Shown: one piece after another, positions 1 through 64,000 of the stretch
How positions within the stretch are numbered: position 1 is the first letter of the stretch
Layout of the letters: the number at the start of each line of letters is the position of its first letter
Virus record (IMG/VR): IMGVR_UViG_3300028966_000062
Origin: a virus
Length of the DNA: 64,000 nucleotides
Direction: 5' to 3' (one strand)
Notes under the pieces: model-generated
What the model was told of the DNA's origin: nothing
Databases searched by the model: none
Seen by the model: the letters and a program-made list of their open reading frames with translations, nothing else
Program-made: the position numbers and the translations under genes

Positions 1-88
1 ATCGCAAAGCAGGCTGAATAAATTACATAGCAACGTAATAAATAATTGCGAAAATTACATAAAAGATATGTTTTAAGGAGAGTTTGAT

Positions 89-346
89 ATGACCGCAAGA
101 GAATATTGCAAGAGCCATCCTGTAACCGCTTATGATAGCAGCTATAGCCGTTGTGGTGGTTTTCAGATTCATGGCGATATCGAATACGGCATTAACGATT
201 ACCTTTATGGTATGTCTGGTGCGCTGTGTGAAGATGAGAAATATCATAGTTATCATCATCTGAAAATCATCTATGCACCGTCTGGCAGAGCATACGTCAA
301 GTGTTTCGGTAAACGAATCTATCTTGATGAGTGCATGAGAGTGTAA
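89..346 (+). CDS. hypothetical protein (85 aa)
   Basis: ORF with AAGGAG-like SD upstream; no recognisable domain. Confidence 0.5.
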   Translation: MTAREYCKSHPVTAYDSSYSRCGGFQIHGDIEYGINDYLYGMSGALCEDEKYHSYHHLKIIYAPSGRAYVKCFGKRIYLDECMRV

Positions 347-359
347 AGGAGAACACAAG

Positions 360-500
360 ATGAAAAAAGGTCAATGGTTTATGAACGATGAAACAGGTGT
401 TATCACTAACATTCATCGTGAAGCTGTCGAGTGGTATCGGCAGGGTGCAAACATTTCCATCTGGATCAACGGCGTTGTCGTTTGCCGTTGGGGTCACTGA
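360..500 (+). CDS. small hypothetical protein (46 aa, below ORF-track cutoff)
   Basis: ATG at 360 preceded by AAGGAGAAC; fills gap between neighbouring genes. Confidence 0.35.
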   Translation: MKKGQWFMNDETGVITNIHREAVEWYRQGANISIWINGVVVCRWGH

Positions 501-520
501 TAAGAAAAGGAGAATAAAAA

Positions 521-847
521 ATGCGTGCTACTGTTGAAGTGTATGAGAACAATGCAGGCGGTATCTGTGTTGCAGTCTTTGGTCAGAATGGTTTAACGAA
601 TCTGTTTGTCGTTACTCCTGATGGTAATGAAACAAGAATGACGAGGGCATTCTATCAGGAAGCATTATACGGGTTCCCTGGCAATGATGAATACAACGCA
701 GAAGATTTTTCTGGTCTGTCCATGGATGATGCTTATACAGACATCTGCAATAGCAACTTGATTGCAGAGTTTTATGATAATCGTGTTGTAAACCTGTATC
801 CGGCAGACATGGGTATTGCCGGAATGGAGCTATTTGGTATGGCTTGA
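521..847 (+). CDS. hypothetical protein (108 aa)
   Basis: ORF with AAAGGAG SD; no recognisable domain. Confidence 0.55.
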   Translation: MRATVEVYENNAGGICVAVFGQNGLTNLFVVTPDGNETRMTRAFYQEALYGFPGNDEYNAEDFSGLSMDDAYTDICNSNLIAEFYDNRVVNLYPADMGIAGMELFGMA

Positions 848-929
848 CCGTACATTCACAAAATTGTCATGAATAAGAAACGTATCAACGCGCTAAAATA
901 CGACGTTAATAAAATCTACATTTTAGTGC

Positions 930-958
930 TTGACAAAATCAGTAGTATCCTGTATTCT
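930..958 (+). promoter_or_regulatory. sigma70-like promoter (TTGACA-17nt-TATTCT) embedding reverse copy of the 21-nt motif
   Basis: TTGACA at 930-935, 17-nt spacer ending GTATCCTG, TATTCT at 953-958; drives gene at 1047. Confidence 0.55.
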
Positions 959-965
959 ATAGCTA
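945..965 (-). repeat. 21-nt conserved motif copy R1 (GTATCCTGTATTCTATAGCTA on + strand)
   Basis: reverse complement TAGCTATAGAATACAGGATAC matches consensus; forms inverted repeat with copy at 1005-1025. Confidence 0.7.
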
Positions 966-1004
966 GAAAGGGCAGTCCGTCATAGGACTTTTATTTTTAC
1001 CATA

Positions 1005-1025
1005 TAGCTATACAATACAGGATAC
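1005..1025 (+). repeat. 21-nt conserved motif copy F1 (TAGCTATACAATACAGGATAC)
   Basis: consensus TAGCTATAnAAyACAGGATAC ~12 nt upstream of SD of gene 1047. Confidence 0.7.
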
Positions 1026-1046
1026 AAAGAAGGAGAGTCAACTGCT

Positions 1047-1595
1047 ATGGCTATGTACAAAACTAAGAAAGATGCAGCTTATGCATGGATTCAGGAGTTT
1101 AATGCGATTCCTCAGAGCGTTATTGAAAAGCTCGCCAAGGTCGATTTGGAAGAGAATGGTGAAGGCATTACCGAAATCACGCCGCCGTCTTGCTGTGATC
1201 ATGTCTATATCTTTAGCGGTGACCACTATGGCAAAAATGGTGAGATTCGGAGCTACAACAAAGATGACAACACTTACAAAATTTGTCTCGACGGCACTGG
1301 CGAGGAAGTTGATGTCAGAGAAGATGATTTTGAAGTCGAGCGTGACGACTTCTTTCCGATGTGGGGAACGATGTGGCAGTTTGGCAATTCGTGTGATAAC
1401 TGGTGGCTTGAAAATCATCTTCAGGAAATGGCAGATTGCGGATTCCGTATCTATAAGCAAGAGGATTTTGAGTACGTTTTCGGCATTGATGGTTGTGGCT
1501 ACGACTTTTACGAATCTCATTGGATTCCGCTTTATGAAAAGCGTGGATTCCATTGGGATGATGAGACTGTAAAGGAGCTGGAAGAAAATGCGTAA
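1047..1595 (+). CDS. hypothetical acidic protein (182 aa)
   Basis: ORF with GAAGGAGAG SD; no recognisable domain. Confidence 0.6.
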   Translation: MAMYKTKKDAAYAWIQEFNAIPQSVIEKLAKVDLEENGEGITEITPPSCCDHVYIFSGDHYGKNGEIRSYNKDDNTYKICLDGTGEEVDVREDDFEVERDDFFPMWGTMWQFGNSCDNWWLENHLQEMADCGFRIYKQEDFEYVFGIDGCGYDFYESHWIPLYEKRGFHWDDETVKELEENA

Positions 1596-1827
1596 GACGT
1601 TGCTTGAACGACTTTTGGATGCCGGATATCCGAAAGCAGAAATTTATCATCATATGTCCGACCTTTATGTTTTTGTAACACCGTTGACTACAAAAATTAT
1701 TTCTGAATGGTGTGATGAAAATGGGTATACGATGAACTTTCATTGTGCAAAATTCGTGGATCAGATTACGGGGAACATGATGTACGACTGTGTTTTTCAG
1801 TATTATGAGGTGGAAGAAAATGACTGA
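1588..1827 (+). CDS. hypothetical protein (79 aa)
   Basis: overlapping start/stop with upstream gene; SD GGAAGAAAATG. Confidence 0.5.
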   Translation: MRKTLLERLLDAGYPKAEIYHHMSDLYVFVTPLTTKIISEWCDENGYTMNFHCAKFVDQITGNMMYDCVFQYYEVEEND

Positions 1828-1981
1828 TATTCAGGAAAAGATGTGGGACGTGCTGGTTGAGATGTCCGGTGAGGATGTTGCAAGAGCGTTTGCAAATTTC
1901 TTTGGTAATCAGCTTTTGAACGAGGATTTCCATCAGTTTTTGGTTGATGAAGGTTATATGGAAAGCGAGGATGAAGAATGA
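1820..1981 (+). CDS. hypothetical protein (53 aa)
   Basis: ATG 1820 after GGAGGTGGAAG; track ORF 1790 N-terminus likely spurious. Confidence 0.45.
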   Translation: MTDIQEKMWDVLVEMSGEDVARAFANFFGNQLLNEDFHQFLVDEGYMESEDEE

Positions 1982-2217
1982 TCATTGATTCTATTCTTGA
2001 CCGTAAGGACGGCAGACACTACAGTGCTCATGATTTCTATCTTGAGGTCAGGAAATATGAGCGTTTGGGTGTTGGGACAAACGGCGAGGATATTTCTATT
2101 GCAATGGATTACGGTGATAACAAAGATGTGCAGCGTGTTCTGTGTCAGTATATCCAGCGCAATGGATACCCGGCAGATATTGAGGACTACATAAGAAGTC
2201 AAGTCTGGGTGGTATAA
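1978..2217 (+). CDS. hypothetical protein (79 aa)
   Basis: ATGA start/stop overlap with upstream gene. Confidence 0.5.
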   Translation: MIIDSILDRKDGRHYSAHDFYLEVRKYERLGVGTNGEDISIAMDYGDNKDVQRVLCQYIQRNGYPADIEDYIRSQVWVV

Positions 2218-2317
2218 GCAGCAGATGCTAGGTGATTAGCGGTACTAGGGCAGACATAACCGCTACCAATGCGAAAGCATGAACGAATACACACATGAAA
2301 ATAAAGGAGATGGTGCT

Positions 2318-2521
2318 ATGAAAGTGGGGACATTGCTTAATCTGTTTGATGATTGGAACAAATATATCATCATCAACGACAATAGTTTGAATCGTCTGTA
2401 TAATGCACGAACCAAAATCTTTGAATTTATGGACGAAAAAGAAAAGCATAAAGATTTACTCGGCAAAGAAATCGTATCGTTTGGACTTTACGACGATGAT
2501 TTCTGCGTAAGAGTGAAATAA
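2318..2521 (+). CDS. hypothetical protein (67 aa)
   Basis: ATG 2318 after AAAGGAGATGG. Confidence 0.45.
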   Translation: MKVGTLLNLFDDWNKYIIINDNSLNRLYNARTKIFEFMDEKEKHKDLLGKEIVSFGLYDDDFCVRVK

Positions 2522-2534
2522 AGGAGATAGCATT

Positions 2535-2726
2535 ATGGATAAAGAATATAACATTCCTGAATTATACGACAAGTACGGTCTCAAATATGAGATGAATTAT
2601 GATGAGATTTGCTCTTTACTTCTCAAGAGAATTAAGGAAGACCCTAATTTTAACAACTATGTAAGGGCCGACTTGATTGATAAGCTGGGCTGGATTCACG
2701 ACACGTTAATTGATGAAACGTGGTAA
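2535..2726 (+). CDS. hypothetical protein (63 aa)
   Basis: AAAGGAGATAG SD. Confidence 0.45.
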   Translation: MDKEYNIPELYDKYGLKYEMNYDEICSLLLKRIKEDPNFNNYVRADLIDKLGWIHDTLIDETW

Positions 2727-2744
2727 ATAAAAGGAGTGTTAGGT

Positions 2745-3035
2745 ATGAAGAAGTTTAATTCGACCTCAAATAAAGGATTCAATATGACTTTTGCAAATGG
2801 TATTACTGCAAGCGTCCAGTGGGGAGCTGGGAATTACTGCGATAACTATTTTAGTAAAGACTTCTCTTTCTCAAAAGAAGCAAGTTCTAATACAGCAGAA
2901 GTGGCCGCATGGAATGAAAACGACGAATGGGTTACAAATAAGTTCTGCGACACCTGTGATGATGTTGCTGGGTATCTCTCCCCAGATGAAGTGTTGCAGT
3001 TTTTGAATAGCTGTGCAAATTACAAAACGGCTTAA
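2745..3035 (+). CDS. hypothetical protein (96 aa)
   Basis: ATG 2745 after AAAGGAG. Confidence 0.5.
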   Translation: MKKFNSTSNKGFNMTFANGITASVQWGAGNYCDNYFSKDFSFSKEASSNTAEVAAWNENDEWVTNKFCDTCDDVAGYLSPDEVLQFLNSCANYKTA

Positions 3036-3070
3036 AATCATGCTTTTACAATGACTAGGGAGATTACAGA

Positions 3071-3274
3071 ATGAAACCATTAAGAGATAATCCTATCGAA
3101 GAAGGAATAGATGCTTTCTTTGAAGAAAAACAAAGACTCGAAGAAGAAAAGCAAAAACTCGAAGAAGAAATCAGAGATTACGAACAGGATTATTTGGACC
3201 GATATTATGATTGGTTAGAGGAGGAAGAACAAGAGTGTCGTTTAGAACTTCTTAATGACCTTTACAATGACTAA
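3071..3274 (+). CDS. hypothetical acidic coiled-coil protein (67 aa)
   Basis: E/K-rich repeats EEKQ; SD GGGAG. Confidence 0.45.
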   Translation: MKPLRDNPIEEGIDAFFEEKQRLEEEKQKLEEEIRDYEQDYLDRYYDWLEEEEQECRLELLNDLYND

Positions 3275-3286
3275 GGAGGTTACATT

Positions 3287-3718
3287 ATGACCTTTGAACA
3301 GTACAAGAAGAATCGTCCATTCTTTTCTGATCCGTACTATGTGAATATTGTAGAAAGAGTAGAAGAACAGTTCTTCTCTATTCCGGCAGAAAAAATTCAC
3401 GATACAGAGAACGAACTTCCTCATAAACTTAATTTTGGAACTCTCGGTGAATCAAAATATCTTTCTGTTCCTTGTATTGTATTTATGAGTGATGGCACAG
3501 AGTATGGAACGTATGTTGATATCGCTGGTTATTATTGTTATCAAGATAATCAGTGGTATTTTGATCGCATTGATGTTAGTAGAACGCTGTCTCTGCATGA
3601 AGTGTATAGAAGAAAACCGACAGTTTTGAAGTGGGTTCCGTTGAAGATTGTCTGTGACGAAGACGAAAGAGATGATAGATGTTTTCAATACAATGGAGAA
3701 CATTATAAAATCATATAA
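3287..3718 (+). CDS. hypothetical protein (143 aa)
   Basis: SD TAAGGAGG. Confidence 0.55.
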   Translation: MTFEQYKKNRPFFSDPYYVNIVERVEEQFFSIPAEKIHDTENELPHKLNFGTLGESKYLSVPCIVFMSDGTEYGTYVDIAGYYCYQDNQWYFDRIDVSRTLSLHEVYRRKPTVLKWVPLKIVCDEDERDDRCFQYNGEHYKII

Positions 3719-3738
3719 ACAAAAGGAGCTGGTACAAT

Positions 3739-3972
3739 ATGACCGAAAAAGATAAACGGATTCTAAAATATGCAATCGATAATCTTGTTCTTAGAGAAAT
3801 CGAAGTATGCAAAGGAATTTGTAAAAGCAACCCTGAAAACAAAGCGAACCGTGAACGAGATCGTGAGTTGATTATTTATGGTATTCACAGCGTTTTATAT
3901 GAGGTTGAACGTCTTGAAGAACAGGAAAAGGAGATGCTGGAGAAAGTCAAACATGAAGTGGTTCAGTTTTGA
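3739..3972 (+). CDS. hypothetical protein (77 aa)
   Basis: SD AAAGGAG. Confidence 0.5.
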   Translation: MTEKDKRILKYAIDNLVLREIEVCKGICKSNPENKANRERDRELIIYGIHSVLYEVERLEEQEKEMLEKVKHEVVQF

Positions 3973-3986
3973 TTGAGGTGATAAAA

Positions 3987-4292
3987 ATGGACGAAAGCAA
4001 AGTTGTGAAGCAGATTGCCGAATGGATGGTCAAAGAAGGTACAAAAAATACTACAGAAGGCAATTGGATTTTTCATATTGACGAAATCACAAAAGAATTT
4101 AACGTAAGCAAAATGTTTGTTGCGGCCTATTGTGGAGAGATTTTTGATTCACTTTATGAACACGAATCGGTTGCTGACGTGGAATGTACTCTACAAGAAG
4201 GCTCTGATTTTTATGTGAAAACTTTTGACGTTGATTTTTATACAAAATTTTGTCCCAATGTAGAGGATAAAGATTGGAGTGAGATTGTATGA
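3987..4292 (+). CDS. hypothetical protein, paralog of 7989..8483 (shared FDVDFYTxFCPN motif)
   Basis: ATG 3987 after GAGGTGATAAAA; sequence similarity to gene at 7989. Confidence 0.55.
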   Translation: MDESKVVKQIAEWMVKEGTKNTTEGNWIFHIDEITKEFNVSKMFVAAYCGEIFDSLYEHESVADVECTLQEGSDFYVKTFDVDFYTKFCPNVEDKDWSEIV

Positions 4293-4474
4293 CAAACATT
4301 GAAAAGAACATTATCCTCGCAGCTCTTTCTTCCTATCGGCGTAAGCTGATGGATCAGAGTGTTTCATTCCTTAGAGCTGGCAATCACGAGGACGCAAAGC
4401 AGTCAACGATGGAAGCAGCCAACGTAAATGCGCTGGTGATTAAGTTTACAAGAGAAAAGGAGTTTGCAATATGA
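4289..4474 (+). CDS. hypothetical protein (61 aa)
   Basis: overlapping stop/start ATGA. Confidence 0.4.
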   Translation: MTNIEKNIILAALSSYRRKLMDQSVSFLRAGNHEDAKQSTMEAANVNALVIKFTREKEFAI

Positions 4475-4758
4475 GAAACCTGTCTAAACAGAACCGCAAG
4501 AAAATTTTTGATTTGATCAAACGTGATTGCACATTTGTTGGCTCTTACGATTTGGAACATTCTGAAGAAAGTGTTTTGACTTATCTCCCGAAGCCAGGCA
4601 CACAGATTCACAAAGATGTTGAAGAGGTTCGTGTCATAAAGAACCGCAAGACTGGAAACTGGGTTGAATCCGTTGTTGATGTGCGTTGGTATTACGGTAT
4701 GACTTGCGCTGATGCAGAGATGATTGAACGCAAATATCAGTGCAAGTCTAATAAATGA
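4471..4758 (+). CDS. hypothetical protein (95 aa)
   Basis: SD AAAGGAG. Confidence 0.5.
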   Translation: MRNLSKQNRKKIFDLIKRDCTFVGSYDLEHSEESVLTYLPKPGTQIHKDVEEVRVIKNRKTGNWVESVVDVRWYYGMTCADAEMIERKYQCKSNK

Positions 4759-4770
4759 GATAGGTGGAAT

Positions 4771-4941
4771 ATGAAATACAAAAGAATGAAGATTGTTTAT
4801 ATTGATGGCTGGTATCATGTTGAACAAACATGGATGAGCGGCAAGGTTATTATTACTCCGTATAGATGGAAGGATAAAAGAATAGCTCAATCCTACGTTG
4901 TTGCTTTTTATGAAGCTGGGGAGGTGGCAGAAATTGACTGA
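4771..4941 (+). CDS. small hypothetical protein (56 aa)
   Basis: ATG 4771 after TAGGTGG; below track cutoff. Confidence 0.35.
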   Translation: MKYKRMKIVYIDGWYHVEQTWMSGKVIITPYRWKDKRIAQSYVVAFYEAGEVAEID

Positions 4942-5170
4942 TCCATGCCATTATTGCGTGGCACCGGAGCGTTATCCTGGTTGCCACGACCATTGCAAAA
5001 AGCTGAAAGCCCATCGTGAAAGTGATGAGTATAAGAAGCTGTGTGAATATAAGAATACATACCTAAAAAGCCATTCGACAGCAAGCTCTTCTCAGATTAA
5101 CAAAGCGATGCGGTATTTCAAATGTAAAGGTTATAGCCTTTATGGATTCAAGAATGTTGGGAGTGTGTAA
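4898..5170 (+). CDS. hypothetical Cys/His-rich protein (true start may be TTG 4934 after GGGGAGGTGG)
   Basis: CHYC...CHDHC motif; overlaps preceding small ORF in another frame. Confidence 0.45.
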   Translation: MLLFMKLGRWQKLTDPCHYCVAPERYPGCHDHCKKLKAHRESDEYKKLCEYKNTYLKSHSTASSSQINKAMRYFKCKGYSLYGFKNVGSV

Positions 5171-5171
5171 A

Positions 5172-5351
5172 ATGAACGGCTATTACGTTACTATTGAAAC
5201 AAGAGTTACTTACACAACGTTTGTAGAAGCAGACAACAAAGATGATGCTTATGAAATTGCGAAAGATAGATTTGTTGCCGGTGAGATTGAACCAGATAAT
5301 CCGAATCCGACGGACATTGATAGTGTTACGGTAAAAGACGCAGAGGAGTGA
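5172..5351 (+). CDS. hypothetical protein (59 aa)
   Basis: ATG 5172; acidic. Confidence 0.4.
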   Translation: MNGYYVTIETRVTYTTFVEADNKDDAYEIAKDRFVAGEIEPDNPNPTDIDSVTVKDAEE

Positions 5352-5355
5352 TAAA

Positions 5356-5868
5356 ATGAGAGAATTTGAAGGTTTTATTTTTCCTAACGGAAGAATTGTA
5401 GCGATTCCTGAAGAGGAATATATGGCAGCTATCGAAGCGGGAAAAGAAATTCTTGTGTTTTGTGGTGGATGGGCTGGTGGATACGCTAGAGCGTTTGGTG
5501 CAGATAAGGAACAGGATATTTATGAGCCTGATAAAACTTGTTACATGGTCTATTCGTATGATGTTATGGATAAGACCTTTACGCCAGAAGATATGAAGCG
5601 GTTCGCTAAAGTGATTGTCACAGATGGTATCCGTGTGTATATGAAAACAGGTGAGTCGGCCAGTGATTATTATTCTGGAACCTTCTGTGACTGTGGTACG
5701 AAAGACCGGCTCGAAGAACATTACCCTGACACTTGTAGTAATGATATTGAACAATACGATTTCAGTGATTGTCAGACAGTTGATTTTGATATGACGGTTC
5801 GTATGCTGGGTGCCGATGATAAAGATTACGAAGGTATGGTAAAGATGCTCAAGGAGATTTTGAGGTGA
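5356..5868 (+). CDS. hypothetical protein (170 aa)
   Basis: SD GAGGAGTGATAAA. Confidence 0.55.
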   Translation: MREFEGFIFPNGRIVAIPEEEYMAAIEAGKEILVFCGGWAGGYARAFGADKEQDIYEPDKTCYMVYSYDVMDKTFTPEDMKRFAKVIVTDGIRVYMKTGESASDYYSGTFCDCGTKDRLEEHYPDTCSNDIEQYDFSDCQTVDFDMTVRMLGADDKDYEGMVKMLKEILR

Positions 5869-5872
5869 TAAA

Positions 5873-6094
5873 ATGTGGGATCTAGTTGAAAATGAATATT
5901 CTAAAAAATATGGAATTGGGTGTGCAACCTTTTTTCGTGACAAACAATTAAAAACAGCAATGGTTATGTATAAATATAATGGCCGTAGCGTTATGTTTTG
6001 CTATTCCGAGTACGATAATAAGATTCTATCTGACGGTGATAAAGACGAAATTGAGATGACAATCAAAAAGAAACTCAACTTTTGGAAGGATTAA
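5873..6094 (+). CDS. hypothetical protein, MWDL paralog 1 of 3
   Basis: N-terminus MWDLVENEYSKKYGIG similar to genes at 6097 and 6330. Confidence 0.5.
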   Translation: MWDLVENEYSKKYGIGCATFFRDKQLKTAMVMYKYNGRSVMFCYSEYDNKILSDGDKDEIEMTIKKKLNFWKD

Positions 6095-6096
6095 CT

Positions 6097-6327
6097 ATGT
6101 GGGATTTAATTAAAGATGAATACTCTGAAGAATATAAAATCGGAAGAGCAAAGTTCAAGAACAAACAAACAGGTCATTACTTCACAATCATGTATATGAT
6201 ACTTAGTTTTTGTATTTCTTTTTATTTTCCAGAGTATTCTTCCTTTTTTGTTCTTCCTACCGCAAGAGATAAAGAAGAAATGAAAGAAATTATTATTTTA
6301 AGACATTCTAAAACTTTGGAGGATTAA
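6097..6327 (+). CDS. hypothetical protein, MWDL paralog 2 of 3
   Basis: MWDLIKDEYSEEYKIG; start region GGATTAACTATGTGGGAT duplicated at 6318-6338. Confidence 0.5.
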   Translation: MWDLIKDEYSEEYKIGRAKFKNKQTGHYFTIMYMILSFCISFYFPEYSSFFVLPTARDKEEMKEIIILRHSKTLED

Positions 6328-6329
6328 CT

Positions 6330-6578
6330 ATGTGGGATCTGAGAGAAGTCCACGCTTGTTTTGATGGTGAAAGTTGGGTTTGGAACGGATCTTTCCATCA
6401 CAAGGATGTATTTGTAGATGAGAACGAAAACCCGAGAGAAATCTTCTGGCAAGAATGTCAGATGTTCTTCCTTCAAGATTATCTTAATAAGTGCGAAATC
6501 GTTGATGATGGTGATATTCTAGAACTTCAATTGAAGGATTCTGGCGAGCCGGTTCTTGCTATGATGATTGCAGAGTAA
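6330..6578 (+). CDS. hypothetical protein, MWDL paralog 3 of 3
   Basis: MWDLREV N-terminus; duplicated SD/start block. Confidence 0.5.
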   Translation: MWDLREVHACFDGESWVWNGSFHHKDVFVDENENPREIFWQECQMFFLQDYLNKCEIVDDGDILELQLKDSGEPVLAMMIAE

Positions 6579-6591
6579 AGGAGAATGAATT

Positions 6592-6864
6592 ATGACACGT
6601 TTTTATTTGGATGCGGGTACTCTTGGCCGTTGGATGCACCAGAATAAAGCACAATACACTGGTGCTTATGTTGAAGGTGTTCTGGTTGATAGTTTTGTCG
6701 TTGAAACAAAGCGTGGAGTCGCAGCCATCTATGAACACTATCTGAATGAGTGGACAAGCAACTATTATGTTGAGTTCACTGATTACAAGAACGGTTTTAA
6801 GAATGGCGAGGTCGATAAGATTTGGTCTGATTGGTACGCTTTTGAAGAAAAGGCTAGTGCATAA
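6592..6864 (+). CDS. hypothetical protein (90 aa)
   Basis: SD AAAGGAG. Confidence 0.5.
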   Translation: MTRFYLDAGTLGRWMHQNKAQYTGAYVEGVLVDSFVVETKRGVAAIYEHYLNEWTSNYYVEFTDYKNGFKNGEVDKIWSDWYAFEEKASA

Positions 6865-6877
6865 GAGGTGATGGAAT

Positions 6878-7072
6878 ATGGAACTGCTTACTTTACTTTC
6901 AATTATTCCGGATGACATTAGCTTTACGCTTTGTGATTGTAATTCAGGCGAAGAAATTGAATGTTACAATAATAATTCTCTTCTTGAAATTTCAGAAGCA
7001 AGACGCTACACGGTTGACTTCATCACACCAGAGTTCAATATGCTGATGATTTTTGTGAAAGAAAAAGATTGA
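6878..7072 (+). CDS. hypothetical protein (64 aa)
   Basis: SD AGAGGTGATGG. Confidence 0.45.
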   Translation: MELLTLLSIIPDDISFTLCDCNSGEEIECYNNNSLLEISEARRYTVDFITPEFNMLMIFVKEKD

Positions 7073-7091
7073 TAAAAGGGAGATTTTAGAT

Positions 7092-7958
7092 ATGGGAAAA
7101 CTGTATTGCTACGATAACGAAACCATAAAATGGAATCACGATGGTAAGGAATATTGTGTACATATTCAGCAAGACAATTCAAATGATATTGGCCCACGAG
7201 ATTACGACCATGATTCTGTGATGGCGTGCTTTGGAAGGTATAAATATCTCGGTGACAAAATCGAATATGACAGTCCGAAAGATTTCTGGATCAGTAATGC
7301 TTATGGTCATTGTAGTGATGAAGAAATCTTTGAAGCACTCAAAGAACGGAAACTTATAAACATTTATGTTGACTATTATCAGGACATGGAAAAAGACGAA
7401 TACTTTTATGCTCTTTGCGACATGGATAATGGAGATTGTTTTGTTGACGGTCTTGCAGAAGACGAGGTAGTGTCCGAAGCAAAATATTGGTTGGAACCGG
7501 AAGATTGTATGATTTTGCTGGATAGCAAAATGGTATGGGTTCCGCTTTATGTTTATGACCATAGCGGTATTTCAATGAGCTGCGACGAAAGAACATATCC
7601 TTTTAACGATCGTTTTGACTCTAGTATGGTCGGTTGGATTGTGACTACGATGTGCAAGAATCATACTCCTGCTGATGAAATGAAGGCAACACGAGTGATG
7701 CAGCAGGAAGTAAAAGAATATAACGATTGGCTTCATGGTGAAGTTTATTGTTATACGCTATACGAACAAAACGGCGACGACGGTGACGAATTTGATGATT
7801 GGATTGAAATTGATTCCTGTGGCGGATTTATCGGTGACAATACCATTGAAAATGGAATGACTTACAATGTCGGAAACGGTATCGAAGAAGCTATTAAGAA
7901 TGAAAACTATACGACAGGAACGGCAAAGAAAACTGTGGTCGTAAAATGGGAATTCTAA
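7092..7958 (+). CDS. hypothetical acidic protein (288 aa)
   Basis: SD AAGGGAG; no domain recognised. Confidence 0.6.
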   Translation: MGKLYCYDNETIKWNHDGKEYCVHIQQDNSNDIGPRDYDHDSVMACFGRYKYLGDKIEYDSPKDFWISNAYGHCSDEEIFEALKERKLINIYVDYYQDMEKDEYFYALCDMDNGDCFVDGLAEDEVVSEAKYWLEPEDCMILLDSKMVWVPLYVYDHSGISMSCDERTYPFNDRFDSSMVGWIVTTMCKNHTPADEMKATRVMQQEVKEYNDWLHGEVYCYTLYEQNGDDGDEFDDWIEIDSCGGFIGDNTIENGMTYNVGNGIEEAIKNENYTTGTAKKTVVVKWEF

Positions 7959-7988
7959 ATAAAAGTTGAATTTTAGGAGGGAAATATC

Positions 7989-8483
7989 ATGGATGACAAT
8001 ATGATGGAACGTCAGATTGCTGACTATATGGTGAAGTATGGCACAGAGAATACGAACTACGGTACATGGGTATTTGAAGTTGACGAGTTAGCAAAGAAAT
8101 TCAATGTAACAGAAGAGTGGATTAAGAAACACGATGATGGAATCATGTCTGAGTTATATCTTAGAGAAGAGGTTGCGGATGTTGAGCGTGAACTAAGTGG
8201 CGACGACATGACCATCACACTTTTTGATGTTGATTTCTACACTGATTTTTGTCCCAATTACGTTGAGGATGAACAGGAAAAGGATTGCGGCGTAGATAAA
8301 TATTGGTTCGCAGAAACTCGCTGGTGTACAGATGGTATTATTGGTATTGCAAAAGACAATGGAATTGAAATGACTCAGCAGCAAGCAGAACAGTGGTGGA
8401 AAAAGAATGAGAACTGGTTCAAAAATGTTCTTGTTGAATATGGTAACGAAGTTCTTGCCGATGCGAATTTTAGTGGGGTATAA
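7989..8483 (+). CDS. hypothetical protein, paralog of 3987..4292
   Basis: shared motifs KYGTENTNYGTW / FDVDFYTDFCPN. Confidence 0.55.
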   Translation: MDDNMMERQIADYMVKYGTENTNYGTWVFEVDELAKKFNVTEEWIKKHDDGIMSELYLREEVADVERELSGDDMTITLFDVDFYTDFCPNYVEDEQEKDCGVDKYWFAETRWCTDGIIGIAKDNGIEMTQQQAEQWWKKNENWFKNVLVEYGNEVLADANFSGV

Positions 8484-8486
8484 AAT

Positions 8487-8822
8487 ATGAATTATGATAA
8501 AGGACCTTGCTGGTTGTGCATTGAGAAATCTTGTAAGAATTGTCCATGTGCTGTTGCGGAAGCATATGAAAATACCTATTTAGATGCACAGTGGATACAG
8601 AAGCTAAGTTGGAATAAAGATGATTGCGATAAATTTGTTGAGCGTCTTTGGAAAGAGAACACAGATATCGCATGGACCGAAAATGAACGTGGAGAACTAG
8701 TTCTTAATCAGAATTGGAGAGGTTTCCCAGTTGGCAACTTCACACAAGATGATTGGTTCCGTTGGGTGGATGAGTTCCATAGTAAAGGCGTTGGCTGGGT
8801 TTACGAGAACGTGAGCGTGTAA
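8487..8822 (+). CDS. hypothetical protein with N-terminal Cys cluster (CWLCIEKSCKNCPC)
   Basis: ORF; metal-binding-like Cys motif. Confidence 0.5.
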   Translation: MNYDKGPCWLCIEKSCKNCPCAVAEAYENTYLDAQWIQKLSWNKDDCDKFVERLWKENTDIAWTENERGELVLNQNWRGFPVGNFTQDDWFRWVDEFHSKGVGWVYENVSV

Positions 8823-8837
8823 AAGGAGAGTTTTATT

Positions 8838-9035
8838 ATGAGAATTACTATAAAATATGACATTAAACAAATGACGGAGACGCTTTGCGATGTAGCAGGT
8901 GTTGAGTATAACCTTGATTTAGAAAATTTGTTGCATTCGCTAGATATTATGGCACAAAATCCTTACAATGCTGATTTTCGTCGTAATGGTCTTGCTATCA
9001 TTGCTAAAGTGTGCGAGGAGCTGAGAGAAAAATAA
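8838..9035 (+). CDS. hypothetical protein (65 aa)
   Basis: SD AAAGGAGAG. Confidence 0.45.
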   Translation: MRITIKYDIKQMTETLCDVAGVEYNLDLENLLHSLDIMAQNPYNADFRRNGLAIIAKVCEELREK

Positions 9036-9229
9036 TGTATTACCATCTTGAATACTCTGTCAGACACTTTATGTACGGCGATACATATAGAGGGCATGAA
9101 GTCTATCCTACAAAAGAGCTGCGTGACGCAGAACTTAACTGGATGAAAATGTGTTACAGCAAGCCGACAGAGCTTGTCTATGCAACGTATGAAACCGAAA
9201 CGCTTGGTGAGGATAAGATAATAATATAA
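9035..9229 (+). CDS. hypothetical protein (64 aa)
   Basis: ATG 9035 overlapping upstream stop. Confidence 0.4.
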   Translation: MYYHLEYSVRHFMYGDTYRGHEVYPTKELRDAELNWMKMCYSKPTELVYATYETETLGEDKIII

Positions 9230-9253
9230 TGAGGAATTAAGGGAGTGAGAGTT

Positions 9254-9448
9254 ATGATTATCCAAAATTGCGGATGGGATCATTCAGTGGACGAAGTTAA
9301 GGAAGCTCTTGATACACTTTCATATTGGTTAAGAGAAGGTGTGACAGTTGGTATTTTTAATGAAGAAACCAACAAATGTGAGTTACTAAAACCTTTTGAT
9401 TCAGAAAAAGCTTTTATTTTGGGGGCATTAACTTATGACGGCACGTGA
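9254..9448 (+). CDS. hypothetical protein (64 aa)
   Basis: ATG 9254 after AAGGGAGTGAGAG. Confidence 0.4.
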   Translation: MIIQNCGWDHSVDEVKEALDTLSYWLREGVTVGIFNEETNKCELLKPFDSEKAFILGALTYDGT

Positions 9449-9752
9449 GATTGCAAGAGATTTTCTTTCTAAAATGAATCCTTCTGGATGGAATGGACGT
9501 GGATACAAACCGGATACATTTAATGATAAAGATCAGATTAAATATCATGTAGATGGTCACCCTGAAATTGATGTGGATGTTTATTATGAATATGATGCTG
9601 GCGATAATAGCTGGTGGCATTTTTGTGATGCACGTTACAATGCTTCTGGCGATAAAATTCTTGGTGTGTGTAATCCTAATGTTTGGTCTATTGATGCGAT
9701 TGAAGAATCTGCTAAATATTTATTTAGCAAAATGAATATTGAAATTAAATAA
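9435..9752 (+). CDS. hypothetical protein (105 aa)
   Basis: ORF. Confidence 0.5.
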   Translation: MTAREIARDFLSKMNPSGWNGRGYKPDTFNDKDQIKYHVDGHPEIDVDVYYEYDAGDNSWWHFCDARYNASGDKILGVCNPNVWSIDAIEESAKYLFSKMNIEIK

Positions 9753-9769
9753 AATCGAGGTTTTAGAAA

Positions 9770-9973
9770 ATGGAACGAACTATGAATGATAAACTCATGG
9801 AAGCAGCACAGGTTCTTATTGAAAATGGAATGAGTGCGGATGATGCGTATGTTGCTTTGCAGGCGCAGTGTTATATCCTTTTGGATATTGAGATCGACGA
9901 TTATCTCACAGATGAAGATTATGAAGAACTCGAAGATTTTGAAAAGAAACTGAGTGAGACAGAGGAGAAATGA
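9770..9973 (+). CDS. hypothetical acidic protein (67 aa)
   Basis: ORF. Confidence 0.4.
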   Translation: MERTMNDKLMEAAQVLIENGMSADDAYVALQAQCYILLDIEIDDYLTDEDYEELEDFEKKLSETEEK

Positions 9974-10182
9974 TTATGAATATCAACGAAATTCGTTACT
10001 TTGAACGTAAGATGACCGACAGTGCATTTGATGATGCTGTGAAGTACGATCCAGCGATTGCAGTTCGTGCAAAGCGAGCATGGGTTATAAAAATACAAGG
10101 GCTGATTTCGTTCCGGGAGTACATTTCTTGCTTGCAAGATATTACCGGCAACGCACGAATCTTTTGGAAGTATCAGTTTTAA
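9970..10182 (+). CDS. hypothetical protein (70 aa)
   Basis: SD GAGGAGAAATGATTATG. Confidence 0.4.
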   Translation: MIMNINEIRYFERKMTDSAFDDAVKYDPAIAVRAKRAWVIKIQGLISFREYISCLQDITGNARIFWKYQF

Positions 10183-10196
10183 GAGGAGGAAACAAA

Positions 10197-10457
10197 ATGT
10201 TTTTGCTTATCAATATTTATATTGCAAAAGGTGAGAATTCATTTCTCCCAGAAGTTGTTTATAAAAAGGGTTTTAATACGATTCTTGAGGCGGAAAATGA
10301 AATGAACAAACAAGTGGACGATATTCTTGTAAATCATTATTGTAAATATTATAAAGATGAAAACGGTGAACAGAATTTTAGTGTTTTGCGATTAAAAGGT
10401 GATATTCGTATTGATGCTTGTGACGTATACGACTGGTGGAAAATCGTAGAGATTTGA
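10197..10457 (+). CDS. hypothetical protein (86 aa)
   Basis: ATG 10197 after GAGGAGGAAAC; track ORF 10080 N-terminal extension likely spurious. Confidence 0.45.
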   Translation: MFLLINIYIAKGENSFLPEVVYKKGFNTILEAENEMNKQVDDILVNHYCKYYKDENGEQNFSVLRLKGDIRIDACDVYDWWKIVEI

Positions 10458-10486
10458 TAAAACAGTTCTTCTAAGGAGATAGTAAT

Positions 10487-10738
10487 ATGAATGAAAAGAG
10501 TTTTGAAATTGACACGCCTATTGGAAAACTGGTTGCTGAAGCTGGTGGAGATTATAAAGATTATCCAGGAATTTACATTTATCTTCAGAGGGAAGATGGC
10601 GTTCAAATTGATTTGTCTTGTACGGAAATTGATAAAGAAACTGGCGAAGGCAGAGTCTTTGTCTGGGAAAATACGTCTATAGATGAATACACCAAGATGA
10701 TGCGATGGACTAAAGAACAACTTATGATTAAAGAGTGA
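10487..10738 (+). CDS. hypothetical protein (83 aa)
   Basis: SD TAAGGAGATAG. Confidence 0.5.
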   Translation: MNEKSFEIDTPIGKLVAEAGGDYKDYPGIYIYLQREDGVQIDLSCTEIDKETGEGRVFVWENTSIDEYTKMMRWTKEQLMIKE

Positions 10739-10757
10739 GTGTAGGGAGTAAACAAAA

Positions 10758-12065
10758 ATGACTACTAATAATCCTATGACCGTAATAACCTCTAAGCCCT
10801 TTGGTGTACTGAATGTGGATGTGTACCAGAATGACAAGCATCAGTATTACATGACTCGTGAACAAATTGGTGCAGCGCTAGAGTACAATAATCCTAATAA
10901 GGCAATTCAAAACATCCATGTTAAGAATACGGATCGTCTTGACCCTCTTTCAACATTCCTCAAACTGAGGAAAGTTGAGGGCGGAATCACGAAGGAACGT
11001 GAATATATTGTTTACAGTTTGCGTGGTGTTATGGAAATCTGCCGTCTGTCACGTCAGCCGAAAGCAGATGCGTTCATGGATTTCTGCTGGGACATCATGG
11101 AATCCTTGATGCGTGGTGACACCGTTCTGGCTACGCCTCAGATGGATGCTGCACTGAGTAAGGAGTTCATTGATGTAAGACTTCACGCTCTGTTTGATAG
11201 CATGAAGAACCTTCAGAGTGAACTTGATTCCACTCGCAAGGAGCTCAGTGACCAAATTGAGGAAGCTCGTGCTACTAGCAACGAAGCACTGAATGTAATC
11301 AGCAGCGTGTCTCAGAGTGTCCATCAGATTAAGGATAAGCAGATGGATAATTCGATTCGTGCTAAGAGCTATACTCCTCGCAATGTGTTTCGGGATGAAA
11401 TGAGTGACTGGCGTAAAGATTTGTATAGCAAGATTGGTGTGATTGCAAATACTAAAGGTTACACAAATAAAGAAACGCTTCACAAGATCTATGAATATCT
11501 GAATCGTAATTATGGTTTTGTTTTGGAAGATGCTCGTGCAAAGTATATTAAGAGAACGAATCGTAGTGGAAAAATTTCAACAATCGACATTATCGAAGAG
11601 GATTCCACTTGGAAATCTATCATGGAGGCTGTTGTTGCAGATATGTACGTAGCATCTATCGAGCGTCTGCATCAGAATCAGAATGAACTTCGTCCGACTC
11701 CAAAGGCTGTCGAAGCAGTTTCTGAAACAAATATGAACGTTACTCCTGTGATTGATGTGGTAGCTAAAGAAGTCGTTAACAAAAAACTTAAGAACAAGAA
11801 ACAGAGTGAGACGGCGAAGATCCTTTTTCCAATCATGATGCCTCTGGCGGAAAAACTTGGTGACAAGCCACAATATAAGCACACTTACACTCTGATTTAT
11901 GAGCGTATTGGCTATAAGAAAATGAATAATTTGTTTGTGGCTTACGAAAAGGCACACGGTAAGGCACCGCATCCGAAGACTAAGGTGTTTATCGAAAATG
12001 AAAAGAATCTCGCGCTATTTAAGAAGACTGTGAAGCAGCTGATGAAAGGACAGGAGAATAAGTAA
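10758..12065 (+). CDS. Bro-N domain-like protein (antirepressor-like), 435 aa
   Basis: N-terminal ~120 aa pattern FGVLNVDV...REQIGAALEY...AI...YIVYSLRGVMEIC resembles Bro-N/KilA-N DNA-binding modules (inference from motif memory). Confidence 0.45.
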   Translation: MTTNNPMTVITSKPFGVLNVDVYQNDKHQYYMTREQIGAALEYNNPNKAIQNIHVKNTDRLDPLSTFLKLRKVEGGITKEREYIVYSLRGVMEICRLSRQPKADAFMDFCWDIMESLMRGDTVLATPQMDAALSKEFIDVRLHALFDSMKNLQSELDSTRKELSDQIEEARATSNEALNVISSVSQSVHQIKDKQMDNSIRAKSYTPRNVFRDEMSDWRKDLYSKIGVIANTKGYTNKETLHKIYEYLNRNYGFVLEDARAKYIKRTNRSGKISTIDIIEEDSTWKSIMEAVVADMYVASIERLHQNQNELRPTPKAVEAVSETNMNVTPVIDVVAKEVVNKKLKNKKQSETAKILFPIMMPLAEKLGDKPQYKHTYTLIYERIGYKKMNNLFVAYEKAHGKAPHPKTKVFIENEKNLALFKKTVKQLMKGQENK

Positions 12066-12689
12066 ATGTATGTAATCTCGAATGGTCATAACTATATTAT
12101 GAAACGGAAGGGAGGTCGAATCTGCGCCACCTGTGATATCAATCTGGCATTGCAGTTTAAATCAAAGGGGCTGGCAATCTGTGAAATCAATAAGCTTCCC
12201 GCTGGGTATAAGAACGGACGCTATGCACCAAAATCTATGGATGAAGCTACCATCGCAGGCAAGAGTCCGAATATAACGGCTCCGGCTGTAAAGCCAAATA
12301 CATACGCATTTCACATGGAAGATTCTGAATGGCTGATAGAGTTGAAGAAAAATCTTGAGGTCACAGACAAAACAATGACCAGCCTCGATGATTTATATGC
12401 CAAAGTCTACAGTGATTTAACTGCGGCTAGCGATGAGATTGCCGATATTGAACACGCAATTGAGTTCAAAACAGTGAATGCAGCGCAAGGTTATCAGCTT
12501 ATGGCGGAACTTAAAAGAGCTCGCCGGAAGCGCAGAGAAGCTAAGGATGCAAAGCTTCTGCTTGAGATTGTGATGGACCATCGAAATAATGATGATTGGG
12601 GCCATGGTCGGCTTGGGGCTGCTATTGAACAGCTTGACTCGCGTCAGTTTACTCCGAAGGTTCGTAACGATCTGTTTGAAAAGAATTGA
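12066..12689 (+). CDS. hypothetical protein (207 aa)
   Basis: ORF abutting upstream stop. Confidence 0.5.
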   Translation: MYVISNGHNYIMKRKGGRICATCDINLALQFKSKGLAICEINKLPAGYKNGRYAPKSMDEATIAGKSPNITAPAVKPNTYAFHMEDSEWLIELKKNLEVTDKTMTSLDDLYAKVYSDLTAASDEIADIEHAIEFKTVNAAQGYQLMAELKRARRKRREAKDAKLLLEIVMDHRNNDDWGHGRLGAAIEQLDSRQFTPKVRNDLFEKN

Positions 12690-12700
12690 GGTATATAAAA

Positions 12701-12838
12701 ATGACGATTCATATTTTACACGAATGTATCGACTCTAGCGATTTTTACGCAGAAGGTAATATTATTACCATTAACAAAGATAAAGAGAAGTTGTCTGAAA
12801 AGATGTTCTTGCTTTATAAGGACTGCCGGGATTCGTAA
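12701..12838 (+). CDS. small hypothetical protein (45 aa)
   Basis: ATG 12701; weak SD. Confidence 0.25.
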   Translation: MTIHILHECIDSSDFYAEGNIITINKDKEKLSEKMFLLYKDCRDS

Positions 12839-12958
12839 GGAAATAGTGTGAAACAGGACGAAACGTGGTGTGATTCATGTAAGGTGTCCGTTGTTAGTGG
12901 GAATTCTGGAAATTACTATCGACATCATTGGAAAATTGACAAGTTTGAGGTGTAAATT

Positions 12959-13183
12959 ATGATGGTATATGGAAACATAACGTGTAATCGCTGTGGCATT
13001 ACATGGTATGGTCCTAAATGTGGAAAGCTCTATTGTGATGAATGTCGTAAGATAATAAGAAATGAGGCATCCATTCGATGCAAGAATAAAAAGAAACATA
13101 AACCAACATTTGTTGAGATTGCAAGAATGGCAGATGCTAAAGGATTATCTTACGGTAAGTATTGCTTGAAGTATGGAATTTGA
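12959..13183 (+). CDS. zinc-ribbon protein (CxxC...CxxC)
   Basis: CNRCG...CGKLYCDEC motif. Confidence 0.45.
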   Translation: MMVYGNITCNRCGITWYGPKCGKLYCDECRKIIRNEASIRCKNKKKHKPTFVEIARMADAKGLSYGKYCLKYGI

Positions 13184-13193
13184 GGTGAATGTG

Positions 13194-14012
13194 ATGAGTG
13201 CAGTTGTTGAAAGAAAAGAAGAACAGATATCTAAATTGATTTATTTTAATCCGAAACCTTCTGTTCCGGCTAAAAAACGTGGTGTTACAAAAAGTAAGCA
13301 GAAGCGTAAGCGTAATATTTCTCCAATTAGAAGCTTGGATGATGTTCAAATGATTTCGGAATACTTCTGGGATAAAAAGCAATATCGCAATTGGTGTCTA
13401 TTTAACGTAGGTATCGCAACCGGGTTACGTGCTAGTGATTTACTCAAATTGAAAGTTTCCGATATGTCTTATTGCCTTTATAATGGAAAAATTGAAGTGG
13501 TTGAAGACGCTGGAGTGTGTATCGTTGAAGAAAAAACGTCCAAGTATCGAGAAATCATCCTTACTCCAGAAGCGAGGGATATTGTTGAAACATATATTAA
13601 GATTGCGAAACTTGGATATGACGATTGGATGTTTCCGTCTCGGCAGGGGAGCTGGAAAAAGTCGTTGAGGACAAATGGTGGAGATGGAAAAACTGGTATT
13701 CCTCATCTTGCAGAACCCAAAAAGGCCGGTGATCCTATTGATGTTGATTCTTTTGCTCGTATTCTTCGTAACGCTGGCAAAGATTTGGGTCTTAATTATA
13801 AGATTGCATCTCATTCTTGCCGTAAGACATTTGGTTATCGTGAGATGTGTCTTAATAAGGATGATAACCAGGCATTGTCTTGGATTCAGGGTCAGTTGAA
13901 TCATAGTAGTCAGGATATTACATTACGGTACGTTGGTTTTGATGAGGATAAGGCAAAAGAATATTATAAGAAGACTTTTTATGGTGTGAATACACACAGC
14001 TTGGAAGACTGA
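13194..14012 (+). CDS. tyrosine site-specific recombinase (phage integrase family)
   Basis: TGLRASDLL (box I Arg), HSCRKTFGY (HxxR), LNHSSQDITLRYV (His...Tyr) motifs; ATG 13194 after GAGGTG. Confidence 0.75.
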   Translation: MSAVVERKEEQISKLIYFNPKPSVPAKKRGVTKSKQKRKRNISPIRSLDDVQMISEYFWDKKQYRNWCLFNVGIATGLRASDLLKLKVSDMSYCLYNGKIEVVEDAGVCIVEEKTSKYREIILTPEARDIVETYIKIAKLGYDDWMFPSRQGSWKKSLRTNGGDGKTGIPHLAEPKKAGDPIDVDSFARILRNAGKDLGLNYKIASHSCRKTFGYREMCLNKDDNQALSWIQGQLNHSSQDITLRYVGFDEDKAKEYYKKTFYGVNTHSLED

Positions 14013-14020
14013 GGTGTGTT

Positions 14021-14704
14021 ATGGCTGATACTTATATTAAAATCTGGGATACTTACGAGAGCTACTTTGAACCCCTTAGTGCTGCCGAGGTGGGGCGTCT
14101 GGTACTGGCGATGATGAAATATAAATCGTCTGGAACGGAGCCTGAACTCAACGGAAATGAGCGGTATGTGTGGCCTGCCGTGAAGAGAGATTTGGATAAA
14201 GATGCCGAATACATCGAAGGTAAGAGGATTTCTGGTAAAGCTGGTGGCTCATCAAGCAAGCGTAAGCAAAGCGAAGCAAGCGCAAGCAAAACCAAGCTAG
14301 AAAAAGAAGAAGAGAAAGAAAAAGATAAGATATCGTCTTCGTCTTGTGATGAGACGACAACGACGAAATCTGTCGAGGATGTTTTTCGAGAGAATATTGG
14401 GAAGCTCAGTGCTACAGGAAAGAAGGCTTTGGCAGAATATGTTGAACGCATGGGTGATAAACTCGTACTTGCTGTAATTGGAAAGTGTTCTGATCTGGGC
14501 GGTAATACATGGGCTTATGTGCGAAAAGCACTGGACGAAGCTGAATCTCTTGGCTGCAAGACAGCTGATGATTACCGCCGGGTGTGTCCGATTGGTTGTG
14601 GTCGCAATACAAGAGTGGATAGACAAGCCCCTAGTGGAAACGATTGGTTAAAAAACGCAACGAAACGTCGTCCGTTGGTTAAAAGAGAATTGGAAACAGC
14701 ATAA
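14021..14704 (+). CDS. hypothetical protein with K/E/S-rich low-complexity linker; weak resemblance to phage replisome-organizer N-terminal domains
   Basis: YIKIWDTYESYFEPLSAAEVGRLVLAMM N-terminus; low-complexity middle. Confidence 0.5.
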   Translation: MADTYIKIWDTYESYFEPLSAAEVGRLVLAMMKYKSSGTEPELNGNERYVWPAVKRDLDKDAEYIEGKRISGKAGGSSSKRKQSEASASKTKLEKEEEKEKDKISSSSCDETTTTKSVEDVFRENIGKLSATGKKALAEYVERMGDKLVLAVIGKCSDLGGNTWAYVRKALDEAESLGCKTADDYRRVCPIGCGRNTRVDRQAPSGNDWLKNATKRRPLVKRELETA

Positions 14705-14719
14705 ATGGAGGTTTAAAAT

Positions 14720-15121
14720 ATGGGACTGTTACTTGGTTTGGGTCTGCTTGGAGCAGCGTTTGGTATTGATGCGGCAAAGCAAGCACCATTTAACAGGGCG
14801 TATCGTCGTCTTGAAAATGATTGGGGCATTTGCACATCGGAAGAGAGTAAACGGTGCGATGCTCTAAAGTATGCGGTACAGAATGGTTTGTGTTTCGAGG
14901 ATGAGAAAAAACCTGTGATTGAGTGGCAGAAGCTGAGAGATCTTCAGTGGAAGTATCAGTTGGCTGGTATTTCTTGGCCGAGAGAATCTGCGATTCGGGA
15001 TGTGTGCCGTCTGGCGGCTCGTGACCGTGGATTTGAATACAAGGGATATCTTCGTAATACATTGACATTTGGCTACATTACTGATCCGAAAAACATTTGC
15101 AAGCTTGGTATTGTAGATTGA
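14720..15121 (+). CDS. hypothetical protein with N-terminal hydrophobic segment (133 aa)
   Basis: MGLLLGLGLLGAAFG signal/TM-like N-terminus. Confidence 0.5.
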   Translation: MGLLLGLGLLGAAFGIDAAKQAPFNRAYRRLENDWGICTSEESKRCDALKYAVQNGLCFEDEKKPVIEWQKLRDLQWKYQLAGISWPRESAIRDVCRLAARDRGFEYKGYLRNTLTFGYITDPKNICKLGIVD

Positions 15122-15135
15122 GAGGAGATTTGAAA

Positions 15136-15441
15136 ATGAATAACACTCGTAGAAAAGCTATAAAACAGACCATTGACCGCTTTGATTCCATCCGTAAGAA
15201 GCTGGAAGAACTTGTATCTGAGGTCGAAAGTGTAAAATCCGATGTTGAGGATATCCAATGGGAAGAAGAAGAGTATCGTGATAACATGCCGGAGAATTTG
15301 CAGGGGAGTGAGCGGTACGATAAAGCAGATAATGCTTGCACGAATCTGTCTGATACTGTGGATGCTCTGGATGATATGATTGGTGCTCTGGATTTTGACT
15401 TTGGTGATGTGACTACCTCTCTGGAGGAAGCGATGGAATGA
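15136..15441 (+). CDS. hypothetical coiled-coil protein (101 aa)
   Basis: ATG 15136 after GAGGAG. Confidence 0.45.
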   Translation: MNNTRRKAIKQTIDRFDSIRKKLEELVSEVESVKSDVEDIQWEEEEYRDNMPENLQGSERYDKADNACTNLSDTVDALDDMIGALDFDFGDVTTSLEEAME

Positions 15442-15626
15442 TTGGTGTTTCAAATCCGCTAAGGAGAAGCGCTTGGGCCGTATTTTTGTACAGAGGCAAG
15501 CAAGTTGCTTCGTATATTTTACGAGAAAGCAATCTTGGTGACAAGGAACGTATGGTAGAGCTGTTGGCACGAAGGTACATGACAGAGCCTGAGAATATTG
15601 TTGTAGATATTGAATTTAGAGATTGA
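15438..15626 (+). CDS. hypothetical protein (62 aa)
   Basis: ATGA overlap. Confidence 0.35.
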   Translation: MIGVSNPLRRSAWAVFLYRGKQVASYILRESNLGDKERMVELLARRYMTEPENIVVDIEFRD

Positions 15627-15727
15627 GGTAATATGGAATGACCGCGTTTGTAATGTTTATTTTGAATGTGGCACTGATAACAACAGTGGATAACAATCCG
15701 TTTGCGTTTTGATTGAGAGGTGTGGAT

Positions 15728-15916
15728 ATGAGTATGTTGCAAGAAGAGTATAATTTGACGGATGAAGAACTTAAACAGTTGCTTTATGATATTCGACGTC
15801 CGAGTATGGAAGCTGCTATACGTCGTGAAAAGACGTACAAAACATATTTATCGAATGTAGATATTGAATATGATGGTGAATCAGAAGTGGTTGATTTTAA
15901 AGACTTGGATATTTGA
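15728..15916 (+). CDS. hypothetical protein (62 aa)
   Basis: ATG 15728 after GAGAGGTG. Confidence 0.4.
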   Translation: MSMLQEEYNLTDEELKQLLYDIRRPSMEAAIRREKTYKTYLSNVDIEYDGESEVVDFKDLDI

Positions 15917-15930
15917 CTGGAGGTGCAAAT

Positions 15931-16188
15931 ATGAATATTCTGAGTTTTAATGGAAATGAAAATCCAAAAGATACGGATGGTGATGCCGTTGTCAAGTTAA
16001 GTTATCAGGAACTGTTTAAGTTAAATAATATTTTGTATCACGCTCAAAAAGGCGGTGAGATAAAGGACGTAGTGGACTTTAATATTCGAAGGAATTTTTA
16101 CATGGCGCTTAATTTGGTTCAATATGGTAGTCTGGATTCTGTTTCGCTAGAAATTATGTTAAAACTTTATGAAAACAATAAAACCTAA
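15931..16188 (+). CDS. hypothetical protein (85 aa)
   Basis: ATG 15931 after GGAGGTG. Confidence 0.4.
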   Translation: MNILSFNGNENPKDTDGDAVVKLSYQELFKLNNILYHAQKGGEIKDVVDFNIRRNFYMALNLVQYGSLDSVSLEIMLKLYENNKT

Positions 16189-16212
16189 ATTCTGTGGATG
16201 GAGGAGATGGAC

Positions 16213-16458
16213 ATGAGCAGTAAGAAAGAAAAAGAACTGCGAGCTGGTGTTATGAGAATTGTCAGCTGGTTAGATAATAATTGGCGCTGGATTCATACCA
16301 ATGATTTTGAAAATGAAGAAAAGGCGATGGACGCAGTAGAAGTGTACCATACGGTCTTAAATACTATCGAGATGCTTGGTGGTGATTGGCAGCGTGACGA
16401 GAATGGTAGGCATAATGTGTTTATCGTTGGAGTTGGCGGGAAAGCGGAATCGGAATAA
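16213..16458 (+). CDS. hypothetical protein (81 aa)
   Basis: ATG 16213 after GGAGGAG. Confidence 0.4.
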   Translation: MSSKKEKELRAGVMRIVSWLDNNWRWIHTNDFENEEKAMDAVEVYHTVLNTIEMLGGDWQRDENGRHNVFIVGVGGKAESE

Positions 16459-16492
16459 AAATCCGGGTTCTTATGAAATTACTGAAAAAAGC

Positions 16493-16521
16493 TTGACGAT
16501 AACTGGTTATGCTGTTATGCT
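16493..16521 (+). promoter_or_regulatory. sigma70-like promoter TTGACG-17-TATGCT with GTTATGC direct/inverted repeats (operator-like)
   Basis: GGTTATGCTGTTATGCTTTGCATAACC dyad overlaps -10. Confidence 0.4.
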
Positions 16522-16564
16522 TTGCATAACCACAGAATGCGCAAACATGGAATGAGGTGGACTT

Positions 16565-16864
16565 ATGAATTTACAAGGACTTGAAAATAAAAAATGGGAC
16601 TTTAATAAACAAGAGGAACTAGCTATCTCTTGGCTATTAAAACATGGCTTTGAGGTGAAATTGAAAAAACAGTATACATCAAAGGATATTTATACGGTAA
16701 CAAAAGATGGTATTTTAGATGAATTTATCTTTCCGAATAACCAGAAGAACATGAACGTTCGGGCTTTTATGGAAAGATATGAGAAAAATTTTGAAACAAA
16801 GAAAGAACTCATAAAATTAAGAGCAGAGGCATCGGATAATGGTTTGATTAAAGAACGTAGTTGA
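16565..16864 (+). CDS. hypothetical protein (99 aa)
   Basis: SD GAGGTGG. Confidence 0.5.
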   Translation: MNLQGLENKKWDFNKQEELAISWLLKHGFEVKLKKQYTSKDIYTVTKDGILDEFIFPNNQKNMNVRAFMERYEKNFETKKELIKLRAEASDNGLIKERS

Positions 16865-16895
16865 TGTGATAAAAGTTAAGTTCTAGGAGGATTCT

Positions 16896-17111
16896 ATGAA
16901 ATTCTATGTAATTAAAACCACAAAAAATGGTATTGAGTACAAAAAATATAAATGTATAGATGGATGGACAAAAGATAAAACGGCAAGTTGGCAATTTTCA
17001 AAACAAGGAGCGGAAAGGATCGCTAAAAGATTAAATGATTCTGTAAAAGGACACGAGCATGAAATTCATTATAATGTGTTAGCTGCTAAAAATGATTTGG
17101 ATAACTTTTGA
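16896..17111 (+). CDS. hypothetical protein (71 aa)
   Basis: SD TAGGAGG. Confidence 0.45.
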   Translation: MKFYVIKTTKNGIEYKKYKCIDGWTKDKTASWQFSKQGAERIAKRLNDSVKGHEHEIHYNVLAAKNDLDNF

Positions 17112-17158
17112 GTGAAAAGGTATGTCTAATAAATGCTGAGATTTAGGGAGACATAGTT

Positions 17159-17389
17159 ATGAGTGAATATAAATTAAAGCCGTGTCCTTTTTGTGGTGGA
17201 GAAGTTACCGTTGCAGAGGGCAGTTATCGCCAAACACGATGGACGTATGTTACGAGAGGAAACAAAGAAAATAGGTGCAACTGCCATGTTTTCATGGAAA
17301 GCAAAACTTACTACTTTGATTCCTCTGAAAAAGACAAGGAAAGAATCAAAGCCGACCTTATCGAAGCGTGGAATAAGCGAGTCGAATAA
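17159..17389 (+). CDS. zinc-ribbon protein (76 aa)
   Basis: CPFCGG...CNCH motif; SD TAGGGAG. Confidence 0.45.
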   Translation: MSEYKLKPCPFCGGEVTVAEGSYRQTRWTYVTRGNKENRCNCHVFMESKTYYFDSSEKDKERIKADLIEAWNKRVE

Positions 17390-17417
17390 AAACTAAGATT
17401 TAATGGAGGAAAATATT

Positions 17418-17621
17418 ATGAGCGAAACAAATCATGAAAAGAACAAACATGAAGTGACTCGACTTGACGCAATTAGAAAGATAGACATTATGGGGCTTGA
17501 AAAGTTTCTTGAGAACATTCAGAAGTATCCAGACCGTTATCCCAAGAATAAATTTGAATGGATTGTATGGTTACAGGAACCAGTTGAAGATAGAGTACAT
17601 TTTGATAATAAGGTGTTTTAA
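17418..17621 (+). CDS. hypothetical protein (67 aa)
   Basis: ATG 17418 after AATGGAGG. Confidence 0.4.
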   Translation: MSETNHEKNKHEVTRLDAIRKIDIMGLEKFLENIQKYPDRYPKNKFEWIVWLQEPVEDRVHFDNKVF

Positions 17622-17622
17622 A

Positions 17623-17958
17623 ATGATTTATACCGTAACAATGATTGACTCGTTTAAGAACGAGCAGAATGCGAAATTTAGTTCGCCAGTGTCAAATACC
17701 AAAGGCATCTACTGGATGCCGGACGACAGTTGGATTGCTGGATTCTTTACAGATTTAGCAGAGGCTATTCGAGTTGTTAAGGAAAACGTGACTGACATCT
17801 TTGAACATTGTTACAACTACGCAGTCGTTGAAGGATACGAGGAAGGTCTGTATCCAAGACCAGAATTGACGAGGTGGTTTAAATATGATGCTGAGAGTGA
17901 CACAGCATTCGAGATTGAACCGCCGCTGCATAATAAGGTGGCCGGATATGCTTTTTGA
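17623..17958 (+). CDS. hypothetical protein (111 aa)
   Basis: ATG 17623 overlapping upstream stop; track ORF 17497 N-terminus spurious. Confidence 0.45.
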   Translation: MIYTVTMIDSFKNEQNAKFSSPVSNTKGIYWMPDDSWIAGFFTDLAEAIRVVKENVTDIFEHCYNYAVVEGYEEGLYPRPELTRWFKYDAESDTAFEIEPPLHNKVAGYAF

Positions 17959-17975
17959 AGAAGGAGAATAAGACT

Positions 17976-18131
17976 ATGAGTAGTGTACTTATTGATCGGA
18001 ACGCAGCTAAGAAGGTAGAATCCATCTTCGAGCATCCTGATAAGGTCTATTCGGTGTATTTGAAGGCCGGCGGAGATGTCGTTTGGCTGCAAGGTGAAAT
18101 TGAACTGTATGAATTTTTGCGCAGCTTATAA
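17976..18131 (+). CDS. small hypothetical protein (51 aa)
   Basis: ATG after GAAGGAGAA; below track cutoff. Confidence 0.4.
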   Translation: MSSVLIDRNAAKKVESIFEHPDKVYSVYLKAGGDVVWLQGEIELYEFLRSL

Positions 18132-18152
18132 AACCAATATTTTCGAAAGGAA

Positions 18153-18779
18153 GTGATTCTTATTAGCTCTAATTTGTTAATAAATCGTGAGCAAAATATT
18201 ACTATTATATGTATAATATGCCTGCTGACAGGGAGTCTGGTATCGAAGATCAGCCCAGGGATTCAGAATCGGAGTAATTCGTACCTTTATAATAGTAGTC
18301 CTCCGGCAGTAAGTATTGTACGGCAAGAAGAAAAGGAGCCAGAAGTCATTGTAGAAACCGTTATCGAGACGCGGGTAGTGAACTTCAGCCAGGGTAAACA
18401 CGAACTCACTGATGATGAGCGTGCTCTTGCCGAGCAGATTGTCGCCTGTGAAGCAGGTGCTGATAGCTTAGAAGGTCAGATGGCTGTCGCTCAATGTCTT
18501 TATGATTCTGCCGTACTTGATGGCCTGACCATCCAGCAGGTCTTCAGAAAGTATGGATACAGTACCTTATATAATAGGAAGGTGACGGCAGAGAACGAAT
18601 TGGCTGTGTCTATGGTGTTTGATTACGGCGCTAAAATTTCAGACAAACCAATTCAATGGTTTGTGACCCCGGCGGCAGCTTCCGGCAGTTGGCACGAGCG
18701 CGGAGCAACGTTCGCTGGACAATTTGGCGCACATAGGTTCTATTACAACGCGGAACTGGTTGTGGATGATGCCGAGTGA
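18153..18779 (+). CDS. cell wall hydrolase, SleB/Hydrolase_2-like, with N-terminal hydrophobic segment
   Basis: ERALAEQIVACEAGADSLEGQMAVAQCLYDS matches SleB-family core; N-terminal IICIICLLTGSLVS TM/SAR-like; start codon uncertain (GTG 18153). Confidence 0.55.
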   Translation: MILISSNLLINREQNITIICIICLLTGSLVSKISPGIQNRSNSYLYNSSPPAVSIVRQEEKEPEVIVETVIETRVVNFSQGKHELTDDERALAEQIVACEAGADSLEGQMAVAQCLYDSAVLDGLTIQQVFRKYGYSTLYNRKVTAENELAVSMVFDYGAKISDKPIQWFVTPAAASGSWHERGATFAGQFGAHRFYYNAELVVDDAE

Positions 18780-18833
18780 ATGGCATCATCTAAAATTTTA
18801 AACTTTTACAACAACAAAAAGATGTATAATATA

Positions 18834-18861
18834 TTGACTAAAACAAAAAGATGTGTATAAT
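18834..18861 (+). promoter_or_regulatory. strong sigma70-like promoter TTGACT-16-TATAAT, second of two tandem copies of AAAAAGATGTGTATAATATAT
   Basis: direct 21-nt repeats at 18816-18836 and 18846-18866 each carrying TATAAT. Confidence 0.5.
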
Positions 18862-18903
18862 ATATCTTGAAAGTTGTCTAAATGAGTGGAGGGCGGTGTT
18901 TTA

Positions 18904-19230
18904 ATGCGTGAGAGAAAGGTTCTGAAGGTCATACGAGTTGATGACTTTTTAAAGTACATAAGAAAAAAGAGAGTGTGGGTTTGTTTTGTTTGCAATGGTG
19001 TAGATGTTCACATGGTCTGTAACAAAATGAACGATGTTGGAACAGAGACACATGGGATCGTTAAAGGCATTGGCTTCTTCGGAAACGAAAGTCATATTGA
19101 GCTGCGGCAAGAATGCCACGAAGCAAGGAGGATTGAGCTTAGACCGGGCGATAAAGAGAAAGCGTATGAGATGATATTCGATAACACAAGCGTGTTCGTA
19201 TCAGAGAATCCCGAGTTGTACGGGCACTAA
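18904..19230 (+). CDS. hypothetical Cys-rich protein (108 aa)
   Basis: ATG 18904 after GGAGGG; CFVCNG...HMVCNK. Confidence 0.5.
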   Translation: MRERKVLKVIRVDDFLKYIRKKRVWVCFVCNGVDVHMVCNKMNDVGTETHGIVKGIGFFGNESHIELRQECHEARRIELRPGDKEKAYEMIFDNTSVFVSENPELYGH

Positions 19231-19249
19231 AAATATTTTCAAAAACCTC

Positions 19250-19278
19250 TTGACTTCTGAAATGGTATCCTGTATAAT
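19250..19278 (+). promoter_or_regulatory. sigma70-like promoter TTGACT-17-TATAAT embedding reverse copy R2 of 21-nt motif
   Basis: TTGACT 19250-55, spacer ends GGTATCCTG, TATAAT 19273-78. Confidence 0.6.
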
Positions 19279-19285
19279 ATAGCTA
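19265..19285 (-). repeat. 21-nt conserved motif copy R2 (GTATCCTGTATAATATAGCTA on + strand)
   Basis: matches consensus in reverse orientation. Confidence 0.7.
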
Positions 19286-19321
19286 TGGAACGGAGCTACA
19301 CTATTATAGAGGAGAAAAACT

Positions 19322-19741
19322 ATGGACAACAATATTGACCCAAAGGTCGGAGAGGTTTGGTTGGTCGATTTGTCCAATGCAACAGGTCATCAGCAGCGCG
19401 GTATTCGACCGTTCGTTGTGACAAGCAACAACAAGCGCAACTTCTTCAGTCCCACAATCAAAGGGAATCCGTTGTCTTCCAGAATATACAAGCGTTCTCC
19501 GGTTCATGTTCTACTCTCGAAAGAAGACTGCGATTTCCTAGAGGTTGATAGTATTGTTCTTTGTGAAGAGACTGATACACTTAACAAAGGACAGTTCATC
19601 AAAAAGCTTGGTGTCTTGTCTGAGCGTCATATGAATATGATCGCAATGGCAAGATGCAAGGATGAACCGTTTTTACTCGCAGCATTCCTGAGCGGCGTAC
19701 AACATACCATGGAATTTCAAAATTTTGCCGCATTTGCTTGA
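19322..19741 (+). CDS. MazF/PemK-family endoribonuclease toxin-like protein
   Basis: GEVWLVDLSNATGHQQRGIRPFVVTSN aligns with MazF GDLIWVDFDPTKGSEQAGHRPAVVLSP; later VLCEETDTLNKGQFIKKLG; no obvious antitoxin partner. Confidence 0.65.
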   Translation: MDNNIDPKVGEVWLVDLSNATGHQQRGIRPFVVTSNNKRNFFSPTIKGNPLSSRIYKRSPVHVLLSKEDCDFLEVDSIVLCEETDTLNKGQFIKKLGVLSERHMNMIAMARCKDEPFLLAAFLSGVQHTMEFQNFAAFA

Positions 19742-19794
19742 TTTTTTATAATGGTTAATGGTACACTACATATAATAAGAAGGAGTGTGCCACT

Positions 19795-20721
19795 ATGCTT
19801 ACTGAAGAAAAGATCAAAGCTTTTGCTGAAAAGTATTCTGATAGAAGCGGTGAGTTTGTTGTATCGACGCTTAACCATGTTCTGGGTTACGAGGCTGAGC
19901 GTGGGTATGAGTTGTTTGACTTCACAAAAGATGATTTCGTAAAGATGTTTGCCAAATATAATTGGGTGAACTCGAGTCGTTCGTTTAAAAATGTGAAGTC
20001 AATAATCACAGGCTACATCAAAAGCGAAAACAAAACAAGCATGTATGATCTGGCTGACTTTTCAGAGAGCGATGTAAGCGCAGACAATATGTATGCGGAT
20101 AAATACTTTGCATCAGTTGATGAGTTTGTTGACTTCTTAAATAAGTATGAAGAGCCATATCAGATTCGTATGAACGTGATTGCTGCACTGTACTGGATTG
20201 GCCTTACTTCTGAAGAAGTTTCTAACCTGACGATTAACGATGTCGATTTTGAATCTTGTACTGTTCTTGATAAGACAGGTGTTGATGCAAAGTTGATGGA
20301 TATTATTAAGCAGTGTTATGAAATGAAACAGTATGACGCTCCCAATAAGGGAGGGTATAGGGCATTCTATGTCATGAATGGTGATTACATCATTCGTAAA
20401 ACCGAGGATAGTATCGGTGCAGACAGTGACCCAAAGATGTCTGTGCATACAATTCATACCTATTTTATGCGGTTGAATAACATCCTCGAAAAAAGATATC
20501 ACTCAAAGGCTTTAGATCGAAGGCATCTAACCAGAAACGGCGAATACGTGAAGGTCTACGACTACTGTAAGAATAATCCAGAATTTAATCTTGCAGAACT
20601 TAGTTTCGGAAATGGTAAAGACCCTCTTGCAGACATTATCGGAAGAAAGTGTAGCAAGGTTGCCTACATTAGCTTCAGACAAGGATACAAAGGTTGGGTC
20701 GAATATTTCCATAAAAATTAA
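19795..20721 (+). CDS. hypothetical protein (308 aa), weak integrase core-binding-like N-terminus
   Basis: SD AAGGAG; no catalytic motifs recognised. Confidence 0.55.
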   Translation: MLTEEKIKAFAEKYSDRSGEFVVSTLNHVLGYEAERGYELFDFTKDDFVKMFAKYNWVNSSRSFKNVKSIITGYIKSENKTSMYDLADFSESDVSADNMYADKYFASVDEFVDFLNKYEEPYQIRMNVIAALYWIGLTSEEVSNLTINDVDFESCTVLDKTGVDAKLMDIIKQCYEMKQYDAPNKGGYRAFYVMNGDYIIRKTEDSIGADSDPKMSVHTIHTYFMRLNNILEKRYHSKALDRRHLTRNGEYVKVYDYCKNNPEFNLAELSFGNGKDPLADIIGRKCSKVAYISFRQGYKGWVEYFHKN

Positions 20722-20726
20722 AAACA

Positions 20727-20750
20727 GGGGGCTTCGGCTCCTTGATTTTA
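20727..20750 (+). terminator. rho-independent terminator-like hairpin (UUCG tetraloop) followed by T-rich tract
   Basis: GGGGC-TTCG-GCTCC then TTGATTTTA. Confidence 0.45.
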
Positions 20751-20756
20751 ATACGT

Positions 20757-20777
20757 TAGATATATAATACAGGATAC
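20757..20777 (+). repeat. 21-nt conserved motif copy F2 (TAGATATATAATACAGGATAC)
   Basis: upstream of gene 20808. Confidence 0.65.
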
Positions 20778-20807
20778 TTAAAAATAGTATTTGAATGGAG
20801 AATAACA

Positions 20808-22874
20808 ATGTCTGATTTCAAGAAATTTCGTGCACTACTGCAGGATCACTTCAATGAGATGGTGAAGGATGGCGCACCTCTGTTTATCACCAATGCAGAT
20901 GAGGATAAGCTATATGACCTCTATCTGGACAGCTTCCCGGCTGGCACGAACTCCATCTTCCGTAAGCGGCGTAAGTATGATTGCTCCTACTGCCGTCGTT
21001 TCGTAAAGAACATTGGTAAGCTGGTTTCCTTTATGGATGGTCAGATGGTTACCGTCTGGGATTTCGATACCAAGTCCGACGTTTATCAGCCGGTTGTGGA
21101 TGCGCTGGCTACTTATGTGAAAACCTGTGCTGTTGTGAATCCGTATTATGTTAGCCGCAATATGATCTCCGATGGCAAGTTCGGCACGGAGGTAAACTAT
21201 GAGTACGATGCTGATCATAAGGCGGTTCACACCTGGGATCATTTCGCTGTCGAGATTCCTCAGCGGTTCATTGTCAATTCCTGCGATGTGACTACCAAGA
21301 TGGCCGAGTGGCGTGATTCTGCTAATGTGTTCAAGCGTTCTCTGGAGGAGCTGACCATGGATGCCGTGGACACCGTACTTGAGCTGATTGCGCAGAACAG
21401 CCTGTATCGCGGCAAGGAGTTTGAATCTCTGGTTCGTGGCTTCAAAATCGATAAGCGAGTGTATGATCGTCTGCCTGATGAAAAGAAGTCCGCTTATGTT
21501 TGGATGGCTCCCGGCGGTGCGTCGATGAACCGGCTTCGTATTCGTAACACCGCTATCGGCACCCTTCTTATCAATTTGAGCGAAGGCATGGATGTGGATT
21601 CCGCCGTTACCGCCTTTGAGAAGGTTGTCGCTCCTGCCAATTACAAGCGTCCCAAAGCTATTTTCACTAAGAAGATGCTGGAAGATGCACAGAAAACCGT
21701 TACTGAGTTGGGTTACATGAACAGTCTGGGTCGCCGATTTGCCACTCTGGATGATATTACTGCCAACAATATTCTGTTCTGCAACCGCGATGCCGCTCCT
21801 CGTGTAATGGGGGCAATGAACCCGTTCGAGGCAATGGCAAAATCTATGGGCACCGATCCTAAGAAGTTCGGTCGCGCGGAGGAAATCGGCATCGACAAGT
21901 TCATCAGAGACGTGCTGCCGACTGCAACGGGCCTAGAGCTGTTTATGGAGAATCGTTTCGAGAAGAATATGATGTCTCTGATTGCTCTGCAGGATAAGGC
22001 TGCGCCGTCTATGTTCAAGTGGCCTAATGGTTTCAGTTGGGCATATACCGGCAACATGACTGACAGCCAGATTCGGGAGAACGTCAAGAATGCTGGCGGC
22101 AAAGTCGATGGCGTGCTGCGTTTCTCTATTCAGTGGAACGATAAGCCGGGCGAGTGGGATGAAAATGATGAGGATGCTCATTGCATTGAACCCGATAAGA
22201 ATCACATCTATTTCGGCAGCAAGTGGCACCCTCGTACTGATGGCCGCCTGGACGTAGATATTATGCGTCCCATTCGCTATAAGGCCGCGGTCGAGAATAT
22301 CACCTGGCCTGACATCAAAAAGATGAAGGAAGGCGAGTACAGCTTCTATGTAAACTGCTTCGCTAGTCGCGGCGGCAAAACCGGTTTCCGTGCTGAAATC
22401 GAATTCGATGGCAACATCTACTCGTTTAACTACGATAAGCCGCTGCATGGTGGTCAGAATGTAGCTGTGGCAAAGGTCACTCTGAAGGATGGCAAATTCT
22501 CTATCAAGGAACTGCTTCCCAGTTCTACCAGCACCCGTGAAATTTGGGGTGTGAGTTCCAACCAGTTCGTACCTGTGTCTGTGGCGATGTACTCTCCGAA
22601 CTACTGGGACGAACAGACCGGCAATGGCAATCGTCACTACTTCTTCATGCTCAAGGATTGCGTCAACCCCGAAAAGCCGAACGGATTTTACAACGAATTC
22701 CTGAAGGCGGAATTGCTACAGCATAAGCGAGTATTTGAGGCGCTGGGTTCTCAGATGGCAGTTCAGTCGGTAAATGATCAGCTGTCCGGCGTTGGATTCT
22801 CTGAAACGAAGCAGGATTCCTTTATTGTTAAGGTGCAGGGAGCTACTGAGCGAATTTTGAAAGTGGTTATCTGA
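20808..22874 (+). CDS. large hypothetical protein (688 aa), GC-rich codon usage unlike neighbours
   Basis: long ORF, SD AATGGAGAA; ~50 percent GC with CTG/GGC/CGT codon preference; no domain recognised. Confidence 0.7.
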   Translation: MSDFKKFRALLQDHFNEMVKDGAPLFITNADEDKLYDLYLDSFPAGTNSIFRKRRKYDCSYCRRFVKNIGKLVSFMDGQMVTVWDFDTKSDVYQPVVDALATYVKTCAVVNPYYVSRNMISDGKFGTEVNYEYDADHKAVHTWDHFAVEIPQRFIVNSCDVTTKMAEWRDSANVFKRSLEELTMDAVDTVLELIAQNSLYRGKEFESLVRGFKIDKRVYDRLPDEKKSAYVWMAPGGASMNRLRIRNTAIGTLLINLSEGMDVDSAVTAFEKVVAPANYKRPKAIFTKKMLEDAQKTVTELGYMNSLGRRFATLDDITANNILFCNRDAAPRVMGAMNPFEAMAKSMGTDPKKFGRAEEIGIDKFIRDVLPTATGLELFMENRFEKNMMSLIALQDKAAPSMFKWPNGFSWAYTGNMTDSQIRENVKNAGGKVDGVLRFSIQWNDKPGEWDENDEDAHCIEPDKNHIYFGSKWHPRTDGRLDVDIMRPIRYKAAVENITWPDIKKMKEGEYSFYVNCFASRGGKTGFRAEIEFDGNIYSFNYDKPLHGGQNVAVAKVTLKDGKFSIKELLPSSTSTREIWGVSSNQFVPVSVAMYSPNYWDEQTGNGNRHYFFMLKDCVNPEKPNGFYNEFLKAELLQHKRVFEALGSQMAVQSVNDQLSGVGFSETKQDSFIVKVQGATERILKVVI

Positions 22875-22888
22875 AAGGAGAAATAATT

Positions 22889-23272
22889 ATGGAAAAGAAT
22901 CTGTTTGAAATTGCAACCCGTAATCGCTATCGCTTCAACTATAAGGGTGTTATGACTGTTGAAGATCTGTGGGCTCTGAGCGTCGAGGCACTGGATGCGA
23001 TTTTTAAGACTCTGAACCGTCAAAAGAAAACCGCAGATGAAGATTCTTTGCTGGCTGTTAAGAGCGCCGAAAATACAGAACTGGAAAATAAGATTGAGCT
23101 AGTCAAATACATCGTTTCTGTCAGGCTGGCCGAGTACGAGGCACGTGTGGACGCCGCAGAGAAGAAGGCGCAACGTGATAAGATTATGAAGATCGTTGCA
23201 AAGAAGAAGGACAAGGAACTTGAAGATATGGACGTTGACCAGCTAATGAAGAAGCTGGAAGAGTTGAATTAA
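22889..23272 (+). CDS. hypothetical K/E-rich coiled-coil protein (127 aa)
   Basis: SD AAAGGAGAAA. Confidence 0.55.
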   Translation: MEKNLFEIATRNRYRFNYKGVMTVEDLWALSVEALDAIFKTLNRQKKTADEDSLLAVKSAENTELENKIELVKYIVSVRLAEYEARVDAAEKKAQRDKIMKIVAKKKDKELEDMDVDQLMKKLEELN

Positions 23273-23289
23273 ATAGACATTTTATCGTG

Positions 23290-23316
23290 ATTTTCGTTAA
23301 AATAATTAACGAAAAT
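23290..23316. promoter_or_regulatory. 27-bp perfect palindrome ATTTTCGTTAA-AATAA-TTAACGAAAAT (operator or hairpin)
   Basis: exact 11-bp inverted arms upstream of RNA ligase gene. Confidence 0.4.
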
Positions 23317-23339
23317 ACGTTAGAATTTTGAGGTGATTT

Positions 23340-24008
23340 TTGATGAAAACCTACGAAAAAATCGAAACGGTGTTTAATCGTGATATCGAAGGCACTAAAA
23401 AGCTGATTATCGGTGATTTTCGTAATGAAACCATTGAGTTCCTACAAAATAATGAGTGGGAATTTACTGAGAAAGTGGATGGCACGAATGTGCGTGTTTG
23501 CTGGGACGGTCATAAAGTCAGCTTTGCCGGACGAACTGAACGTGCAGAACTTCCAAAGAATCTGCTGAATGCACTAAATGAAATTTTCGGTACTTCTGAA
23601 GCAGAGGAATTGTTTGAACAGACTTACGGTGATAAAGAAGTAATCCTCTTTGGAGAGGGTTATGGTGGCAAAATTCAAGGATGTGGTCATGGATACCGAC
23701 CTGATGAGTGGTTCATCTTGTTCGATGTCCTGATTGGTGATAACTACCAGAGTAGAGAGTGGGTTGAAAAGACTGCTCAGATGTTTGGTATCCAAGTAGT
23801 TCCTATTTTGTTTACAGGGACGATTCGAGACGGTATCAAGTTTGTGTGTCAACATCCGAAGTCTACGGTTTCGATTGATGACATTTATATGGAAGGTCTG
23901 GTTGGTCGTCCAAAGGTTGAGTTGAAAGACCGCAGAGGTAATCGAGTAATTGTCAAAATCAAGTGGAATGACTTCAAGGATATCGCTGATACGCTTGGTA
24001 ATGAGTAA
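23340..24008 (+). CDS. RNA ligase-like nucleotidyltransferase (Rnl2-type NTase domain only)
   Basis: motif I EKVDGTN (KxDGxN), EGYGGK, IVKIKWNDF (KxK) in 222 aa. Confidence 0.55.
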   Translation: MMKTYEKIETVFNRDIEGTKKLIIGDFRNETIEFLQNNEWEFTEKVDGTNVRVCWDGHKVSFAGRTERAELPKNLLNALNEIFGTSEAEELFEQTYGDKEVILFGEGYGGKIQGCGHGYRPDEWFILFDVLIGDNYQSREWVEKTAQMFGIQVVPILFTGTIRDGIKFVCQHPKSTVSIDDIYMEGLVGRPKVELKDRRGNRVIVKIKWNDFKDIADTLGNE

Positions 24009-24076
24009 TTAAGACATTTTCTTCCTCCGAAAATGCCCTGAGCGGGGCTGACAGCCGGGAAAGACCGGCAATATAT

Positions 24077-24161
24077 GCCAAGGTGCTGCAAATGGGAGAC
24101 AGGGCGAGCCCAAACCTCGCTGTGGAAACACATGCGGTTTCGAATACCGTCCTTGGCACCA
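24077..24161 (+). tRNA. tRNA-Leu (anticodon CAA), class II long variable arm
   Basis: acceptor GCCAAGG/CCTTGGC, anticodon arm GCGAG-CCCAAAC-CTCGC, variable hairpin TGTG-GAAA-CACA, T-arm GCGGT-TTCGAAT-ACCGT, discriminator A + CCA; position 33 is C (unusual). Confidence 0.55.
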
Positions 24162-24200
24162 GAGTCCGAATATTCATTTATTAGATGTTGGAGGCATTTT

Positions 24201-25097
24201 ATGAAAAAGATTGATAAACTTACAAAAGAAGAAATTGAGCAAGCTTTTGAGGAAAGCAAAAGTTAGGCTGCGGTTGCGGAGAAGCTTGGATATTCAAAAA
24301 ATGGTGGAAGTACGAATCACGTACTTCAAGATTGTGCAAAAGCGCACAATATAAATACTTCTCATTTCACTGGGCAGGGCTAGAATAAAGGGAACGTGGA
24401 TTTGTCTCGTTTTAAAAATGGAAGACGAATAAAGGATTTAAAATCCGCACTTCTTTCTATCAAACCATATAAGTGTGAATGTTGTGGAAACTCTGAATAG
24501 ATGGGCAAACAGATTCCATTGCAAGTACATCATATTGACGGAAACCACATAAATAATGAGTTAGACAATCTTCAGTTGCTTTGCCCGAATTGTCATGCAC
24601 AAACTGATAATTGGTGCAAAAATAATATCGGGAAATACAAGACTGTGAGCGATAAAGATTTTCTTGATGCGTTAAAAACAACATCAACTATAAATGCCGC
24701 TCTTGAAAAAGTTGGAATTTATTATTCTGCGAGAGTGTGGTATGACAAAGCAAGGCAACTAATGATTGAAAACAACGTAACTCAAATTCCACGTGAAAAG
24801 GTTATCCGTGAGAAAAAAGAAAGAAAAAGAAGAAAAATCAAATATTGTTCAATATGCGGAAAAGAAATGAGTCCGCGTGCAAAAGGATGTCTCTGTAAAA
24901 ATTGTTTAAAAGGAAATCCTTACAGTAAACGCATTGATTTTCCTGATAAAGAACAATTGATGGTAGACACAGCTTCAATGTCCTTTCAAGATGTTGGAAG
25001 AAAATATGGAGTATCAGGAAATGCCATACGTAAATGGTGCAAGTATTATGATTTACCATACAGAAAATTAGATATGAACAGTAAAGAGGAAAATTAA
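24201..25097 (+). CDS. HNH homing endonuclease with N- and C-terminal HTH-like regions; single reading frame containing three in-frame TAG codons (24264, 24381, 24498)
   Basis: KCECCGNSE-TAG-MGKQIPLQVHHIDGNHINNELDNLQLLCPNCHAQT HNH signature; no frameshift between segments; TAGs sit where conserved Trp is expected. Confidence 0.7.
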
Positions 25098-25141
25098 CGT
25101 TGATAAAAAAGAAGCTGTAAAAAAATACAGCTTCTATATAT

Positions 25142-25229
25142 GCCGCAGTGATGGAGTGACATACATTTCCCGCTTAAACCGGGACGCCTGAAATATGGAT
25201 CGTGGGTTTGAATCCCACCTTCGGCACCA
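25142..25229 (+). tRNA. tRNA-Leu (anticodon TAA)
   Basis: acceptor GCCGCAG/CTTCGGC, anticodon arm TCCCG-CTTAAAC-CGGGA, long variable arm, T-arm GTGGG-TTTGAAT-CCCAC, ACCA end. Confidence 0.6.
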
Positions 25230-25232
25230 TAT

Positions 25233-25306
25233 CGAGAACGTGGTGTAATGGTAACACGCCTGCTTTGGGAGCAGGAGTTGCAGTTCAAATCTGACGTTTT
25301 CGACCA
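25233..25306 (+). tRNA. probable tRNA-Pro (anticodon TGG), noncanonical T-stem
   Basis: acceptor CGAGAAC/GTTTTCG + A + CCA; anticodon arm CCTGC-TTTGGGA-GCAGG; T-loop TTCAAAT but only 3 bp T-stem. Confidence 0.35.
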
Positions 25307-25411
25307 GTTGGTTTCCCAACATGCTTTTCATAAAATACCTTTCCTATTATTCTTGGCTCTCCAAAAATGGAGCAATAGGACACAGCAAGCCAAGTATATA
25401 ATGCGTCGTAG

Positions 25412-25485
25412 CCAAGCGGTTAAGGCAGGGTCCTTTGAAGTCCCGATTGCGAAAGTTCGATTCTTTCCGGCGCAATTTATATGCC
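25412..25485 (+). tRNA. tRNA-Gln (anticodon TTG)
   Basis: acceptor TGCGTCG/CGGCGCA, D-arm GCC-AAGCGGTTAA-GGC, anticodon loop CTTTGAA, T-arm GAAAG-TTCGATT-CTTTC. Confidence 0.55.
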
Positions 25486-25492
25486 ACAGTGG

Positions 25493-25567
25493 TGGAATTG
25501 ACCTACACATCTATTTTAGGGGTAGACGCCGAAAGGCTTGCGAGTTTGAGTCTCGCCTGTGGCACCA
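25493..25567 (+). tRNA. tRNA-Leu (anticodon TAG)
   Basis: acceptor GCCACAG/CTGTGGC + A + CCA; anticodon arm TCTAT-TTTAGGG-GTAGA; long variable arm; T-arm GCGAG-TTTGAGT-CTCGC. Confidence 0.6.
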
Positions 25568-25666
25568 CGGTCATAGAATGGTTGCGTACCGTTTGTTGAT
25601 CTCCTTTACTATTATTCCCAGCTCGCCAGTGATGGTGCAGTAGTGTTTTGTAAGCTGGGTTTTCAT

Positions 25667-25741
25667 GCGGCGGTCGTACAACGGCTAGTACATCAGCCTT
25701 CCAAGCTGAGGATGAGGTTTCGACTACCTTTCGCTGCTCCA
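25667..25741 (+). tRNA. tRNA-Gly (anticodon TCC)
   Basis: acceptor GCGGCGG/TCGCTGC, D-arm GTAC-AACGGCTA-GTAC, anticodon arm TCAGC-CTTCCAA-GCTGA, T-arm GAGGT-TTCGACT-ACCTT, T + CCA. Confidence 0.6.
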
Positions 25742-25930
25742 ATCTCGTATGGGTAGGATCTTTGGCGGTCAGATCTGGCCGCGCCTGTGCGAGATACCAC
25801 CCCGAAAGGGGCGAGATATAGGAAATGTGCATCGCTGTTATTCCTTCCTCGTCTATATGATATAGATGCAATAGTGTTTTATAAGGAAGGTGCCCAGTTG
25901 AATAGTTGCAGCTATTTAACTGGTTTTTAT

Positions 25931-26011
25931 GGGACATTATCTCAATTGGTTAGAGAACTCAGCTCATAACTGAGCATATGTATCACGGTTCAAGTCCGAC
26001 ATGTCCCACCA
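25931..26011 (+). tRNA. tRNA-Met (anticodon CAT; initiator/elongator/Ile2 not resolved)
   Basis: acceptor GGGACAT/ATGTCCC + A + CCA; D-arm TCTC-AATTGGTTA-GAGA; anticodon arm CTCAG-CTCATAA-CTGAG; T-loop TTCAAGT with weak T-stem. Confidence 0.55.
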
Positions 26012-26114
26012 GCCCGAAAGGGCGTACATAAAACCCGCTAGAACTTTTGTTTTATAAGCGTTGAAATAATATGACGTTGATACGTCTATTGTTTTTCGCT
26101 TATTCTCTGAGATT

Positions 26115-26135
26115 TAGCTATATAACACAGGATAC
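26115..26135 (+). repeat. 21-nt conserved motif copy F3 (TAGCTATATAACACAGGATAC)
   Basis: immediately upstream of SD AAAAGGAGGTGG of the C5-MTase gene. Confidence 0.7.
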
Positions 26136-26152
26136 GAAAAGGAGGTGGTTTG

Positions 26153-27725
26153 GTGAAACATTATGGAAGTATTTGCGAGATTGATGGTTCTAAGATTGAA
26201 CCTGTCTCGTGTATCACTGGTGGTTCACCTTGTTAGCCAAGATCTTTCTATTGCCGGTAAGCGGGCAGGTTTGGCTGGAGAACGGTCTGGTCTATTTATG
26301 GAAATGATTCGTGTGATAAAAGAAATGAGGGATACCACCAATGGAGAATATCCAAAATTTGCAATCTGGGAAAATGTTAGAGGAGCACTCTCCTCAAACA
26401 ACGGAGAAGACTTCCGATGTGTCTTGGAAGAATTTGCACACATCGTCGAAGCAGACGCTACAATTCCTAAACCTTCGGAAAAAGGTGGAAAATGGTCTAA
26501 ATCCGGCGCAATTTCCGGTAATGGATGGTCTTTGGCATGGAGACTCTTCGATGCTCAATACTGGGGAGTGCCCCAACGTCGTCAAAGAATCGCGCTTGTC
26601 ATGGATTTTGGAGGACAACGTGCCGCAAAGATATTATTTGAGCGCACGGGCGTGCCAGGGAATTCTGACGAGAGCATCCCGACGTGGCAAGGTGCTGCCA
26701 GAATTGCTGAAAAATGCATTGTTGGAAATGATCGAGTGGTGGGAGAAAAAAGCTTTTGTATCGTCGGAAACATGATTGACAGAGAAACCAACATGAATGG
26801 GACTGGTGTAAAAGAAGATACTGCTTTCACTATAAACACTATTGACCGTAATGCTGTTGCCTACACTTTAAAGATTCGTTCAGGATGCGAAGGTGGTGGC
26901 AAAGGCGCACTGGTACAAATCGAGAAGAGCGCAACGCTTTCTACATTGCAAGATCAAACGTTAATTTGCTTGGCAGACAACACCTCTTTACATAATTCAA
27001 AACAAAAGATTTCGCCGGTGGTGTTTGAGAGTCACAGTCAGGATGCTCGATACACTCAACAGGGCGACACAAGTCCGGCTTGTACGGCTCAATGGGGGAC
27101 TGGTGGCAATAATATGCCGCTTGTTGCTGAAAAGAAAACCTTTGCAATGCAACGCATTGGTGAATACAAGGAAAGTGAACAGGCCAGCACAATGAAATCT
27201 CGTGATTATAAAGATGCAACTGATCTTGTAGTTGAAGAGAAAGAGGTGAAATGTGCTGGATTTCCACTTGGATTTAGAGCAGAAAATACGAAATGCTACG
27301 ATGAAGTGGCTACTACGCTTTGCAATGGTACGCGGCCTGGATTTACTACTGGATGTGTTCTCAATTGGATTGTTCGCCGCTTGACTCCTGTCGAGTGTGA
27401 ACGGTTACAGGGTTTTCCTGATGGATGGACCGATATTGGCGAGTGGGTTGACGAGAATGGTAAAAAGCACAAGCCAGCTGATTCTCCTCGGTACAAGGCA
27501 CTCGGTAATTCAATCGCTTTGCCTCAATGGTATTGGATTTTCCAGAAAATGAAGCCGTATATCGGTGAAAATCCTACGCTTGGCAGTCTTTTCGATGGGA
27601 TTGGTGGCTTTCCGCTTGTCTTTGAAAGTACGTATGGTGATGGTACTGCTATCTGGGGATCTGAAATCGAACCGTTCTGCGTTGCAGTAACTAAGAAGCA
27701 TTTTCCAGAAAAGCAAGGAGGATAA
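26153..27725 (+). pseudogene. DNA cytosine-C5 methyltransferase, motif order permuted (IV-VI-VIII-TRD-IX-X-I-II), disrupted at catalytic PCQ by 4-nt TAGC (26234-26237)
   Basis: frame 1 GTG 26153: KHYGSICEIDGSKIEPVSCITGGSPC then TAG; frame 2 continues QDLSIAGKRAG...ENVRG...QRRQR...RLQGFPDGW...LFDGIGGF; track ORF 26163 N-terminus is spurious. Confidence 0.7.
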
Positions 27726-27726
27726 T

Positions 27727-28268
27727 TTGCCAGAAAATAAAGGATATTTAACAGCTGACCGATCTGCGGTAGGCGATGAGCGATACACACCGGTTTACGC
27801 GGTTATTCCATTGCTTGAATTTGCCCCCCGTCGAGTAAAACAGTGATTTGGTGTCCGTTTGATAAAGAGTGGTCTGCCTTTGTGCAGGTGTTCAGAAATG
27901 CTGGATATAAAGTAGAATATAGCCACATTGATAACGGACAAGATTTCTTTACATACGAACCGGAATATTGGGATATTATGATTTCAAACCCTCCTTTTAG
28001 TAGGAAGGATGAAGTATTGCGTAGAGCCTATGAGCTTAAAAAGCCGTTTGCTCTACTACTTCCTGCAAATAGTATTCAGGGTAAGACACGATTTGACATC
28101 TTCAAAAATGATGTACAGATGCTGTGTTTTGATTCTCGAATAGGATTCATGGACCCTAAACACGCAGACAGCCCTGTCGAGGGAGTGTCTTTTGGAAGTG
28201 CATACTTCTGTAGAAATTTTCTTCCCAGTAAGTTAGAGTTACGAAAACTTGATAAGAAAATCTCATAA
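27727..28268 (+). pseudogene. Dam-like DNA N6-adenine methyltransferase (NPPF motif) split by -1 frameshift in C6 run 27824-27829
   Basis: TTG 27727 after AAGGAGGA: LPENKGYLTADRSAVGDERYTPVYAVIPLLEFAP then frame change to SSKTVIWCPFDKEW...DIMISNPPFS. Confidence 0.5.
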
Positions 28269-28293
28269 AAGGCTAATTCAAACAAGAGGTGAC

Positions 28294-28488
28294 ATGATGA
28301 ACAGCAAAATTCCTATCAATGTAACTATCGATCACGGCTCCTTGAGCCTTCCGGCAAGTCCTATCTTCCAGAAGGATAAGAACACGTATCTCTGTCCGTT
28401 TTGTGTGACGAAGCTGGAAAAGTTCGAGTGTGAGTGTTCTGATTGTCATCACAAGATGGATTGGAGTAAATTTGCCAAAAAGGAGTGA
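28294..28488 (+). CDS. zinc-ribbon protein (64 aa)
   Basis: CPFC...CECSDCHH; ATG 28294 after AAGAGGTGAC. Confidence 0.45.
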   Translation: MMNSKIPINVTIDHGSLSLPASPIFQKDKNTYLCPFCVTKLEKFECECSDCHHKMDWSKFAKKE

Positions 28489-28493
28489 TTCCT

Positions 28494-28712
28494 ATGGAAC
28501 TAGACGAATGGAAAAATGCCAGTAAGAAACGAATCGAAAAGATGACTTTTGATGAAGCAAAAAAAATTCTTGAGAATCAAATCCGACTTGGCAAGGAGGG
28601 CGGAAAGTGGTGTCCTCGTGAACACACTACTCACGCCTACGAGATGATTCTTAAACGAGCCGTCGCCTATGAAAAATTGCGAAGCATGTATGAAAATCTG
28701 TTAGAGGAGTGA
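28494..28712 (+). CDS. hypothetical protein (72 aa)
   Basis: ATG 28494 after AAAGGAGTG. Confidence 0.45.
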   Translation: MELDEWKNASKKRIEKMTFDEAKKILENQIRLGKEGGKWCPREHTTHAYEMILKRAVAYEKLRSMYENLLEE

Positions 28713-28717
28713 TGCCT

Positions 28718-28996
28718 ATGAATATAGATTTCTTCCAACGGCGCAAGACACAGCTTGAAGATACGCTTCTTTTGAAAAATCAGGCCGTCGATATGCTTGA
28801 TTATCTAAAGACGCACTGTATCAGCAATGACCAATATTGTGCCATTCGAGACTACATTGAAGAAGCTGCCAAGATTCTGGAGAGTGACCTCGAATATGCA
28901 AACAACAAGCTACAGTCCGTATTCAGACCTAAGTATGGCCGGAATAACAGACTGACTCGTGCTCAATCTAAGATGTTCCGTGATAGAGAATATTAA
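28718..28996 (+). CDS. hypothetical protein (92 aa)
   Basis: ATG 28718 after AGAGGAGTG. Confidence 0.45.
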   Translation: MNIDFFQRRKTQLEDTLLLKNQAVDMLDYLKTHCISNDQYCAIRDYIEEAAKILESDLEYANNKLQSVFRPKYGRNNRLTRAQSKMFRDREY

Positions 28997-29013
28997 AAAT
29001 GGGGTGATGCCGT

Positions 29014-29226
29014 ATGAACACATGTAAGAAAATATGTAACTGGTGTGGTCGTGAAATCAAGCCGATAGGTAGCGAGCAGGGAATCAGTTTTGAGCATCAA
29101 TACTCTTATGGTAGCCAACTTGATGGTTCGCTTTTGAGTTTTGATTTGTGCCCTGAATGTTCAGAACGGCTCCCAATAGTGCTCGGCGCAATGTTTGTAC
29201 ATAATCCTTTAAAGGACGATTTCTAA
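29014..29226 (+). CDS. zinc-ribbon protein (70 aa)
   Basis: CNWCGREI...CPECSERL. Confidence 0.45.
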   Translation: MNTCKKICNWCGREIKPIGSEQGISFEHQYSYGSQLDGSLLSFDLCPECSERLPIVLGAMFVHNPLKDDF

Positions 29227-29371
29227 CGGCGAGTGCCGTATGAAATATAAGCCATCAATAAACCAGACGGAGGATAACACATAAAATGAATAGTGCATGA
29301 ATTGATTCAAGACAATAAAAAGAAACATAAGTGATTATCAATGAAACAAAATTATATAAAGGAGACTTGAT

Positions 29372-30472
29372 ATGGCAGATAGAATTTTTAATCTTCCTCA
29401 GACCCGTGGTTCTTTTGAGATGGCTGGTAAGGTCACCGGCACCCAGCGTAGCAACTTCTATAACGAGAAGGAGACTAAGAATGGTGCTATGCGCCGTGTC
29501 CTGAGCTTTGGCGTTCAGACTTCCAATGAAAACACTTTTTATGTTGATCTTGCTGGTATGCCTCGTGATAAGGTTTACTTCTTCCGCCGTGCCGATAAGG
29601 ACAAGGGCATCGAGAAGGATAAGAAGGAAGTTGCTTGGAAGGATCGTCTGACTTATGTTGCACCGGAAGGCTATGATATGATTGGCGTTAAGGTCGGTGT
29701 TACCAAGAAGACGAATGAGTCTGGTAAGGTCGTCAATGATAACAAGACTCTGACTGACTTCGATGCAGCCAAGGAGATCTCTGATAACCTGCATGATGGT
29801 GACAATGTGTATGTCCGTGGTAACATCGAGTACAGCACTTACAACGGCAAGCACCAAATTCGCTTCGTTCCTACTCAGGTGTCTCTGAGCTCTAAGGAAA
29901 TCGACTTCGATGCAGAGGGTTTCGAGGAGCTGGCTCTGTTTACTCAGACCATTGTTTACACTGGTTGCCGCAAGAGTGATGAGGATGATGAAGTAGTTGT
30001 TGATGCAAAAATTGTGAACTACAACACCATTGAGGACGCAGAGCTTTTCATTGACTATAAGGCAAACACTCAGAATAAGGTTCTGGCTGATTCTATTCGT
30101 AAGCGTCTGAAGTCTTATACTAGCTTTGAGTGTTTTGGCCCCATTGTCAATCAGCAGAAGGTTGAGGAAGTTGAGACCGAGAATATCTGGGGTGGTCCTA
30201 ATAAGATGAAGCGCCAGAGCACTCCGGCAGTTCGTAAGCTGTATATTGAGGGCGTTAATCCTGATTCCTTTGATCCGAACCCTGGCGACAAGGATGCGGA
30301 ACCTACTTACACAGAGGACAATATCTCCGAGGCACGGGCAAAGATTGCTGCCAATACTCAGGCTAAGAAGGACTTCGACGGCAAGGCTGCTGAGAACGAC
30401 ACTTCTTGGTGGGGTGGTTCCAACAAGTCTACTGCAACTCCTGCAAATGAGGAAGAGGACGACTGGGGTTAA
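29372..30472 (+). CDS. putative ssDNA-binding-like protein with acidic C-terminal tail (EEEDDWG), GC-rich codon usage
   Basis: position next to Sak4-like gene, acidic tail; function is inference only. Confidence 0.55.
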   Translation: MADRIFNLPQTRGSFEMAGKVTGTQRSNFYNEKETKNGAMRRVLSFGVQTSNENTFYVDLAGMPRDKVYFFRRADKDKGIEKDKKEVAWKDRLTYVAPEGYDMIGVKVGVTKKTNESGKVVNDNKTLTDFDAAKEISDNLHDGDNVYVRGNIEYSTYNGKHQIRFVPTQVSLSSKEIDFDAEGFEELALFTQTIVYTGCRKSDEDDEVVVDAKIVNYNTIEDAELFIDYKANTQNKVLADSIRKRLKSYTSFECFGPIVNQQKVEEVETENIWGGPNKMKRQSTPAVRKLYIEGVNPDSFDPNPGDKDAEPTYTEDNISEARAKIAANTQAKKDFDGKAAENDTSWWGGSNKSTATPANEEEDDWG

Positions 30473-30485
30473 TTTATTTTAGCAT

Positions 30486-30506
30486 TAGCTATGCAATACA
30501 GGATAC
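30486..30506 (+). repeat. 21-nt conserved motif copy F4 (TAGCTATGCAATACAGGATAC)
   Basis: upstream of SD TAAGGAG of gene 30522. Confidence 0.7.
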
Positions 30507-30521
30507 ATAAGGAGTTTAGTT

Positions 30522-30815
30522 ATGCAGAATACTCTTGAGTATACCGCTTATAATGGTATGAAATTTTACATTGTCTACATCGAAGCGCTTGAAAAGGAAC
30601 CTGAAGAAGACTCTCCGATGATGTCTATTGTGTTTACTACGCATCCTGAGATTATTGCAGAAGCTAAAGCCGACGCGGAATGCAATGGTGGTGCTGTTCC
30701 GGTAGGGTGTAAAGACCTTCTGGTTGATAGTGTGGATAACATCACCCGTCAGTTGGATTATGTTGCTCATGCAGTTGAAACGGGTGATCCGTGGTATGAG
30801 TGTTTGAAAGTTTAA
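30522..30815 (+). CDS. hypothetical protein (97 aa)
   Basis: ORF after motif F4. Confidence 0.5.
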   Translation: MQNTLEYTAYNGMKFYIVYIEALEKEPEEDSPMMSIVFTTHPEIIAEAKADAECNGGAVPVGCKDLLVDSVDNITRQLDYVAHAVETGDPWYECLKV

Positions 30816-30843
30816 TAAAAGATTTAGAGAGGAATTTACATAT

Positions 30844-31992
30844 ATGGCTATGATTCGTAAGGCATCTGCTGTTCGTAAGAAGCTTCATATGCTGATTTAT
30901 GGTGAACAGGGAACTGGTAAGTCTCGTACTGCTATGCAGCTGTGCTATTTGAAGAATGCAGACGGTAAGCCGTTCCGTGTTCTGTATTTGGATACCGAAA
31001 ATGGTTCTATTGATAATTACACCGAGGAGCTGGAAGCCAATGGTGTGAATCCTGATAATCTGTTGATTGTTTACACCCAGTCTCTGGCAGAAGTTCAGGA
31101 TTATATCAAGATGGTTACCAACGATGAGGATATCGAGGATGAGAATGGAGATGTTTATCTGGATGCAGACAGTAAGCCGTTCCGTGCAGACGCTCTGGTT
31201 GTTGACTCCGCTTCCATCCTCAAGATGACTGCTACCCAGGGCCTCACCGCCTTCTCGCAGAAGCGTGCCAAGGTTAAGGCCGCATCTCAGGGTCTGACTG
31301 GTGATGAAAAGGCAGTTAAGATTGAGGGTGCTGGCATGGAGCTCAAGGATTTCAATACCCTGAACTTCAAGGGTCAGTCTCTGATTTTGGATCTGAATGC
31401 ATCTGGTGTAAACTACATCGTTGTTTGCCGAGAGAAGGACGAGAAGCATACTAAGGTTGTGAATGGTTCTATCGTAAGTGAGCCTACTGGTCGTAAGATT
31501 CCTGATGGGTTTGCTGGTCAGGAGTACAACGTTGATACTGAGTTCCGCCTGTATTTTCAGGATGGTCAGCAGCTCGCTTTCTTCGATAAGGATCGTACCG
31601 GTATGCATAAGGGCGGTGAGGTCGTTGAGGATCTGACCCTGCTTGAGTATCAGGATATTATCTCTAGTAGCGCAAAGAATCGGGAGAACGTCATCAAGAA
31701 CGGCTTAAACGATGCTGTTAAGACTGAGGTTAAGCTGAGTATGCGTGACCTTGGTATCGAAAACGATGAGCCGGATGATGTTCCGGCAGATAAGAGTTCT
31801 GATAGTAAAGAGCCTTCTATGGATGACATCAAGGCAAAGCTGAACGACCTGATTGCTTCCGCTTCTCCTGTGAAGAAGAGCGCAGCACAGAAGGCTGTTA
31901 AGGCGGCTGGCCTGTCTACCGCGTTCCGTTCTATGACTGATATTGAGGAACTGAAGAAGGTCGCCGCAATCATGGAGAAGGAACTGGCTTAA
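30844..31992 (+). CDS. Sak4-like RecA-fold ATPase (ssDNA annealing/recombination helper)
   Basis: Walker A YGEQGTGKS near N-terminus, Walker B-like LVVDSAS; long low-complexity C-terminus. Confidence 0.55.
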   Translation: MAMIRKASAVRKKLHMLIYGEQGTGKSRTAMQLCYLKNADGKPFRVLYLDTENGSIDNYTEELEANGVNPDNLLIVYTQSLAEVQDYIKMVTNDEDIEDENGDVYLDADSKPFRADALVVDSASILKMTATQGLTAFSQKRAKVKAASQGLTGDEKAVKIEGAGMELKDFNTLNFKGQSLILDLNASGVNYIVVCREKDEKHTKVVNGSIVSEPTGRKIPDGFAGQEYNVDTEFRLYFQDGQQLAFFDKDRTGMHKGGEVVEDLTLLEYQDIISSSAKNRENVIKNGLNDAVKTEVKLSMRDLGIENDEPDDVPADKSSDSKEPSMDDIKAKLNDLIASASPVKKSAAQKAVKAAGLSTAFRSMTDIEELKKVAAIMEKELA

Positions 31993-32684
31993 TGGAACTA
32001 ACCCGTAAATGCAAGATTTGCGGGAAGAACATTTTCATCGAGCGAGACCGTAGCACATTTTTCTACGACAAGACTGGTTTTTATCATAAGGATTGTTTTG
32101 TAGAAAAAAAGAAAAATCAAAAACGCCCTTGGACAGATGACCTGCTAAGGGCATTTTTTGACAAAGTGAATGACACTACGGATAAAAAGGTCGATGATCT
32201 TCTTTCCAAAAAGAGAGAACAAGACCACAATCGTGAGCTTGCACATATCAAACAGGAAGAGAAAAAGATTCTTTTCGACCATATTCGAGATATATACGCC
32301 CCGGCGGTTGTTCCTGGTAGCTTCTACTCGAAACTTGCGCAGTTAATTTCCGGTAATTATTACAAATACAGAGGTTCTATTCCTCCGCTAGAACTTTACG
32401 ATATGTGGGTTCTAGCGAAACCCCGACTAGATAAGATAGTTGCCGAGAAAGAAGCAAAGGGTTGTGATATGAGTCAGCGATGGAATTACGACTTGGCTGT
32501 TTTATTGGCTCAATATCCTAGTTATCTCGATCGAAAAGAAAGACTAGCTTCGATTCGCAGTGAAAGCGAAGAAAAAATGAAGGAAAATCTGACTGAAACG
32601 GTACTGAAACGTATGAAAACAGCACCGAAACAGAGTAAAAACGAGAATGAAATTGATATAAGTGCAATTCTCGATGAGATATAA
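31992..32684 (+). CDS. hypothetical protein with N-terminal zinc ribbon (230 aa)
   Basis: CKICGKN...HKDCF. Confidence 0.5.
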   Translation: MELTRKCKICGKNIFIERDRSTFFYDKTGFYHKDCFVEKKKNQKRPWTDDLLRAFFDKVNDTTDKKVDDLLSKKREQDHNRELAHIKQEEKKILFDHIRDIYAPAVVPGSFYSKLAQLISGNYYKYRGSIPPLELYDMWVLAKPRLDKIVAEKEAKGCDMSQRWNYDLAVLLAQYPSYLDRKERLASIRSESEEKMKENLTETVLKRMKTAPKQSKNENEIDISAILDEI

Positions 32685-32701
32685 AAGAGGGAGGTGGATG
32701 A

Positions 32702-34225
32702 GTGGAACTCATTTCAAATATCCCGAATGAAATTCTATTTGTTGGCGCAATTTACAAGCATCCTGACTATTTGGTCGAGTATGGGCATTATGTCAAGAGC
32801 AAGTACGATTTTGCCGATGAAGCAACAAAATTTTTCTACGATGCAGCGTTAATTATTTATGAAACTCGGACTCAAGAATTTAATAAAACGTCTGTTTTAA
32901 CGTTTATGGCTGAAGACGAGTCCAGACTATCCCAATACAAGCGGCTGAAGGGCTGGTCAACCATCGAATACTACATGAGCCTTGCGAATGACGATGATAT
33001 CAAGGGATATTTCAATATCCTAAAGAAATATTCGTTGCTTCGTGAGTATCAGAGAAACGGATTTAACATCGAAGGAATCTTGAAGCATCGGCAATTTGAA
33101 ATGTTTGGCGCTCAGGACATTTACAAATTGATTCGTGGCAAGGCCGACAAGATCAATACTGTCATCATCACAAACGACGATGCTGAGATTTTGAATAACG
33201 GTCTGTTGCCGATGGTCAATGAACGTCTGAGCGTTCCTGATATGGGCTTGCCGTTCCAGTACCCAATCATGAATGATTTGTTCCGAGGATTGAAGCTGGG
33301 TACTGTGATGTTCAATGGTATGCCATCTAACGCTGGCAAGACTAGATACATGATGGCGATTGTTGCTTACGTCACATTGGTTCAAAAGCAGAAAGCTCTT
33401 CTGCTGCTGAATGAGATGGATCTTGAATCCGTCCGGTATTGCTTGCTAGTCACTGCCATCAATAATCCTGAGTTTCAAGAGTTGCATGGTCATCGCTTTC
33501 ACAAGGATGAACGAGAAATCACCCTTGGAATGTACCGAGATGCAAATGGAAACTTCATCTTCCGAAAGCAAAACGAAGACGGGGAATACATAGAAAGCAT
33601 TGATGAATTCACAGCTCGCGTCTATGAGGAAAGCGAAGAGTATCGCAATGTGCTTGATGTTTGCCAGTGGATTGAGAGCGAATCACAAGGCTTGATTATC
33701 GCAAAAGATGTTTCTGCTGATTATAGTGACAAGTCCCTACGATTTGAAATCCAGAAGGCAGCTCTCACTCAGGGAGTTAAGTATGTGTTCTACGATACTC
33801 TAAAGAACGACATCGCTTCGATTGGTGAATGGGCAGCGTTCAAGGTCACGGCCACAGAGCTTGAAGAGATTGCGAAAAACCTGAAGATCTTTATCTATGG
33901 CAGTATTCAGTTGGCTGAAAATGCTCATGAGTATCTTCCTGATGAGCTGAATTCAAACAACATTGCTGAGTCAAAAATGATTAAGCATGTTGCTTGGACG
34001 ATGGTTCTATTCAAGGAAATTCCGAAAGATAAATTCGCAAAGTATCAATACATCTTTCATGACCCTGAATGGGGCGGCGACTGTGCTCATCGGTTAAATC
34101 CAGACAAACGGTACTATGTTGGAAACATTGACAAGAACCGTTTTGGCGAGAAGAAGAAAATCATGTTTGAAGTGAATTTGAACCAGAATGTCTGGAAAGA
34201 GGTCGGTGTCTGCACCAGAAAGTAA
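32702..34225 (+). CDS. DnaB-like replicative helicase
   Basis: N-terminal DnaB-like helical domain; C-terminal Walker A FNGMPSNAGKTRYMM. Confidence 0.55.
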   Translation: MELISNIPNEILFVGAIYKHPDYLVEYGHYVKSKYDFADEATKFFYDAALIIYETRTQEFNKTSVLTFMAEDESRLSQYKRLKGWSTIEYYMSLANDDDIKGYFNILKKYSLLREYQRNGFNIEGILKHRQFEMFGAQDIYKLIRGKADKINTVIITNDDAEILNNGLLPMVNERLSVPDMGLPFQYPIMNDLFRGLKLGTVMFNGMPSNAGKTRYMMAIVAYVTLVQKQKALLLLNEMDLESVRYCLLVTAINNPEFQELHGHRFHKDEREITLGMYRDANGNFIFRKQNEDGEYIESIDEFTARVYEESEEYRNVLDVCQWIESESQGLIIAKDVSADYSDKSLRFEIQKAALTQGVKYVFYDTLKNDIASIGEWAAFKVTATELEEIAKNLKIFIYGSIQLAENAHEYLPDELNSNNIAESKMIKHVAWTMVLFKEIPKDKFAKYQYIFHDPEWGGDCAHRLNPDKRYYVGNIDKNRFGEKKKIMFEVNLNQNVWKEVGVCTRK

Positions 34226-34234
34226 GGAACTACA

Positions 34235-35257
34235 ATGGTAAATATCGCAGATCTGAAAAATTATATTCTTGAAGAACAGCAGATTGAACCAATTTTGGAG
34301 GAGCTTGGTTGTCATCATATTAGTCATAAAGCTGGATATTATCAGTGTGCGAATCCAGATGGTGACAATAGGACGGCACTCTGTATCTACGAGAATGAAA
34401 ATCTTACTGCGGTAGATTACACACGAGACATTGTCAATGGAAAGACCAGTTATGATTTGATTTCTGTCGTCCAGTTCTTTCTGGAACTGTCTTTCCCAAA
34501 AGCTATTAAGCAAATCTGCGAATGGGTTGGACTTGACTACTATCACAACTTCGAGGAAGACCTTCCTAAAAGTATGTTGATTCTAAAAGAACTCATCACC
34601 ATGCAAAATGAAGGTGAAGAACACGAGGATGACCGTCCGATAGTCCCCATCTCCGAAGCCATCCTCGGTTATTACAAACCTTATGTTAACCAGATTTTTG
34701 CTGACGATGGGATATCTTACGAGACACAACGGGAGTTTGAGATTGGTTTTGATGAACTAACAAATAGAATCACGATTCCAATCAGAGATGAAATTGGTAC
34801 TTTGGTTGGTGTAAAGGGAAGATATTTTGGTAAGCCGCCTGAAGGTGAATTAAAGTATCTATATCTTGAGCCGTGTGCCAGAAACCGTATTCTGTATGGC
34901 CTGTATAAGACAGAGCCGTACATTAAGAATGAAGGTCTGGTATATGTTGGTGAAGCTGAAAAGTCTGTCATGCAGATGTGGAACATGGATGTCTACAACT
35001 GTGTGGCGACTGGCGGTAAGAAGGTTTCACAGAATCAAATTGAAATTTTAACACGTCTTTGCGTTGATATTTGTTTTGTATTTGATAAAGACGTTCAGCT
35101 TAGTGAGCTTATGGTTCTCGCTAATCGATTTGTCGATGGCGTAAGTGTGTATGCTGTAGTAGATGATAAAGGGATTCTGGATGAAAAGGAAGCCCCGACT
35201 GATAATCCTGAAAAATTTAAGGCATTGATTGAAAACTGTGTTAGGAGAATTAAATGA
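34235..35257 (+). CDS. DnaG-like primase (zinc-binding + Toprim)
   Basis: CHHISHKAGYYQCANPDGDN...ALCIY zinc-finger; Toprim core YVGEAEKSVM...ATGG. Confidence 0.55.
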   Translation: MVNIADLKNYILEEQQIEPILEELGCHHISHKAGYYQCANPDGDNRTALCIYENENLTAVDYTRDIVNGKTSYDLISVVQFFLELSFPKAIKQICEWVGLDYYHNFEEDLPKSMLILKELITMQNEGEEHEDDRPIVPISEAILGYYKPYVNQIFADDGISYETQREFEIGFDELTNRITIPIRDEIGTLVGVKGRYFGKPPEGELKYLYLEPCARNRILYGLYKTEPYIKNEGLVYVGEAEKSVMQMWNMDVYNCVATGGKKVSQNQIEILTRLCVDICFVFDKDVQLSELMVLANRFVDGVSVYAVVDDKGILDEKEAPTDNPEKFKALIENCVRRIK

Positions 35258-36978
35258 ATGTAAAACTCTGGAAGGGGAGTAGGAACGACCTATCAGACCC
35301 GATTGGAACGATTATGGAGAACAGAGGGGTCAAGGATTATAAGACCTACATGAATCTGGATGATTCTTGCTTGAATTCTCCGTGGGAATTGGACAATATC
35401 GAGTATGCTGTCATGATGTTGAATAAACACCTTTGGAAAAAATCTATCATCTCTATCCTTGTAGACTGTGATGTGGACGGTTTTACAAGTGCTTCGATGA
35501 TGTTTCAGTATTTGAAAGCGATTGGTTATTTTGGAAAAATCAATGTTCTGCATCATAGTGGCAAGGAACATGGACTCTCTAAAGAAATTGAGGTTCCACC
35601 TGAAACTACCTTGCTGATTATCCCTGATGCTGGTAGTAACGATGTTGAGCAGTGCAAGGAACTTCGTGATAAGGGCATCGATATTCTGATTCTTGACCAT
35701 CACATCTGCGACAGAGAGAATCCTTACGCAGTAATCGTTAATAACCAGAATGGTACATATCCTAACAAGGAACTGTCTGGTGCTGGCGTGGTATATAAGT
35801 TCCTTCAAGCCGTTGATGAAGATAATTGGACTGATGTTGCAGACAGGTATCTTGATTTAGTGGCAGTCGGAAATATCGGTGACGTTATGGATATGCACTC
35901 GCATGAGACAAAGCGCCTTTGCACAAAAGGTCTTGCACGAATTGTAAATCCGATGATTTGTGCTCTGGTTGAGGCGAATAGTTTCAACATCAAGGGTGAC
36001 CCGACTATCAATGATATTCAGTTCTACATCGTTCCGATGATGAACGCACTGATTCGTGTTGGCTCATCCGAGCAAAAGAAGCGGATGTTCCGTGCGATGG
36101 TCGGTGAGGAACAGACGTTCCAGTACACTCCGACTCGTGGCAAGAATGCCGGTGTCACGATTGACGAGACTCTGGCACAGCATGTGGCTCGTGAGTGTTC
36201 GTCTTGTAAATATCAGCAAAACAAAACTAAGGATAAGGCTGTTGCAGAGTTGCAGGAACTGATTGAAAAGCATGGTGCAGACCAGAATAAGATTCTCTTC
36301 TGCAACTCCACTGGCATTCTTGATAACACTCTGACTGGTGTTGTGGCAATCAAGCTGGCCGAAATGTATGCAAAACCGTGCGTATTGCTTCGTACTTTTG
36401 CTGATGAACCGGACTATTACGGTGGTTCAATGAGAAATCCTGACGGCTCTCCGATTGAAAGTTTAAAGGAGTTCCTGATGAGTACCGGAGATTTTGAGTC
36501 AGTTCTTGGTCATGATAATGCTGCTGGTGTGAAAATCAAGAAAGAAAACGTGCCAAAGGCGATTGCGGATTGTAATGAGCTGCTTAAAGATGTCACGATG
36601 AGCAAAGCAATCGTGGTTGACTTTGATTTTGACTATAGTAGGCTGACTGTTGCATTGCCGAAGACCATGTATGAAATGCATAAAATCTGGGCACAGGGAA
36701 TCTCAGAGCCATATTTCTACATTAAAAATATTCCGCTGATTCATAGTGGATGTGCTCCGATGGGCAAGAACGGCAATATGTGGAAGTATTCTGATGAAGA
36801 AAAAGGCATTGATTTTGTGTGCTTTGCAGATAATGGCCGGATGATTGGCTGGATCAATAATGACTTCTATGGTGATCAGGAAGAAAAATACATCAATGCT
36901 GTATGCCGGTTGTCTTTAAATCAGTACGGAAACAAAGTTACTCCGCAGGCGCAGATTGTTGATTTTGAGGTGATTTGA
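35254..36978 (+). CDS. DHH-family phosphoesterase (RecJ-like ssDNA exonuclease)
   Basis: DCDVDGFTSASMM, ILDHH motifs. Confidence 0.6.
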   Translation: MNVKLWKGSRNDLSDPIGTIMENRGVKDYKTYMNLDDSCLNSPWELDNIEYAVMMLNKHLWKKSIISILVDCDVDGFTSASMMFQYLKAIGYFGKINVLHHSGKEHGLSKEIEVPPETTLLIIPDAGSNDVEQCKELRDKGIDILILDHHICDRENPYAVIVNNQNGTYPNKELSGAGVVYKFLQAVDEDNWTDVADRYLDLVAVGNIGDVMDMHSHETKRLCTKGLARIVNPMICALVEANSFNIKGDPTINDIQFYIVPMMNALIRVGSSEQKKRMFRAMVGEEQTFQYTPTRGKNAGVTIDETLAQHVARECSSCKYQQNKTKDKAVAELQELIEKHGADQNKILFCNSTGILDNTLTGVVAIKLAEMYAKPCVLLRTFADEPDYYGGSMRNPDGSPIESLKEFLMSTGDFESVLGHDNAAGVKIKKENVPKAIADCNELLKDVTMSKAIVVDFDFDYSRLTVALPKTMYEMHKIWAQGISEPYFYIKNIPLIHSGCAPMGKNGNMWKYSDEEKGIDFVCFADNGRMIGWINNDFYGDQEEKYINAVCRLSLNQYGNKVTPQAQIVDFEVI

Positions 36979-36979
36979 T

Positions 36980-37321
36980 ATGGGAAATTGGAAACGTGCT
37001 ATCGCCATCGACTTTGATGGCACTCTCTGTGAGAATAATTATCCTGATATCGGTGAACCAAACTGGAATGTCATTTATCAAGCAATTCAGGAACAGAAGC
37101 ACGGTGCTGGTCTGATTCTCTGGACTTGTCGGGAAGGAAAGCTTTTGTATGATGCAATGGAGGCTTGCTTTGATTGGGGTATTCAGTTTGATGCCATCAA
37201 TGAGAGTCTTCCTGAGTGGAAAGAGCATTTTGGCACTGCTCCTAGAAAGGTTGGGGCTGATGAATATTGGGACGATAAGGCTGTAAAAATAAAGAATGGA
37301 GAGTTGGTTGACAATGAATAA
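36980..37321 (+). CDS. small HAD-like hydrolase (DxDGT motif)
   Basis: AIDFDGTLCEN motif I; possible K and DD motifs near C-terminus. Confidence 0.4.
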   Translation: MGNWKRAIAIDFDGTLCENNYPDIGEPNWNVIYQAIQEQKHGAGLILWTCREGKLLYDAMEACFDWGIQFDAINESLPEWKEHFGTAPRKVGADEYWDDKAVKIKNGELVDNE

Positions 37322-37619
37322 AGTTGGTAATTACGATTTGCCATTAAATTTGCTTGACAAAGCACATCAATCACTTGCACATACTATTGCAGATTTAGAA
37401 CCACTTCGGGAAGGTACAGCATTTAATCAGATTTTAAATGATGGTGCTCATATTATTGAACCGGATGAATTGACTCATATTCTTGATAAATTTGCAGAGC
37501 AGCATCCAGATTGGGAGATTTGTATCGAAACTGACCACGGATCGGTTAGTGAGAAATTTAAGATGGATCATGTTTTCTATGAAGGTATGGGAGATATGAT
37601 TGTTCTTGATTTTGAATGA
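37314..37619 (+). CDS. hypothetical protein (101 aa)
   Basis: ATG 37314 after GGAGAG. Confidence 0.45.
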   Translation: MNKVGNYDLPLNLLDKAHQSLAHTIADLEPLREGTAFNQILNDGAHIIEPDELTHILDKFAEQHPDWEICIETDHGSVSEKFKMDHVFYEGMGDMIVLDFE

Positions 37620-37622
37620 AAA

Positions 37623-37871
37623 ATGGAAAAACGACGATATAGATATTACAAAATTGATTACCGTACATATAATTATACGCTCAAGAAATATCACAACTTA
37701 CACAGAGAAATCTACGCTGAAAATGCAAGAGATGCAGTTAAAATGCTAAAAAGCAAAGAGTGTAATCGTAAGTTTGAGATTGTTAAAGTCTACTTTGTTG
37801 ATATTTTCGGTGATAGAAACGATAGGTTTTATCCACGAACTTATGTGATTGATAAAGAAGATTTTGAGTGA
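37623..37871 (+). CDS. hypothetical protein (82 aa)
   Basis: ORF. Confidence 0.45.
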   Translation: MEKRRYRYYKIDYRTYNYTLKKYHNLHREIYAENARDAVKMLKSKECNRKFEIVKVYFVDIFGDRNDRFYPRTYVIDKEDFE

Positions 37872-37880
37872 GGTGAGTAT

Positions 37881-38642
37881 ATGGTTTATATTACAGGCGA
37901 TATTCACGGCGACTTTAATCGTCTCTTAAAGCTAAATAAGTTTTGCATTAGACACAATCTTGGAAAGAATGATTGGATTATCTGCCTTGGCGATGTTGGT
38001 TTGAATTACTACGGCAAGGATGATTCTCGTGAATGGAGCATTAAGACCATTGCTGCGGACATCCCTGCGAATTTATTCTGCATTCATGGAAATCACGAAC
38101 GCCGCCCGTCTCGTAAGGATGGCTATAAGACAAAGGAAATCAGTGGAGATATTTGCGGAAAAGTGTGGCATGACCCACATTATCCCAATCAGTATTTTGC
38201 TATTGATGGCGAAGTTTACCAGATTCTTGCTGATAGGGAAATTCTGAACTGTCTTGTTTGCGGCGGAGCTTATTCCGTAGATAAATATTATCGGTTGGAA
38301 CGTGGATGGAACTGGTGGCCGAATGAACAGCCGAGTGAAAAGACTAAGAAAAAGATCTGGAATATTACACATGACCCTCAAATCGATGATATTGATGTTA
38401 TGCTCACGCATACCTGTCCATTCCGGTTCATTCCAACTGAATTGTTTATCGGTGGTATTGATCAAAGCACAGTAGACCAGTCAACTGAAATATTCTTTGA
38501 TGATATATACGAATGTTATCCTAACGATTGTAAACCGTTCTGGTATTTTGGTCACTTCCATGGAAATAAATACACTGATGACTATGTGATGCTTTTTGAT
38601 GACATTATTAAGTTTGGAGACAAGGTGAAGAGTGATGGTTAA
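37881..38642 (+). CDS. calcineurin-like metallophosphoesterase
   Basis: ITGDIHGDF, LGDVGLNY, IHGNHE motifs. Confidence 0.65.
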   Translation: MVYITGDIHGDFNRLLKLNKFCIRHNLGKNDWIICLGDVGLNYYGKDDSREWSIKTIAADIPANLFCIHGNHERRPSRKDGYKTKEISGDICGKVWHDPHYPNQYFAIDGEVYQILADREILNCLVCGGAYSVDKYYRLERGWNWWPNEQPSEKTKKKIWNITHDPQIDDIDVMLTHTCPFRFIPTELFIGGIDQSTVDQSTEIFFDDIYECYPNDCKPFWYFGHFHGNKYTDDYVMLFDDIIKFGDKVKSDG

Positions 38643-38964
38643 AGATAGAAATAAAGGTCTGCGAGTCCTTGATTATATCGACGAGAATGAAATTTTAGCG
38701 CAGTTGTCAGAAGAGGCTTCTGAAGTTGCAAAGGCGGCATTAAAGCTTCGCCGGGCTCGTGATAGAAAAGAACCCTACACCAGTAAGTATTCGTGAAGCG
38801 TGGGCTGATTTGAATGAAGAATATGGCGATGTACTCAATTGCCTATATGCGTTGTTTGATGACGACGATGACCGTATTTATGATTTTTTTTGAACACGCA
38901 AATATTACTGCCGATGAAAAGCGCAAGCGTTGGATTAAGCGCCTGAAGGAACGTAATCAGTTTT
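38635..38964 (+). pseudogene. MazG-like NTP pyrophosphohydrolase interrupted by two compensating frameshifts (~38770 and T8 run 38882-38889)
   Basis: EEASEVAKAALKL (frame A), REAWADLNEEYGDVLNCLYALFDDDD (frame A+1), EHANITADEKRKRWIKRLKERNQF (frame A). Confidence 0.4.
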
Positions 38965-38983
38965 AATGGTGGAAGGAGAATAG

Positions 38984-41900
38984 ATGTCAGATAATTTTGT
39001 AAATCTTCATGTACATACAGCGCAGGGTTCGTTACTTGACTCTATTCTTACCGTCAAGGAACTTGTAAACTTTGCCAAAGAAAATGGCCAGAAAGCAATC
39101 GCGGTTACAGACCACGGAAAAATGCACTCTTTTGTTGACCAAGTTAAGGCTTGCAAGGAAGCAGGTATTAAGCCTATCATCGGCTGTGAAGTCTATGAAG
39201 TAGATAATCAGGCAGAGAAAGCCGATACAAAAGACTATAAACAACCTCGTTACCATCTTGTTTTACTAGCAAAGAACGAGACCGGTTTAAAAAATCTATT
39301 TAAGATTGTTTCAAATGCTTGCGTTGATGGTATGTATAAAAAGCCTCGAACTTCTTTGAACATTATTGAACAGAACGAGTGGGGTAAAGGTATCATCTGT
39401 CTTACAGCCTGTCAAGTTGGTCGAATGAGTAGATTACTTGTTGATGGCAACGAGACTGAAGCATGGCAGTTATGGAACAAACTGGAATGGATCTTTGATG
39501 ACGTGTTTATGGAAGTACAGTCACATGATACGCCAGATCAAGCTGAGGCCAATGCAAAAATTGCGGCGTTTATTAGGAAATACGACTTGCCGTATACCAT
39601 TACGACCGATGCTCACATGCTTTCTAAAGAAGATATTGATGCACACTCTGTCTTTGTTGAGATTGGAGAAGGCCGAGAAGTTGGAGAAAGTTATGTTGAC
39701 TGTTATCTTCAGACCGAAGACGATGTGCTAAGAACACTTTCAAAGCAGTTTGATGAAGACTTCATCCGAAAAGGTTGCTCAATGTCTGTGAAAATTGCAG
39801 ATATGGTTGACGATATTGATATTGGTCTTGGCCAGCCAAACCAGATGCCAGAAGTGAAAATTGAAGGTAAATTTGATTCGCATCTGGATTACCTGCGTTA
39901 CCTCGTTTATTCTACTTTTGATGAAAAATTCGGATGGATGAGTAAAGAAGAACAGCAAACCAGGCGGGACAGAATTGAGATGGAGCTTGACGTTTTGGAA
40001 TATGTTGACTACATCGACTATTTCATCATGCTGTATATGCTTTGTAAGGTGGCCGATGAACGAGGTATCCCTCGTGGCTATTCTCGTGGTTCTGGTGCAA
40101 ACTGTCTATGTCTATTTATGCTAAACGTTACGCAGATTGATTCTGTTCGTTGGGATCTTGACTTCTCTCGTTTTGCCAATAAGGGGCGTAAGAGCCTGGC
40201 AGATTTCGACTTTGACATTAGCCGTCGTCGTCGTAAAGAGCTTGTTTCTATTGCAGAAGAACTTTTTGGAAAAGAAAGCGTTGCTCCTATTGCAACTTTT
40301 AATTCTTTGTCTACTAAGGTTGCCATTAAGGATATTGGTAAGGTGCTGAATGAAGATCCAGAAAGTCCATATTATATGCAGATTCCGTATGAGCTACGCA
40401 ACGAGGTTGCCAAGCTGATTCCGACTGTAAAAACGCTGGATGACCTTGGTGAAGAGGTTGAGAAGGAAGTTCTGCTAAAAGATATCCTCGGTAAAAGCGA
40501 GCAGCTTTCTAATGTGTATGATAAGTTCCCTCTGTGGTTTAAGTACGTTATGCGGCTTGAAGGTTTACCGAAAAGTATGGGTCGCCATGCTGCAGGAACT
40601 TTGATTACACCTAAGCCTGTCATTGAATATTGTCCTCTCTGTATGGATAGAGAAGGTAATCAGATGTGTCAGCTTGAAATGCACAATGCTATGGATGACC
40701 TGTCTCTAGTTAAGATGGATTTTCTTGGTCTTGAAAATTTGGACACGATTGATGACACATTAAAGATGGCCGGTCTAACTTGGAAGGATGTTGACATCAA
40801 CCATCTCGACCTAAACGATAAGGCAGTCTACGACGCAGTTTATAAGTCTGGACACACAATTGGTATTTTTCAGATGGAGTCTGCTGAAGCTCGAAAGATG
40901 TGTGTTGAAGCAAAATGTGACAACGCCGAGGATATCATTGTTGTGAATGCAGCAAACCGCCCTGGTACTAAGGACAGCTTCCCGACGTATTGTTCCAATA
41001 AGCTTTATCCAGAGACTATCAAACTACTTCATCCTGATATCAAACAGCTTTTTGCCAAGACTCAGTACATTCTTCTTTATCAGGAACAGGCTCTGGCAGT
41101 ATTTCGTTATGCAGGATTCCCTGAAACTGAGGTTGACAATGCTCGTCGTGCCATTGGTAAGAAAAAGAAAGATGTTATGGCATCCTTGGAGGTCCAGTTT
41201 AGAGATGGTCTTCACAAGAAAGGATGGAACGATTATCAGATTTCTGAGATGTGGGCATTGATCTTGAAACAGGCTTCTTATTCCTTCAACCGGGGCCACG
41301 CAGTTGCTTATGGGCTTCTTTCTTACCTGACAGCATACCTGAAAACTCATTATACTGAGTATTTCATGGCTGCGTGTATGATTACAAAGGAAGATGATTC
41401 TGGCAAAATGGGTGTGTTTATCAACGAATGCGACCGTCTACATATTCGTGTCCTTCCTCCAAGTGTCAACAAGTCTGATATGGAGTTTAAGGCTGATGCG
41501 GAAAAGCACACAATCCTGTTTGGTTTGAAAGCCATTAAGGGAATGGGTGAGAGTATCGCTTCAGGAGTGATTGCAGACCGTCCATATTCTGGACTGGCAG
41601 ACTTTGTTCAGAGAGCAAACGGTGGTAAGATTGGAACCTCAAATGTTGTCAAGTTGATTAAGGCTGGCGCTATCCCGACAAAAGACAAGAGAAAAATCTT
41701 AATCACTTTTGCAAATATGGTTTTTGAGAATGAGTATAAAGAGAAAGGATTCCATGAGATGGCGTCTCTCCCTAAGATTTCCATTCTTAAAGACGAATAC
41801 GGCATTGATACGGACTCTGTTAAAGACAAACCAACCAGACTTGCCTTATATAATAAGGTAAGAAGGGAGCGCTGGGAAGCGGGCACATGGAATCGAAAGA

Positions 41901-42328
41901 AAGAAAAAGACAAAAAGCGGAATGCATTTATGCAGGCGTTTGCTGAAAAGTATATGCAAGACGAGCACATGTGGGAATTTGAAACTCTTTCAATGTTTTT
42001 GACTAGCAATCCCATTAAGGATGCTTGCACCTATATTGATGCTGGTCTTGATACTGTAGAGGATGGCGGTAAGGCAACTGCTATTTGTGTCATCGTAGAT
42101 ATCCAAAAAAAGAAAGATAAACGTGGCAACCAGTTTGCGTACTTACATGTTTACACGACAGGTGGTATTGTCGAAATGATTTGTTGGGCATCTCAGTATG
42201 CACGATATTCAAGTCTGATTTCAAAGGGTAACGATCTTGCAATCCTTTGCAAGAGAAAAGAAAATTCGTACATTGTTGAGAAGATGAAGCCTTATAAGCA
42301 GTGGCTGCATGATAGAGAGATAGCGTAA
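38984..42328 (+). CDS. dnaE: DNA polymerase III alpha subunit (DnaE-type) with N-terminal PHP domain
   Basis: NLHVHTAQGSLLDS PHP start; 1114 aa; conserved pol III alpha core. Confidence 0.8.
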   Translation: MSDNFVNLHVHTAQGSLLDSILTVKELVNFAKENGQKAIAVTDHGKMHSFVDQVKACKEAGIKPIIGCEVYEVDNQAEKADTKDYKQPRYHLVLLAKNETGLKNLFKIVSNACVDGMYKKPRTSLNIIEQNEWGKGIICLTACQVGRMSRLLVDGNETEAWQLWNKLEWIFDDVFMEVQSHDTPDQAEANAKIAAFIRKYDLPYTITTDAHMLSKEDIDAHSVFVEIGEGREVGESYVDCYLQTEDDVLRTLSKQFDEDFIRKGCSMSVKIADMVDDIDIGLGQPNQMPEVKIEGKFDSHLDYLRYLVYSTFDEKFGWMSKEEQQTRRDRIEMELDVLEYVDYIDYFIMLYMLCKVADERGIPRGYSRGSGANCLCLFMLNVTQIDSVRWDLDFSRFANKGRKSLADFDFDISRRRRKELVSIAEELFGKESVAPIATFNSLSTKVAIKDIGKVLNEDPESPYYMQIPYELRNEVAKLIPTVKTLDDLGEEVEKEVLLKDILGKSEQLSNVYDKFPLWFKYVMRLEGLPKSMGRHAAGTLITPKPVIEYCPLCMDREGNQMCQLEMHNAMDDLSLVKMDFLGLENLDTIDDTLKMAGLTWKDVDINHLDLNDKAVYDAVYKSGHTIGIFQMESAEARKMCVEAKCDNAEDIIVVNAANRPGTKDSFPTYCSNKLYPETIKLLHPDIKQLFAKTQYILLYQEQALAVFRYAGFPETEVDNARRAIGKKKKDVMASLEVQFRDGLHKKGWNDYQISEMWALILKQASYSFNRGHAVAYGLLSYLTAYLKTHYTEYFMAACMITKEDDSGKMGVFINECDRLHIRVLPPSVNKSDMEFKADAEKHTILFGLKAIKGMGESIASGVIADRPYSGLADFVQRANGGKIGTSNVVKLIKAGAIPTKDKRKILITFANMVFENEYKEKGFHEMASLPKISILKDEYGIDTDSVKDKPTRLALYNKVRRERWEAGTWNRKKEKDKKRNAFMQAFAEKYMQDEHMWEFETLSMFLTSNPIKDACTYIDAGLDTVEDGGKATAICVIVDIQKKKDKRGNQFAYLHVYTTGGIVEMICWASQYARYSSLISKGNDLAILCKRKENSYIVEKMKPYKQWLHDREIA

Positions 42329-42340
42329 GAGGGTTATAAA

Positions 42341-45300
42341 GTGGCAGATAAAAAATTCAATGAAAATATGATCCGTTGCTACATCAGGATAAAACGAGTC
42401 TTTTATCCGAAAGATGGGAGGGAGGTGGAGCCCGGCGGCTTCGCCACTTTCTCTGCCGAGGTGGTAAAAGTCAAGCAGGGAAATCCTGTTATGAGTCGAT
42501 ACAGTGACCTCCGGTTAAAGGGCAACGTTCCTAGCCTCGATATGAATAAAACTTATTCGTTCTGTGGTGAGTATGTTCATCATGAAAAGTTTGGTGACCA
42601 GTATAAAATCATTTATATGAATGAGTTTCAAGAGATTACTGACCCGGAAGAACAGAAAAGCTTTCTCCATTATATCCTGACCGACCATCAGTTTGAGATA
42701 CTTTATGAAGCATTCGAAAATCCGTATGAGATTATCAAGAATGGTGATATCAAGTCGCTTTGCACTGTTAGTGGTATTACGGAAGGCAGAGCTCAAAAGA
42801 TCATTGATACTTATGAAAACAACATTGATAACAGTGAGGCGTACACAAAGCTAATTGAGTACGGTCTGACCCCTAGTGCTATTGAAAAGCTTGTCCGTCA
42901 ATATCATGGTGCAGACACTCTGGTGAGAAAGATTGAAGAGAATCCTTACGTCCTGATTGACGATGTGTATGGCATCGGCTGGAAGAAGGCTGACGCTCTA
43001 GCTCTGAATATGGGGTTGAAACACAATTCGCAATTTAGAATTGAAGCTTACGTCATGCACTTTCTTGCTGGCCGTGCCGAAGAAGGCAACTCTATCATCT
43101 CGGCAAACCAGACAATCAATAGCTGTATTAAGGAACTTGATTTGAATGAGGGTGACCAAGAAGTCATCAAAAGGGCACTTTTCCATTTGCATGATGCTCG
43201 TGAAACGCTTTGGTGGAGCGATGACCGTCAGGAATTTGCTTTAACTAGAGTGTGGAATCTGGAAGATAGTATTGCGAAGGAAATCAAGCGTCTGGCGGAT
43301 GTTCCTGTTGAGCCGATTGGTCGAAATATGGATGCAGCAATCAATGAGGCCGAGGATGAACTTGGTATCGAGTACACTGAAGAGCAGAGAGATGCTATTA
43401 AAAAGGTATGCTCTAGCAACGTCTGTATCTTAACAGGTTACGGCGGATGCCTTGATGCAGAGATGGAGTTCTTTAATGGTATCCAATGGAAAAAAATAAA
43501 AGATTATGTTAAGGGCGACAAAGTTCTTCAATATAATGAAAATGGGACTACAACGCTTGTTGAGCCTGAGAAATATGTAAAATTTAAATGTGAATATCTA
43601 TATCACATGAAAAACAAGTCGGGCAGTATCAATCAACTATTGAGTGCAGAGCATAATGTTGTTTACTTGACCAGCAAAAACAATTTAGCTAAAATCCCAA
43701 TGTGGGAGTTGTATCAAAGAAATGTTAAACGAAAGTCTGGGTTTAACGGACATTTTATAACAACGTTCAATTATGATGGTCCAGGAATCGATTTGAGCGA
43801 TGCTGATATTAGACTAATGTGTGCTGTTATTTGCGATGGGTCGTTTTTGAAGGATCATAAATCAGCTTGGTGTAGAGTAAACGTAAAAAAAGAGCGAAAG
43901 AAACTTCGCATGAGAAGACTTCTTTTGGAAAGTGGTAGATACTTTGATGAGCATCAGTGGAATCCAAAAGACTTGGAATATTCGAACTTTGTCTTTTATG
44001 CTCCAAGAAAAGAAAAAAGATTTACTTCGTATTGGTATAGCTGTAATCATCATCAGCTAGAGGTGATTTGCGATGAGATTCTAAATTGGGACGGTCACGT
44101 AAAAGAGGGGAGACGGAAAGATTTTAGTACACTGATTAAAGAAACGGCAGATTTTGTTCAGTTCGCATTTTCTTCTTGTGGTTATCGTTCTGTTGTACAT
44201 GAATCAAATATTGAACGGCACGGTAGAATGGTCACAGAGTATAATGTTCATATTGTGCAACACTCGAATGGAAAAGTTTCTCTTATGACAAAAGGCAGTA
44301 AAAGCGATATTGATATTGTTCGTTCAAGCGATGGATATAAGTATTGTTTTACGGTTCCGTCTCATATGTTTCTGATAAGATATAATGGAAGAATTTGTGT
44401 CACAGGCAACACCGGTAAAAGTACCGTTGTCGCTGGTGTTCTAAAGGTTCTTCGTGGTAAGTCTTTTGCTCAGACTGCACTTTCTGGTCGTGCCGCTGCT
44501 CGTATGCAGGAGATTACTGGTCAGGACGGTAAGACTATTCACCGTCTTCTTGGATATGACATCGAGAACGGTGGGTTTGTTCACGATAAGGACAATCCTC
44601 TGGATGAGGACATTATCATTCTGGATGAGACCTCTATGGTTGGTGCTCAATTGTTTTACGATTTGATTCAGGCAATCGAAACTGGCAAGCGATTCATCAT
44701 GATTGGTGATGACGGCCAGCTTGAGAGTATCGGTATGTGTAACATCTTCAAGGATATGCTTGCATCTAAGGTTGTTCCTGTGGCTCGTTTGACTAAGATC
44801 CATCGTCAGGCAGCCAAGTCTGCAATTATCACGGAGAGCATTAAGGTTCGTAACGCTACGCAGTTGGTTCCTTATGGCTGGGCTGGCAGTGAGATTCGTG
44901 GTGAACTTCGTGATTTGGAGCTTGATATCTATAAAGACGCAAGTGAGTCATTCAATCACATCATCAATCAGTACCGTACCTTATATAATAAGGTAGGGAA
45001 TGATAGTTCGAAGATTCAGATTGTACTTCCACAGAAGCTGCGTGGCAGTATCTGCACCTACGAAGTCAATAATGCTATTCAGGAAATTGTGAATCCGAGT
45101 CGTGGTCAAGCAGAAGCAAAAGTCACAATCTATGGTGATGGCAAGGATAGGGTGTATACTCTGCGTGAGGGCGATCAGGTCATCATCAACAAGAACAACT
45201 ATGAGCTTCACACATACAATCTCAAGACAAAGAAAAAAGAAGAGAAGTGTCCGGTGTTCAACGGAAACCGTGGCATTATCCGAAAGATTGAGAGTAGTTT

Positions 45301-45634
45301 TATCCTAGTTGATTTTGACCAGTGGGGAACAATCTTCATTCCACATTACTTTGGCGGAAACAATATCTGGGCAACACTTGAGCTTGCTTATGCTTTGAGT
45401 TGTCATAAACTGCAGGGCAGTGAAGCTCCGTATGTGATTGTTGGTATGGACAACTCTGCGTACTTGATGCTGACGAGAGAATGGCTCTATACGGCCATCA
45501 CTCGTGCAAAGAAGTATTGTATGATTTGCGCCGAAACTCACGCTCTTGATCGGGCTGTAAAGACTTCGAGAGTTCCATATAAGCGGACGTTCTTGAAGGA
45601 ATTTTTACGGAAAGAATTTTCAGAAAAGCATTGA
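42341..45634 (+). CDS. RecD-like SF1 helicase carrying an intein inside the Walker A P-loop
   Basis: ILTGYGG-[intein]-TGKSTVVAG, IILDETSMV, FIMIGDDGQLESIG, CHKLQGSEAPYVIV, YTAITRAKK. Confidence 0.8.
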   Translation: MADKKFNENMIRCYIRIKRVFYPKDGREVEPGGFATFSAEVVKVKQGNPVMSRYSDLRLKGNVPSLDMNKTYSFCGEYVHHEKFGDQYKIIYMNEFQEITDPEEQKSFLHYILTDHQFEILYEAFENPYEIIKNGDIKSLCTVSGITEGRAQKIIDTYENNIDNSEAYTKLIEYGLTPSAIEKLVRQYHGADTLVRKIEENPYVLIDDVYGIGWKKADALALNMGLKHNSQFRIEAYVMHFLAGRAEEGNSIISANQTINSCIKELDLNEGDQEVIKRALFHLHDARETLWWSDDRQEFALTRVWNLEDSIAKEIKRLADVPVEPIGRNMDAAINEAEDELGIEYTEEQRDAIKKVCSSNVCILTGYGGCLDAEMEFFNGIQWKKIKDYVKGDKVLQYNENGTTTLVEPEKYVKFKCEYLYHMKNKSGSINQLLSAEHNVVYLTSKNNLAKIPMWELYQRNVKRKSGFNGHFITTFNYDGPGIDLSDADIRLMCAVICDGSFLKDHKSAWCRVNVKKERKKLRMRRLLLESGRYFDEHQWNPKDLEYSNFVFYAPRKEKRFTSYWYSCNHHQLEVICDEILNWDGHVKEGRRKDFSTLIKETADFVQFAFSSCGYRSVVHESNIERHGRMVTEYNVHIVQHSNGKVSLMTKGSKSDIDIVRSSDGYKYCFTVPSHMFLIRYNGRICVTGNTGKSTVVAGVLKVLRGKSFAQTALSGRAAARMQEITGQDGKTIHRLLGYDIENGGFVHDKDNPLDEDIIILDETSMVGAQLFYDLIQAIETGKRFIMIGDDGQLESIGMCNIFKDMLASKVVPVARLTKIHRQAAKSAIITESIKVRNATQLVPYGWAGSEIRGELRDLELDIYKDASESFNHIINQYRTLYNKVGNDSSKIQIVLPQKLRGSICTYEVNNAIQEIVNPSRGQAEAKVTIYGDGKDRVYTLREGDQVIINKNNYELHTYNLKTKKKEEKCPVFNGNRGIIRKIESSFILVDFDQWGTIFIPHYFGGNNIWATLELAYALSCHKLQGSEAPYVIVGMDNSAYLMLTREWLYTAITRAKKYCMICAETHALDRAVKTSRVPYKRTFLKEFLRKEFSEKH
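43448..44410 (+). mobile_element. intein (321 aa) with LAGLIDADG homing-endonuclease domain
   Basis: starts Cys (CLDAEMEFF), block B SAEHNVVYLT, LAGLIDADG-like DIRLMCAVICDGSF, ends ...RICVTGN followed by +1 Thr; removal restores GYGGTGKST. Confidence 0.7.
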
Positions 45635-45659
45635 CAATTATATTTGTATCCTATATAAT
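45631..45659 (+). promoter_or_regulatory. sigma70-like promoter TTGACA-17-TATAAT embedding reverse motif copy R3
   Basis: TTGACA 45631-36, TATAAT 45654-59. Confidence 0.6.
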
Positions 45660-45666
45660 ATAGTTA
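45646..45666 (-). repeat. 21-nt motif copy R3 (variant GTATCCTATATAATATAGTTA on + strand)
   Basis: reverse orientation, CAGG to TAGG variant. Confidence 0.55.
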
Positions 45667-45704
45667 TAAAAAGTCTCCATCCCGGAGGCTTAAAATTCTC
45701 TCTT

Positions 45705-45725
45705 TAGATACATAACACAGGATAC
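45705..45725 (+). repeat. 21-nt motif copy F5 (TAGATACATAACACAGGATAC)
   Basis: followed within 10 nt by terminator hairpin. Confidence 0.65.
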
Positions 45726-45734
45726 GAGAAAGAG

Positions 45735-45768
45735 AAGGCTTGCTCGTAACGACAAGCCTTTCTTTATT
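45735..45768 (+). terminator. rho-independent terminator (AAGGCTTG / CAAGCCTT stem, TCTTTATT tail)
   Basis: 8-bp perfect stem, 10-nt loop, U-rich tail. Confidence 0.6.
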
Positions 45769-45773
45769 AGCCA

Positions 45774-45794
45774 TAACTATATAACACAGGATAC
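45774..45794 (+). repeat. 21-nt motif copy F6 (TAACTATATAACACAGGATAC)
   Basis: immediately upstream of SD GCAAGGAGG of ligase gene. Confidence 0.7.
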
Positions 45795-45807
45795 GCAAGG
45801 AGGCTTT

Positions 45808-47139
45808 ATGACAGATAAAGAGCTCATAGGTAAGCTTGATGCGATGGTTAAGGCATTGCAGAAAGCAAAGAAGAAAACGGATAAGACCAACATTTTGCTG
45901 GATGCACGTAAGGATTTTGGAGAAGAAGCTGATGAGCTGATGGCATTCTTCCGATTTCTGCTTGACCCGTCAATTGTTACTGGCCTGTCTGATGCAAAGA
46001 TCAACAAGAAGGTAACTGTAAGGCCGGACATCGACGTTCAGTATCTCAGCTGCGGATACCTTTATATTATGGGTGCTGGCCACAATACAGGCTCTGATGC
46101 ATCCATCGCAACAATCCAGAATTATTTACATAAAAATCCTGAATATGAAGAGTTTCTGAAGCGACTGTTCACTAAGAACCTGCCGATCGGGGTCGAGGCA
46201 GCTACCATCAATAAGGTATATGGCGAGGAAATTATTCCTGTCTGGGAGGTTCAGCAGGGATACCCGATTGGTAAGGTTAAGCTGAAGGATGGTATTTGGT
46301 TCAGTTTAAGCCAGAAGATGAATGGAAATAGGGGCACCATGTATAAAGGCGAGCTCATCTCTCGGCAGGCTCAGAAGTTTAAAGGACTCGACCATATAAA
46401 GAATGACCTGCTCGCTCTATACGATGAAGACGCCTCAAGGCGAGATATGTGGGTGTTTGATGGTGAGCTGATCTACAAGAACCCAGAAAGAATGTCGGAC
46501 GGAGAGGCTTTTCGTTATGGCACTGGCCTACTTAATTCTGACAACAAGGATAAGACTGGAATCAAATTTGTGATTTTTGATGTGATTCCTGTTGTAGAGT
46601 TCGACCGTGGAAAGTGTACTATCCCATATAAAATTCGCCGTATTGGGTTAAATTGTCTTCGCGCAGAGATTACTCGCAAGCACCTTGAGAATATTGAGAT
46701 TGTTCCCATGGTCTATGAAGGAAAAGACCAAAACGTGATTCCAAAGTGGCTTGATTATGCGGTCGAGCACGATTGGGAAGGTCTTATGTTGAACACGGAC
46801 GTCCCTTATCGCCGGGCTCGTCACAACGGATGTCTCAAAATCAAGCGATTCTACACTGTTGATCTACGAATCACAGCGATTGAGGAAGGTCAGAACCGTC
46901 TGACTGGTACGATGGGCGCTCTTGTTGTTGACTACAAGGGCAACGAGCTTCGTGTCGGCTCTGGTTTTGATGATGCTACGAGAGCTGCTGTGTGGGCGAA
47001 TCCTGATAATTACATCGGTAAGATTGTGGAATGTAAGTACAAAGAGGTCACGATGGACAAAAAGACCGGCCTTGAGTCTCTGCAATTCCCGACGTTTGTA
47101 AGATTTAGAGATGATAAGAACGAGGTGTCTTATGGCTGA
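45808..47139 (+). CDS. ATP-dependent DNA ligase (variant motif I KMNGNR)
   Basis: KMNGNRG (motif I, Asn for Asp), VFDGELIYK (III), DWEGLMLN (IV), LKIKRFY (V). Confidence 0.7.
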   Translation: MTDKELIGKLDAMVKALQKAKKKTDKTNILLDARKDFGEEADELMAFFRFLLDPSIVTGLSDAKINKKVTVRPDIDVQYLSCGYLYIMGAGHNTGSDASIATIQNYLHKNPEYEEFLKRLFTKNLPIGVEAATINKVYGEEIIPVWEVQQGYPIGKVKLKDGIWFSLSQKMNGNRGTMYKGELISRQAQKFKGLDHIKNDLLALYDEDASRRDMWVFDGELIYKNPERMSDGEAFRYGTGLLNSDNKDKTGIKFVIFDVIPVVEFDRGKCTIPYKIRRIGLNCLRAEITRKHLENIEIVPMVYEGKDQNVIPKWLDYAVEHDWEGLMLNTDVPYRRARHNGCLKIKRFYTVDLRITAIEEGQNRLTGTMGALVVDYKGNELRVGSGFDDATRAAVWANPDNYIGKIVECKYKEVTMDKKTGLESLQFPTFVRFRDDKNEVSYG

Positions 47140-47428
47140 TGTTAGGTTGATTGACGCAAATGCTTTGCTTGACCGAAATAATTGGACAATCAAGCAATAC
47201 AGTGAAAAAGAAGCCGATGCTTGGCGAGACGGTATCGCTCTCATGGAGAAAAATATTGAAAACGCTCCGACAATTGACGCGGAATCTATGCGGCCTAGAG
47301 GATATTGGATTCGGCGTAAAGATAGATACGATGGGGCATGGGGTTGCTCAATCTGTGGGAATACTGTAGGACCAGTCATAGCCCTATGTTCAAAATACTG
47401 TCTAAATTGCGGAGCAAAAATGAGGTAA
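47132..47428 (+). CDS. hypothetical protein with C-terminal zinc ribbon
   Basis: CSICGN...CLNCGAKM; ATG 47132. Confidence 0.45.
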   Translation: MADVRLIDANALLDRNNWTIKQYSEKEADAWRDGIALMEKNIENAPTIDAESMRPRGYWIRRKDRYDGAWGCSICGNTVGPVIALCSKYCLNCGAKMR

Positions 47429-47514
47429 ATATGCCTAAAAACAAGCTAAAAGATTCCTTTTATTGGATGGGTGGAAACGATAAGAATGAAGTAAGCTACG
47501 GCTAAGGAGCAGAT

Positions 47515-47898
47515 GTGAGAACTTATTATGCAGTGACCCAAGGTGAATATTCAGATTATCGGATTATTACTATCACTGAAGATAAAGAAAAAGCAGAAAG
47601 AATCGCTGCGGCCTACGATGGTTATGTTGAAGAGTACGATGATTGTATTATAAATCCGATTGGCGTTTGGAAGGTTTATCACTACGAAAAAAATGGGGGT
47701 TGGATCGTATGCCATTCTGACAGAGACGTCGAAGATATTAAAGATGGGGAGTGGAAACCGGATTATTTTGAGGACATTCTTTTCAATAAGGGTATGACAT
47801 GGACTATTTATGTTACCGCTGAAAACAAAGAGCTTGCTCAAAAGATTGCTTATGATAAGTACGCCCAGTGGAAAGCTGAACGGGAGGGATTGGCATGA
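47515..47898 (+). CDS. hypothetical protein (127 aa)
   Basis: GTG start after TAAGGAG. Confidence 0.45.
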   Translation: MRTYYAVTQGEYSDYRIITITEDKEKAERIAAAYDGYVEEYDDCIINPIGVWKVYHYEKNGGWIVCHSDRDVEDIKDGEWKPDYFEDILFNKGMTWTIYVTAENKELAQKIAYDKYAQWKAEREGLA

Positions 47899-48167
47899 AT
47901 CTTTCTAAGAAGTCCATTAAGCACATTCTTCGGATTCTTGATAATAAATGTATCGAAGTTCCTACAAAGACATCTGCTTATAGCAGCGGTGGACGTAGAA
48001 TTTTGACTCGTGATTTTGAGCCAAAAGAGCCACACGGAATGGATGACTGGCAACGAATCGTCTATGTACCATCCGAAGGATATTTCTACGGAATTTATAA
48101 CGGAAAATCGGAAGAAGATTGGGAGATTCCAGATATCTGGTCTCCTGCACAGCTTGCTGATTTGTGA
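47895..48167 (+). CDS. hypothetical protein (90 aa)
   Basis: ATGA overlap. Confidence 0.45.
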   Translation: MNLSKKSIKHILRILDNKCIEVPTKTSAYSSGGRRILTRDFEPKEPHGMDDWQRIVYVPSEGYFYGIYNGKSEEDWEIPDIWSPAQLADL

Positions 48168-48175
48168 GGTGTAAA

Positions 48176-48388
48176 ATGCTACTTTTAACGCAAGGCGGAG
48201 AAATTATAAATCTTGACCGTATGGCAATCATTGATACCGCAAGCCTTAATGTTTATGCAAGGCAGGGCATGGGTGAGCGTGGAATTATCCTTGGTAGTTA
48301 TAACTCTGAGAGTAGATGCTACGATGTTGTCGCACGTATTTTTGATTGCTATCGGAAAAATGAGAAAGCATACATTATGCCAAAATGA
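48176..48388 (+). CDS. hypothetical protein (70 aa)
   Basis: ATG 48176 after TGAGGTG. Confidence 0.4.
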   Translation: MLLLTQGGEIINLDRMAIIDTASLNVYARQGMGERGIILGSYNSESRCYDVVARIFDCYRKNEKAYIMPK

Positions 48389-48440
48389 ATGATTAAAAAA
48401 AACTAACCACCCCAAAGAAAGCAGAATAGGAAGATGCTAT

Positions 48441-48749
48441 ATGAAAAATATGTCAAAGAAAACTCGCAAAAAGGTTATGCGAATTATCAAAGCAAATTGC
48501 CATTCGAATGATGGGTGTTGGTGGGAACCATATAAAAGTAGTCGAATGTTCGCAATCTGGAAACATATTATAACGGAAGATCGTTTTGGCTTTGGCGAAT
48601 TTGCAGCAGTATATGAGGATTTGGATGATAAATTTTCTCTATACTTTTATGTTAACATCGTGTCTCCTGCACAGTTAACAAATCCACGTCTTCCAATCAA
48701 TGTCAATAAACAGATTGTGAAGAAATTGGAAGAAGGTGGTTTCATCTGA
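48441..48749 (+). CDS. hypothetical protein (102 aa)
   Basis: ORF. Confidence 0.45.
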   Translation: MKNMSKKTRKKVMRIIKANCHSNDGCWWEPYKSSRMFAIWKHIITEDRFGFGEFAAVYEDLDDKFSLYFYVNIVSPAQLTNPRLPINVNKQIVKKLEEGGFI

Positions 48750-48977
48750 CAGATTTCCAAAAACTAGCCGTCCCAAAGAAAGAACGACTTGAAGTTCAAC
48801 TTACGGATGGCACAGATGAACACAATATATTGTACATAATTACATCTCTAGCCACTATTAAAGGCGCTGAGATTTTTAAAAATTTTCGTTTGTATTCTGT
48901 AGGCTCCGCCGGGGAGCTCAACTTATTAGAGAAGCAAGACGGCGATCCCTACTTTGATAAGCTGAAAGGAACAGAAT

Positions 48978-49325
48978 ATGAGTAATTCGATGAATCGAGA
49001 AGACCGGCGCAGAGAACAGCGTAAGGCACGAATCCTTGCCCGGCGAATCAAGAAGGCCGGTGGCCCCGACTTTCTGGCTGGAATGCCAGTTGAAGAGTGG
49101 GAGCCAAAGATTGGTGATGAGGTCACCATTAAGGTAAAGAGGATTCAAGGTAAGAAAGATTTCTTCAAGATGAGTCCGCAGTATCAGGACTTTATCAATA
49201 GACTTGAAGACGGAAAGCCTTACAAAATCACCAGTACCGGCATGAAGGGTCAGGTTTACGGCATTGACGCACATCCTTATTTCCAGATTTGGAAGGGCGA
49301 TATGGAACCCTATAAGGAGTCCTAA
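48978..49325 (+). CDS. hypothetical protein with basic N-terminus (115 aa)
   Basis: SD AAAGGAACAG. Confidence 0.5.
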   Translation: MSNSMNREDRRREQRKARILARRIKKAGGPDFLAGMPVEEWEPKIGDEVTIKVKRIQGKKDFFKMSPQYQDFINRLEDGKPYKITSTGMKGQVYGIDAHPYFQIWKGDMEPYKES

Positions 49326-49573
49326 TGAGGATGTACTTCAGGACGGATTATAAAGAGTGGGGCCCGGCAGAAGCCACTTTGCAGAAAGGACACTGGTATA
49401 AGGTTCTTTGTGATGCTGGCGACTTCTACATAATTGACAACAGACCAGAAAGTAACAAGTGTGGTCTGCGACTAGGAGAAATATCGTTTGTTGATAAAGA
49501 AGACCTTGAAGATGATGTCTATGTCGTAACCGGCAAGAGTGAAGAATTTGAGGAAGGAGGTGGGGCGATATGA
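49325..49573 (+). CDS. hypothetical protein (82 aa)
   Basis: overlapping stop/start. Confidence 0.45.
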   Translation: MRMYFRTDYKEWGPAEATLQKGHWYKVLCDAGDFYIIDNRPESNKCGLRLGEISFVDKEDLEDDVYVVTGKSEEFEEGGGAI

Positions 49574-49767
49574 TTGGTATTGACCATCGTGAACAGGGTC
49601 GTAAGGAACGAGCCCTTGCGGAGTATTACAGAACCTTGGCTCGATATCCTACCGAGTGTGGAGAACCGATTACATATCAGTTGTCCGATGAGCAACTTGA
49701 ACAGGTTCTCTGTGGAGAGGTTACTGTTGATGAATTGATTAAAAGAGGTGAGCTAAGTGGCAGTTGA
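49570..49767 (+). CDS. hypothetical protein (65 aa)
   Basis: ATGA overlap. Confidence 0.4.
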   Translation: MIGIDHREQGRKERALAEYYRTLARYPTECGEPITYQLSDEQLEQVLCGEVTVDELIKRGELSGS

Positions 49768-50041
49768 CCAATACGGGAATTCATTTGGTGTTGGAGATTA
49801 TGTGTTGATTACAGAGGTTCCATCTGGCCTCCCTTATTTTGCAATGATTTCGGTTGTAAAGGTCGAAAAAATCGAAAAGGATAATCATCAAAAAGATATA
49901 GTTTATTTCGAACGATGGTATCCAATTGAACAACGTGGCGAACTTATTTACCGGGAAGCAGATGATTGTGTTGTGACAACTGAACATAACTATCTTGTTT
50001 CACTAAAACGTAGAGATGAATGGGATAAAGAGGTGATGTAA
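49757..50041 (+). CDS. hypothetical protein (94 aa)
   Basis: GTG start after AGAGGTGAG. Confidence 0.4.
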   Translation: MAVDQYGNSFGVGDYVLITEVPSGLPYFAMISVVKVEKIEKDNHQKDIVYFERWYPIEQRGELIYREADDCVVTTEHNYLVSLKRRDEWDKEVM

Positions 50042-50206
50042 GTGAAAGATACGATTAAGATGTGGATCGCTTTCATTAAGATTTTTAAGGATTATCTTAT
50101 TGCAGTCGGAATCATGATTGCGTTGTGGCTGCTGTCTTGCCTTATCAAGTATGGGATCTCAGTATCCAACTTCCCAGATTGGTTTAAGTTTGCACTTCTA
50201 AAGTAA
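50042..50206 (+). CDS. small membrane protein (~54 aa)
   Basis: GTG 50042 after GAGGTGA; hydrophobic IAVGIMIALWLLSCLI. Confidence 0.3.
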   Translation: MKDTIKMWIAFIKIFKDYLIAVGIMIALWLLSCLIKYGISVSNFPDWFKFALLK

Positions 50207-50217
50207 TGGAGGATTAA

Positions 50218-50442
50218 ATGGTAACCGATATTCTTAACAGAGAAATTCATGTTGGCGACACAGTTCTTAGAGCTAGAACTCGGAAAGGTCGCGGAGTTCT
50301 TTGGAGCATTCATAAAGTTGTCGCCATTATGAATGTAATGATTAAAGTTCAAGATGGTCAGTACACTTTAAATGTTGCACCTAAAAATTGCATCGTAATT
50401 GGTGAGAATGACATTCCTGAAAACTGGCAGGATGAATATTAA
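50218..50442 (+). CDS. hypothetical protein (74 aa)
   Basis: SD TGGAGGA. Confidence 0.45.
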   Translation: MVTDILNREIHVGDTVLRARTRKGRGVLWSIHKVVAIMNVMIKVQDGQYTLNVAPKNCIVIGENDIPENWQDEY

Positions 50443-50452
50443 GGAGAATTAA

Positions 50453-51244
50453 ATGGTAGTTAAACTGATTACACATACTCCTGATCCTGAAAAGGTGGTA
50501 GCCGCAGCCGCAAAACTGTGTTACTCCAATTCGAGTATTCAGGATTTGATGGATGGATTGACCGATGAGAAGGTTGATGAGTTTCTAAATCGACTTTCTA
50601 ACCTTGGTCACGCTAGTCCTACGGAGCATGTGACTTTTACTTTTGGAATCGAAGGTGTGAGCCGGTCTTTACTTGCCCAGATTACCCGGCATCGCATTGC
50701 ATCATTCAGTGTACAGAGTCAGCGCTATGTGCGAATGAATAATGCGGAAATCATCATTCCTGATGTTATTGACGATGATAGCGAAGCAAGAGAGGCATTT
50801 AAACAGGCAATTCAGACCGCTGAATATTCTTATAAGCACCTGTGTCAGATTCTTGAGGACAAAATTACTGAAGAACTGATGGTTGCTGATTCTCGTTTGA
50901 CTGAGAAAAAGGCACGCGTAAAAGCATCCAAGATTGCAAATGAGAACGCACGTTCTGTTCTGCCAAATGCTTGTTCCACGAAGATGATTGTTACAATGAA
51001 CGCTCGTTCGTTGAACAATTTCTTTAATCTGCGTTGCTGTGAACGTGCGCAGCCTGAAATAAAGGAGCTTGCAACCGAGATGCTAAAGCTGGTTTATCCG
51101 ATTGCTCCTCATCTGTTCAAGTGTGCTGGTCCCAACTGCTGTGGCAATGGTTGTACCGAAGGAATGATGTCTTGTGGTAAGTTCCACGAGATTCGTGATA
51201 AATACGACAAACTGAAACAGGAGGCATTAAATGGAAACACTTGA
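50453..51244 (+). CDS. thyX: FAD-dependent thymidylate synthase ThyX
   Basis: ThyX signature ITRHRIASFSVQSQRYV (RHRxxSxxxxSxR). Confidence 0.85.
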   Translation: MVVKLITHTPDPEKVVAAAAKLCYSNSSIQDLMDGLTDEKVDEFLNRLSNLGHASPTEHVTFTFGIEGVSRSLLAQITRHRIASFSVQSQRYVRMNNAEIIIPDVIDDDSEAREAFKQAIQTAEYSYKHLCQILEDKITEELMVADSRLTEKKARVKASKIANENARSVLPNACSTKMIVTMNARSLNNFFNLRCCERAQPEIKELATEMLKLVYPIAPHLFKCAGPNCCGNGCTEGMMSCGKFHEIRDKYDKLKQEALNGNT

Positions 51245-51671
51245 CGAAATTAAGAAGAACGTAGACCATCCAGTCCATTACGGCGGTGCAGACAATCCCT
51301 ACGAAGCCATTAAAGTGCTGCGAGAGTGGCAGTTGGACAAAGATGCTTATCTTTGGAATGTTGGTAAGTATCTGAGCCGGGCAGGACACAAAGATGGCAA
51401 TTCTCAGCTTCAAGATTTAACGAAGGCACGTTGGTATTTAGACTATAAAATCCGGCTTTTAGAGGAACAGCAGAAGGTTGCTGAAAGTGTCGTAGATACG
51501 CTAAAGAAGATTCCTAACGAGGTGACTGATGAGCTGACTACGATGTCGGATTACATTTCTAGTCATGCAAAGCCTGACTATACGGATGATTTGGTTTTCC
51601 GTCCAGAAATCCATGCTCCAAACATCGAAACTGCCGTGGTTCCTGATTGCGCCGATGAGGTCAAGTTTTAA
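51231..51671 (+). CDS. hypothetical protein (146 aa)
   Basis: overlapping start with thyX stop. Confidence 0.5.
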   Translation: METLDEIKKNVDHPVHYGGADNPYEAIKVLREWQLDKDAYLWNVGKYLSRAGHKDGNSQLQDLTKARWYLDYKIRLLEEQQKVAESVVDTLKKIPNEVTDELTTMSDYISSHAKPDYTDDLVFRPEIHAPNIETAVVPDCADEVKF

Positions 51672-51782
51672 TGAGAAAAAACGACGATTAGAATTATCTT
51701 TTAGCGTCAGCGATGTTCTTTATAGCTGGTGCAATAGTAGAGATAATGGTTAGAATTTTTCATTGGTAAAGGATTTACATAT

Positions 51783-51872
51783 ATGAGATACAACTGGGAA
51801 GAACCATTTGCGGCATTTGCCCTGTTTGTTACAATGTTGATTTTTGGCTTTGCCAAATTTGTTTTAAGATAA
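51783..51872 (+). CDS. tiny hydrophobic peptide (29 aa) upstream of flotillin gene
   Basis: MRYNWEEPFAAFALFVTMLIFGFAKFVLR; weak SD. Confidence 0.2.
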   Translation: MRYNWEEPFAAFALFVTMLIFGFAKFVLR

Positions 51873-51888
51873 TCAAGGAGAAAAATAC

Positions 51889-53412
51889 ATGAATATGATG
51901 TTTATTGCAATTCCTGTCGTTGTTGTCTTTCTGATCGCCTTTGCATTTACTTGCTATAAGAAGGCTCCTCCTACTCAGGCAATCGTCGTAACAGGTTTTG
52001 GACTGTCTAAGCCGAAAGTTATCTGTGGTCGTGGCGTGTTCGTCCTTCCGGTTATTCAGCGAGCTGACCGTCTGAATATGCGATTGCTCAAGATTGATGT
52101 CAAGACTCCTGAAACCGGTGTAAAGACTAAAGAGGGTGTTTCTCTGTGGCTGGACTCTGTTGTTACTGTTCAGGTTTACTCTGAGAACTCTACTGTAACT
52201 GATGATGAGATTAAGAGTGCCGGTTGTGAGGATGCAAAGACTTATATTAGTGCTCGTCAGCAGGCTGCTATTTCCAACTTCCTTGGCATGAGTGAAGATG
52301 GCATTAACGAAAAGATCAACGATGTCCTTCAGGGCAATCTGCGAGAGATTGTTTCTGAGATGACTGTCAATGATATCCTGACCAATCGTAAACAGATGGC
52401 AATTTCCGTTGTTGAGAATGCTCGTCCTGATTTAGCAAAGATGGGTCTGGAAGTTGTTACTTTCAATGTTCAGGATATTAAGGATGCTATTGATGCTCAG
52501 GGTCATAATCATGGTGTCATTGAGGCAATTGGTGTTCAGCAGGAAGAGCTGGTGAAGAAACAGGCAGAGATTGCTAAGGCCGAAGCCGCTCGTGATATTG
52601 CTCGTGCTAAGGCGGATACTGCTCGTGAATCAAATGAAAAGGAAATTGAATCCAAGACCGCTATTGCACAGCGCAACAATGAGTATCTTCTGACTCAGGC
52701 CGCTCTGAAGGCGGAGGCTGATAAGGCAAATGCTGATGCAGAAGCTGCTGGTGAGATTCAAATGAATCTGCGTGATAAGGAAATTAAGGAAGCTGAAGCT
52801 GACGCAGCTATTGCAAAGCAGAAGAAGATGGTTGAGTTGGCCGCTCAGGAAGCAGAAGTTCGTCAGCAAAAGCTGGATGCGGAGATTCGCAAGCAGGCAG
52901 ACGCCGACCTGTATAAGCGTCAGAAGGAAGCTGAAGCAAAGAAGTACGAAGCAGAGCGTTCTGCAGAATCCGCAAAGTTCGCTAAGGAACAGGAGGCAGA
53001 AGGCATCCGTATGGTTGGCATGGCGGAAGCTGAGGCCATCAAGCAGAAGGGTCTTGCTGAAGCAGAAGCTATGCTGAAGAAGGCTGAAGCTTACAAGCAG
53101 TACAATGGTGCGGCTATGGGTGAAATGATCATTAAGATTCTTCCTAGCATTGCAGCTGAGGTTGCAAAGCCGCTGGCGTCCATTGACAAGGTTTCCATCA
53201 TTGGCAGTAACGCAAATGGTGTTTCTGAGATTTCCGGCAATGTCCCAGCAGTCATGGCTCAGACTTTTGAGGCCGTTCGTGAAGCAACTGGCATTGATAT
53301 GAAGGAAATTGTCCGTGCCAACAGTTACGATGCAAAGGTCACTAAGAATGTGAACCTTGTAAGCGATTCGACGATTGTTTCTGAAAAGAACGATGCGCAG
53401 GATGCTGAGTAA
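51889..53412 (+). CDS. SPFH/band-7 flotillin-like protein
   Basis: N-terminal TM IAIPVVVVFLIAFAF, SPFH core, long Ala/Glu coiled-coil (AEAEA repeats) typical of FloT/flotillin. Confidence 0.75.
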   Translation: MNMMFIAIPVVVVFLIAFAFTCYKKAPPTQAIVVTGFGLSKPKVICGRGVFVLPVIQRADRLNMRLLKIDVKTPETGVKTKEGVSLWLDSVVTVQVYSENSTVTDDEIKSAGCEDAKTYISARQQAAISNFLGMSEDGINEKINDVLQGNLREIVSEMTVNDILTNRKQMAISVVENARPDLAKMGLEVVTFNVQDIKDAIDAQGHNHGVIEAIGVQQEELVKKQAEIAKAEAARDIARAKADTARESNEKEIESKTAIAQRNNEYLLTQAALKAEADKANADAEAAGEIQMNLRDKEIKEAEADAAIAKQKKMVELAAQEAEVRQQKLDAEIRKQADADLYKRQKEAEAKKYEAERSAESAKFAKEQEAEGIRMVGMAEAEAIKQKGLAEAEAMLKKAEAYKQYNGAAMGEMIIKILPSIAAEVAKPLASIDKVSIIGSNANGVSEISGNVPAVMAQTFEAVREATGIDMKEIVRANSYDAKVTKNVNLVSDSTIVSEKNDAQDAE

Positions 53413-53423
53413 GAGGTGATTAC

Positions 53424-55625
53424 ATGGAATATGTGATTAAACGCGATGGAACGAAAGTCCCTTTTGATAAAAGTAAGATTGTGAATGCAGTCGAGAAGGC
53501 GATGACCTGTACACCGGGTGGTATCGACGTTCGTGTGTCGAATGCGATTGCTGACTATATCGCAGACATGCCGGGCATTCTTTCTGTTGAGCAGATTCAG
53601 GATATCGTAGTGGACAGTCTAGCAAATAGCCCGTTTATTGACGTTGCAAATGCATATAGTCAGTGGCGGCAGTATCGTCAGGAAATTCGAGATAAAGAGA
53701 AAACCAACGCAAGTATTCTTGAAATTCTTGATGCCCAGAACGACGCAATCAATCAGGAAAACAGTAATAAGAACGCAACCATCAATAGCACGCAACGTGA
53801 TTACATGGCCGGAGAGGTATCTAAGGAACTAACTGACAGACTTCTACTTCCAAAGGATATCCGAGATGCACACAAAAGTGGTTTAATTCATGTGCATGAT
53901 AAAGATTATTTTGTGATGCACTGCCATAATTGCGATCTGGTCAATCTTGAAGATATGCTCCAGAACGGCACCGTCATCTCCGGCACCTATATTGAAAAAC
54001 CTCACAGCTTTTCCACCGCCTGCAACATTGCCACCCAGATCATTGCACAGGTAGCTTCGATGCAATTTGGAGGTCAGAGTATTACACTTTCACATCTGGC
54101 TCCATTCGTAGATGTTTCCCGCAAGAAGATCACAAGTGAAGTACACCAAGAATTTTACGAGATGGTTCAGAATAATGAAATCGATAAGATGCCGGAGTCT
54201 GAAACTATCAATCGAATTGTAGAAGAGCGTTTACATAAAGAAATTGCTCGTGGCGTGCAGACCATCCAGTATCAGGTCGTCACTTTGATGACGACAAACG
54301 GTCAGGCCCCTTTTATCACTGTGTTTATGTACCTCGATGAAGTTCCAGAAGGTCAGACTCGTGATGATTTGGCTCTAATTGTTGAAGAAGTGTTAAAACA
54401 GCGCATTCAGGGTGTAAAGAATGAAGTTGGTGTATGGGTCACTCCGGCCTTCCCAAAGCTCATTTATGCTCTTGATGAGGATAACATTCATTCTGATTCT
54501 AAGTATTATTACCTGACTGAGCTGGCAGCTAAGTGTACTGCCAAGCGAATGGTTCCTGATTATATTTCCGCAAAGGTTATGAAGGAGCTTAAAGGCGGTG
54601 TGTGGCCTAGCATGGGCTGTAGATCCTTCCTTACTCCTGACCGCACCACTGAGAACGTAGCTAATGCCAAGAATTGGGTTAAGGGGCATAAGTATTATGG
54701 CCGCTTCAATCAGGGCGTCGTGACCATCAATCTGGTGGACGTGGCTTGCAGTTCAGAAGGGGACAAGGATAAATTCTGGAAAATCTTCGATGAACGACTC
54801 GAATTGTGTCATCGAGCTCTACAGATTCGTCACAAGCGTCTACTCGGCACTCCTTCTGATATGGCCCCTATCCTGTGGCAGTACGGTGCATTAGCTCGTC
54901 TAAAGAAGGGCGAGAAGATCGACAAGTTGCTCTTCGGCGGCTACTCCACCATCAGCCTGGGTTATGCCGGTCTGTATGAGTGTGTGAAGTATATGACCGG
55001 CAAGAGCCACACCGATCCTGATGCTAAACCTTTTGCTCTCGAAATTATGCGGCACATGAATGATAAGTGTAACGAGTGGAAGGCCGCTGAAAACATCGAT
55101 TACTCTCTGTATGGTACTCCTTTGGAGTCCACTACATATGAATTTGCACGTTGCTTGCAGAAGCGGTTTGGTATGATTCCAGATATTACTGACCATGACT
55201 ACGTAACAAATTCTTATCATGTCGTTGTCCGTGAACATATCGATGCTTTCACTAAGCTAAAGTTTGAGAGCGAGTTCCAGAAGCTTTCTCCAGGAGGGGC
55301 GATTAGCTATATCGAGGTGCCAAATCTGCAGCAGAACATTCCTGCGGTGCTTAGTGTTATGCAGTTCATTTACGACAACATCATGTATGCGGAGCTGAAC
55401 ACCAAGTCCGACTACTGCCAGTGCTGCGGCTACGACGGCGAAATTAAAATTGTAGAAGATGAGAAAAACCACAAGCTTGTATGGGAGTGCCCGAATTGTG
55501 GTAATCGTGACCAGAACAAAATGAATGTCGTAAGACGTACTTGTGGTTACCTGGGAACCAATTTTTGGAATCAGGGGCGCACTCAGGAAATTCGAGATCG
55601 AGTGGTTCATTTGAGCGACAATTAA
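53424..55625 (+). CDS. nrdD: anaerobic ribonucleoside-triphosphate reductase NrdD (class III)
   Basis: N-terminal ATP-cone VIKRDGTKVPFD, C-terminal Zn ribbon CQCCG...CPNCG and glycyl-radical motif RRTCGYLG. Confidence 0.9.
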   Translation: MEYVIKRDGTKVPFDKSKIVNAVEKAMTCTPGGIDVRVSNAIADYIADMPGILSVEQIQDIVVDSLANSPFIDVANAYSQWRQYRQEIRDKEKTNASILEILDAQNDAINQENSNKNATINSTQRDYMAGEVSKELTDRLLLPKDIRDAHKSGLIHVHDKDYFVMHCHNCDLVNLEDMLQNGTVISGTYIEKPHSFSTACNIATQIIAQVASMQFGGQSITLSHLAPFVDVSRKKITSEVHQEFYEMVQNNEIDKMPESETINRIVEERLHKEIARGVQTIQYQVVTLMTTNGQAPFITVFMYLDEVPEGQTRDDLALIVEEVLKQRIQGVKNEVGVWVTPAFPKLIYALDEDNIHSDSKYYYLTELAAKCTAKRMVPDYISAKVMKELKGGVWPSMGCRSFLTPDRTTENVANAKNWVKGHKYYGRFNQGVVTINLVDVACSSEGDKDKFWKIFDERLELCHRALQIRHKRLLGTPSDMAPILWQYGALARLKKGEKIDKLLFGGYSTISLGYAGLYECVKYMTGKSHTDPDAKPFALEIMRHMNDKCNEWKAAENIDYSLYGTPLESTTYEFARCLQKRFGMIPDITDHDYVTNSYHVVVREHIDAFTKLKFESEFQKLSPGGAISYIEVPNLQQNIPAVLSVMQFIYDNIMYAELNTKSDYCQCCGYDGEIKIVEDEKNHKLVWECPNCGNRDQNKMNVVRRTCGYLGTNFWNQGRTQEIRDRVVHLSDN

Positions 55626-55697
55626 ATAATGTATAAGCGGTGGGTTGGTGGGGTTACATAAAATGAAAATTTTAGCGTAAATGTGTTAATAAAATAT

Positions 55698-55709
55698 AAC
55701 GTGTTATCG
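55698..55709 (+). repeat. 12-mer AACGTGTTATCG, copy 1 of 2 (other at 58006-58017)
   Basis: exact 12-nt repeat in two intergenic regions upstream of membrane-protein genes. Confidence 0.4.
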
Positions 55710-55729
55710 TTAGAAATAGAGGTGATAAA

Positions 55730-55948
55730 TTGAACGCATGGAAAAATTTCTTTAAGGCACTTGGTTTTTTTCTGGGAATCGTTCTGATTCTGGCAGCTAC
55801 ATATTTTACCTCGTGGATTATCACGATTGGTATTATTTGGCTGATTTTTAAGCTGCTGAATATCACTTTTACCGTTAAAGTGGCGACAGGCATCTGGCTG
55901 GCTCTAGTTTTTCTGGAACGATTCATTAAGGGTAGCCGAGGTAAGTAA
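55730..55948 (+). CDS. small membrane protein (72 aa), TTG start
   Basis: two TM-like segments; GAGGTGATAAA SD. Confidence 0.45.
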   Translation: MNAWKNFFKALGFFLGIVLILAATYFTSWIITIGIIWLIFKLLNITFTVKVATGIWLALVFLERFIKGSRGK

Positions 55949-55983
55949 ATAAACAAGCAGGGTGGGTGTGGTGGCATGAAAAC

Positions 55984-56115
55984 ATGGATGTGGAACGTAT
56001 ACGTCAGTTGATTCTCGAAATTATTCGAGTCATACAACAAGCGAACAATATTAGTCAAAATGAAATGGAAGATATTATTTCTGATGTTGAGTTTGATTTT
56101 TATAACGGTCGATAA
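55984..56115 (+). CDS. small hypothetical protein (43 aa)
   Basis: ATG 55984; below track cutoff. Confidence 0.25.
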   Translation: MDVERIRQLILEIIRVIQQANNISQNEMEDIISDVEFDFYNGR

Positions 56116-56128
56116 AGAAAGGAGTCTT

Positions 56129-56305
56129 ATGGATTATTGGTCTGTTGAAGTAATGTACTACGATGATGGGAATCAGGCATTCAATACATATATGGTAAAG
56201 GCGCAGGATCAGAATGATGCTATAAACAAGGCGCATTATCGCTTTGAAAAGGCTCATCCTAACATGAGCTGTATGATTCAGAGCATTGAAAAGGCAGGTG
56301 GCTGA
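56129..56305 (+). CDS. small hypothetical protein (58 aa)
   Basis: ATG 56129 after AAAGGAG; track ORF 56060 N-terminus spurious. Confidence 0.4.
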   Translation: MDYWSVEVMYYDDGNQAFNTYMVKAQDQNDAINKAHYRFEKAHPNMSCMIQSIEKAGG

Positions 56306-56306
56306 G

Positions 56307-56648
56307 ATGGACTTCAAATGTAAGTGTGGCAGTGAATCCTTCTTTATCCAGAGTAAAGGTAGCCAGATTGGTCTGTATTGCTCTGCTTGTGGTAAGTGGC
56401 AGAAATGGCTCACCAAGAATGAAGTGAAACAGTTTGAGTACGAGACGAATATGTTGGATTCGAAAGAAAACAATCCTGATGATGATTTTTATAAAAAATT
56501 CGCCTTAACTCCATGGGGCTGCCTACACTGTGCTTTTAGAGATTTTGGACTAGATCTTCCTGAAATTCCTGGTAAGATGGCTGATGCCATTATGGAAGAT
56601 TTCTTCGAGACTATGGAAAGGGCTGATATTATTGAGAAGAAGGAGTAA
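56307..56648 (+). CDS. zinc-ribbon protein (113 aa)
   Basis: CKCGSES...CSACGKW. Confidence 0.45.
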   Translation: MDFKCKCGSESFFIQSKGSQIGLYCSACGKWQKWLTKNEVKQFEYETNMLDSKENNPDDDFYKKFALTPWGCLHCAFRDFGLDLPEIPGKMADAIMEDFFETMERADIIEKKE

Positions 56649-56650
56649 AG

Positions 56651-56803
56651 ATGATTAAGTTCTTGAAACGTCTACTCCGTTGGTTCCTTCCAGAATGCAG
56701 TAGATGTGGTGGAATAATGCTTTATGATGATAACCACAGCTTGCACGATAAATGGCACTTTGTCTGTGATACCTGCGGTCGTGAAAAGTGGGGTAATTTA
56801 TGA
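56651..56803 (+). CDS. small zinc-ribbon protein (50 aa)
   Basis: CSRCGG...CDTCGRE; SD AAGGAG. Confidence 0.4.
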   Translation: MIKFLKRLLRWFLPECSRCGGIMLYDDNHSLHDKWHFVCDTCGREKWGNL

Positions 56804-57051
56804 GTGTTGAGTCAAAATGTTACTTTAATATTGAGCATCTATTTAACCCATCATACAAGGAAATGCTCATTATCGAAACCGACAATTGGGCGTCTTGCGA
56901 GATTGTAAATGAAAACACTTATTATGAAGTGGAGAGTACAATAAGATATAATCGATGCAATAATAATCCATATGAAATAAAATATATTGAAGGAAAAAAG
57001 ATAAATGGAATTCCGTTGAAAAATCTTTGGATGGAAGTTCATTCACGATAA
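56800..57051 (+). CDS. hypothetical protein (83 aa)
   Basis: ATGA overlap. Confidence 0.45.
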   Translation: MSVESKCYFNIEHLFNPSYKEMLIIETDNWASCEIVNENTYYEVESTIRYNRCNNNPYEIKYIEGKKINGIPLKNLWMEVHSR

Positions 57052-57076
57052 AAGTGCCGTTCTAGGAGGCGACTGT

Positions 57077-57331
57077 ATGGAAAAGAAATATGTGAAAATC
57101 TTTAAATGCCGTGGATGTGGTTGCGATGTCATTAAACATGATGTAGATCTATCTGTTACTGAACAATGGAGTCTTTCTGGAATATTTGAAGACAAATATA
57201 AAGTGGCAGAAGTATCTGGTGGATCTAGGCTTTCTGGACAAAATAAATTCTTGCTCCACAGATGTGATCCAGAAAAGCTTTGTGTTTGTGATTTTATTGG
57301 ATGGAAAGAAATCGAGGCTGAACATGATTAA
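57077..57331 (+). CDS. hypothetical Cys-rich protein (84 aa)
   Basis: CRGCGCD; SD TAGGAGG. Confidence 0.45.
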   Translation: MEKKYVKIFKCRGCGCDVIKHDVDLSVTEQWSLSGIFEDKYKVAEVSGGSRLSGQNKFLLHRCDPEKLCVCDFIGWKEIEAEHD

Positions 57332-57491
57332 CAATCCTTTTGCAGAGGAAGGCATTATCGCTTGCCAGTATTGTGGCAGCGGCGAGTATCTTTGTAATGA
57401 AGATGGGAATCGAAATAGTTATTGCGGTCAGTGTGGCACTCGAATTGACTGGCCGGAACTAAGTTGGATGACTGGAATGTCCCGACGATAA
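57324..57491 (+). CDS. small zinc-ribbon protein (55 aa)
   Basis: CQYCGSG...CGQCGTR. Confidence 0.4.
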   Translation: MINNPFAEEGIIACQYCGSGEYLCNEDGNRNSYCGQCGTRIDWPELSWMTGMSRR

Positions 57492-57661
57492 ATCTTCCGA
57501 AGCCTTATAGCACTGTCATAGCAAAATACGGAGAACGAGAAACTAGAGTGTGGTATTCAAAGCAAGGAAATTGGACGCCGGACGGTGTGCTTGATTATTT
57601 AAAAGTGCCTGATGCATGGCGGTATTTAAAGGAGAATGAACGTGAAGAAAGTGACCATTAA
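57464..57661 (+). CDS. hypothetical protein (65 aa)
   Basis: ORF. Confidence 0.4.
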   Translation: MDDWNVPTINLPKPYSTVIAKYGERETRVWYSKQGNWTPDGVLDYLKVPDAWRYLKENEREESDH

Positions 57662-57965
57662 ACTTTTAGTTGATGAGATCGATAAAGAAAATATTAAGTC
57701 CATTGAAGATGATGTTCGTATGGAACTTTCCAATTGTTATCATAGCATCGAGATTTCATCCTATAAGGAAGTTGATTATGATCCACGGTGGATTCGAGTA
57801 AAAGATAGAGAACCAGTGGTAAATAATAAACTTTGTTCTGATAATGTCTACATCAGATACGGTAATGATGGACCATCAGAAATTGGTTTTATGGGCTGGA
57901 ACACTCAATGGTACGATTTAAATTGCGATGTTATCGACAAGCCTGATTATTGGCGATGCATGTGA
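57642..57965 (+). CDS. hypothetical protein (~107 aa)
   Basis: GTG 57642 7 nt after AAGGAG. Confidence 0.4.
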   Translation: MKKVTIKLLVDEIDKENIKSIEDDVRMELSNCYHSIEISSYKEVDYDPRWIRVKDREPVVNNKLCSDNVYIRYGNDGPSEIGFMGWNTQWYDLNCDVIDKPDYWRCM

Positions 57966-58005
57966 CAGGGGATGAAAACAATCCTGATTTTAGTTAAATT
58001 TAATC

Positions 58006-58017
58006 AACGTGTTATCG
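58006..58017 (+). repeat. 12-mer AACGTGTTATCG, copy 2 of 2
   Basis: see copy at 55698. Confidence 0.4.
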
Positions 58018-58072
58018 CAATAAGTTTTTGGCGATTTTTAATAGAATCCCGCTTTTATTAGAAAGGAAAAGT

Positions 58073-58381
58073 ATGTTTAAGACTTTCAAAAATACTGCCG
58101 TATGTGTACTTCTAGCAGCGATTATACTGACTGGATGCAGTACAAGTGTGAAAGACTCAGTAGGGAATGTAGCTGTAGAGAATGGTTGGTTCTATCGTAT
58201 CGGTGACACTCCTATGGTGTACGACAAGGATACACACATCATGTATTATTTGTTCGGAAAAGGTGCAGGCTACACAGGCTACGGCTATATGTCTCCTTAT
58301 TATAATAAGCACGGTCAGATGTGCTACTACGTTGATGGTCAGATTATTCCTATCGAGGAGGTGCTAATCGATGCTGATTGA
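58073..58381 (+). CDS. putative lipoprotein (lipobox LTGC)
   Basis: MFKTFKNTAVCVLLAAIILTGCSTS signal peptide II-like; ATG 58073 after GAAAGGAAAAG. Confidence 0.5.
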   Translation: MFKTFKNTAVCVLLAAIILTGCSTSVKDSVGNVAVENGWFYRIGDTPMVYDKDTHIMYYLFGKGAGYTGYGYMSPYYNKHGQMCYYVDGQIIPIEEVLIDAD

Positions 58382-58577
58382 GATTGTTTGGCTACTTGTT
58401 AAATCGTATATCATTTTGATTCTTACAGCCGCAGTTATCCGCTCTGAAGAAATTCTATACGATTTCTTACGTAATACTGTAATGTACGACATCAAACTTA
58501 AATATGTAAAGTGGACTGTCGTTGCACTGAATATTCTTATTATCGTATGTGCGAGTCTATGGACGAGGTTTATTTAA
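58371..58577 (+). CDS. small membrane protein (68 aa)
   Basis: two hydrophobic segments; ATGA-type overlap. Confidence 0.45.
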   Translation: MLIEIVWLLVKSYIILILTAAVIRSEEILYDFLRNTVMYDIKLKYVKWTVVALNILIIVCASLWTRFI

Positions 58578-58594
58578 GATGAATTACATGAAAA

Positions 58595-59608
58595 TTGAAA
58601 GGATGTGATTTTATAGACTCAAAAGATGTGTTAAAAACCGAATCTGAGCCAGTAGGTTATATTTATATTACAGAAAATTTAGTTGATGGAAGAAAATACA
58701 TAGGCCAACATCATTCAAAAGAATTCGATCCATATTATAAAGGATCTGGAAAAATATTAAAACAGGCATTTGATAAATATGGATTTAGTAACTTTAAAAC
58801 GACGATTTTGGAATGGTGCTACTCGGATGAGGAACTAAACGAAAAAGAACGTTATTGGATAAAAGAAAACAATGCAGTAGAAGATAGATTATTTTACAAT
58901 ATTTTGCCGGGTGGTCTTGGTGTTCAGATGTTTGGGCCAGACAATCATATGTATGGAAAGCACCATACAGAAGAAGCAAAAGAAAAAATGTCAGATGCTT
59001 TGAAGGGGAAAATGGCAGGAGAGAATAATCCAATGTATGGAGTCCATCTTACATACACTCAAGAACAAAAAGATAAAATGAGCGAACGAAACAAACGAAT
59101 GGGGAGATGGGTAGGAGAAGATAATCCTTGGTATGGAAAACCATCACCATTTAAAGGGAAAAAACGTAGTGAAGAGTGGTGTAAGAAATCTTCTGAAGCT
59201 CACAAAGGAATTCACCCTAATATTTCAGAAGAAACAAGAGCTCGTTTAAGTAAAATGCGAAGCGAATGGATGTCTGGAGAGAAAAACCATTGGTATGGGA
59301 AAAGAGGGGCAGAACTTCCATGGTATGGGAGAAAAAAGACACCGGAAGAGATAGAAAAGCTAAGACAAGCAAGTTTAGGAAAGAGAAAAGGAAAAGATAA
59401 CCCCGCATCTAAGCCTATCTATTCAATGGACGGAAGGTATTTGTTTTGGACAATACAAGAGGTGGCTGACTTTTTAGGAAAGACATACGGGCAAGCAAGA
59501 CATGCAATCGACCATGAAAAACAAGTTGACTGTAACGGAGAACAAATAATTTTCACAAGAGACAAATCTAAAGTAAAGGAGAAGAATTTTCAGGATGAAC
59601 TACGCTAA
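58595..59608 (+). CDS. GIY-YIG homing endonuclease with four NUMOD3-like repeats
   Basis: GYIYITENLVDGRKYIGQH (GIY...YIG); repeated N(H/N)xYGK...KxKMS modules; start codon uncertain. Confidence 0.8.
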   Translation: MKGCDFIDSKDVLKTESEPVGYIYITENLVDGRKYIGQHHSKEFDPYYKGSGKILKQAFDKYGFSNFKTTILEWCYSDEELNEKERYWIKENNAVEDRLFYNILPGGLGVQMFGPDNHMYGKHHTEEAKEKMSDALKGKMAGENNPMYGVHLTYTQEQKDKMSERNKRMGRWVGEDNPWYGKPSPFKGKKRSEEWCKKSSEAHKGIHPNISEETRARLSKMRSEWMSGEKNHWYGKRGAELPWYGRKKTPEEIEKLRQASLGKRKGKDNPASKPIYSMDGRYLFWTIQEVADFLGKTYGQARHAIDHEKQVDCNGEQIIFTRDKSKVKEKNFQDELR

Positions 59609-60122
59609 AATCGTTCCATGTGATATAGCAAATGGGCCGTCGGTGCGCGTCACACTTTTCGTGCAGGGTTGTGATCATCATTGTCCCGGCTGTCAGAATC
59701 CTACTACATGGGACCCGAATGGTGGTCAGCCATTCACAGATGAAACGCTTGATAAAATTGTAGATTTACTTCGACCTGATTACATTCAGGGGCTTACGCT
59801 CACTGGTGGAGATCCACTCTTGCCGGAGAATAGAGAAATTGTTGAGAAAATCGTCCATCGTGTGTGGACTGAATTTCTAAGCAAAAAAGACGTCTGGCTC
59901 TGGACTGGATATAAGTGGGAAGAATTGTGGAATCAGGATGGGCTCGTGGCTGACATTCTTGCTGACATCAACGTCCTTGTAGATGGTCCTTTTATTGAAG
60001 CAGAAAAAGATATTTCGCTTCCATACATGGGAAGCAAGAACCAACGAGTAATTGATATTAAATGGAGTCTTGGGTATAAAGAGCCAACCCTTTGGTGGAC
60101 TCCAGAAGAGAAAGGAAAATAA
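59595..60122 (+). CDS. nrdG: anaerobic ribonucleotide reductase activating protein NrdG (radical SAM)
   Basis: CDHHCPGCQN (CxxxCxxC) near N-terminus; adjacent to nrdD. Confidence 0.8.
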   Translation: MNYAKIVPCDIANGPSVRVTLFVQGCDHHCPGCQNPTTWDPNGGQPFTDETLDKIVDLLRPDYIQGLTLTGGDPLLPENREIVEKIVHRVWTEFLSKKDVWLWTGYKWEELWNQDGLVADILADINVLVDGPFIEAEKDISLPYMGSKNQRVIDIKWSLGYKEPTLWWTPEEKGK

Positions 60123-60123
60123 T

Positions 60124-60657
60124 ATGAATTTAGGAAATACAACTACTCACCTTGGCTATGGCATGAGTCGGATGCCGTATCGCCCCAACATTAAGATCAA
60201 TAAACTGCATGATGATGCTCATCTGCCAACTTACGGTTCTGCAAACGCTGCTTGTGCAGACCTGTATGCTTATATTGGTTTTGATGACGCAACGATTGTA
60301 AACAAGAATGGCGACCGTTGTGTTGTGATTCAGCCGGACGAAACCGTTAAGGTATCCACTGGGCTGCGGATGGCTCCGCCGGAAGGATGGTACGTCGCTA
60401 TTTATGCTCGCAGCGGTTTGGCAACCAAGCAGGGTTTGGCTCCTGCGAATAAAACAGGGATTTGTGATCAGGATTACCGTGGGGAATACATCGTAGCACT
60501 ACATAATCATTCTAATGGCCCTCAAATGATTACTCACGGTGACCGCATTGCTCAGATGGCGGTTGTTCCGTTCTGGCAGGCTGATTTTGAAGAAGTTTCC
60601 GAATTGGACGAAACTGAGCGTGGCGGCGGTGGCTTTGGATCTACTGGGGTGAAGTAA
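60124..60657 (+). CDS. dut: dUTP diphosphatase
   Basis: AACADLYA, YARSGLATK, GICDQDYRGEY, GGFGSTG motifs; ATG 60124 after GAAAGGAAAATAAT. Confidence 0.85.
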   Translation: MNLGNTTTHLGYGMSRMPYRPNIKINKLHDDAHLPTYGSANAACADLYAYIGFDDATIVNKNGDRCVVIQPDETVKVSTGLRMAPPEGWYVAIYARSGLATKQGLAPANKTGICDQDYRGEYIVALHNHSNGPQMITHGDRIAQMAVVPFWQADFEEVSELDETERGGGGFGSTGVK

Positions 60658-60669
60658 TGGAGAGTGTAT

Positions 60670-60894
60670 ATGAAATATTACATTATTGAAACTCATTACG
60701 AGAAAGAAGCTCCATTTGGAATTGCATGGCAAGTAAAGCTGTTTGACAAGCACACGCTTCTGGAAGAGTACGACCACATCTTCTATAACGAGATTGCTGG
60801 CTACTGCAAGTGTCTTGAGGATATGGGGTTTGTTGAAAATGTTGAAGTGAAAGTTGATATTAAAAGCGAATTGAAGAAATTGCAGGAGTTCTAG
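60670..60894 (+). CDS. hypothetical protein; only gene in window ending at TAG, with 33-codon open in-frame extension to TAA at 60991
   Basis: ATG 60670 after GGAGAG; stop TAG 60892-94. Confidence 0.45.
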   Translation: MKYYIIETHYEKEAPFGIAWQVKLFDKHTLLEEYDHIFYNEIAGYCKCLEDMGFVENVEVKVDIKSELKKLQEF

Positions 60895-61018
60895 AAGAGT
60901 ATCGGTGAAATTATCGCATCGGCTGCAACGCTGGAGAATCCTGCAAAAAGTGTAGAAACACCTTCGATTAGAACAAAATATTCATTCTGGTAAAAGGTAA
61001 ATTTTTTAGGAGAATTCG

Positions 61019-61255
61019 ATGTGGATAAAAACTGAAGACGAACCAATCCCTACTTATGGACAGAACAACAAAACATTTCGGCTACTACTTCAATTTCATG
61101 AATATTATGGGTATGAACCATACGGGAATGATAATACTTGTGTCATGGCAATTTGGGATAGTACAAATGAATGCTTCTTTGAAAAAGAAACTAGATTGCG
61201 AATCCGAAATGAAGATATTTATATGTGGTGGAAAAATGAGCAAGCATTGGTATGA
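61019..61255 (+). CDS. hypothetical protein (78 aa)
   Basis: SD TAGGAG. Confidence 0.45.
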   Translation: MWIKTEDEPIPTYGQNNKTFRLLLQFHEYYGYEPYGNDNTCVMAIWDSTNECFFEKETRLRIRNEDIYMWWKNEQALV

Positions 61256-61559
61256 CGAGTGGGAAATCACTGGTATCACATTCGATACATCTGATAATCC
61301 AAATAAGAAATTTTTCAAGCCGGTTTATGTTATGCCGGATGGAGACATCGTGGCTTGCGATGGAACTCACGATTTTAATTATGATCCTAACAAAGAAATT
61401 CAAATTGTCCCAAAAGAATCTATTCCATTTTATGGTAAGCCGACAGAACCTGCCGTTTATCGTGATGATTATGGCAACTGTGTGGATGTTGACGGTAGTC
61501 CTCTCGGTATGAAATGGGACGACTTTATGGAGAAACGGTTACGAATGGTAAATAAATAA
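61237..61559 (+). CDS. hypothetical protein (107 aa)
   Basis: ATG 61237 after GGTGGAAAA; track ORF 61056 N-terminus spurious. Confidence 0.4.
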
Positions 61560-61623
61560 CGTATCATCGCTATAAAAATTAGCGAAAAATACGGTAAAAC
61601 TAGACTTTTATGAGGTAGATTGA

Positions 61624-62085
61624 ATGGACAATAGATTTTCAATCGAAAAGAATCACTGGGAAATACAAAATCCAGAATGGGAAAGCTATTCTCATTTCAT
61701 CTGCACTAAAGACCATTATTGGACTGGTGTACACGGTATCAGCAACTATTTTCTTCAATATAAGAATTTTGGCAGAAGTAAACCAGTCGAACGATTTTCT
61801 GTAGAATGGCCGAACTTCGTAGAGCACATGTGGTTTATCCATTGGCGTGGCCCATGGGATTATATTTTTGCTTCATATAAATTATCCGAAATCAAACGAT
61901 TTTTAGAACTTGATATTGATGCTATTAAAAAGAACCATTGGCCGGATGGCCGCTGCACTTGCTACAGTATTTATGACTACGTGACGAAAAAATGGTACTA
62001 TTTTAAAATCGAAAATTTGGGAACATTTTATGGATGCACGTGGCCGTTGGGTGATGATACGGGGGAGGTGATTAGTTGTGACTAA
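61624..62085 (+). CDS. hypothetical protein (153 aa)
   Basis: SD GAGGTAGATTG. Confidence 0.5.
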   Translation: MDNRFSIEKNHWEIQNPEWESYSHFICTKDHYWTGVHGISNYFLQYKNFGRSKPVERFSVEWPNFVEHMWFIHWRGPWDYIFASYKLSEIKRFLELDIDAIKKNHWPDGRCTCYSIYDYVTKKWYYFKIENLGTFYGCTWPLGDDTGEVISCD

Positions 62086-62569
62086 ACAAATAGGCTATTA
62101 TAGATCCGACTGGTACATTATGGGCATCGACGGAAAATATAACAACGCCTGTATCTCACATACAGAATCGCAGCTTCGATATACAGTTCCAAGGTCGCCA
62201 GAATGGACTATCAATGGATTGAGTTTTACTTACCTTAGAGAACATGGATTTGAAGATTATCCTGAACTCTATGGTATTGTATTCTATGATATGGAATGGT
62301 GGCGAAGAAAACGCTATCCGGGTGACTTTTATGTAGAGATACCAATTTGTGATTTGTGTGCAGATGCATTTCATTTAAAATGGTGTTGCAAGGAATTTCG
62401 TGTACATCAATGGTCTAACTTGCGTAAAGAAACAAAATGGGTGAAAGGCAGAAGCAGTTACACTATTTGTGAACTTGCACATAAGTTGCCACACGAAGAA
62501 TTTATAGAATATCTTAAAGACAACGGCATCTATATTGTAAACGAAGGTGGTGTTGAACTTGGATGGTAA
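62078..62569 (+). CDS. hypothetical protein (163 aa)
   Basis: GTG start overlap. Confidence 0.45.
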   Translation: MTKQIGYYRSDWYIMGIDGKYNNACISHTESQLRYTVPRSPEWTINGLSFTYLREHGFEDYPELYGIVFYDMEWWRRKRYPGDFYVEIPICDLCADAFHLKWCCKEFRVHQWSNLRKETKWVKGRSSYTICELAHKLPHEEFIEYLKDNGIYIVNEGGVELGW

Positions 62570-62762
62570 AGAATTAGGGTTTTATAAAGACCAAACAGAA
62601 TATTATAAAAGATCAATCGAAGATCTACTGCACCATTATACTGATAGCTGTGGCATGTGTACGGTTAATTTAGATTGCAGTGAATGCGTTGTTGATGGTT
62701 TTATCAATCAGCTACGAAATATTCTGTATAGTAGTAGTGAGTATAAAGGAGAAAACATATGA
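62547..62762 (+). CDS. hypothetical Cys-rich protein (71 aa)
   Basis: CGMC...CSEC. Confidence 0.35.
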   Translation: MVLNLDGKELGFYKDQTEYYKRSIEDLLHHYTDSCGMCTVNLDCSECVVDGFINQLRNILYSSSEYKGENI

Positions 62763-63169
62763 AGCTGCTTTTACAGTCTAATGGAGGATTTTCTGGATTC
62801 TATAGTAGATTTATTTTGATTGATACAGACCTACACAAAATGGTAAAAACGGATAGCCTCATGAAAGATGGTCTAACTGGAATAAAATATATTTGGGACT
62901 ATATCGATAATGAGAAGATTCCAGATATTGATGATTTTGGTAAATCTCTTTGTCAGGATTTCAATTATGATATTTCATTACTTGAATGTTTTTTACCGAC
63001 CGCCAAAGTTGTCACTAATGAGTCCATCATAATGAACGACATCAATTATGATGTTTATCTATCATCTGAAAACGTTCCGTACAGAAAGTTCAGATTGAAT
63101 TCTTCATCATATCTTGAAAATGACGCTCTCAGCGCAAAGCTTAGGAAACTATTTCAGACATTCTTATAA
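62759..63169 (+). CDS. hypothetical protein (136 aa)
   Basis: ATGA overlap. Confidence 0.45.
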   Translation: MKLLLQSNGGFSGFYSRFILIDTDLHKMVKTDSLMKDGLTGIKYIWDYIDNEKIPDIDDFGKSLCQDFNYDISLLECFLPTAKVVTNESIIMNDINYDVYLSSENVPYRKFRLNSSSYLENDALSAKLRKLFQTFL

Positions 63170-63181
63170 AGGAGACTCACA

Positions 63182-64000
63182 ATGATTATTGACTGCAAAT
63201 CTATCGCACAGGATATCAAAAATAAAATCAAGAATGTCATCGCAGAAGATGACTATGCTCCTATTTTACATATTTATCAAGTAGGGGACAACCCTGCATC
63301 CAATGCTTATATTCGCGGCAAGCTGCGTGACTGTGAAGAGGTTGGAATCGGAGTGGAGCTTGTCAAACTGCCAGAAAATATTACCGAAGATGAATTGAAC
63401 AACAAGATCTTAGAAGATTATAATTGGGAATATGTGGACGGTATCATTGTTCAGCTTCCGTTGCCAAAACATATCGACCCTAAAAATATTTGTATTCCAG
63501 ATGAACTTGACGTTGATGGCTTTAATTCTACATCTAAATTTCAGCCCTGCACTCCGCTGGGCGTTATGAAGATTTTTGACTCCATCGGTTACGATCTGGA
63601 TGGCAAGAATGTACTCGTATGCGGTCAATCTGATATTGTTGGTCGTCCGCTGGTTGATATGCTGATTAAACGGCACTGTAATGTGATCTCTGTGAATAGC
63701 ACGGGTTCCCGCATGAAGGCCACTACTCTTGGATTTGAAATGGTCGATGTGGTCATCTCTGCTGTGGGCAAGCGCAACTTTATCACACCGTTTGGTCTTG
63801 ATCGGGTTGAAGTCTGCATCGATGTTGGCATCAACTATGACGAGAACGGAAAGCAACACGGCGACTGTGCCGATGATATTTATGAGATGGAAGATATCAA
63901 AGTAACCCCTCGTATCGGCGGAGTTGGCCTTATGACACGTGCTATGCTACTTTACAATGTATGTGTGGCAAGGTATGGAGAAGAGAAGATGGAGAGGTGA
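63182..64000 (+). CDS. folD: bifunctional methylenetetrahydrofolate dehydrogenase/cyclohydrolase FolD
   Basis: YQVGDNPASNAYIRGK, VQLPLPKHID, CTPLGVMKI, GGVGLMT motifs. Confidence 0.8.
   Translation: MIIDCKSIAQDIKNKIKNVIAEDDYAPILHIYQVGDNPASNAYIRGKLRDCEEVGIGVELVKLPENITEDELNNKILEDYNWEYVDGIIVQLPLPKHIDPKNICIPDELDVDGFNSTSKFQPCTPLGVMKIFDSIGYDLDGKNVLVCGQSDIVGRPLVDMLIKRHCNVISVNSTGSRMKATTLGFEMVDVVISAVGKRNFITPFGLDRVEVCIDVGINYDENGKQHGDCADDIYEMEDIKVTPRIGGVGLMTRAMLLYNVCVARYGEEKMER

Follow-up and report, generated by a model that had tools for sequence, protein, structure and literature searches.

The stretch of viral DNA analysed here, 64,000 nucleotides long (the window), carries at positions 23340-26011 an RNA ligase gene, an HNH endonuclease gene and seven tRNA genes, all on the + strand. 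The ligase gene (23340..24008, 222 aa), identified by Pfam, PHROG, its motifs, an AF2 model and Foldseek, starts at TTG 23340 or at the adjoining ATG 23343, and a consensus scan alone gave a sigma-70-like promoter match upstream of it (TAGACA-18-TAAAAT, 23274..23303, +). The ligase stop codon is followed after 68 nt by tRNA-Leu(CAA), then by the HNH gene and six more tRNAs. No terminator-like site was seen between the ligase stop and tRNA-Leu(CAA), and the ligase and this first tRNA are probably co-transcribed.

ARAGORN found exactly seven tRNAs: the type II tRNA-Leu(CAA) with encoded CCA (24077..24161), and an array of tRNA-Leu(TAA) (25142-25229), tRNA-Pro(TGG) (25233-25306), tRNA-Gln(TTG) (25402-25475), tRNA-Leu(TAG) (25483-25567), tRNA-Gly(TCC) (25667-25741) and a tRNA-Met/Ile2-type (CAT) of 81 nt with a 12-nt variable region (25931-26011). 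The six genes of this array, which is also present in the relatives L001-L007, were recovered by Rfam RF00005 at 41-54 bits. Rfam missed tRNA-Leu(CAA), but 19 of its 21 cloverleaf pairs showed compensatory changes among relatives while the CAA anticodon and the encoded CCA were invariant, so we regard it as a genuine tRNA despite the Rfam result. Its anticodon loop reads C-C-CAA-A-C, with C instead of U at position 33. All tRNAs of the window are contiguous genes with CCA encoded, and searches of both tRNA arrays gave no HDV-like or theta ribozyme. In related contigs we also observed a tRNA-like gene with an insert of about 35 nt at the anticodon position; it is absent from the closest relatives of the window.

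Two genes of unknown function lie upstream of the ligase (20808..23272, +). They encode a 688-aa protein (PHROG 1735; DUF8224 in precomputed Pfam) and a 127-aa helical protein (PHROG 2018), neither of which gave a PDB, PADLOC or Pfam match in our own scan. By tblastn they co-occur with the ligase in L001-L021 and L030, that is, in the closer relatives. Further away are a MazF-like gene at 19322 (PemK_toxin, E 3.8e-19), a HAD protein gene at 36980 (NCBIfam BT0820-family HAD phosphatase, E 2.8e-23) and a calcineurin-like phosphoesterase gene at 37881 (Metallophos, E 5e-12). Thus all the features listed by a sequence-only reading of this DNA (ligase, seven tRNAs, HNH, HAD, phosphoesterase and MazF-like gene) were found where it had placed them, using Pfam, PHROG, NCBIfam and ARAGORN.

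The ligase protein and its family

The ligase matched Pfam PF09414 (RNA_ligase) over profile positions 2-171 of 171 with E 3.9e-16 and 60.1 bits (cut-off 27), and PHROG 548 'RNA ligase' with E 2.7e-23. It contains motif I K45-V-D-G-T-N (EKVDGTN), motif Ia R65-T66, motif III F-G-E106, motif IIIa F128-D129, motif IV E185-G and motif V K206-I-K208, and in an alignment of 29 homologues K45, D47, G48, N50, R65, T66, E106, F128, D129, E185, G186, K206 and K208 were invariant. The AF2 model (pLDDT 86) had the NTase domain of T4 Rnl2 as its top Foldseek matches (2HVR, 1S68 and 2HVQ, E 5e-10 to 2e-9); T4 Rnl2, Naegleria Rnl5, REL1, Rnl1, Rnl3 and Trl1 all ranked above any DNA ligase, with the Rnl1 structures below Rnl2 and Rnl5 and aligned over the NTase core only. 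Structural neighbours among viral proteins carry the name RNA ligase 2. The protein is therefore an RNA-ligase NTase with an intact lysine nucleophile context and not a fragment of a DNA ligase or capping enzyme, in agreement with the earlier reading. The phage encodes an ATP-dependent DNA ligase elsewhere, at 45808-47139 and with an OB domain, so the 23340 enzyme is not the DNA ligase of this phage.

The same reading called the protein Rnl2-type, which holds for the fold of the catalytic domain only. The C-terminal domain of Rnl2 is absent, as the chain stops at residue 222, 14 residues past motif V, and the Rnl2 equivalog TIGR02307 was missed (30.8 vs a cut-off of 197.15 bits), the match stopping at profile position 224 of 326. 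The Rnl5/DRB0094 profile TIGR02306 was also missed (21.4 vs 151 bits, profile positions 149-336 only). As judged from sequence and model, the 23340 product is a minimal, stand-alone, NTase-only ATP-dependent RNA ligase of the Rnl2/Rnl5 superfamily, with neither a C-terminal nor an OB specificity domain.

This short form is widespread. The family comprises about 1,144 clusters at 50% identity (E <= 1e-30), nearly all of them stand-alone proteins of 205-225 aa, and the enzyme type is already known, since the label 'RNA ligase' is present in curated phage genomes. Three long homologues carry LAGLIDADG inteins within motif I, which fits a conserved and selected active site.

The ligase is next to tRNA arrays in about half of its lineages. 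The array begins 83-89 nt downstream of the ligase in lineage A and lies 0.35-3.5 kb from it in three further lineages with ligases 35-68% identical, and in Streptomyces phage Annadreamy it ends 4.9 kb away. No tRNA was found within 6 kb of the ligase in 15 group-B loci, 7 group-E loci, L038, L041, L043, the crAss-like cr116_1 and the 42-kb phage ctKR88, which means that phage tRNAs next to it are no requirement for the ligase, and its proximity to them may be mere shared residence in a variable early region. The other neighbours are diverse. Group B has a counter-defence setting, with the ligase near an NAD-salvage cluster (NAMPT, Macro, NAD synthase, nicotinamidase), and toxin-related neighbours include a HicA mRNase in cr116_1, a CopG-like gene in ctKR88 and, in the window, MazF 4 kb upstream. 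Genes of DNA metabolism are found nearby in L024 (resolvase-like nuclease, Cas4-like PD-(D/E)XK nuclease, AAA_24, SSB-like protein), L029 (SSB, primase-helicase and PD-(D/E)XK upstream, DnaE downstream), cr116_1 (DNA polymerase I), ctKR88 (PD-(D/E)XK, AAA, RusA, YopX) and L041 (Erf, SSB). In L031 the ligase is directly preceded by an HD phosphohydrolase gene and has a Cys-phosphatase-like ORF downstream. Homologues are present in amber-recoded Lak phages as well.

The HNH gene and amber recoding

The HNH homing/nicking endonuclease gene (24201..25097, +), recognised from its translation, PF01844 and HNH PHROGs, has 298 codons, three of which are in-frame TAGs (24264-24266, 24381-24383 and 24498-24500). 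A 198-aa ORF at 24501 was considered as the gene and rejected; the true frame runs from ATG 24201 to 25097 and reads through the TAGs. The window, L001, L003 and L004 carry the gene, L002 lacks it, and L005 has it in another tRNA spacer. Counted as a part of the repair island by the sequence-only reading, it is, by these comparisons and by its homology to T5 HegA, an independent, selfish mobile insert unrelated to the ligase.

All three TAGs are kept in paralogues of about 50% identity in L001 and L005, and two of them stand where all standard-code homologues have W. The HNH gene is thus a witness, inside the window, of UAG being read, with three conserved TAGs of which two occupy invariant Trp positions. 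Analysis of the stop codons of 90 genes gave 50 TAA, 39 TGA and one TAG. In-frame TAGs occur in the window HNH gene and, in relatives, in terminase and other ORFs of the structural (late) module, where their use is sparse (0-3 per about 2,600 late-gene codons). At TerL position 65 the relatives have 33 TAG vs 65 TGG, and seven further fixed sites also have TAG vs TGG; at three rare sites (1-2 loci each) TAG stands against CAG. The phage group carries CUA suppressor tRNAs, whose nearest relatives are phage tRNA-Trp(CCA) genes. Because the TAGs are at TGG positions and the suppressors derive from tRNA-Trp, amber is probably read as Trp in this phage group. On this evidence we consider it rather likely that the region belongs to a widespread group of human-gut phages of about 110-145 kb that read UAG as Trp via CUA suppressors descended from tRNA-Trp genes of their own. 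A bolder but less probable proposal would count the minimal ligase beside the array among the tools that keep these phage tRNAs in working order.

Role of the ligase

We infer the substrate, the end chemistry and the biological role of the ligase as follows. As the gene has no linked kinase or phosphatase, direct resealing is its most likely job, and our best reading, offered tentatively, is a stand-alone sealer of RNA breaks with 3'-OH/5'-P ends, with tRNA as the leading candidate substrate. Lys45 would be adenylylated by ATP, the AMP would be passed to the 5'-phosphate RNA end, and attack by the adjacent 3'-OH would reseal the break; ligases of this kind require 3'-OH/5'-P ends that secondary structure keeps in place. 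The targets may be nicks made in structured RNA by metal-dependent host nucleases, such as TOPRIM- or PIN-type tRNases and similar enzymes. The isolated NTase domain of T4 Rnl2 (the 1S68 and 2HVQ work) reportedly self-adenylylates and seals pre-adenylylated nicks but is defective in 5'-adenylylation, so a ligase reduced to such a domain may need a partner or may act differently. Together with the downstream phage tRNA array, the ligase in the early accessory region could form a 'replace and reseal' module for tRNA maintenance. T4 Rnl1 or Rnl2 reseals a tRNA with a single TOPRIM-made nick (5'-P/3'-OH), no end healing being needed (PMC12445682), and phage tRNAs supplemented by RNA ligases are an established counter-defence theme (PMC7824862).

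The sequence-only reading had compared the locus to T4-type tRNA repair built from different parts. In such a heal-and-seal scheme 2',3'-cyclic or 3'-phosphates would be taken off by the HAD protein and/or the phosphoesterase, some kinase would add a phosphate to 5'-OH ends and the ligase would seal. The three enzyme classes are indeed all in the window, healing phosphatases are known both as a metallophosphoesterase (bacterial Pnkp/Hen1) and as a HAD domain (T4 Pnkp; PMC7824862), and the two L031 flanking genes could be taken as a hint. But the HAD and phosphoesterase genes are 13 kb from the ligase, between the RecJ-like and DnaE-like genes of the replication module (29372-47139), and neither was found within about 6 kb on either side of the ligase in relatives. 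The HAD protein falls in the BT0820/2OBB family and does not resemble the phosphatase of T4 Pnkp. By sequence, no protein of solved structure is related to the metallophosphoesterase, and neither of the two is similar to known healing enzymes. As that reading had itself noticed, there is no polynucleotide kinase: Pfam found no kinase, Pnkp or Hen1 in window ORFs of at least 90 aa other than the DnaE-like 38984-42328 and helicase-like 42341-45634 ORFs, and PHROGs found none of the three among the window ORFs scanned, a search that covers 64 kb of a genome of about 110-140 kb whose remainder was seen in part. A Pnkp-type HAD phosphatase, 2H phosphoesterase, RtcB or RlaP nucleotidyltransferase was likewise not detected in the scanned window ORFs, and in relatives no kinase, phosphatase or CCA-adding enzyme is linked or fused to the ligase, the L031 hint apart. 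We therefore think a healing pathway of this kind very unlikely. The ligase-tRNA module does not include the genes for the HAD protein, the metallophosphoesterase and MazF, the last of which lies 4 kb upstream of the ligase. The proximity of ligase and tRNAs does recur in several divergent lineages, and the ligase is probably a one-enzyme RNA (tRNA) repair tool, not a full T4-style kit.

Three other explanations were weighed against direct RNA resealing. Nick sealers of the Rnl2/DraRnl type prefer nicks whose 3'-OH strand ends in ribonucleotides, so the ligase might serve DNA transactions, sealing such nicks (RNA-primed ends, ribo-patches, RNA:DNA hybrids) in replication, recombination or repair, with the tRNA adjacency coincidental. 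The replication and recombination genes around it in L024, L029, cr116_1, ctKR88 and L041 agree with this, as does the scarcity of nearby tRNAs in about half of the lineages. However, the phage already encodes the complete, OB-containing ATP-dependent DNA ligase at 45808-47139, the gene is outside the replication module, in an accessory region by tRNAs, its nearest structural relatives are all RNA ligases, and in other lineages it is among counter-defence genes; we judge a DNA role unlikely. Less probable again is that the ligase matures or maintains the phage's own tRNAs, including amber suppressors. It would then be one of the tools by which recoded gut phages reprogram translation, rather than a countermeasure against host nucleases. 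Gut phages whose tRNAs are flanked by ribozymes show a 140-fold enrichment of an RNA-ligase ORF (PMC10879173), homologues occur in the recoded Lak phages, this phage group is itself amber-recoded with CUA suppressors, and related contigs have the insert-bearing tRNA-like gene. Yet no such ribozyme was found in either array, the tRNAs of the window are contiguous with CCA encoded, the insert-bearing gene is missing from the closest relatives, and homologues are found in ctKR88, with no nearby tRNA, and in Streptomyces BE phages, in neither of which recoding was noticed in passing. Finally, the protein could be what is left of a longer RNA ligase that has decayed or lost its catalytic activity, being far below the Rnl2 and DRB0094 equivalog cut-offs and devoid of an accessory domain; we know of no biochemically characterised RNA ligase family that lacks one. 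This is hardly credible given that the catalytic motifs are all invariant, the short form is kept in more than 1,000 sequence clusters, inteins target motif I and the fold model is confident.

Comparison with known systems

T4 Rnl2 (gp24.1; PDB 1S68, 2HVQ, 2HVR) is the best structural match to the ligase (E 5e-10, TMq 0.64). It is also phage-encoded and has the same NTase fold and motifs, with equivalents of Rnl2 K35, R55, E99, F119/D120, E204 and K225/K227 in the window protein. However, the two are only about 21% identical, and the window ligase carries a distinct N-terminal beta-hairpin segment and wholly lacks the C-terminal helical domain of about 90 aa. In Rnl2 this all-helical domain enables 5'-adenylylation at the nick. 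The Rnl5/DRB0094 enzymes (Naegleria gruberi NgrRnl, PDB 5COT; Deinococcus DraRnl) are the second-best structural group (E about 1e-7), and the ligase weakly matches the adenylyltransferase half of TIGR02306 but is without the N-terminal OB-like domain. DRB0094 is also the family name of the RNA ligase enriched in gut phages with ribozyme-flanked tRNAs (PMC10879173).

T4 Pnkp plus Rnl1 and the tRNA and RNA-ligase sets of jumbo phages (Iyer et al. 2021, PMC7824862) resemble the locus in having a phage ATP-dependent RNA ligase beside phage tRNAs, in a region with other conflict-related genes and with the same counter-defence logic. They differ from it in that no kinase or healing enzyme was detected in the window, so the ligase could act only on ends needing no healing; it also lacks the tRNA-specific C-terminal domain of Rnl1. 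Unlike bacterial Pnkp/Hen1, the locus has no kinase-metallophosphoesterase-ligase polyprotein and no Hen1 2'-O-methyltransferase, and its phosphoesterase (37881) is a separate gene of the replication module.

The window HNH protein is 40.8% identical to T5 HegA (F-TflIV) over 94% of the N-terminal 147 residues (E 1e-18). The T5 gene is also flanked by tRNA genes, and the presence and position of the window gene vary among relatives, as for a homing element; it differs in its three in-frame amber codons, which need readthrough, and in a longer C-terminal zinc-ribbon/HTH extension. As in the code 15 gut phages (TAG=Gln), TAG is shunned as a stop, stands in frame in late or selfish genes and is matched by encoded CUA suppressors, but here it sits at TGG (Trp) and not at CAG/CAA positions, and the suppressors descend from phage tRNA-Trp, not from tRNA-Gln. 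Amber as Trp is rarely reported. Borges et al. describe only TAG -> Gln in phages, and for phages the Trp reading has been hinted at by tRNA isotype prediction alone, with Trp-isotype amber suppressors predicted for 19.4% of 180 phage suppressor tRNAs (Kienbeck et al.). So far UAG = Trp has been assigned only to the plastids of Balanophoraceae (code 32), with which this phage group would share its reading of TAG.

A compact ligase family in a gut phage

The window is a piece of a large gut-phage genome with 41% GC and every gene on the plus strand, and its closest relatives in public data were IMG/VR contigs 70-148 kb long and a human-faecal record, 'Bacteriophage sp.', that carries no annotation. 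The sequence-only reading had reported an RNA-ligase nucleotidyltransferase followed by tRNA-Leu(CAA), an HNH gene and six more tRNAs, and these elements were real (PF09414, PHROG 548, ARAGORN/Rfam), as were the MazF-like gene (19322), the HAD-like gene (36980) and the calcineurin-like metallophosphoesterase gene (37881). The ligase (23340-24008, plus strand, 222 aa) matched Pfam PF09414 end to end (E 3.9e-16) and PHROG 548 'RNA ligase', and a 29-homologue alignment showed that motifs I (K45-x-D-G-x-N), Ia (R65-T66), III (F-G-E106), IIIa (F128-D129), IV (E185-G) and V (K206-x-K208) were invariant, with the C-terminus 14 residues past motif V. The AlphaFold model was confident (pLDDT 86, pTM 0.83), and its best solved-structure match was the nucleotidyltransferase domain of T4 Rnl2 (E 5e-10), followed by Naegleria Rnl5, trypanosome REL1, Rnl1, archaeal Rnl3 and fungal Trl1, while DNA ligases appeared from rank 32 on only. 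An ATP-dependent DNA ligase with an OB domain was encoded separately (45808-47139). The ligase failed the Rnl2 and DRB0094 equivalog models widely (30.8 vs 197 bits and 21.4 vs 151 bits), and it lacks both the C-terminal domain of T4 Rnl2 and the N-terminal OB domain of Rnl5.

An exhaustive profile search returned 1,144 clusters at 50% identity (E <= 1e-30), nearly all of 205-225 aa, so a truncated protein was ruled out. The few long homologues carried LAGLIDADG inteins exactly at motif I (P0130, P0157 and P0143) or, in one case, DUF7574, and a kinase or phosphatase was never fused to the ligase among them. That inteins sit at the catalytic lysine speaks for an active site that is functional and selected in this family. 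Full-length homologues annotated 'RNA ligase' were found in Streptomyces BE-cluster phages, crAss-like phages (cr116_1, IAS virus) and Lak megaphages. The ligase is a biochemically uncharacterised addition to the phage RNA ligases kept alongside phage tRNAs.

The tRNA array and the neighbours of the ligase

tRNA-Leu(CAA) (24077-24161) started 68 bases downstream of the ligase and was followed by the HNH gene and then by six tRNAs to 26011. There was a promoter-like site upstream of the ligase, and no terminator was found between the ligase and tRNA-Leu(CAA). Rfam recovered six of the seven array tRNAs, and the remaining one, Leu(CAA), was backed by compensatory changes at 19 of 21 stem pairs across relatives. 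Its C33 replaces the near-universal U33, which would fit the reported habit of phage tRNAs of changing the anticodon loop to evade nucleases. The 'tRNA-Met(CAT)' at 25931-26011 is 81 nt long with a variable region of 12 nt, and tRNA-Ile(TAT) takes its place in three related contigs (L003, L004 and L007). In two relatives (L001 8039-8128 and L007 6993-7082) the normal 74-nt tRNA-Gln of the window gives way to a 90-nt tRNA. Its anticodon is that of Gln (UUG), but it shows traits usual in tRNA-Leu, namely A73 and a type II architecture with a long variable arm, and it may be a mis-decoding or decoy tRNA. The C5 cytosine methyltransferase gene after the array (26153-27725) looks disrupted or unusual: four bases, TAGC, divide the catalytic PCQ motif between two frames (GGSPC / QDLSIAGKR), identically in L007, and motif I (FDGIGG) lies at the C-terminus, which suggests a circular permutation or a frameshift-dependent gene.

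tRNAs were located within 6 kb of the ligase in 18 of the 43 viral loci encoding a relative. They lay 83-89 nt downstream in lineage A (ligase identity 94-99%), at 0.35-0.5 kb in lineage D (58-60%), at 0.8-3.5 kb in lineage C (66-68%), at 1.4-1.7 kb in lineage F (35-41%) and at 4.5 kb in locus L042, and none was found within 6 kb in the 15 group-B loci, the 7 group-E loci, L038, L041 or L043. In Streptomyces phage Annadreamy the ligase is 4.9 kb beyond a 33-tRNA array. In 3-4 of about 9 lineages an array lay within 2 kb of the ligase, whereas for a random gene this would hold, by a rough estimate that ignores kinship, in about 10-15% of such genomes. The association between ligase and tRNA array is recurrent but partial.

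In closer relatives the ligase travelled with a 688-aa DUF8224 protein and a 127-aa helical protein (20808-23272 in the window), neither of which matched PDB sequences, and PADLOC defence models gave nothing significant for the ligase and its neighbours. In group B the neighbours of the ligase were an AAA ATPase and a phosphoribosyltransferase/NAMPT/Macro/NAD-synthase/nicotinamidase cluster, which looks like an NAD-reconstitution (salvage) counter-defence set. In the tRNA-less loci L044-L047 (about 8659-14213), phosphoribosyltransferase, NAMPT, Macro domain, NAD synthase and nicotinamidase genes come after the ligase and an AAA/nSTAND3 ATPase before it; genes for a reverse transcriptase and a ThiF-like protein lie farther upstream.

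Healing enzymes and the proposed sealing reaction

The island had been read as T4-like tRNA repair with different parts, and this model was not supported. We scanned window ORFs of at least 90 aa, apart from the DnaE-like (38984-42328) and helicase-like (42341-45634) genes, with Pfam, and the unassigned ones with PHROGs, after concatenating the ORFs into pseudo-proteins. No polynucleotide kinase, Pnkp, Hen1, RtcB, 2H phosphoesterase or CCA-adding enzyme was found in the ORFs scanned, in agreement with the earlier failure to see a kinase. 'Serglycin' Pfam matches were rejected as artefacts of the GS linkers joining the ORFs. The HAD and metallophosphoesterase genes lie 13 kb away, flanked by RecJ-like and DnaE-like genes; the HAD belongs to the BT0820 family (PDB 2OBB) and did not match the T4 Pnkp phosphatase by sequence, and the metallophosphoesterase had no solved relative and no tie to known phosphatases by sequence. 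Neither gene was found in the fetched loci of relatives (about 6 kb on each side of the ligase). Among ten divergent loci, no healing enzyme adjoined the ligase except for candidates in the L031 lineage, an HD phosphohydrolase and a Cys-phosphatase-like ORF. The 1,097-aa RecD-like helicase (42341-45634) appears to bear an intein, and its P-loop reads GYGGC, then about 330 aa, then VTGNTGKST.

Since no healing enzymes accompany it, the ligase could repair only breaks that need none, and metal-dependent nucleases leave such 3'-OH/5'-P ends. Its most likely activity is therefore to seal, as a stand-alone enzyme, 3'-OH/5'-P breaks in structured RNA. Lys45 would be adenylylated with ATP, the AMP would then be passed to the RNA 5'-phosphate, and attack by the 3'-OH would seal the break. 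The nucleotidyltransferase domain of Rnl2, when isolated, has a defect in 5'-adenylylation, and members of this family may accordingly depend on a partner or on compensating features. The P2 OLD TOPRIM tRNase leaves 5'-P/3'-OH ends, and singly nicked tRNA was resealed without healing by T4 Rnl1 or Rnl2 (PMC12445682). RNA ligases that supplement phage tRNA sets are an accepted counter-defence theme (PMC7824862), and gut phages whose tRNAs are flanked by ribozymes showed a 140-fold enrichment of an RNA-ligase ORF (PMC10879173). No Theta/HDV-like ribozymes were found next to the tRNAs of this array or of the second one on the other genome arm (Rfam, E <= 10).

The substrate is where the main rival differs, as it has the ligase sealing nicks at ribonucleotide-containing junctions in replication or recombination. 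The ligase contexts in L024, L029, L041, cr116_1 and ctKR88 speak for this: in the crAss-like cr116_1 the gene lies between DNA polymerase I and a HicA mRNase, and in the 42-kb phage ctKR88 it comes after PD-(D/E)XK, AAA, RusA and YopX genes, with no tRNA nearby in either. On the other side, the adjacency of ligase and tRNAs recurs, so tRNA is the leading candidate substrate.

If sealing of breaks in structured RNA is indeed the function, these very common phage ligases of about 215 aa would be the smallest natural RNA ligases, and the nucleotidyltransferase core alone would be sufficient for RNA sealing in vivo. These ligases would give phage RNA repair a branch that does without a kinase and answers host nucleases producing 5'-P/3'-OH ends, for example the TOPRIM and PIN tRNases now turning up in many defence systems. 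An enzyme of this size could also serve biotechnology as a compact ligase.

An amber-containing homing endonuclease gene and a suppressor tRNA

The most interesting item within the ligase-tRNA coordinates is the HNH gene, which contains amber codons. An HNH gene was indeed present among the tRNAs, but it was not the 198-aa ORF from 24501; it is a 298-codon frame from 24201 (24201-25097) with in-frame TAG at 24264, 24381 and 24498. Its product is 41% identical to HegA (F-TflIV) of phage T5, whose gene likewise sits among tRNA genes, and the gene was missing from L002 and occupied a different tRNA spacer in L005. It is a selfish homing element rather than a component of repair. Another free-standing homing endonuclease, which is GIY-YIG/SegE-like and has NUMOD3 motifs, lies amid nucleotide-metabolism genes (58595-59608), which means that the genome is rich in selfish elements. 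The three TAGs were kept in otherwise intact paralogues just about 50% identical, which ruled out a pseudogene, and two of the three sites are an invariant Trp in every standard-code homologue (GQGW, EWxG). The gene thus probably exposes a UAG=Trp code.

The 90 window genes end in TAA (50), TGA (39) and TAG (1). The sole TAG-ending gene (60664-60993, TAG at 60892) has a frame open for 33 more codons to a TAA, and this TAG may also be read through. First broad tallies of residues aligned to in-frame TAG were discarded as evidence, because synonymous Leu changes look like TAG/Gln pairs when read in antisense, and ORFs in alternative frames over real genes or tRNAs yield spurious sites. The final comparison used long, annotated structural ORFs only, from the other genome arm. 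This arm was reached by walking, and its structural module was covered by 80 orthologous contigs, those of L002-L006 among them. Position 65 of the terminase large subunit (PHROG 2) was TAG in 33 loci and TGG in 65 others, and the same pattern was seen at seven further sites in long ORFs (relatives with TAG include L135 11434 and L145 14459); one TAG site was aromatic (Y/W/F), and TAG vs CAG occurred at three rare sites only (1-2 loci each). TAG usage was sparse, with 0-3 per about 2,600 late-gene codons. The data indicate that amber is read through, probably as Trp rather than Gln.

No tRNA with a CTA anticodon was found within the window. A CUA-anticodon tRNA was located in a variable slot of a second tRNA array, which is about 45 kb away from that of the window and belongs to the opposite genome arm (for example L300 11767-11841, minus strand, and L058 18957-19032, plus strand), and sister phages have tRNA-Trp(CCA) in this slot. 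Among 214 distinct tRNAs compared, these tRNA-Trp genes were its nearest relatives, with the acceptor stem and G73 in common and a loop change from CUCCAAA to CUCUAAA. A gapped-pattern search found the family in at least 115 viral IMG/VR contigs, and 20 distinct sequences showed compensatory stem changes. Among them is contig 094716, a near-twin of the window; ARAGORN overlooks the variant borne by the closest relatives, apparently on account of an atypical T-loop. Judged from these comparisons, the CUA tRNA family is derived from phage tRNA-Trp. An E. coli amber suppressor derived from tRNA-Trp is charged largely with Gln, so the residue inserted at amber needs direct proof.

Further features were observed in relatives. 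L058 (18640-18747) and about 34 related loci have a tRNA-like gene that is 98-100% identical among loci but missing from the relatives closest to the window. Its acceptor, D and T arms are canonical, no CCA is encoded, and a two-hairpin insert of about 35 nt takes the position of the anticodon loop, so that it could be a tRNA with an intron or else a regulatory RNA resembling tRNA. Directly downstream of the suppressor in L058, tandem Rfam 'abiF RNA' matches (19172-19208 and 19293-19329) were sub-threshold (33.8 and 23.9 bits vs GA 37), and some relatives have a ToxN-family toxin gene upstream of the window's start (L053 7318-7800, L054 6775-7257); together these may represent type III toxin-antitoxin mimicry carried by phages. 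Some 8-10 kb upstream of where the window starts, the divergently transcribed arm opens with a protein of more than 900 aa (L052 1-1815, minus strand). It matches PF05183 (eukaryotic-type RdRP / two-barrel polymerase) and is probably a single-subunit RNA polymerase of the phage itself, and a gene-free 2-2.7 kb separates the two arms there.

The amber finding bears on genetic-code evolution and on annotation, since code 11 and code 15 would both mistranslate this gut-phage group. Borges et al. saw TAG reassigned to Gln alone in phages. In the work of Kienbeck et al., 19.4% of 180 phage suppressors had Trp as their predicted isotype, and the 'rarely reported code 32' was cited. The idea of amber-to-Trp is thus not wholly new, but the codon-level support appears to be. 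If true, phages would have a second, independent way of reassigning amber, namely a switch to Trp driven by a suppressor that derives from tRNA-Trp.

Follow-up and report, generated by a model that had tools for sequence, protein, structure and literature searches.

Is an HNH endonuclease gene still intact when its reading frame is crossed by three TAG codons, and if it is, what would read those codons? The question is raised by positions 24,201 to 25,097 of a 64,000-nucleotide stretch of viral DNA (IMG/VR record IMGVR_UViG_3300028966_000062), which is called the window throughout. Our comparative analysis makes it likely that the locus holds an intact mobile HNH gene, and that its TAG codons would be read as tryptophan by a phage-encoded CUA tRNA derived from tRNA-Trp(CCA).

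Translation of the whole frame gave exactly three internal stops, all of them TAG, with zero TAA or TGA codons and zero frameshifts or indels, as had been described in an earlier reading made from the window alone, here called the sequence-only reading (Table 1). That reading had also recognized helix-turn-helix (HTH) modules and a CxxC...HH...N...CxxCH core, and a Pfam match and an alignment of 29 homologs bore out the HNH assignment. The predicted protein comprises an N-terminal HTH-like region, the core, a C-terminal Zn-ribbon and an HTH; it matches the Pfam HNH family (PF01844) with 22.6 bits against a cut-off of 21.4, and C92, C95, H110, H111, N123, C128, C131 and H132 all lie in columns that are at least 90% conserved in the alignment. 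The product is accordingly classed here as a putative HNH protein with the beta-beta-alpha metal motif that defines PF01844. Restart of translation at an ATG past the third TAG was considered and rejected, as the product would be without the first CxxC of the zinc site.

Table 1. Coordinates of the features discussed. Positions are those of the window, except in the last three rows, which refer to related IMG/VR contigs.
Feature	Position	Strand	Remarks
HNH homing-endonuclease gene	24201..25097	+	298 codons, single frame, intact if TAG is read as Trp
GGAGG, Shine-Dalgarno-like	24190..24194	+	6 nt 5' of the ATG at 24201; read from the sequence
In-frame TAG, codon 22	24264..24266	+	Trp column; TGG in L001 (contig with 97% DNA identity)
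In-frame TAG, codon 61	24381..24383	+	Conserved Trp of the GQGW motif
In-frame TAG, codon 100	24498..24500	+	Conserved Trp right after the first CxxC, before the HH of the HNH core
tRNA-Leu(CAA)	24077..24161	+	tRNA cluster 1; upstream neighbour of the HNH insertion; ARAGORN
Six more tRNAs: Leu-UAA, Pro-UGG, Gln-UUG, Leu-UAG, Gly-UCC, Met-CAU	25142..26011	+	tRNA cluster 1; ARAGORN
Small ORF	60664..60993	+	109 codons, in-frame TAG at 60892-60894; orthologs have CAG (Gln), then the same TAA
CUA tRNA of the genome with HNH locus L092	18716-18790		Contig _112321; tRNA locus L242
CUA tRNA of the genome with HNH locus L094	18087-18161		Contig _127311; tRNA locus L217
CUA tRNA of the genome with HNH locus L093	8226-8302		Contig _086263; tRNA locus L382

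A protein search returned 1,440 homologs of the HNH protein, and the full-length relatives align with it end to end. The sequence-only reading had placed the TAGs at Trp positions, and the alignment of the 29 homologs agrees, since Trp occupies each of the three columns in the wider family. In the database proteins closest to the window's, Gln is scattered across Trp columns, and the DNA behind those Gln residues consists of TAG codons that the gene caller had rendered with table 15. At the DNA level, the copy in L001 (97% identity to the window gene) shares the TAGs of codons 61 and 100 but reads TGG at codon 22, and the copy in L094, with 50% amino acid identity, still has TAG in the same three columns. 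Two further HNH genes, P0009 and P0012, contain five TAGs each, nine of the ten lying on W or W/Y columns, while the genes beside them use ordinary TGG and have no in-frame TAG. Over the four TAG-bearing lineages read as DNA (window type, L094, P0009 and P0012), TAG accounts for 16 of 16 interruptions, 15 of which fall on Trp or Trp/Tyr columns, and the relatives' HNH genes that were examined contained no TAA, TGA or frameshift. Within the HNH clade, a TAG on a W column was never found as CAG or CAA, and alternation between TGG and TAG was found at 97% DNA identity.

These patterns bear on an alternative that the sequence-only reading had offered, namely that three independent TGG-to-TAG changes hit a selfish gene that was no longer needed. 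It is well established that homing-endonuclease genes, once fixed, degenerate, and copies of the present gene do decay, since L002 retains a truncated remnant made up of only the C-terminal 140 HNH residues, fused to another ORF. Against this explanation, TGG>TAG makes up 3.7-10% of the single-step nonsense paths in the HNH gene when its Trp codons are restored, and the probability that three of three nonsense hits would be of this type is therefore 5e-5 to 1e-3. The uniform choice of TAG on Trp or Trp/Tyr columns, the lack of indels and the conservation of the TAG columns at 50% identity in L094 also oppose decay, as does the comparison of the window with L001, which shows 12 synonymous and 9 non-synonymous codon differences (dN/dS roughly 0.25, an estimate from counts). 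Pseudogene decay is thus very unlikely.

The same protein family supplies an internal control for the identity of the amino acid. HNH homologs of other phages (L104, L015 and L101) have TAG on conserved Gln columns, in the motifs G(TAG)GW, NL(TAG)LLCPNCH, IPL(TAG)VHH and SIR(TAG)AL, and L101 encodes its own CUA tRNA. As TAG lies on Gln columns in these phages and on Trp columns in the clade of the window, one protein family shows both usages.

The window as a whole was then considered with regard to TAG as a terminator. Stop usage was determined in 119 ORFs, selected greedily with a minimum length of 50 aa and lying without exception on the + strand; a plain count of in-frame TAG in ORFs delimited by TAA or TGA was uninformative, most matches being extensions upstream of the true start. 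Three ORFs of the set ended in TAG, namely the first HNH fragment, an artefact frame over tRNA genes, and the frame 60664-60894. The sequence-only reading had regarded the last of these as the one gene that ends in TAG (60892-60894); the TAG is present, but it is an in-frame codon and no terminator, as the ORF continues past it for 33 codons to a TAA at 60991-60993 and the position is CAG in four orthologous loci. As a counterpoint to the HNH gene, this fourth in-frame TAG of the window aligns to Gln and not to Trp. Genuine TAG terminators number zero among about 117 genes. Inside the window genes, off-frame TAG and TAA occur in a ratio of 364:1031, so that roughly 20 genes would be expected to end in TAG from composition alone. 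The earlier statement that TAG ends fall far below expectation therefore stands; the GC content given with it, about 38 percent, is to be corrected to 41%.

A tRNA that could read TAG was sought in the window. ARAGORN found no suppressor tRNA among the seven tRNAs of the 64-kb window, all of which flank the HNH gene, and thereby agreed with the earlier report that no CUA anticodon is present among them. BLAST of the window with four of the CUA tRNA types described below (A-D) and with tRNA-Trp(CCA) gave no match.

The window is a block of replication and nucleotide-metabolism genes, encoding a DnaE-type polymerase, helicases, primase, ligase, RecJ, NrdD, ThyX and FolD, and it contains no structural genes. 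Look-ups with the proteins at the ends of the window led past its 3' end to Xis and an integrase and then to the host genes carboxyltransferase/oadA, yicC, remA, gmk and priA, an arrangement that shows an integrated prophage. Upstream of the window, on the opposite strand, lies a gene for a YonO-like 'RdRP' RNA polymerase (PF05183), as in SPbeta. The source is an SPbeta-like prophage of ~130 kb, temperate and common in human-gut metagenomes. IMG/VR contains at least 160-230 contigs related to it, which are 110-141 kb long and come nearly all from human-gut data sets. GenBank phages included no close complete relative, the best matches being a 35-kb fragment (85% identity) and the DnaE of Clostridium phage Amboise (47%).

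Loci centred on the YonO-like gene (n = 80) exposed a second tRNA cluster in the relatives, situated ~1 kb upstream of the terminase genes and downstream of the gene for the YonO-like RNA polymerase. This cluster contains a tRNA with a CUA anticodon, at a location corresponding to about 27 kb beyond the 5' end of the window, which is the reason why it could not be seen in the sequence-only reading. ARAGORN detected the CUA tRNA in 27 of the 80 loci and tRNA-Trp(CCA) in 10. The program misses a 75-nt CUA type with an atypical T-loop, and genomes bearing the HNH gene were hence scored as CUA-negative; Rfam recognizes this type as a tRNA with 40 bits, the gathering score being 29. The CUA tRNA is described by the pattern GCGCCYRT N(20-27) CTCTAAA N(24-32) GGGCGTGCCA. 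A search with a degenerate pattern, which exposed the 75-nt type, gave matches in 109 IMG/VR contigs. Counted by a regex, the first 80 loci comprised 46 with CUA, 10 with CCA and 24 with neither, and a second set of 80 loci comprised 51, 8 and 21, respectively. About 60% of the relatives thus have the suppressor, and about 35-40% are without a detectable CUA tRNA.

The CUA tRNAs fall into at least six sequence types (A-F), and in their RNAalifold cloverleaf 13 of 21 pairs keep pairing with changes on both sides. An alignment showed that all types have in common with the tRNA-Trp(CCA) of the family the acceptor stem, the G73 discriminator and a CUC[U/C]AAA anticodon loop, and that they differ from the phage tRNA-Gln. 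The 5' acceptor sequence GCGCC is present in 148 of 148 CUA tRNAs and in 18 of 19 Trp-CCA tRNAs, and all other isotype classes of the family lack it. One CUA type fills the exact slot of tRNA-Trp(CCA), in the order Ser-UGA > X > Met-CAU. When whole sequences are compared, tRNA-Trp is the nearest relative of types A, E and F, and types B, C and D are ambiguous. By its G73, Trp-type acceptor stem and anticodon loop, the CUA tRNA is a putative member of the tRNA-Trp lineage, and most likely it descends from the phage's own tRNA-Trp(CCA). Pyrrolysine decoding, suggested by the 'tRNA-Pyl' label that ARAGORN assigns, was rejected, because the label follows from the anticodon only and the molecule folds as a normal cloverleaf, in which the acceptor stem is of the Trp type and the anticodon stem has 5 bp, in contrast to the elongated anticodon stem and very short variable loop of a tRNA-Pyl.

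The presence of this tRNA coincides with in-frame TAG in other genes of the relatives. TerL (Terminase_6N) has two Trp codons, in the segment LEQS[W]NASHVL[W]ACSR, at either of which TAG may stand; 18 loci have TAG at one of them, and every one of the 18 has the CUA tRNA (18 of 46 CUA-positive loci versus 0 of 34 others, p = 1.5e-5). A wider tally was restricted to long late genes on the + strand of 80 TerL-centred loci and to sites with at least eight supporting ortholog queries; Codetta-style tallies on all ORFs, or on a greedy two-strand set with a minimum of 120 aa, were dominated by spurious frames on the antisense strand, which produced many TAA and TGA 'sites'. The restricted tally gave 87 in-frame TAG sites, at which the orthologs have W in 84 cases, Q in two and Y in one, and, as controls, six in-frame TAA and four in-frame TGA sites. 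The sites align to W even though in-frame CAG is 2.6 times as frequent as TGG. CUA-positive loci hold 82 of the 87 sites, and at least one late-gene TAG site occurs in 46 of 51 CUA-positive loci compared with 3 of 29 others (Fisher p = 6e-13). As the 84 sites aligned to W represent only 15 different sequence contexts, the number of independent events is far below that of the sites. The base 3' of the recoded TAGs in these 15 contexts is G in nine, C in four, A in two and T in none, a marginal bias (p = 0.016).

Recoding in the family is sparse, with about 1-5 TAGs per genome, and late genes are not its sole site. One option of the sequence-only reading had replication genes kept free of TAG; an early gene of L007 and L008 is also recoded, reading NQY(TAG)FAETRWC where the window has DKYWFAETRWC. 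The HNH gene is by far the most TAG-rich. TAG stands at three of six HNH Trp codons in the window and at up to five of six in relatives (50-83%), whereas TAG makes up about 2.5% of Trp codons in the late genes of CUA-positive genomes; against this background, the enrichment has P = 3e-4 for three of six and 6e-8 for five of six. As terminators, TAGs were found in 4 of 1,324 long late ORFs of the relatives, and their frequency is near zero in every tRNA class. Because TAG ends are equally rare in genomes without the CUA tRNA, the depletion is a family trait and no proof of suppression in a single genome. Noisier ORF sets showed little difference in stop usage between tRNA classes (6.8% versus 9.1% TAG).

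The tally also speaks to ordinary table-15 recoding, according to which TAG would encode Gln and proteins would tolerate this residue in place of Trp. The phage surveys searched report no amber reassignment other than TAG-to-Gln, the public database has translated the HNH relatives with Gln, and the TAG at 60892 aligns to CAG. Nevertheless, late-gene TAGs align to W 84 times and to Q twice in spite of the excess of CAG over TGG; TAGs on W columns of the HNH clade alternate with TGG at 97% DNA identity and never with CAG or CAA; true table-15 relatives in the same HNH family have their TAGs on Gln columns; and the body of the CUA tRNA is Trp-like and unlike the phage tRNA-Gln. We therefore regard this explanation as highly improbable.

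Decoding might instead be a property of the host, by a host suppressor tRNA, a host-wide change of code, or A-to-I editing of UAG to UIG. The edited codon UIG would encode Trp, A-to-I editing is known from the amber/W site of hepatitis delta virus, and an unusual host would be compatible with the short stretch of flanking host sequence. However, the host genes adjoining the prophage include TAG-terminated ORFs and are without internal stops, a point on which the sequence-only reading had advised a check, and across genomes in-frame TAG follows the tRNA genotype of the phage. As for editing, bacterial TadA edits a UACG loop motif, and the TAG contexts are without that motif. Decoding by the host is accordingly an extremely unlikely account. 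The sequence-only reading had left open whether amber is suppressed or reassigned by the phage or by its host; suppression is supported, and the CUA tRNA of the relatives points to a phage-encoded agent rather than a host-encoded one.

The link between these relatives and the window is provided by the genomes that carry the HNH gene. Among the IMG/VR contigs of the phage family, the search for close HNH copies kept only L092, L093 and L094, and all three of these genomes with a TAG-interrupted HNH gene have a CUA tRNA (Table 1). L092 is 96.3% identical to the window across 18.7 kb. An exact 40-mer search for the window's own contig gave no match in the IMG/VR set searched; from these relatives, we infer that its genome has a CUA tRNA as well. 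The small number of copies among the at least 160-230 contigs compared shows the HNH gene to be sporadic among close relatives, and the insertion gap varies, lying between tRNA-Leu(CAA) and tRNA-Leu(UAA) in the window and between tRNA-Leu(UAG) and tRNA-Gly in L094. On these grounds the gene is predicted to be mobile, as expected for the homing type. When the HNH alignment was used to scan the species genomes of GTDB, no close relative was found.

A mobile gene could also be a silent passenger that homed in from a suppressor-bearing relative and is translated only when a co-infecting or co-resident phage carries the suppressor. No CUA tRNA is visible in the window, a considerable share of the relatives (about 35-40%) has none that can be detected, and the truncated fusion in L002 shows that HNH copies decay, all of which would fit. 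The CUA tRNA in three of three HNH-bearing IMG/VR genomes, including L092 with its 96% identity to the window, and the retention of the same three TAG columns across 50% protein divergence argue in the other direction, and we consider a silent passenger improbable.

The reading that we prefer is thus that of a gene decoded within its own phage. An intact HNH homing-endonuclease gene has been inserted among the tRNA genes of a temperate SPbeta-like phage of ~130 kb, and its three TAG codons are most likely translated as tryptophan by a CUA tRNA encoded by the phage, in the second cluster near the terminase genes, which would be charged with Trp by the host TrpRS. As a counterpoint, a tRNA-Trp of E. 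coli with a CUA anticodon is known to be mischarged with Gln. TAG suppressors have also been described as glutaminylated (Borges et al.). A host that lacks GlnRS would explain an absence of such mischarging. For the present family, we infer from the comparative data that Trp is the residue inserted at TAG.

Because the CUA tRNA lies with the late genes, the TAGs would keep the endonuclease untranslated in the lysogen and during early infection. The position of the tRNA and the TAG enrichment of the HNH gene make it quite possible, though we would not call it probable, that TAG-bearing genes are translated only after late transcription has started. The enrichment itself points to either selection for tight translational restraint of a nuclease located within a tRNA cluster or weak selection for its efficient translation. 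More speculative is the idea that the amber-to-Trp code acts as a trans-acting switch: since one recombining population is polymorphic for CUA, CCA or no tRNA in the same slot, genes with TAG may need a suppressor that is expressed by the genome itself or supplied by a co-infecting phage. If such a switch exists, a selfish nuclease would be gated by it, and a TAG-bearing TerL would be non-functional once recombined into a genome without the suppressor.

Stop-codon recoding by phage suppressor tRNAs is known, with TAG read as Gln (table 15) and TGA as Trp (table 4) (Ivanova 2014; Yutin 2021; Borges et al. 2021/22; Peters 2022), and the phage surveys searched report only TAG-to-Gln and TGA-to-Trp/Gly. 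The present family resembles these systems in having in-frame stops in conserved genes, including TerL, a phage tRNA with the matching anticodon (here in relatives), loss of the recoded codon as a terminator, and a host apparently on the standard code. The suppressor also adjoins late genes in both, and temporal control is therefore possible. The family differs in that amber is assigned to Trp, in that recoding is sparse, affecting about 1-5 codons in a genome where the known systems recode dozens of genes, in that the phage is temperate and integrated, and in that the tRNA is polymorphic (CUA, CCA or absent in the same slot) within one recombining family. Moreover, the most recoded gene is a homing endonuclease and not a lysis or structural gene.

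Another close group is phAss-1/'Phassvirus', ~136-kb Clostridia-associated phages of the human gut in which 41 ORFs contain TAG and three genes encode tRNA-Sup(CUA) (PMC10607447). By description, the two are similar in genome size and live in the same habitat, probably in Bacillota hosts, and both have amber suppressor tRNAs and a TerL with TAG. They are set apart by the TAG of phAss-1, which is described as aligning to conserved Gln, by its tRNA, which tRNAscan-SE types as Gln, and by the number of recoded ORFs, 41 there and a handful in the family of the window.

In its make-up, a tRNA-Trp body with CCA changed to CUA and G73 retained, the CUA tRNA is like the laboratory suppressor tRNA-Trp(CUA), for example E. 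coli su+7. In E. coli, su+7 is largely charged with Gln. Laboratory suppressors are mutant or engineered, whereas the tRNA of this family is natural, occurs in at least six types, is structurally constrained and has comparative evidence for Trp. Engineered tryptophanyl amber suppressors, tRNA-Trp(CUA), have been reported (PMC2965240). Our literature search found no natural amber-to-Trp decoding; besides phage recoding, it returned only UAG-to-Pyl in archaea and the engineered tryptophanyl suppressors.

As a free-standing HNH gene among tRNA genes, sporadic and with differing insertion gaps (L094 versus the window), the present gene is similar to T4 SegB and the T5 HNH genes. A homing endonuclease that needs amber suppression for its reading frame is not known to us, and the literature search likewise found none. 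If the proposed decoding is correct, a suppressor-dependent homing endonuclease would represent a new way to restrain a selfish nuclease in the lysogen.

Natural stop reassignments are few, and the TAG cases in the literature searched are Gln in phages, Pyl in archaea, and others in eukaryotes and organelles. Amber-to-Trp in a common human-gut prophage family would, if true, be a new entry among them, and it would imply that bacterial TrpRS can be recruited for UAG as well as for UGA. There is also a practical consequence, as gene callers that use table 15 put Gln for Trp in the genes of this phage family, an error already present in public protein databases. The family looks like an early stage of code change, since TAG has already disappeared as a terminator, about 60% of genomes have the suppressor, recoding extends to only a handful of codons, and TGG and TAG alternate between near-identical genomes; models for the onset of codon reassignment thereby become directly testable. 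In comparison with the known systems, the class of mechanism, a phage suppressor tRNA together with a codon lost as a terminator, is already established, and the features that appear to be new are the assignment to Trp, the temperate phage, the sparse and polymorphic recoding, and its concentration in a homing endonuclease.

The proteins of the HNH endonuclease clade carry Gln at the Trp columns in the public database (P0001, P0004, P0005, P0007-P0009, P0012 and P0013), and this is a systematic annotation error for the SPbeta-like phage family. For P0001, P0009 and P0012, the underlying DNA demonstrates that the deposited Gln is a TAG codon translated with table 15 by the gene caller; for P0004, P0005, P0007, P0008 and P0013, the alignment suggests that the Gln residues have this same source. 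On the + strand of the window, the TAG trinucleotide is scarce in every frame (438 occurrences, versus 1,214 for TAA and 1,928 for TGA), and a strong positive GC skew runs along the whole of this strand.

One type of the putative amber-suppressor tRNA with a CUA anticodon, 75 nt long, was not called by ARAGORN in the tRNA-cluster loci L242 and L217 and in about 25 further loci. It scores 40 bits with Rfam, and its T-loop reads CCCAAAA or CTCGAAA, versus TTCRANY. In surveys that rely on tRNA finders, counts of these suppressors would come out too low. tRNA cluster 2, in which these genes lie, differs widely in gene content among genomes that are alike elsewhere, and in L256-L335 and L176-L255 ARAGORN assigned it the unusual anticodons Ser-ACT, Tyr-ATA and His-ATG and one undetermined anticodon, '???-at'.

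Copies of the HNH gene do decay, since the called ORF P0010 in L002, in which an unrelated N-terminal part is joined to the final ~140 HNH residues, is a remnant of deletion or recombination. The window also encodes a second, free-standing endonuclease of the homing type, SegE-like with GIY-YIG and NUMOD3 domains, whose gene contains no in-frame TAG; among relatives this locus differs, encoding 252 aa in L003 and being missing in L004. TerL spans ~2,237 nt, versus 1,842 nt, in six relatives, and this insertion of ~395 bp may be an intron, an intein or a mobile element of some other kind. Within the early region lies a protein with a tyrosine-recombinase domain; this is separate from the Xis and integrase found together at the end of the prophage in L003-L006.

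Coordinates of features in the window and in loci from related genomes
Feature	Locus	Position	Strand
Protein with tyrosine-recombinase (Phage_integrase) domain	window	13173-14012	+
GIY-YIG/NUMOD3 endonuclease	window	58595-59608	+
P0010 fusion ORF	L002	10001-11068	
CUA tRNA	L242	18716-18790	
CUA tRNA	L217	18087-18161	
TerL (match)	L437-L441, L444	10001-12237	
YonO-like RNA polymerase (Pfam RdRP PF05183)	L007	1-1815	-
YonO-like RNA polymerase (PF05183)	L176-L255	~10001-12784	
ToxN-family toxin (PF13958)	L008	7318-7800	-
ToxN-family toxin (PF13958)	L009	6775-7257	-
ToxN-family toxin (PF13958)	L010	7504-7986	-

Directly upstream of the part matching the window start, L008-L010 carry a ToxN-family gene, absent from L007 at that position, which looks like variable defence or abortive-infection cargo. 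The late-strand operon of the relatives starts with a gene for a YonO-like single-subunit RNA polymerase of ~930-990 aa, and in Bacillus phage SPbeta a YonO-like polymerase likewise stands at the head of the late-strand operon.

Follow-up and report, generated by a model that had tools for sequence, protein, structure and literature searches.

[quoted passage not shown] A 2018 survey also considered a 'class B' topology, with the N-terminus between motifs II and III and the old termini fused, which was active when engineered, as in cp62M.MpeI, with approximately wild-type activity, and which was absent among natural C5-MTases (PMC5944983). On the translational side, regulation by an early in-frame stop codon together with a +1 shift is well established, RF2 (prfB) being an example (reviewed in PMC5009743), and ribosomes bypass a non-coding insert in gene 60 of phage T4. 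The phage methylase gene described here resembles each of these systems in part and coincides fully with none of the natural ones.

The gene lies on the plus strand of a 64-kb stretch of viral DNA (the window). It matched the PF00145 profile (E = 1.8e-35, 123 bits against a cut-off of 22) and PHROG 116 'DNA methyltransferase' (7.7e-76), and the catalytic motifs of C5-MTases were all located: I FxGxG, IV PC(Q), VI ENV, VIII QxRxR, IX and X GN(S/A). Instead of the canonical I-to-X order in one continuous frame, the motifs have a rotated order and occupy two frames. An extended Shine-Dalgarno (SD) sequence rated strong, AGGAGGTGGT (26140..26149), precedes a leader frame of GTG plus 26 codons, VKHYGSICEIDGSKIEPVSCITGGSPC (26153..26233), which encodes motif III and the first half of motif IV. 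The last of these 27 codons, counted from GTG 26153, is the catalytic Cys codon TGT at the end of GGSPC. Motif IV is then split between C and Q by a 4-nt insert, TAGC (26234..26237), comprising an in-frame TAG (26234-36) and a spacer C (26237), which forms the proposed recoding site UGU_UAG_C. The main methyltransferase frame is shifted +1 from that of the leader and covers 495 codons and TAA 27723-25 (26238..27725). It opens at CAA 26238 with QDLSIAGKR, which supplies the second half of motif IV (QDLSIAG), and continues through motif VI ENV (26358-84), motif VIII QRRQR (26562-600), a modular target-recognition region (about 26700-27370), motif IX RRLTPVECERLQGFP (27375-419), motif X GNSIALP (27492-524), motif I LFDGIGGF (27588-614) and motif II WGSEIEPF (27654-89). 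This frame is unbroken in the window, with all motifs present. Thus, the arrangement that an earlier note on this DNA had described, TAGC between the catalytic Cys and Gln codons followed by a +1 frame, was confirmed in all its sequence features.

The resulting motif order is III-IV-VI-VIII-TRD-IX-X-I-II. This rotation places the new N-terminus in the interval from motif II to motif III, the permutation site shared with the engineered cp62M.MpeI. The window protein begins at motif III (KHYGSI..) and ends with ...motif II-KKHFPEKQGG, and motif X is joined to motif I by ...WIFQKMKPYIGENPTLGSLFDGIGGF. The break coincides with ...FPE|VKHLGD... of canonical-order relatives, which reads ...RMPE|VKHLGD... 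in the Streptococcus phage Javan105. By the definitions of PMC5944983 this is the class B topology and not Type H, since the protein starts between motifs II and III rather than in the variable region. Class B enzymes were known as laboratory constructs, whereas the window gene is a member of a large natural phage family, in which ATG-started, intact, full-length permuted homologues with the same II/III break are common. Because such homologues are common and the break is exact relative to canonical-order relatives, the gene is a circular permutation and not two fused MTase remnants, the other origin proposed earlier; no separate subunit encoding the motif I/II block was found either. Judged from its motifs, the gene encodes a naturally circularly permuted C5-MTase with putative m5C-forming activity, and the permutation is a trait of the family rather than of the window gene alone. 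AlphaFold2 modelling of the intact homologue P0111 from a shallow alignment gave a pLDDT of 29.

The insert is widely conserved, well past anything that chance could yield. GGSPC-TAG-N-QDLS was present in more than 117 independent viral IMG/VR stretches among the matches listed and in 7 Oscillospiraceae/Clostridia genomes, including that of the isolate Oscillibacter sp. 1-3, whose TAG-N allele belongs to a prophage. All close relatives of the window's allele class carried TAG+N (44/44), and the sole match without the insert in this search was an unrelated gene of canonical order. At the 176 loci with any 4-nt insert at the PC|Q point, TAG+N accounted for 174 (TAGA 84, TAGC 83, TAGT 7) and TTGC for the other 2, while TAA, TGA and TAGG forms numbered 0. 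No allele with in-frame PC(S/R)Q, PCxQ or a sense-codon insert was found among the relatives, and the lone 3-nt insert was an in-frame TGA in the cassette-type allele L352. Conservation extends to the surrounding nucleotide core, GGTGGTTCACCTTGTTAG+C (26219..26237), which contains the SD-like GGUGGU and the anti-SD-like UCACCU and whose synonymous sites are frozen only where the allele is recoded; GGTGGTTCACCTTGTTAG occurs once in the 64-kb window. Each codon of GGT GGT TCA CCT was kept in at least 90% of recoded alleles, whereas intact alleles with nearly the same peptide varied at these codons. Similarly, the Cys codon was TGT in 74/74 unique recoded contexts, compared with TGC 61 : TGT 43 in intact permuted alleles. 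Well-formed recoded alleles all had a GTG 27 codons upstream, with a G before it and GG(A/G)GGTG(A/G)T ahead, and many relatives keep downstream frames of 440-690 codons.

In 30 diverse recoded alleles, the leader had a pN/pS of 0.36 (pS 0.64) when read in the GTG frame and of 1.57 and 1.14 when read in the other two, and pN/pS of the first 25 downstream codons was 0.20 (pS 0.81) in the +1 frame, with values >1 in the other frames. Hence, both flanks are under purifying selection, each in its own frame, although part of the seemingly purified variation could be import from intact alleles, recombination being rampant. Genes that are otherwise 99% identical have exchanged the leader-plus-TAGN segment as a unit that stops sharply at TAG-N on its 3′ side, and these exchanges indicate that the leader acts as a recombining 5′ module; the same locus also carries alternative, intact alleles of ON type. 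Frames ending early, mostly at G-runs, were seen in roughly 65/109 recoded alleles vs about 27/91 intact alleles, and within the window's phage lineage further disruptions affected 12/35 recoded vs 1/44 intact alleles. Plain decay, which had been raised as an explanation, does not fit, because the insert is ancient and specific in its sequence, and purifying selection acts on either side of it. As for the earlier suggestion of a deliberate inactivation or recoding of the catalytic centre, recoding is the best supported reading, and inactivation fits worse.

From the anatomy, conservation, selection and modular spread of the leader described above, we infer a ribosomal frame change, its product and a regulatory role. 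We consider it probable that a fraction of ribosomes makes the full enzyme, either by programmed +1 frameshifting at UGU_UAG_N or by bypassing 4 nt. According to this model, ribosomes would start at the GTG behind the very strong SD and translate 27 codons as far as UGU, placing UAG in the A site, where some of them would shift +1 rather than terminate. With a +1 shift, AGN would be decoded to give ...GGSPC-(S/R)-QDLS... (junction peptide GGSPCSQDLSIAGK); with a bypass, four bases would be skipped to give ...GGSPCQDLS... (junction peptide GGSPCQDLSIAGK). The shifted fraction would yield the full enzyme and the remaining ribosomes would release a 27-residue peptide, so that the site would limit methylase output early in translation and in an RF1-sensitive way, with a layout analogous to that of the RF2 frameshift. 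At the fourth base of the insert A and C dominate, T is rare and G is absent. By E. coli standards these would be weak termination contexts, as expected if inefficient termination were selected for.

The likeness to RF2 comprises an in-frame stop about 26-28 codons after the start, continuation of the protein in +1 beyond it, an SD-like element rich in G just 5′ and a base after the stop seemingly picked for weak termination, a layout that suggests a release-factor-sensitive throttle. However, the P-site codon is CUU in RF2 and UGU in the window gene. Because tRNA-Cys on UGU is unable to re-pair after a +1 shift (it would face the non-cognate GUU, and the P site reads UGU_U in 74/74 unique contexts), the classical slippery codon, as in CUU_U, is absent, and this counts against recoding. 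The SD-like GGUGGU, which is conserved and also encodes Gly-Gly, is 6 nt from the P-site codon in the methylase rather than 3 nt as in RF2, which is a further point against recoding. The stop in RF2 is UGA, read by RF2, whereas UAG is read by RF1 and not by RF2; product autoregulation of the RF2 kind would therefore be absent. The methylase site also differs from that of RF2 in lying within a catalytic motif and in being carried on a recombining 5′ module.

T4 gene 60 is likewise a phage gene with UAG right after the last decoded codon, and its non-coding insert, as in the methylase, sits within a conserved enzyme and behaves as part of a mobile segment. The gap is 50 nt in gene 60 and 4 nt in the methylase. 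Gene 60 has matched take-off and landing codons, whereas the methylase has no matching landing codon for a hop (take-off UGU; AGN ahead of CAR), and this counts against bypass. Unlike gene 60 with MobA, the methylase had no linked nuclease that we could find, and a take-off hairpin was unsupported, with folding z-scores of -0.7 and -0.15 and no covariation. Other observations also weigh against recoding. A +1 product would bear an extra Ser or Arg beside the catalytic Cys, the residue at this position flips R<->S between near-identical alleles and is matched by no in-frame PCxQ allele, further disruptions are in surplus in recoded alleles, and the in-frame TGA of allele L352 fits selection for a stop as such.

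Phase-variable methyltransferases and the 'savior indel' compensatory frameshifting at the G-run of herpesvirus thymidine kinase share with this locus a frame-breaking indel with little or no product, and relatives of the methylase gene and of its neighbour have variable G or C runs like those of such systems. One such run, a C6/C7 tract, lies in the N6A methylase next to this gene in the window. In contrast to simple-repeat switches, TAG-N is a non-repeat, is unable to switch through slippage and is fixed and sequence-specific across lineages; no repeat tract of the kind that marks phase-variable contingency loci was present at 26225-26245. Switching of the N-terminus by inversion or a shufflon was rejected, there being no second core copy and no inverted partner.

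Among RNA features, the search for known elements or riboswitches (Rfam) found tRNAs alone. The SD may form a long-range helix with the anti-SD-like UCACCUUGU. Its pairing potential was kept in 94% of cells, while covariation was not above shuffles and single-sequence folding gave z-scores of -0.7 and -0.15. ACCUUGUUA and GGUGGUUC are candidates for pairing with 16S rRNA 1498-1506 and 1529-1536, respectively.

The earlier note had also counted this site as the second in-frame TAG within an otherwise intact gene of the window. The other TAG is real; it is an ordinary in-frame TAG at 24498 in an HNH endonuclease gene, a mobile gene, at a position presumably occupied by Trp (TGG) to judge from related HNH proteins. 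A link between the two TAGs did not hold. In-frame TAGs within genes of the 64-kb window are essentially confined to the HNH gene, and no suppressor tRNA with a CUA anticodon was among its 7 tRNAs; the window thus lacks the combination of many in-frame TAGs and a suppressor tRNA that characterizes stop-codon-reassigned phages. TAG-stop usage was 10.7% at recoded-allele loci and 10.6% at intact-allele loci, showing no difference. Decoding of TAG as Gln (code 15) was rejected for the methylase site, and reading TAG as sense in general fails to restore the methylase because the frame still shifts after it.

Several other explanations have to be set against recoding. In the main rival, TAG-N would be an OFF allele, a null mutation of the methylase that spreads by recombination because losing cytosine methylation pays, such as on hosts whose restriction depends on methylation, or that hitch-hikes, with the intact downstream frame derived from recombination with functional alleles. 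We regard this as unlikely. It would accommodate the more frequent extra disruptions in recoded alleles, the modular swapping of leader-plus-TAGN between otherwise 99%-identical genes and the allele with an in-frame TGA, and it is favoured by the adjoining N6-adenine methylase, which is frameshifted too in the window, and by the wide occurrence of G-run frameshifts in the family. However, a null allele would not need a conserved strong SD, a GTG start and 27-codon spacing, nor frozen synonymous sites, the exclusive use of TAG or avoidance of G at the fourth base. Moreover, the leader has diverged to pS 0.64 at pN/pS 0.36 with TAG-N kept in every copy, and one form dominates although nonsense or frameshift mutations elsewhere would serve equally. 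That the TAGC arose as an artefact of sequencing or assembly, or recently in this genome alone, can be dismissed with near certainty. Such errors are a general possibility and may account for the C6 run of the next gene, but the identical insert recurs in hundreds of assemblies that are independent and come from many samples, as well as in the genome of an isolate, and it does not lie in a homopolymer; the concern that it was a read error has thereby been answered.

Immunity to a homing endonuclease concerns the origin and spread of the site and is compatible with recoding. Here, the 4 nt and the recoded synonymous sites would destroy a nuclease target in the PCQ-coding sequence, and the resistant 5′ module would spread by gene conversion, like the 50-nt insert of gene 60 with MobA in T4, with recoding as compensation. 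We think this improbable. The module-like spread of the leader with its sharp 3′ edge at TAG-N agrees with it, as does the repeated invasion of the gene by mobile elements, for which its conserved motifs are a hotspot: P0104 carries an intein downstream of ENV, P0112 and L160 an HNH insert in motif IX, and L344 a group II intron in ENV. HNH genes also lie in the tRNA cluster just upstream in the window's phage lineage, and the T4 bypass element itself belongs to a mobile element (bioRxiv 10.1101/2022.08.31.505936). On the other side, no nuclease gene was consistently linked to recoded alleles (HNH-like ORFs within 2.5 kb upstream at 2/15 recoded vs 0/19 intact loci, no clear linkage), neither introns nor inteins were seen at PC|Q in any allele, and one invariant core sequence should be needless. 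Still less credible is a two-piece enzyme, in which the 27-residue leader with its C-terminal catalytic Cys would be released at UAG, ribosomes would reinitiate at a main-frame GTG formed by GGT GGT, 14 nt upstream of the stop, and the polypeptides would assemble. In most alleles the main frame does read G GTG GTT CAC CTT GTT AGN CAR (GTG 26220-22 in the window), natural and engineered split C5-MTases complement (PMC5944983), and the model would account for purifying selection on the leader. Yet the main-frame GTG is absent in 4/31 diverse alleles (GGA GGC or GGC GGT/GGC) and has no SD ahead of it, a split in the catalytic loop that leaves a 27-residue fragment is without precedent, and the conservation of TCA CCT TGT and of TAG specifically would be left unexplained.

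Beyond the stop site, a segment after motif VIII, SRLSWILEDNVPQRYYLSARACQGILTRASRRGKVLPELLKNAL (26590..26721; alternative ORF 26341-26775), is under selection in the frame +1 to the main frame. This +1-frame segment belongs to the gene, and a conserved +1-frame coding segment after motif VIII is also found in phage P1 dmt. Tentatively, and with more reservation than for the frame change itself, the locus might represent a new device, in which a non-slippery UGU_UAG_N within PCQ is read by a +1 shift or a 4-nt hop, is carried on a mobile 5′ module of ~100 nt (strong SD, GTG, 27 codons) that passes from one phage methylase gene to another, and is accompanied by a second, hidden +1 segment. Our literature search found no paper joining programmed frameshifting with phage cytosine methyltransferases, and a 2016 review of frameshifting mentions no such methyltransferase case. 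With a recoding site and a second conserved +1 segment, these methylases would be multi-frame genes whose products and regulation are missed by annotation, and if the segment is translated, the matter touches textbook phage P1. Gene callers now begin these genes at a spurious out-of-frame ATG ('MEVFARLMVLRL…'), and the catalytic cysteine is consequently missed in hundreds of database entries.

If true, the permutation provides a natural case of the topology that protein engineers rated most active and that had not been found in nature. Recoding, if true, would add a new kind of early stop-dependent site outside the usual slippery-codon rule and would inform how ribosomes change frame. For the phages themselves, the site points to DNA methylation being tightly controlled, possibly through a release factor, in phages of Oscillospiraceae that are abundant in the gut.

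The cytosine-C5 methyltransferase gene (window 26153-27725, + strand) carries TAG plus one base (TAG-N; TAGC at 26234-37) between the Cys and Gln codons of the catalytic PCQ, and the sequence features read from it in the earlier note were all recovered. A strong Shine-Dalgarno (SD) sequence, AGGAGGTGGT at 26140-49, lies upstream of GTG 26153, from which a leader frame reads VKHYGSICEIDGSKIEPVSCITGGSPC up to the stop TAG at 26234-36. The main frame, shifted by +1, begins with CAA at 26238 (QDLSIAGKR) and runs for 495 codons to the stop TAA at 27723-25. It contains motifs VI (ENV, 26358-84), VIII (QRRQR, 26562-600), IX (RRLTPVECERLQGFP, 27375-419) and X (GNSIALP, 27492-524), and motifs I (LFDGIGGF, 27588-614) and II (27654-89) lie 3′ of these, all on the + strand. 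The joined protein, leader plus main frame, matches Pfam PF00145 at 1.8e-35.

Circular permutation, one of the options raised for this gene in the earlier note, is a trait of the whole family, because the order III-IV…X-I-II is common to hundreds of relatives and is present in intact ATG-started copies (protein P0111, loci L055 and L067 and many IMG/VR loci). The permuted family is frequent among gut phages; Faecalibacterium phages Toutatis and Lelie are examples. Canonical-order relatives, such as that of Streptococcus phage Javan105, read …SEIESFPIRVTTKRMPE-VKHLGDVSEIKGYEIEPVNIITFGSPCQ…. Permuted genes end with …KKHFPE and begin with (V/M)KH(L/Y)GD, hence the break separates motif II from motif III, and the GTG start corresponds to the Val codon of (V/M)KH(L/Y)GD. 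In the REBASE survey of Slaska-Kiss et al. (2018, PMC5944983), all natural permuted C5-methyltransferases found were permuted in the variable region with IX and X first, whereas the break of the window family is between II and III. In that study, an engineered class B permutant, whose N-terminus had been moved to between motifs II and III, matched the wild type in activity; the window family has the same break and is natural. This family is the natural class B topology missing from that survey, and it was not previously recorded.

In the window's own lineage (contigs of 110-140 kb; 79 loci analysed, window included), the methylase locus has two allele classes. Class A, found at 35 of the 79 loci including the window, has a GTG start and …GGT GGT TCA CCT TGT TAG C/T CAA…, whereas class B alleles have an intact GGSPCQDLS but CTG at the start position. 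This CTG (L005, L019-L023 and other loci, at the equivalent of window 26153) lies 8 nt after AGGAGG and follows an in-frame TGA at a distance of two codons, and gene callers begin class B alleles at a later TTG ('MSQAGKREG') because CTG replaces the expected start.

TAG-N is widespread, conserved and specific, and it is ancient. A scan with exact flanks gave 44 copies with the insert, and the sole copy without it was an unrelated canonical-order gene. When the amino acids alone were fixed (GGSPC-TAG-N-QDLS), more than 117 viral stretches were among the matches listed, on contigs of 4 to 141 kb, and seven bacterial genomes matched, all Oscillospiraceae/Clostridia. Leader peptides of these recoded alleles are highly diverse (e.g. 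VKHLGDITKINGAEIEPVWC, VEHLGDITKLNGYELPAVDV, VYHFGDITQINGANVPVVDI), and in all well-formed copies the GTG is exactly 27 codons 5′ of the TAG and is preceded by GG(A/G)GGTG(A/G)T. With any four bases permitted between TGY and CAR, inserts were TAGA (84), TAGC (83), TAGT (7) and TTGC (2), and that scan yielded no TAA, TGA or TAGG insert. The Cys codon was TGT in 74/74 unique recoded contexts, with TGC permitted by the search, and GGT, GGT, TCA and CCT were each present in at least 90% of recoded alleles. Intact permuted alleles encode a near-identical peptide with GGC/GGA, AGT/AGC/TCG, CCG/CCA/CCT and TGC or TGT (61 : 43), and mostly start with ATG. Rare derivatives of the site are TGT TTG C CAA (L350/L351), in which the stop is gone and the frame still shifted, and TGC TGA CAG (L352), with an in-frame UGA and no frameshift.

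Nei-Gojobori counts were made for 30 diverse recoded alleles, every one of which has the insert. Over 26 leader codons, pN/pS was 0.36 in the GTG frame (pS 0.64), and 1.57 and 1.14 in the other two frames; over the first 25 codons after TAG-N it was 0.20 in the +1 frame (pS 0.81), and 1.4 and 2.5 in the others. Therefore, each half has evolved in its own frame as protein-coding sequence. Intact and recoded alleles are intermixed. In the locus pairs L129/L261, L085/L242 and L160/L253, identity is ~99% from the CAR codon onward and ~75% over the ~100 nt from SD to TAG-N, the recoded leaders of the three pairs are almost the same as each other, and in L160 the old start is still readable upstream (ATG AAA CAT AAGGAGGTGATTTAG GTG AAA CAT…). 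Hence, SD, GTG, leader and TAG-N move together by recombination, which weakens the argument from flank divergence alone. Module transfer does not explain the kept translation start, the fixed 27-codon length, the protein-like substitutions and the one invariant core.

On balance, we infer that ribosomes probably change frame here, with recoding at UGU_UAG_N most likely by a +1 shift. During such a programmed shift, UGU would occupy the P site and UAG the A site. The site resembles the RF2 frameshift in its early stop, its upstream G-rich SD-like element and a fourth base that apparently favours poor termination; A and C after the stop are weak termination contexts in E. coli. The sole stop at the site is UAG, which is read only by RF1, and if AGN must be decoded quickly, the lack of AGG in the +1 frame would fit as well. 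Against a +1 shift, re-pairing of UGU after the shift is impossible, the SD-like element lies at a distance of 6 nt versus 3 nt in RF2, and an additional Ser or Arg would sit next to the catalytic Cys in the product. Moreover, N switches between A and C in near-identical alleles, like a silent site, and a search among homologues for in-frame PC(S/R)Q or PCxQ alleles found none. A 4-nt bypass would instead yield canonical PCQ and would account for the neutrality of N, but it lacks a landing codon. The TAG-N core and the SD and start region of the same gene have complementary sequences and were paired by RNAalifold, with covariation not above shuffles and unexceptional stability.

The earlier note had offered inactivation, recoding or decay for TAGC; conservation, specificity and selected flanks favour recoding. 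TAG-N as an OFF allele, a null form of the gene, seems to us unlikely, although extra disruptions in the window lineage affect 12/35 class A and 1/44 class B alleles. The twelve comprise two nonsense codons, five out-of-frame poly-G tracts and five cases of in-frame TAA then AGGAGG, which may be a functional split. In the wider set, early truncation occurs in ~65/109 recoded versus ~27/91 intact alleles, and one cassette-type allele with TGC TGA CAG points the same way. However, intact-PCQ alleles and the isolate phage Toutatis show the same G-run shifts, which are therefore a family habit and no mark of decay. Protection against a homing nuclease is quite improbable. It has some appeal because mobile elements are abundant at conserved motifs of the gene, and the T4 bypass insert is likewise part of a mobile element (bioRxiv 10.1101/2022.08.31.505936); a linked nuclease was looked for at recoded loci and none was found. 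A two-piece enzyme, for which ribosomes would reinitiate at the GTG within GGTGGT, is unlikely because 4/31 alleles lack that GTG.

Other variation was seen in the gene. The length of poly-G tracts (7-10 G) differs among assemblies, which shifts the frame (…WGG/GY…, …IRGG/C.GGGKG…) at the relatives' equivalents of window ~26480 and ~26891, including Toutatis (L081), both in recoded and in intact alleles; in the window these tracts are interrupted and stable (GGTGGTGGC). Homologues with mobile insertions at conserved motifs (P0104, P0112, L160, L344, L345, L205, L169) carry an intein after ENV, an HNH endonuclease domain inside motif IX, another insertion after ENVP, or a group II intron with reverse transcriptase inside ENV. 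In the variable region (window ~26750-27360, compared with L001-L080), alleles differ from one another by in-frame blocks of 84, 105, 108 (45+63) and 24 nt, which indicates a modular methylase, probably with multiple target-recognition domains. The 24-nt block in five relatives adds an in-frame TAA then AGGAGG, where the enzyme may be naturally divided into two polypeptides.

The gene also holds an alternative ORF, +1 to the main frame (26341-26775, + strand), whose conserved part (26590-26721) encodes …SRLSWILEDNVPQRYYLSARACQGILTRASRRGKVLPELLKNAL…, also given as …LSWILEDNVPQRYYLSARACQGILTRASRRGKVLPELLKNAL…. By tblastn, C5-methylase genes from very distant phages (P1 dmt, Javan105, Vibrio CP-T1 and mycobacteriophages among them) also encode this peptide in the alternative frame, and the segment starts 2-3 codons past the main-frame QRRxR in 113/115 unique genes. 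Across 36 codons, the alternative frame has pN/pS 0.33 and the annotated frame 1.40, and the preceding 18 codons show the reverse (1.11 and 0.28). In the L130 allele type, the alternative frame runs on into the enzyme's C-terminal part. In the protein database, the only entries with this peptide are 56 short unannotated ORFs, and a Pfam search with it gave no match. The segment may belong to a second product of frameshifting or to an overlapping gene with its own internal start.

Directly 5′ of the methylase are seven phage tRNA genes (24077-26011; Leu-CAA, Leu-TAA, Pro-TGG, Gln-TTG, Leu-TAG, Gly-TCC, Met-CAT), the last of which (25931-26011, 81 nt, CAT anticodon) has an unusually long variable region. 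An HNH endonuclease within this cluster (24396-25097) has an in-frame TAG at 24498-24500 (…CECCGNSE, stop, MGKQIPLQVHHIDGN…), presumably at the position of a Trp (TGG) in related HNH proteins; the gene is present in only 3/80 related loci, with the TAG in 3/3. The ~70 real + strand ORFs of at least 100 codons in the window end with TAA (42) or TGA (28) and none with TAG, the single TAG-ended ORF on this strand being a spurious one across tRNAs; among comparable ORFs, TAG is the stop of 7.7% in relatives' loci and of ~10.6% in other methylase loci. The neighbouring gene for an N6-adenine methyltransferase (ERYTP…NPPF, 27727-28268) is frameshift-split at a C6 run (27824-27829), with C7, in frame, in five related loci and C6 in two; either the run is phase-variable or a homopolymer error is responsible. 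Two ~1,100-codon frames (38957-42328 and the next ORF) are in the same frame with only TAA 42326 between them.

As read from sequence comparison, the window's TAGC represents a recoding-type site that is widespread and under selection, with its function put forward as a proposal. The TAG-N site belongs with stop-dependent +1 recoding and constitutes no new category.
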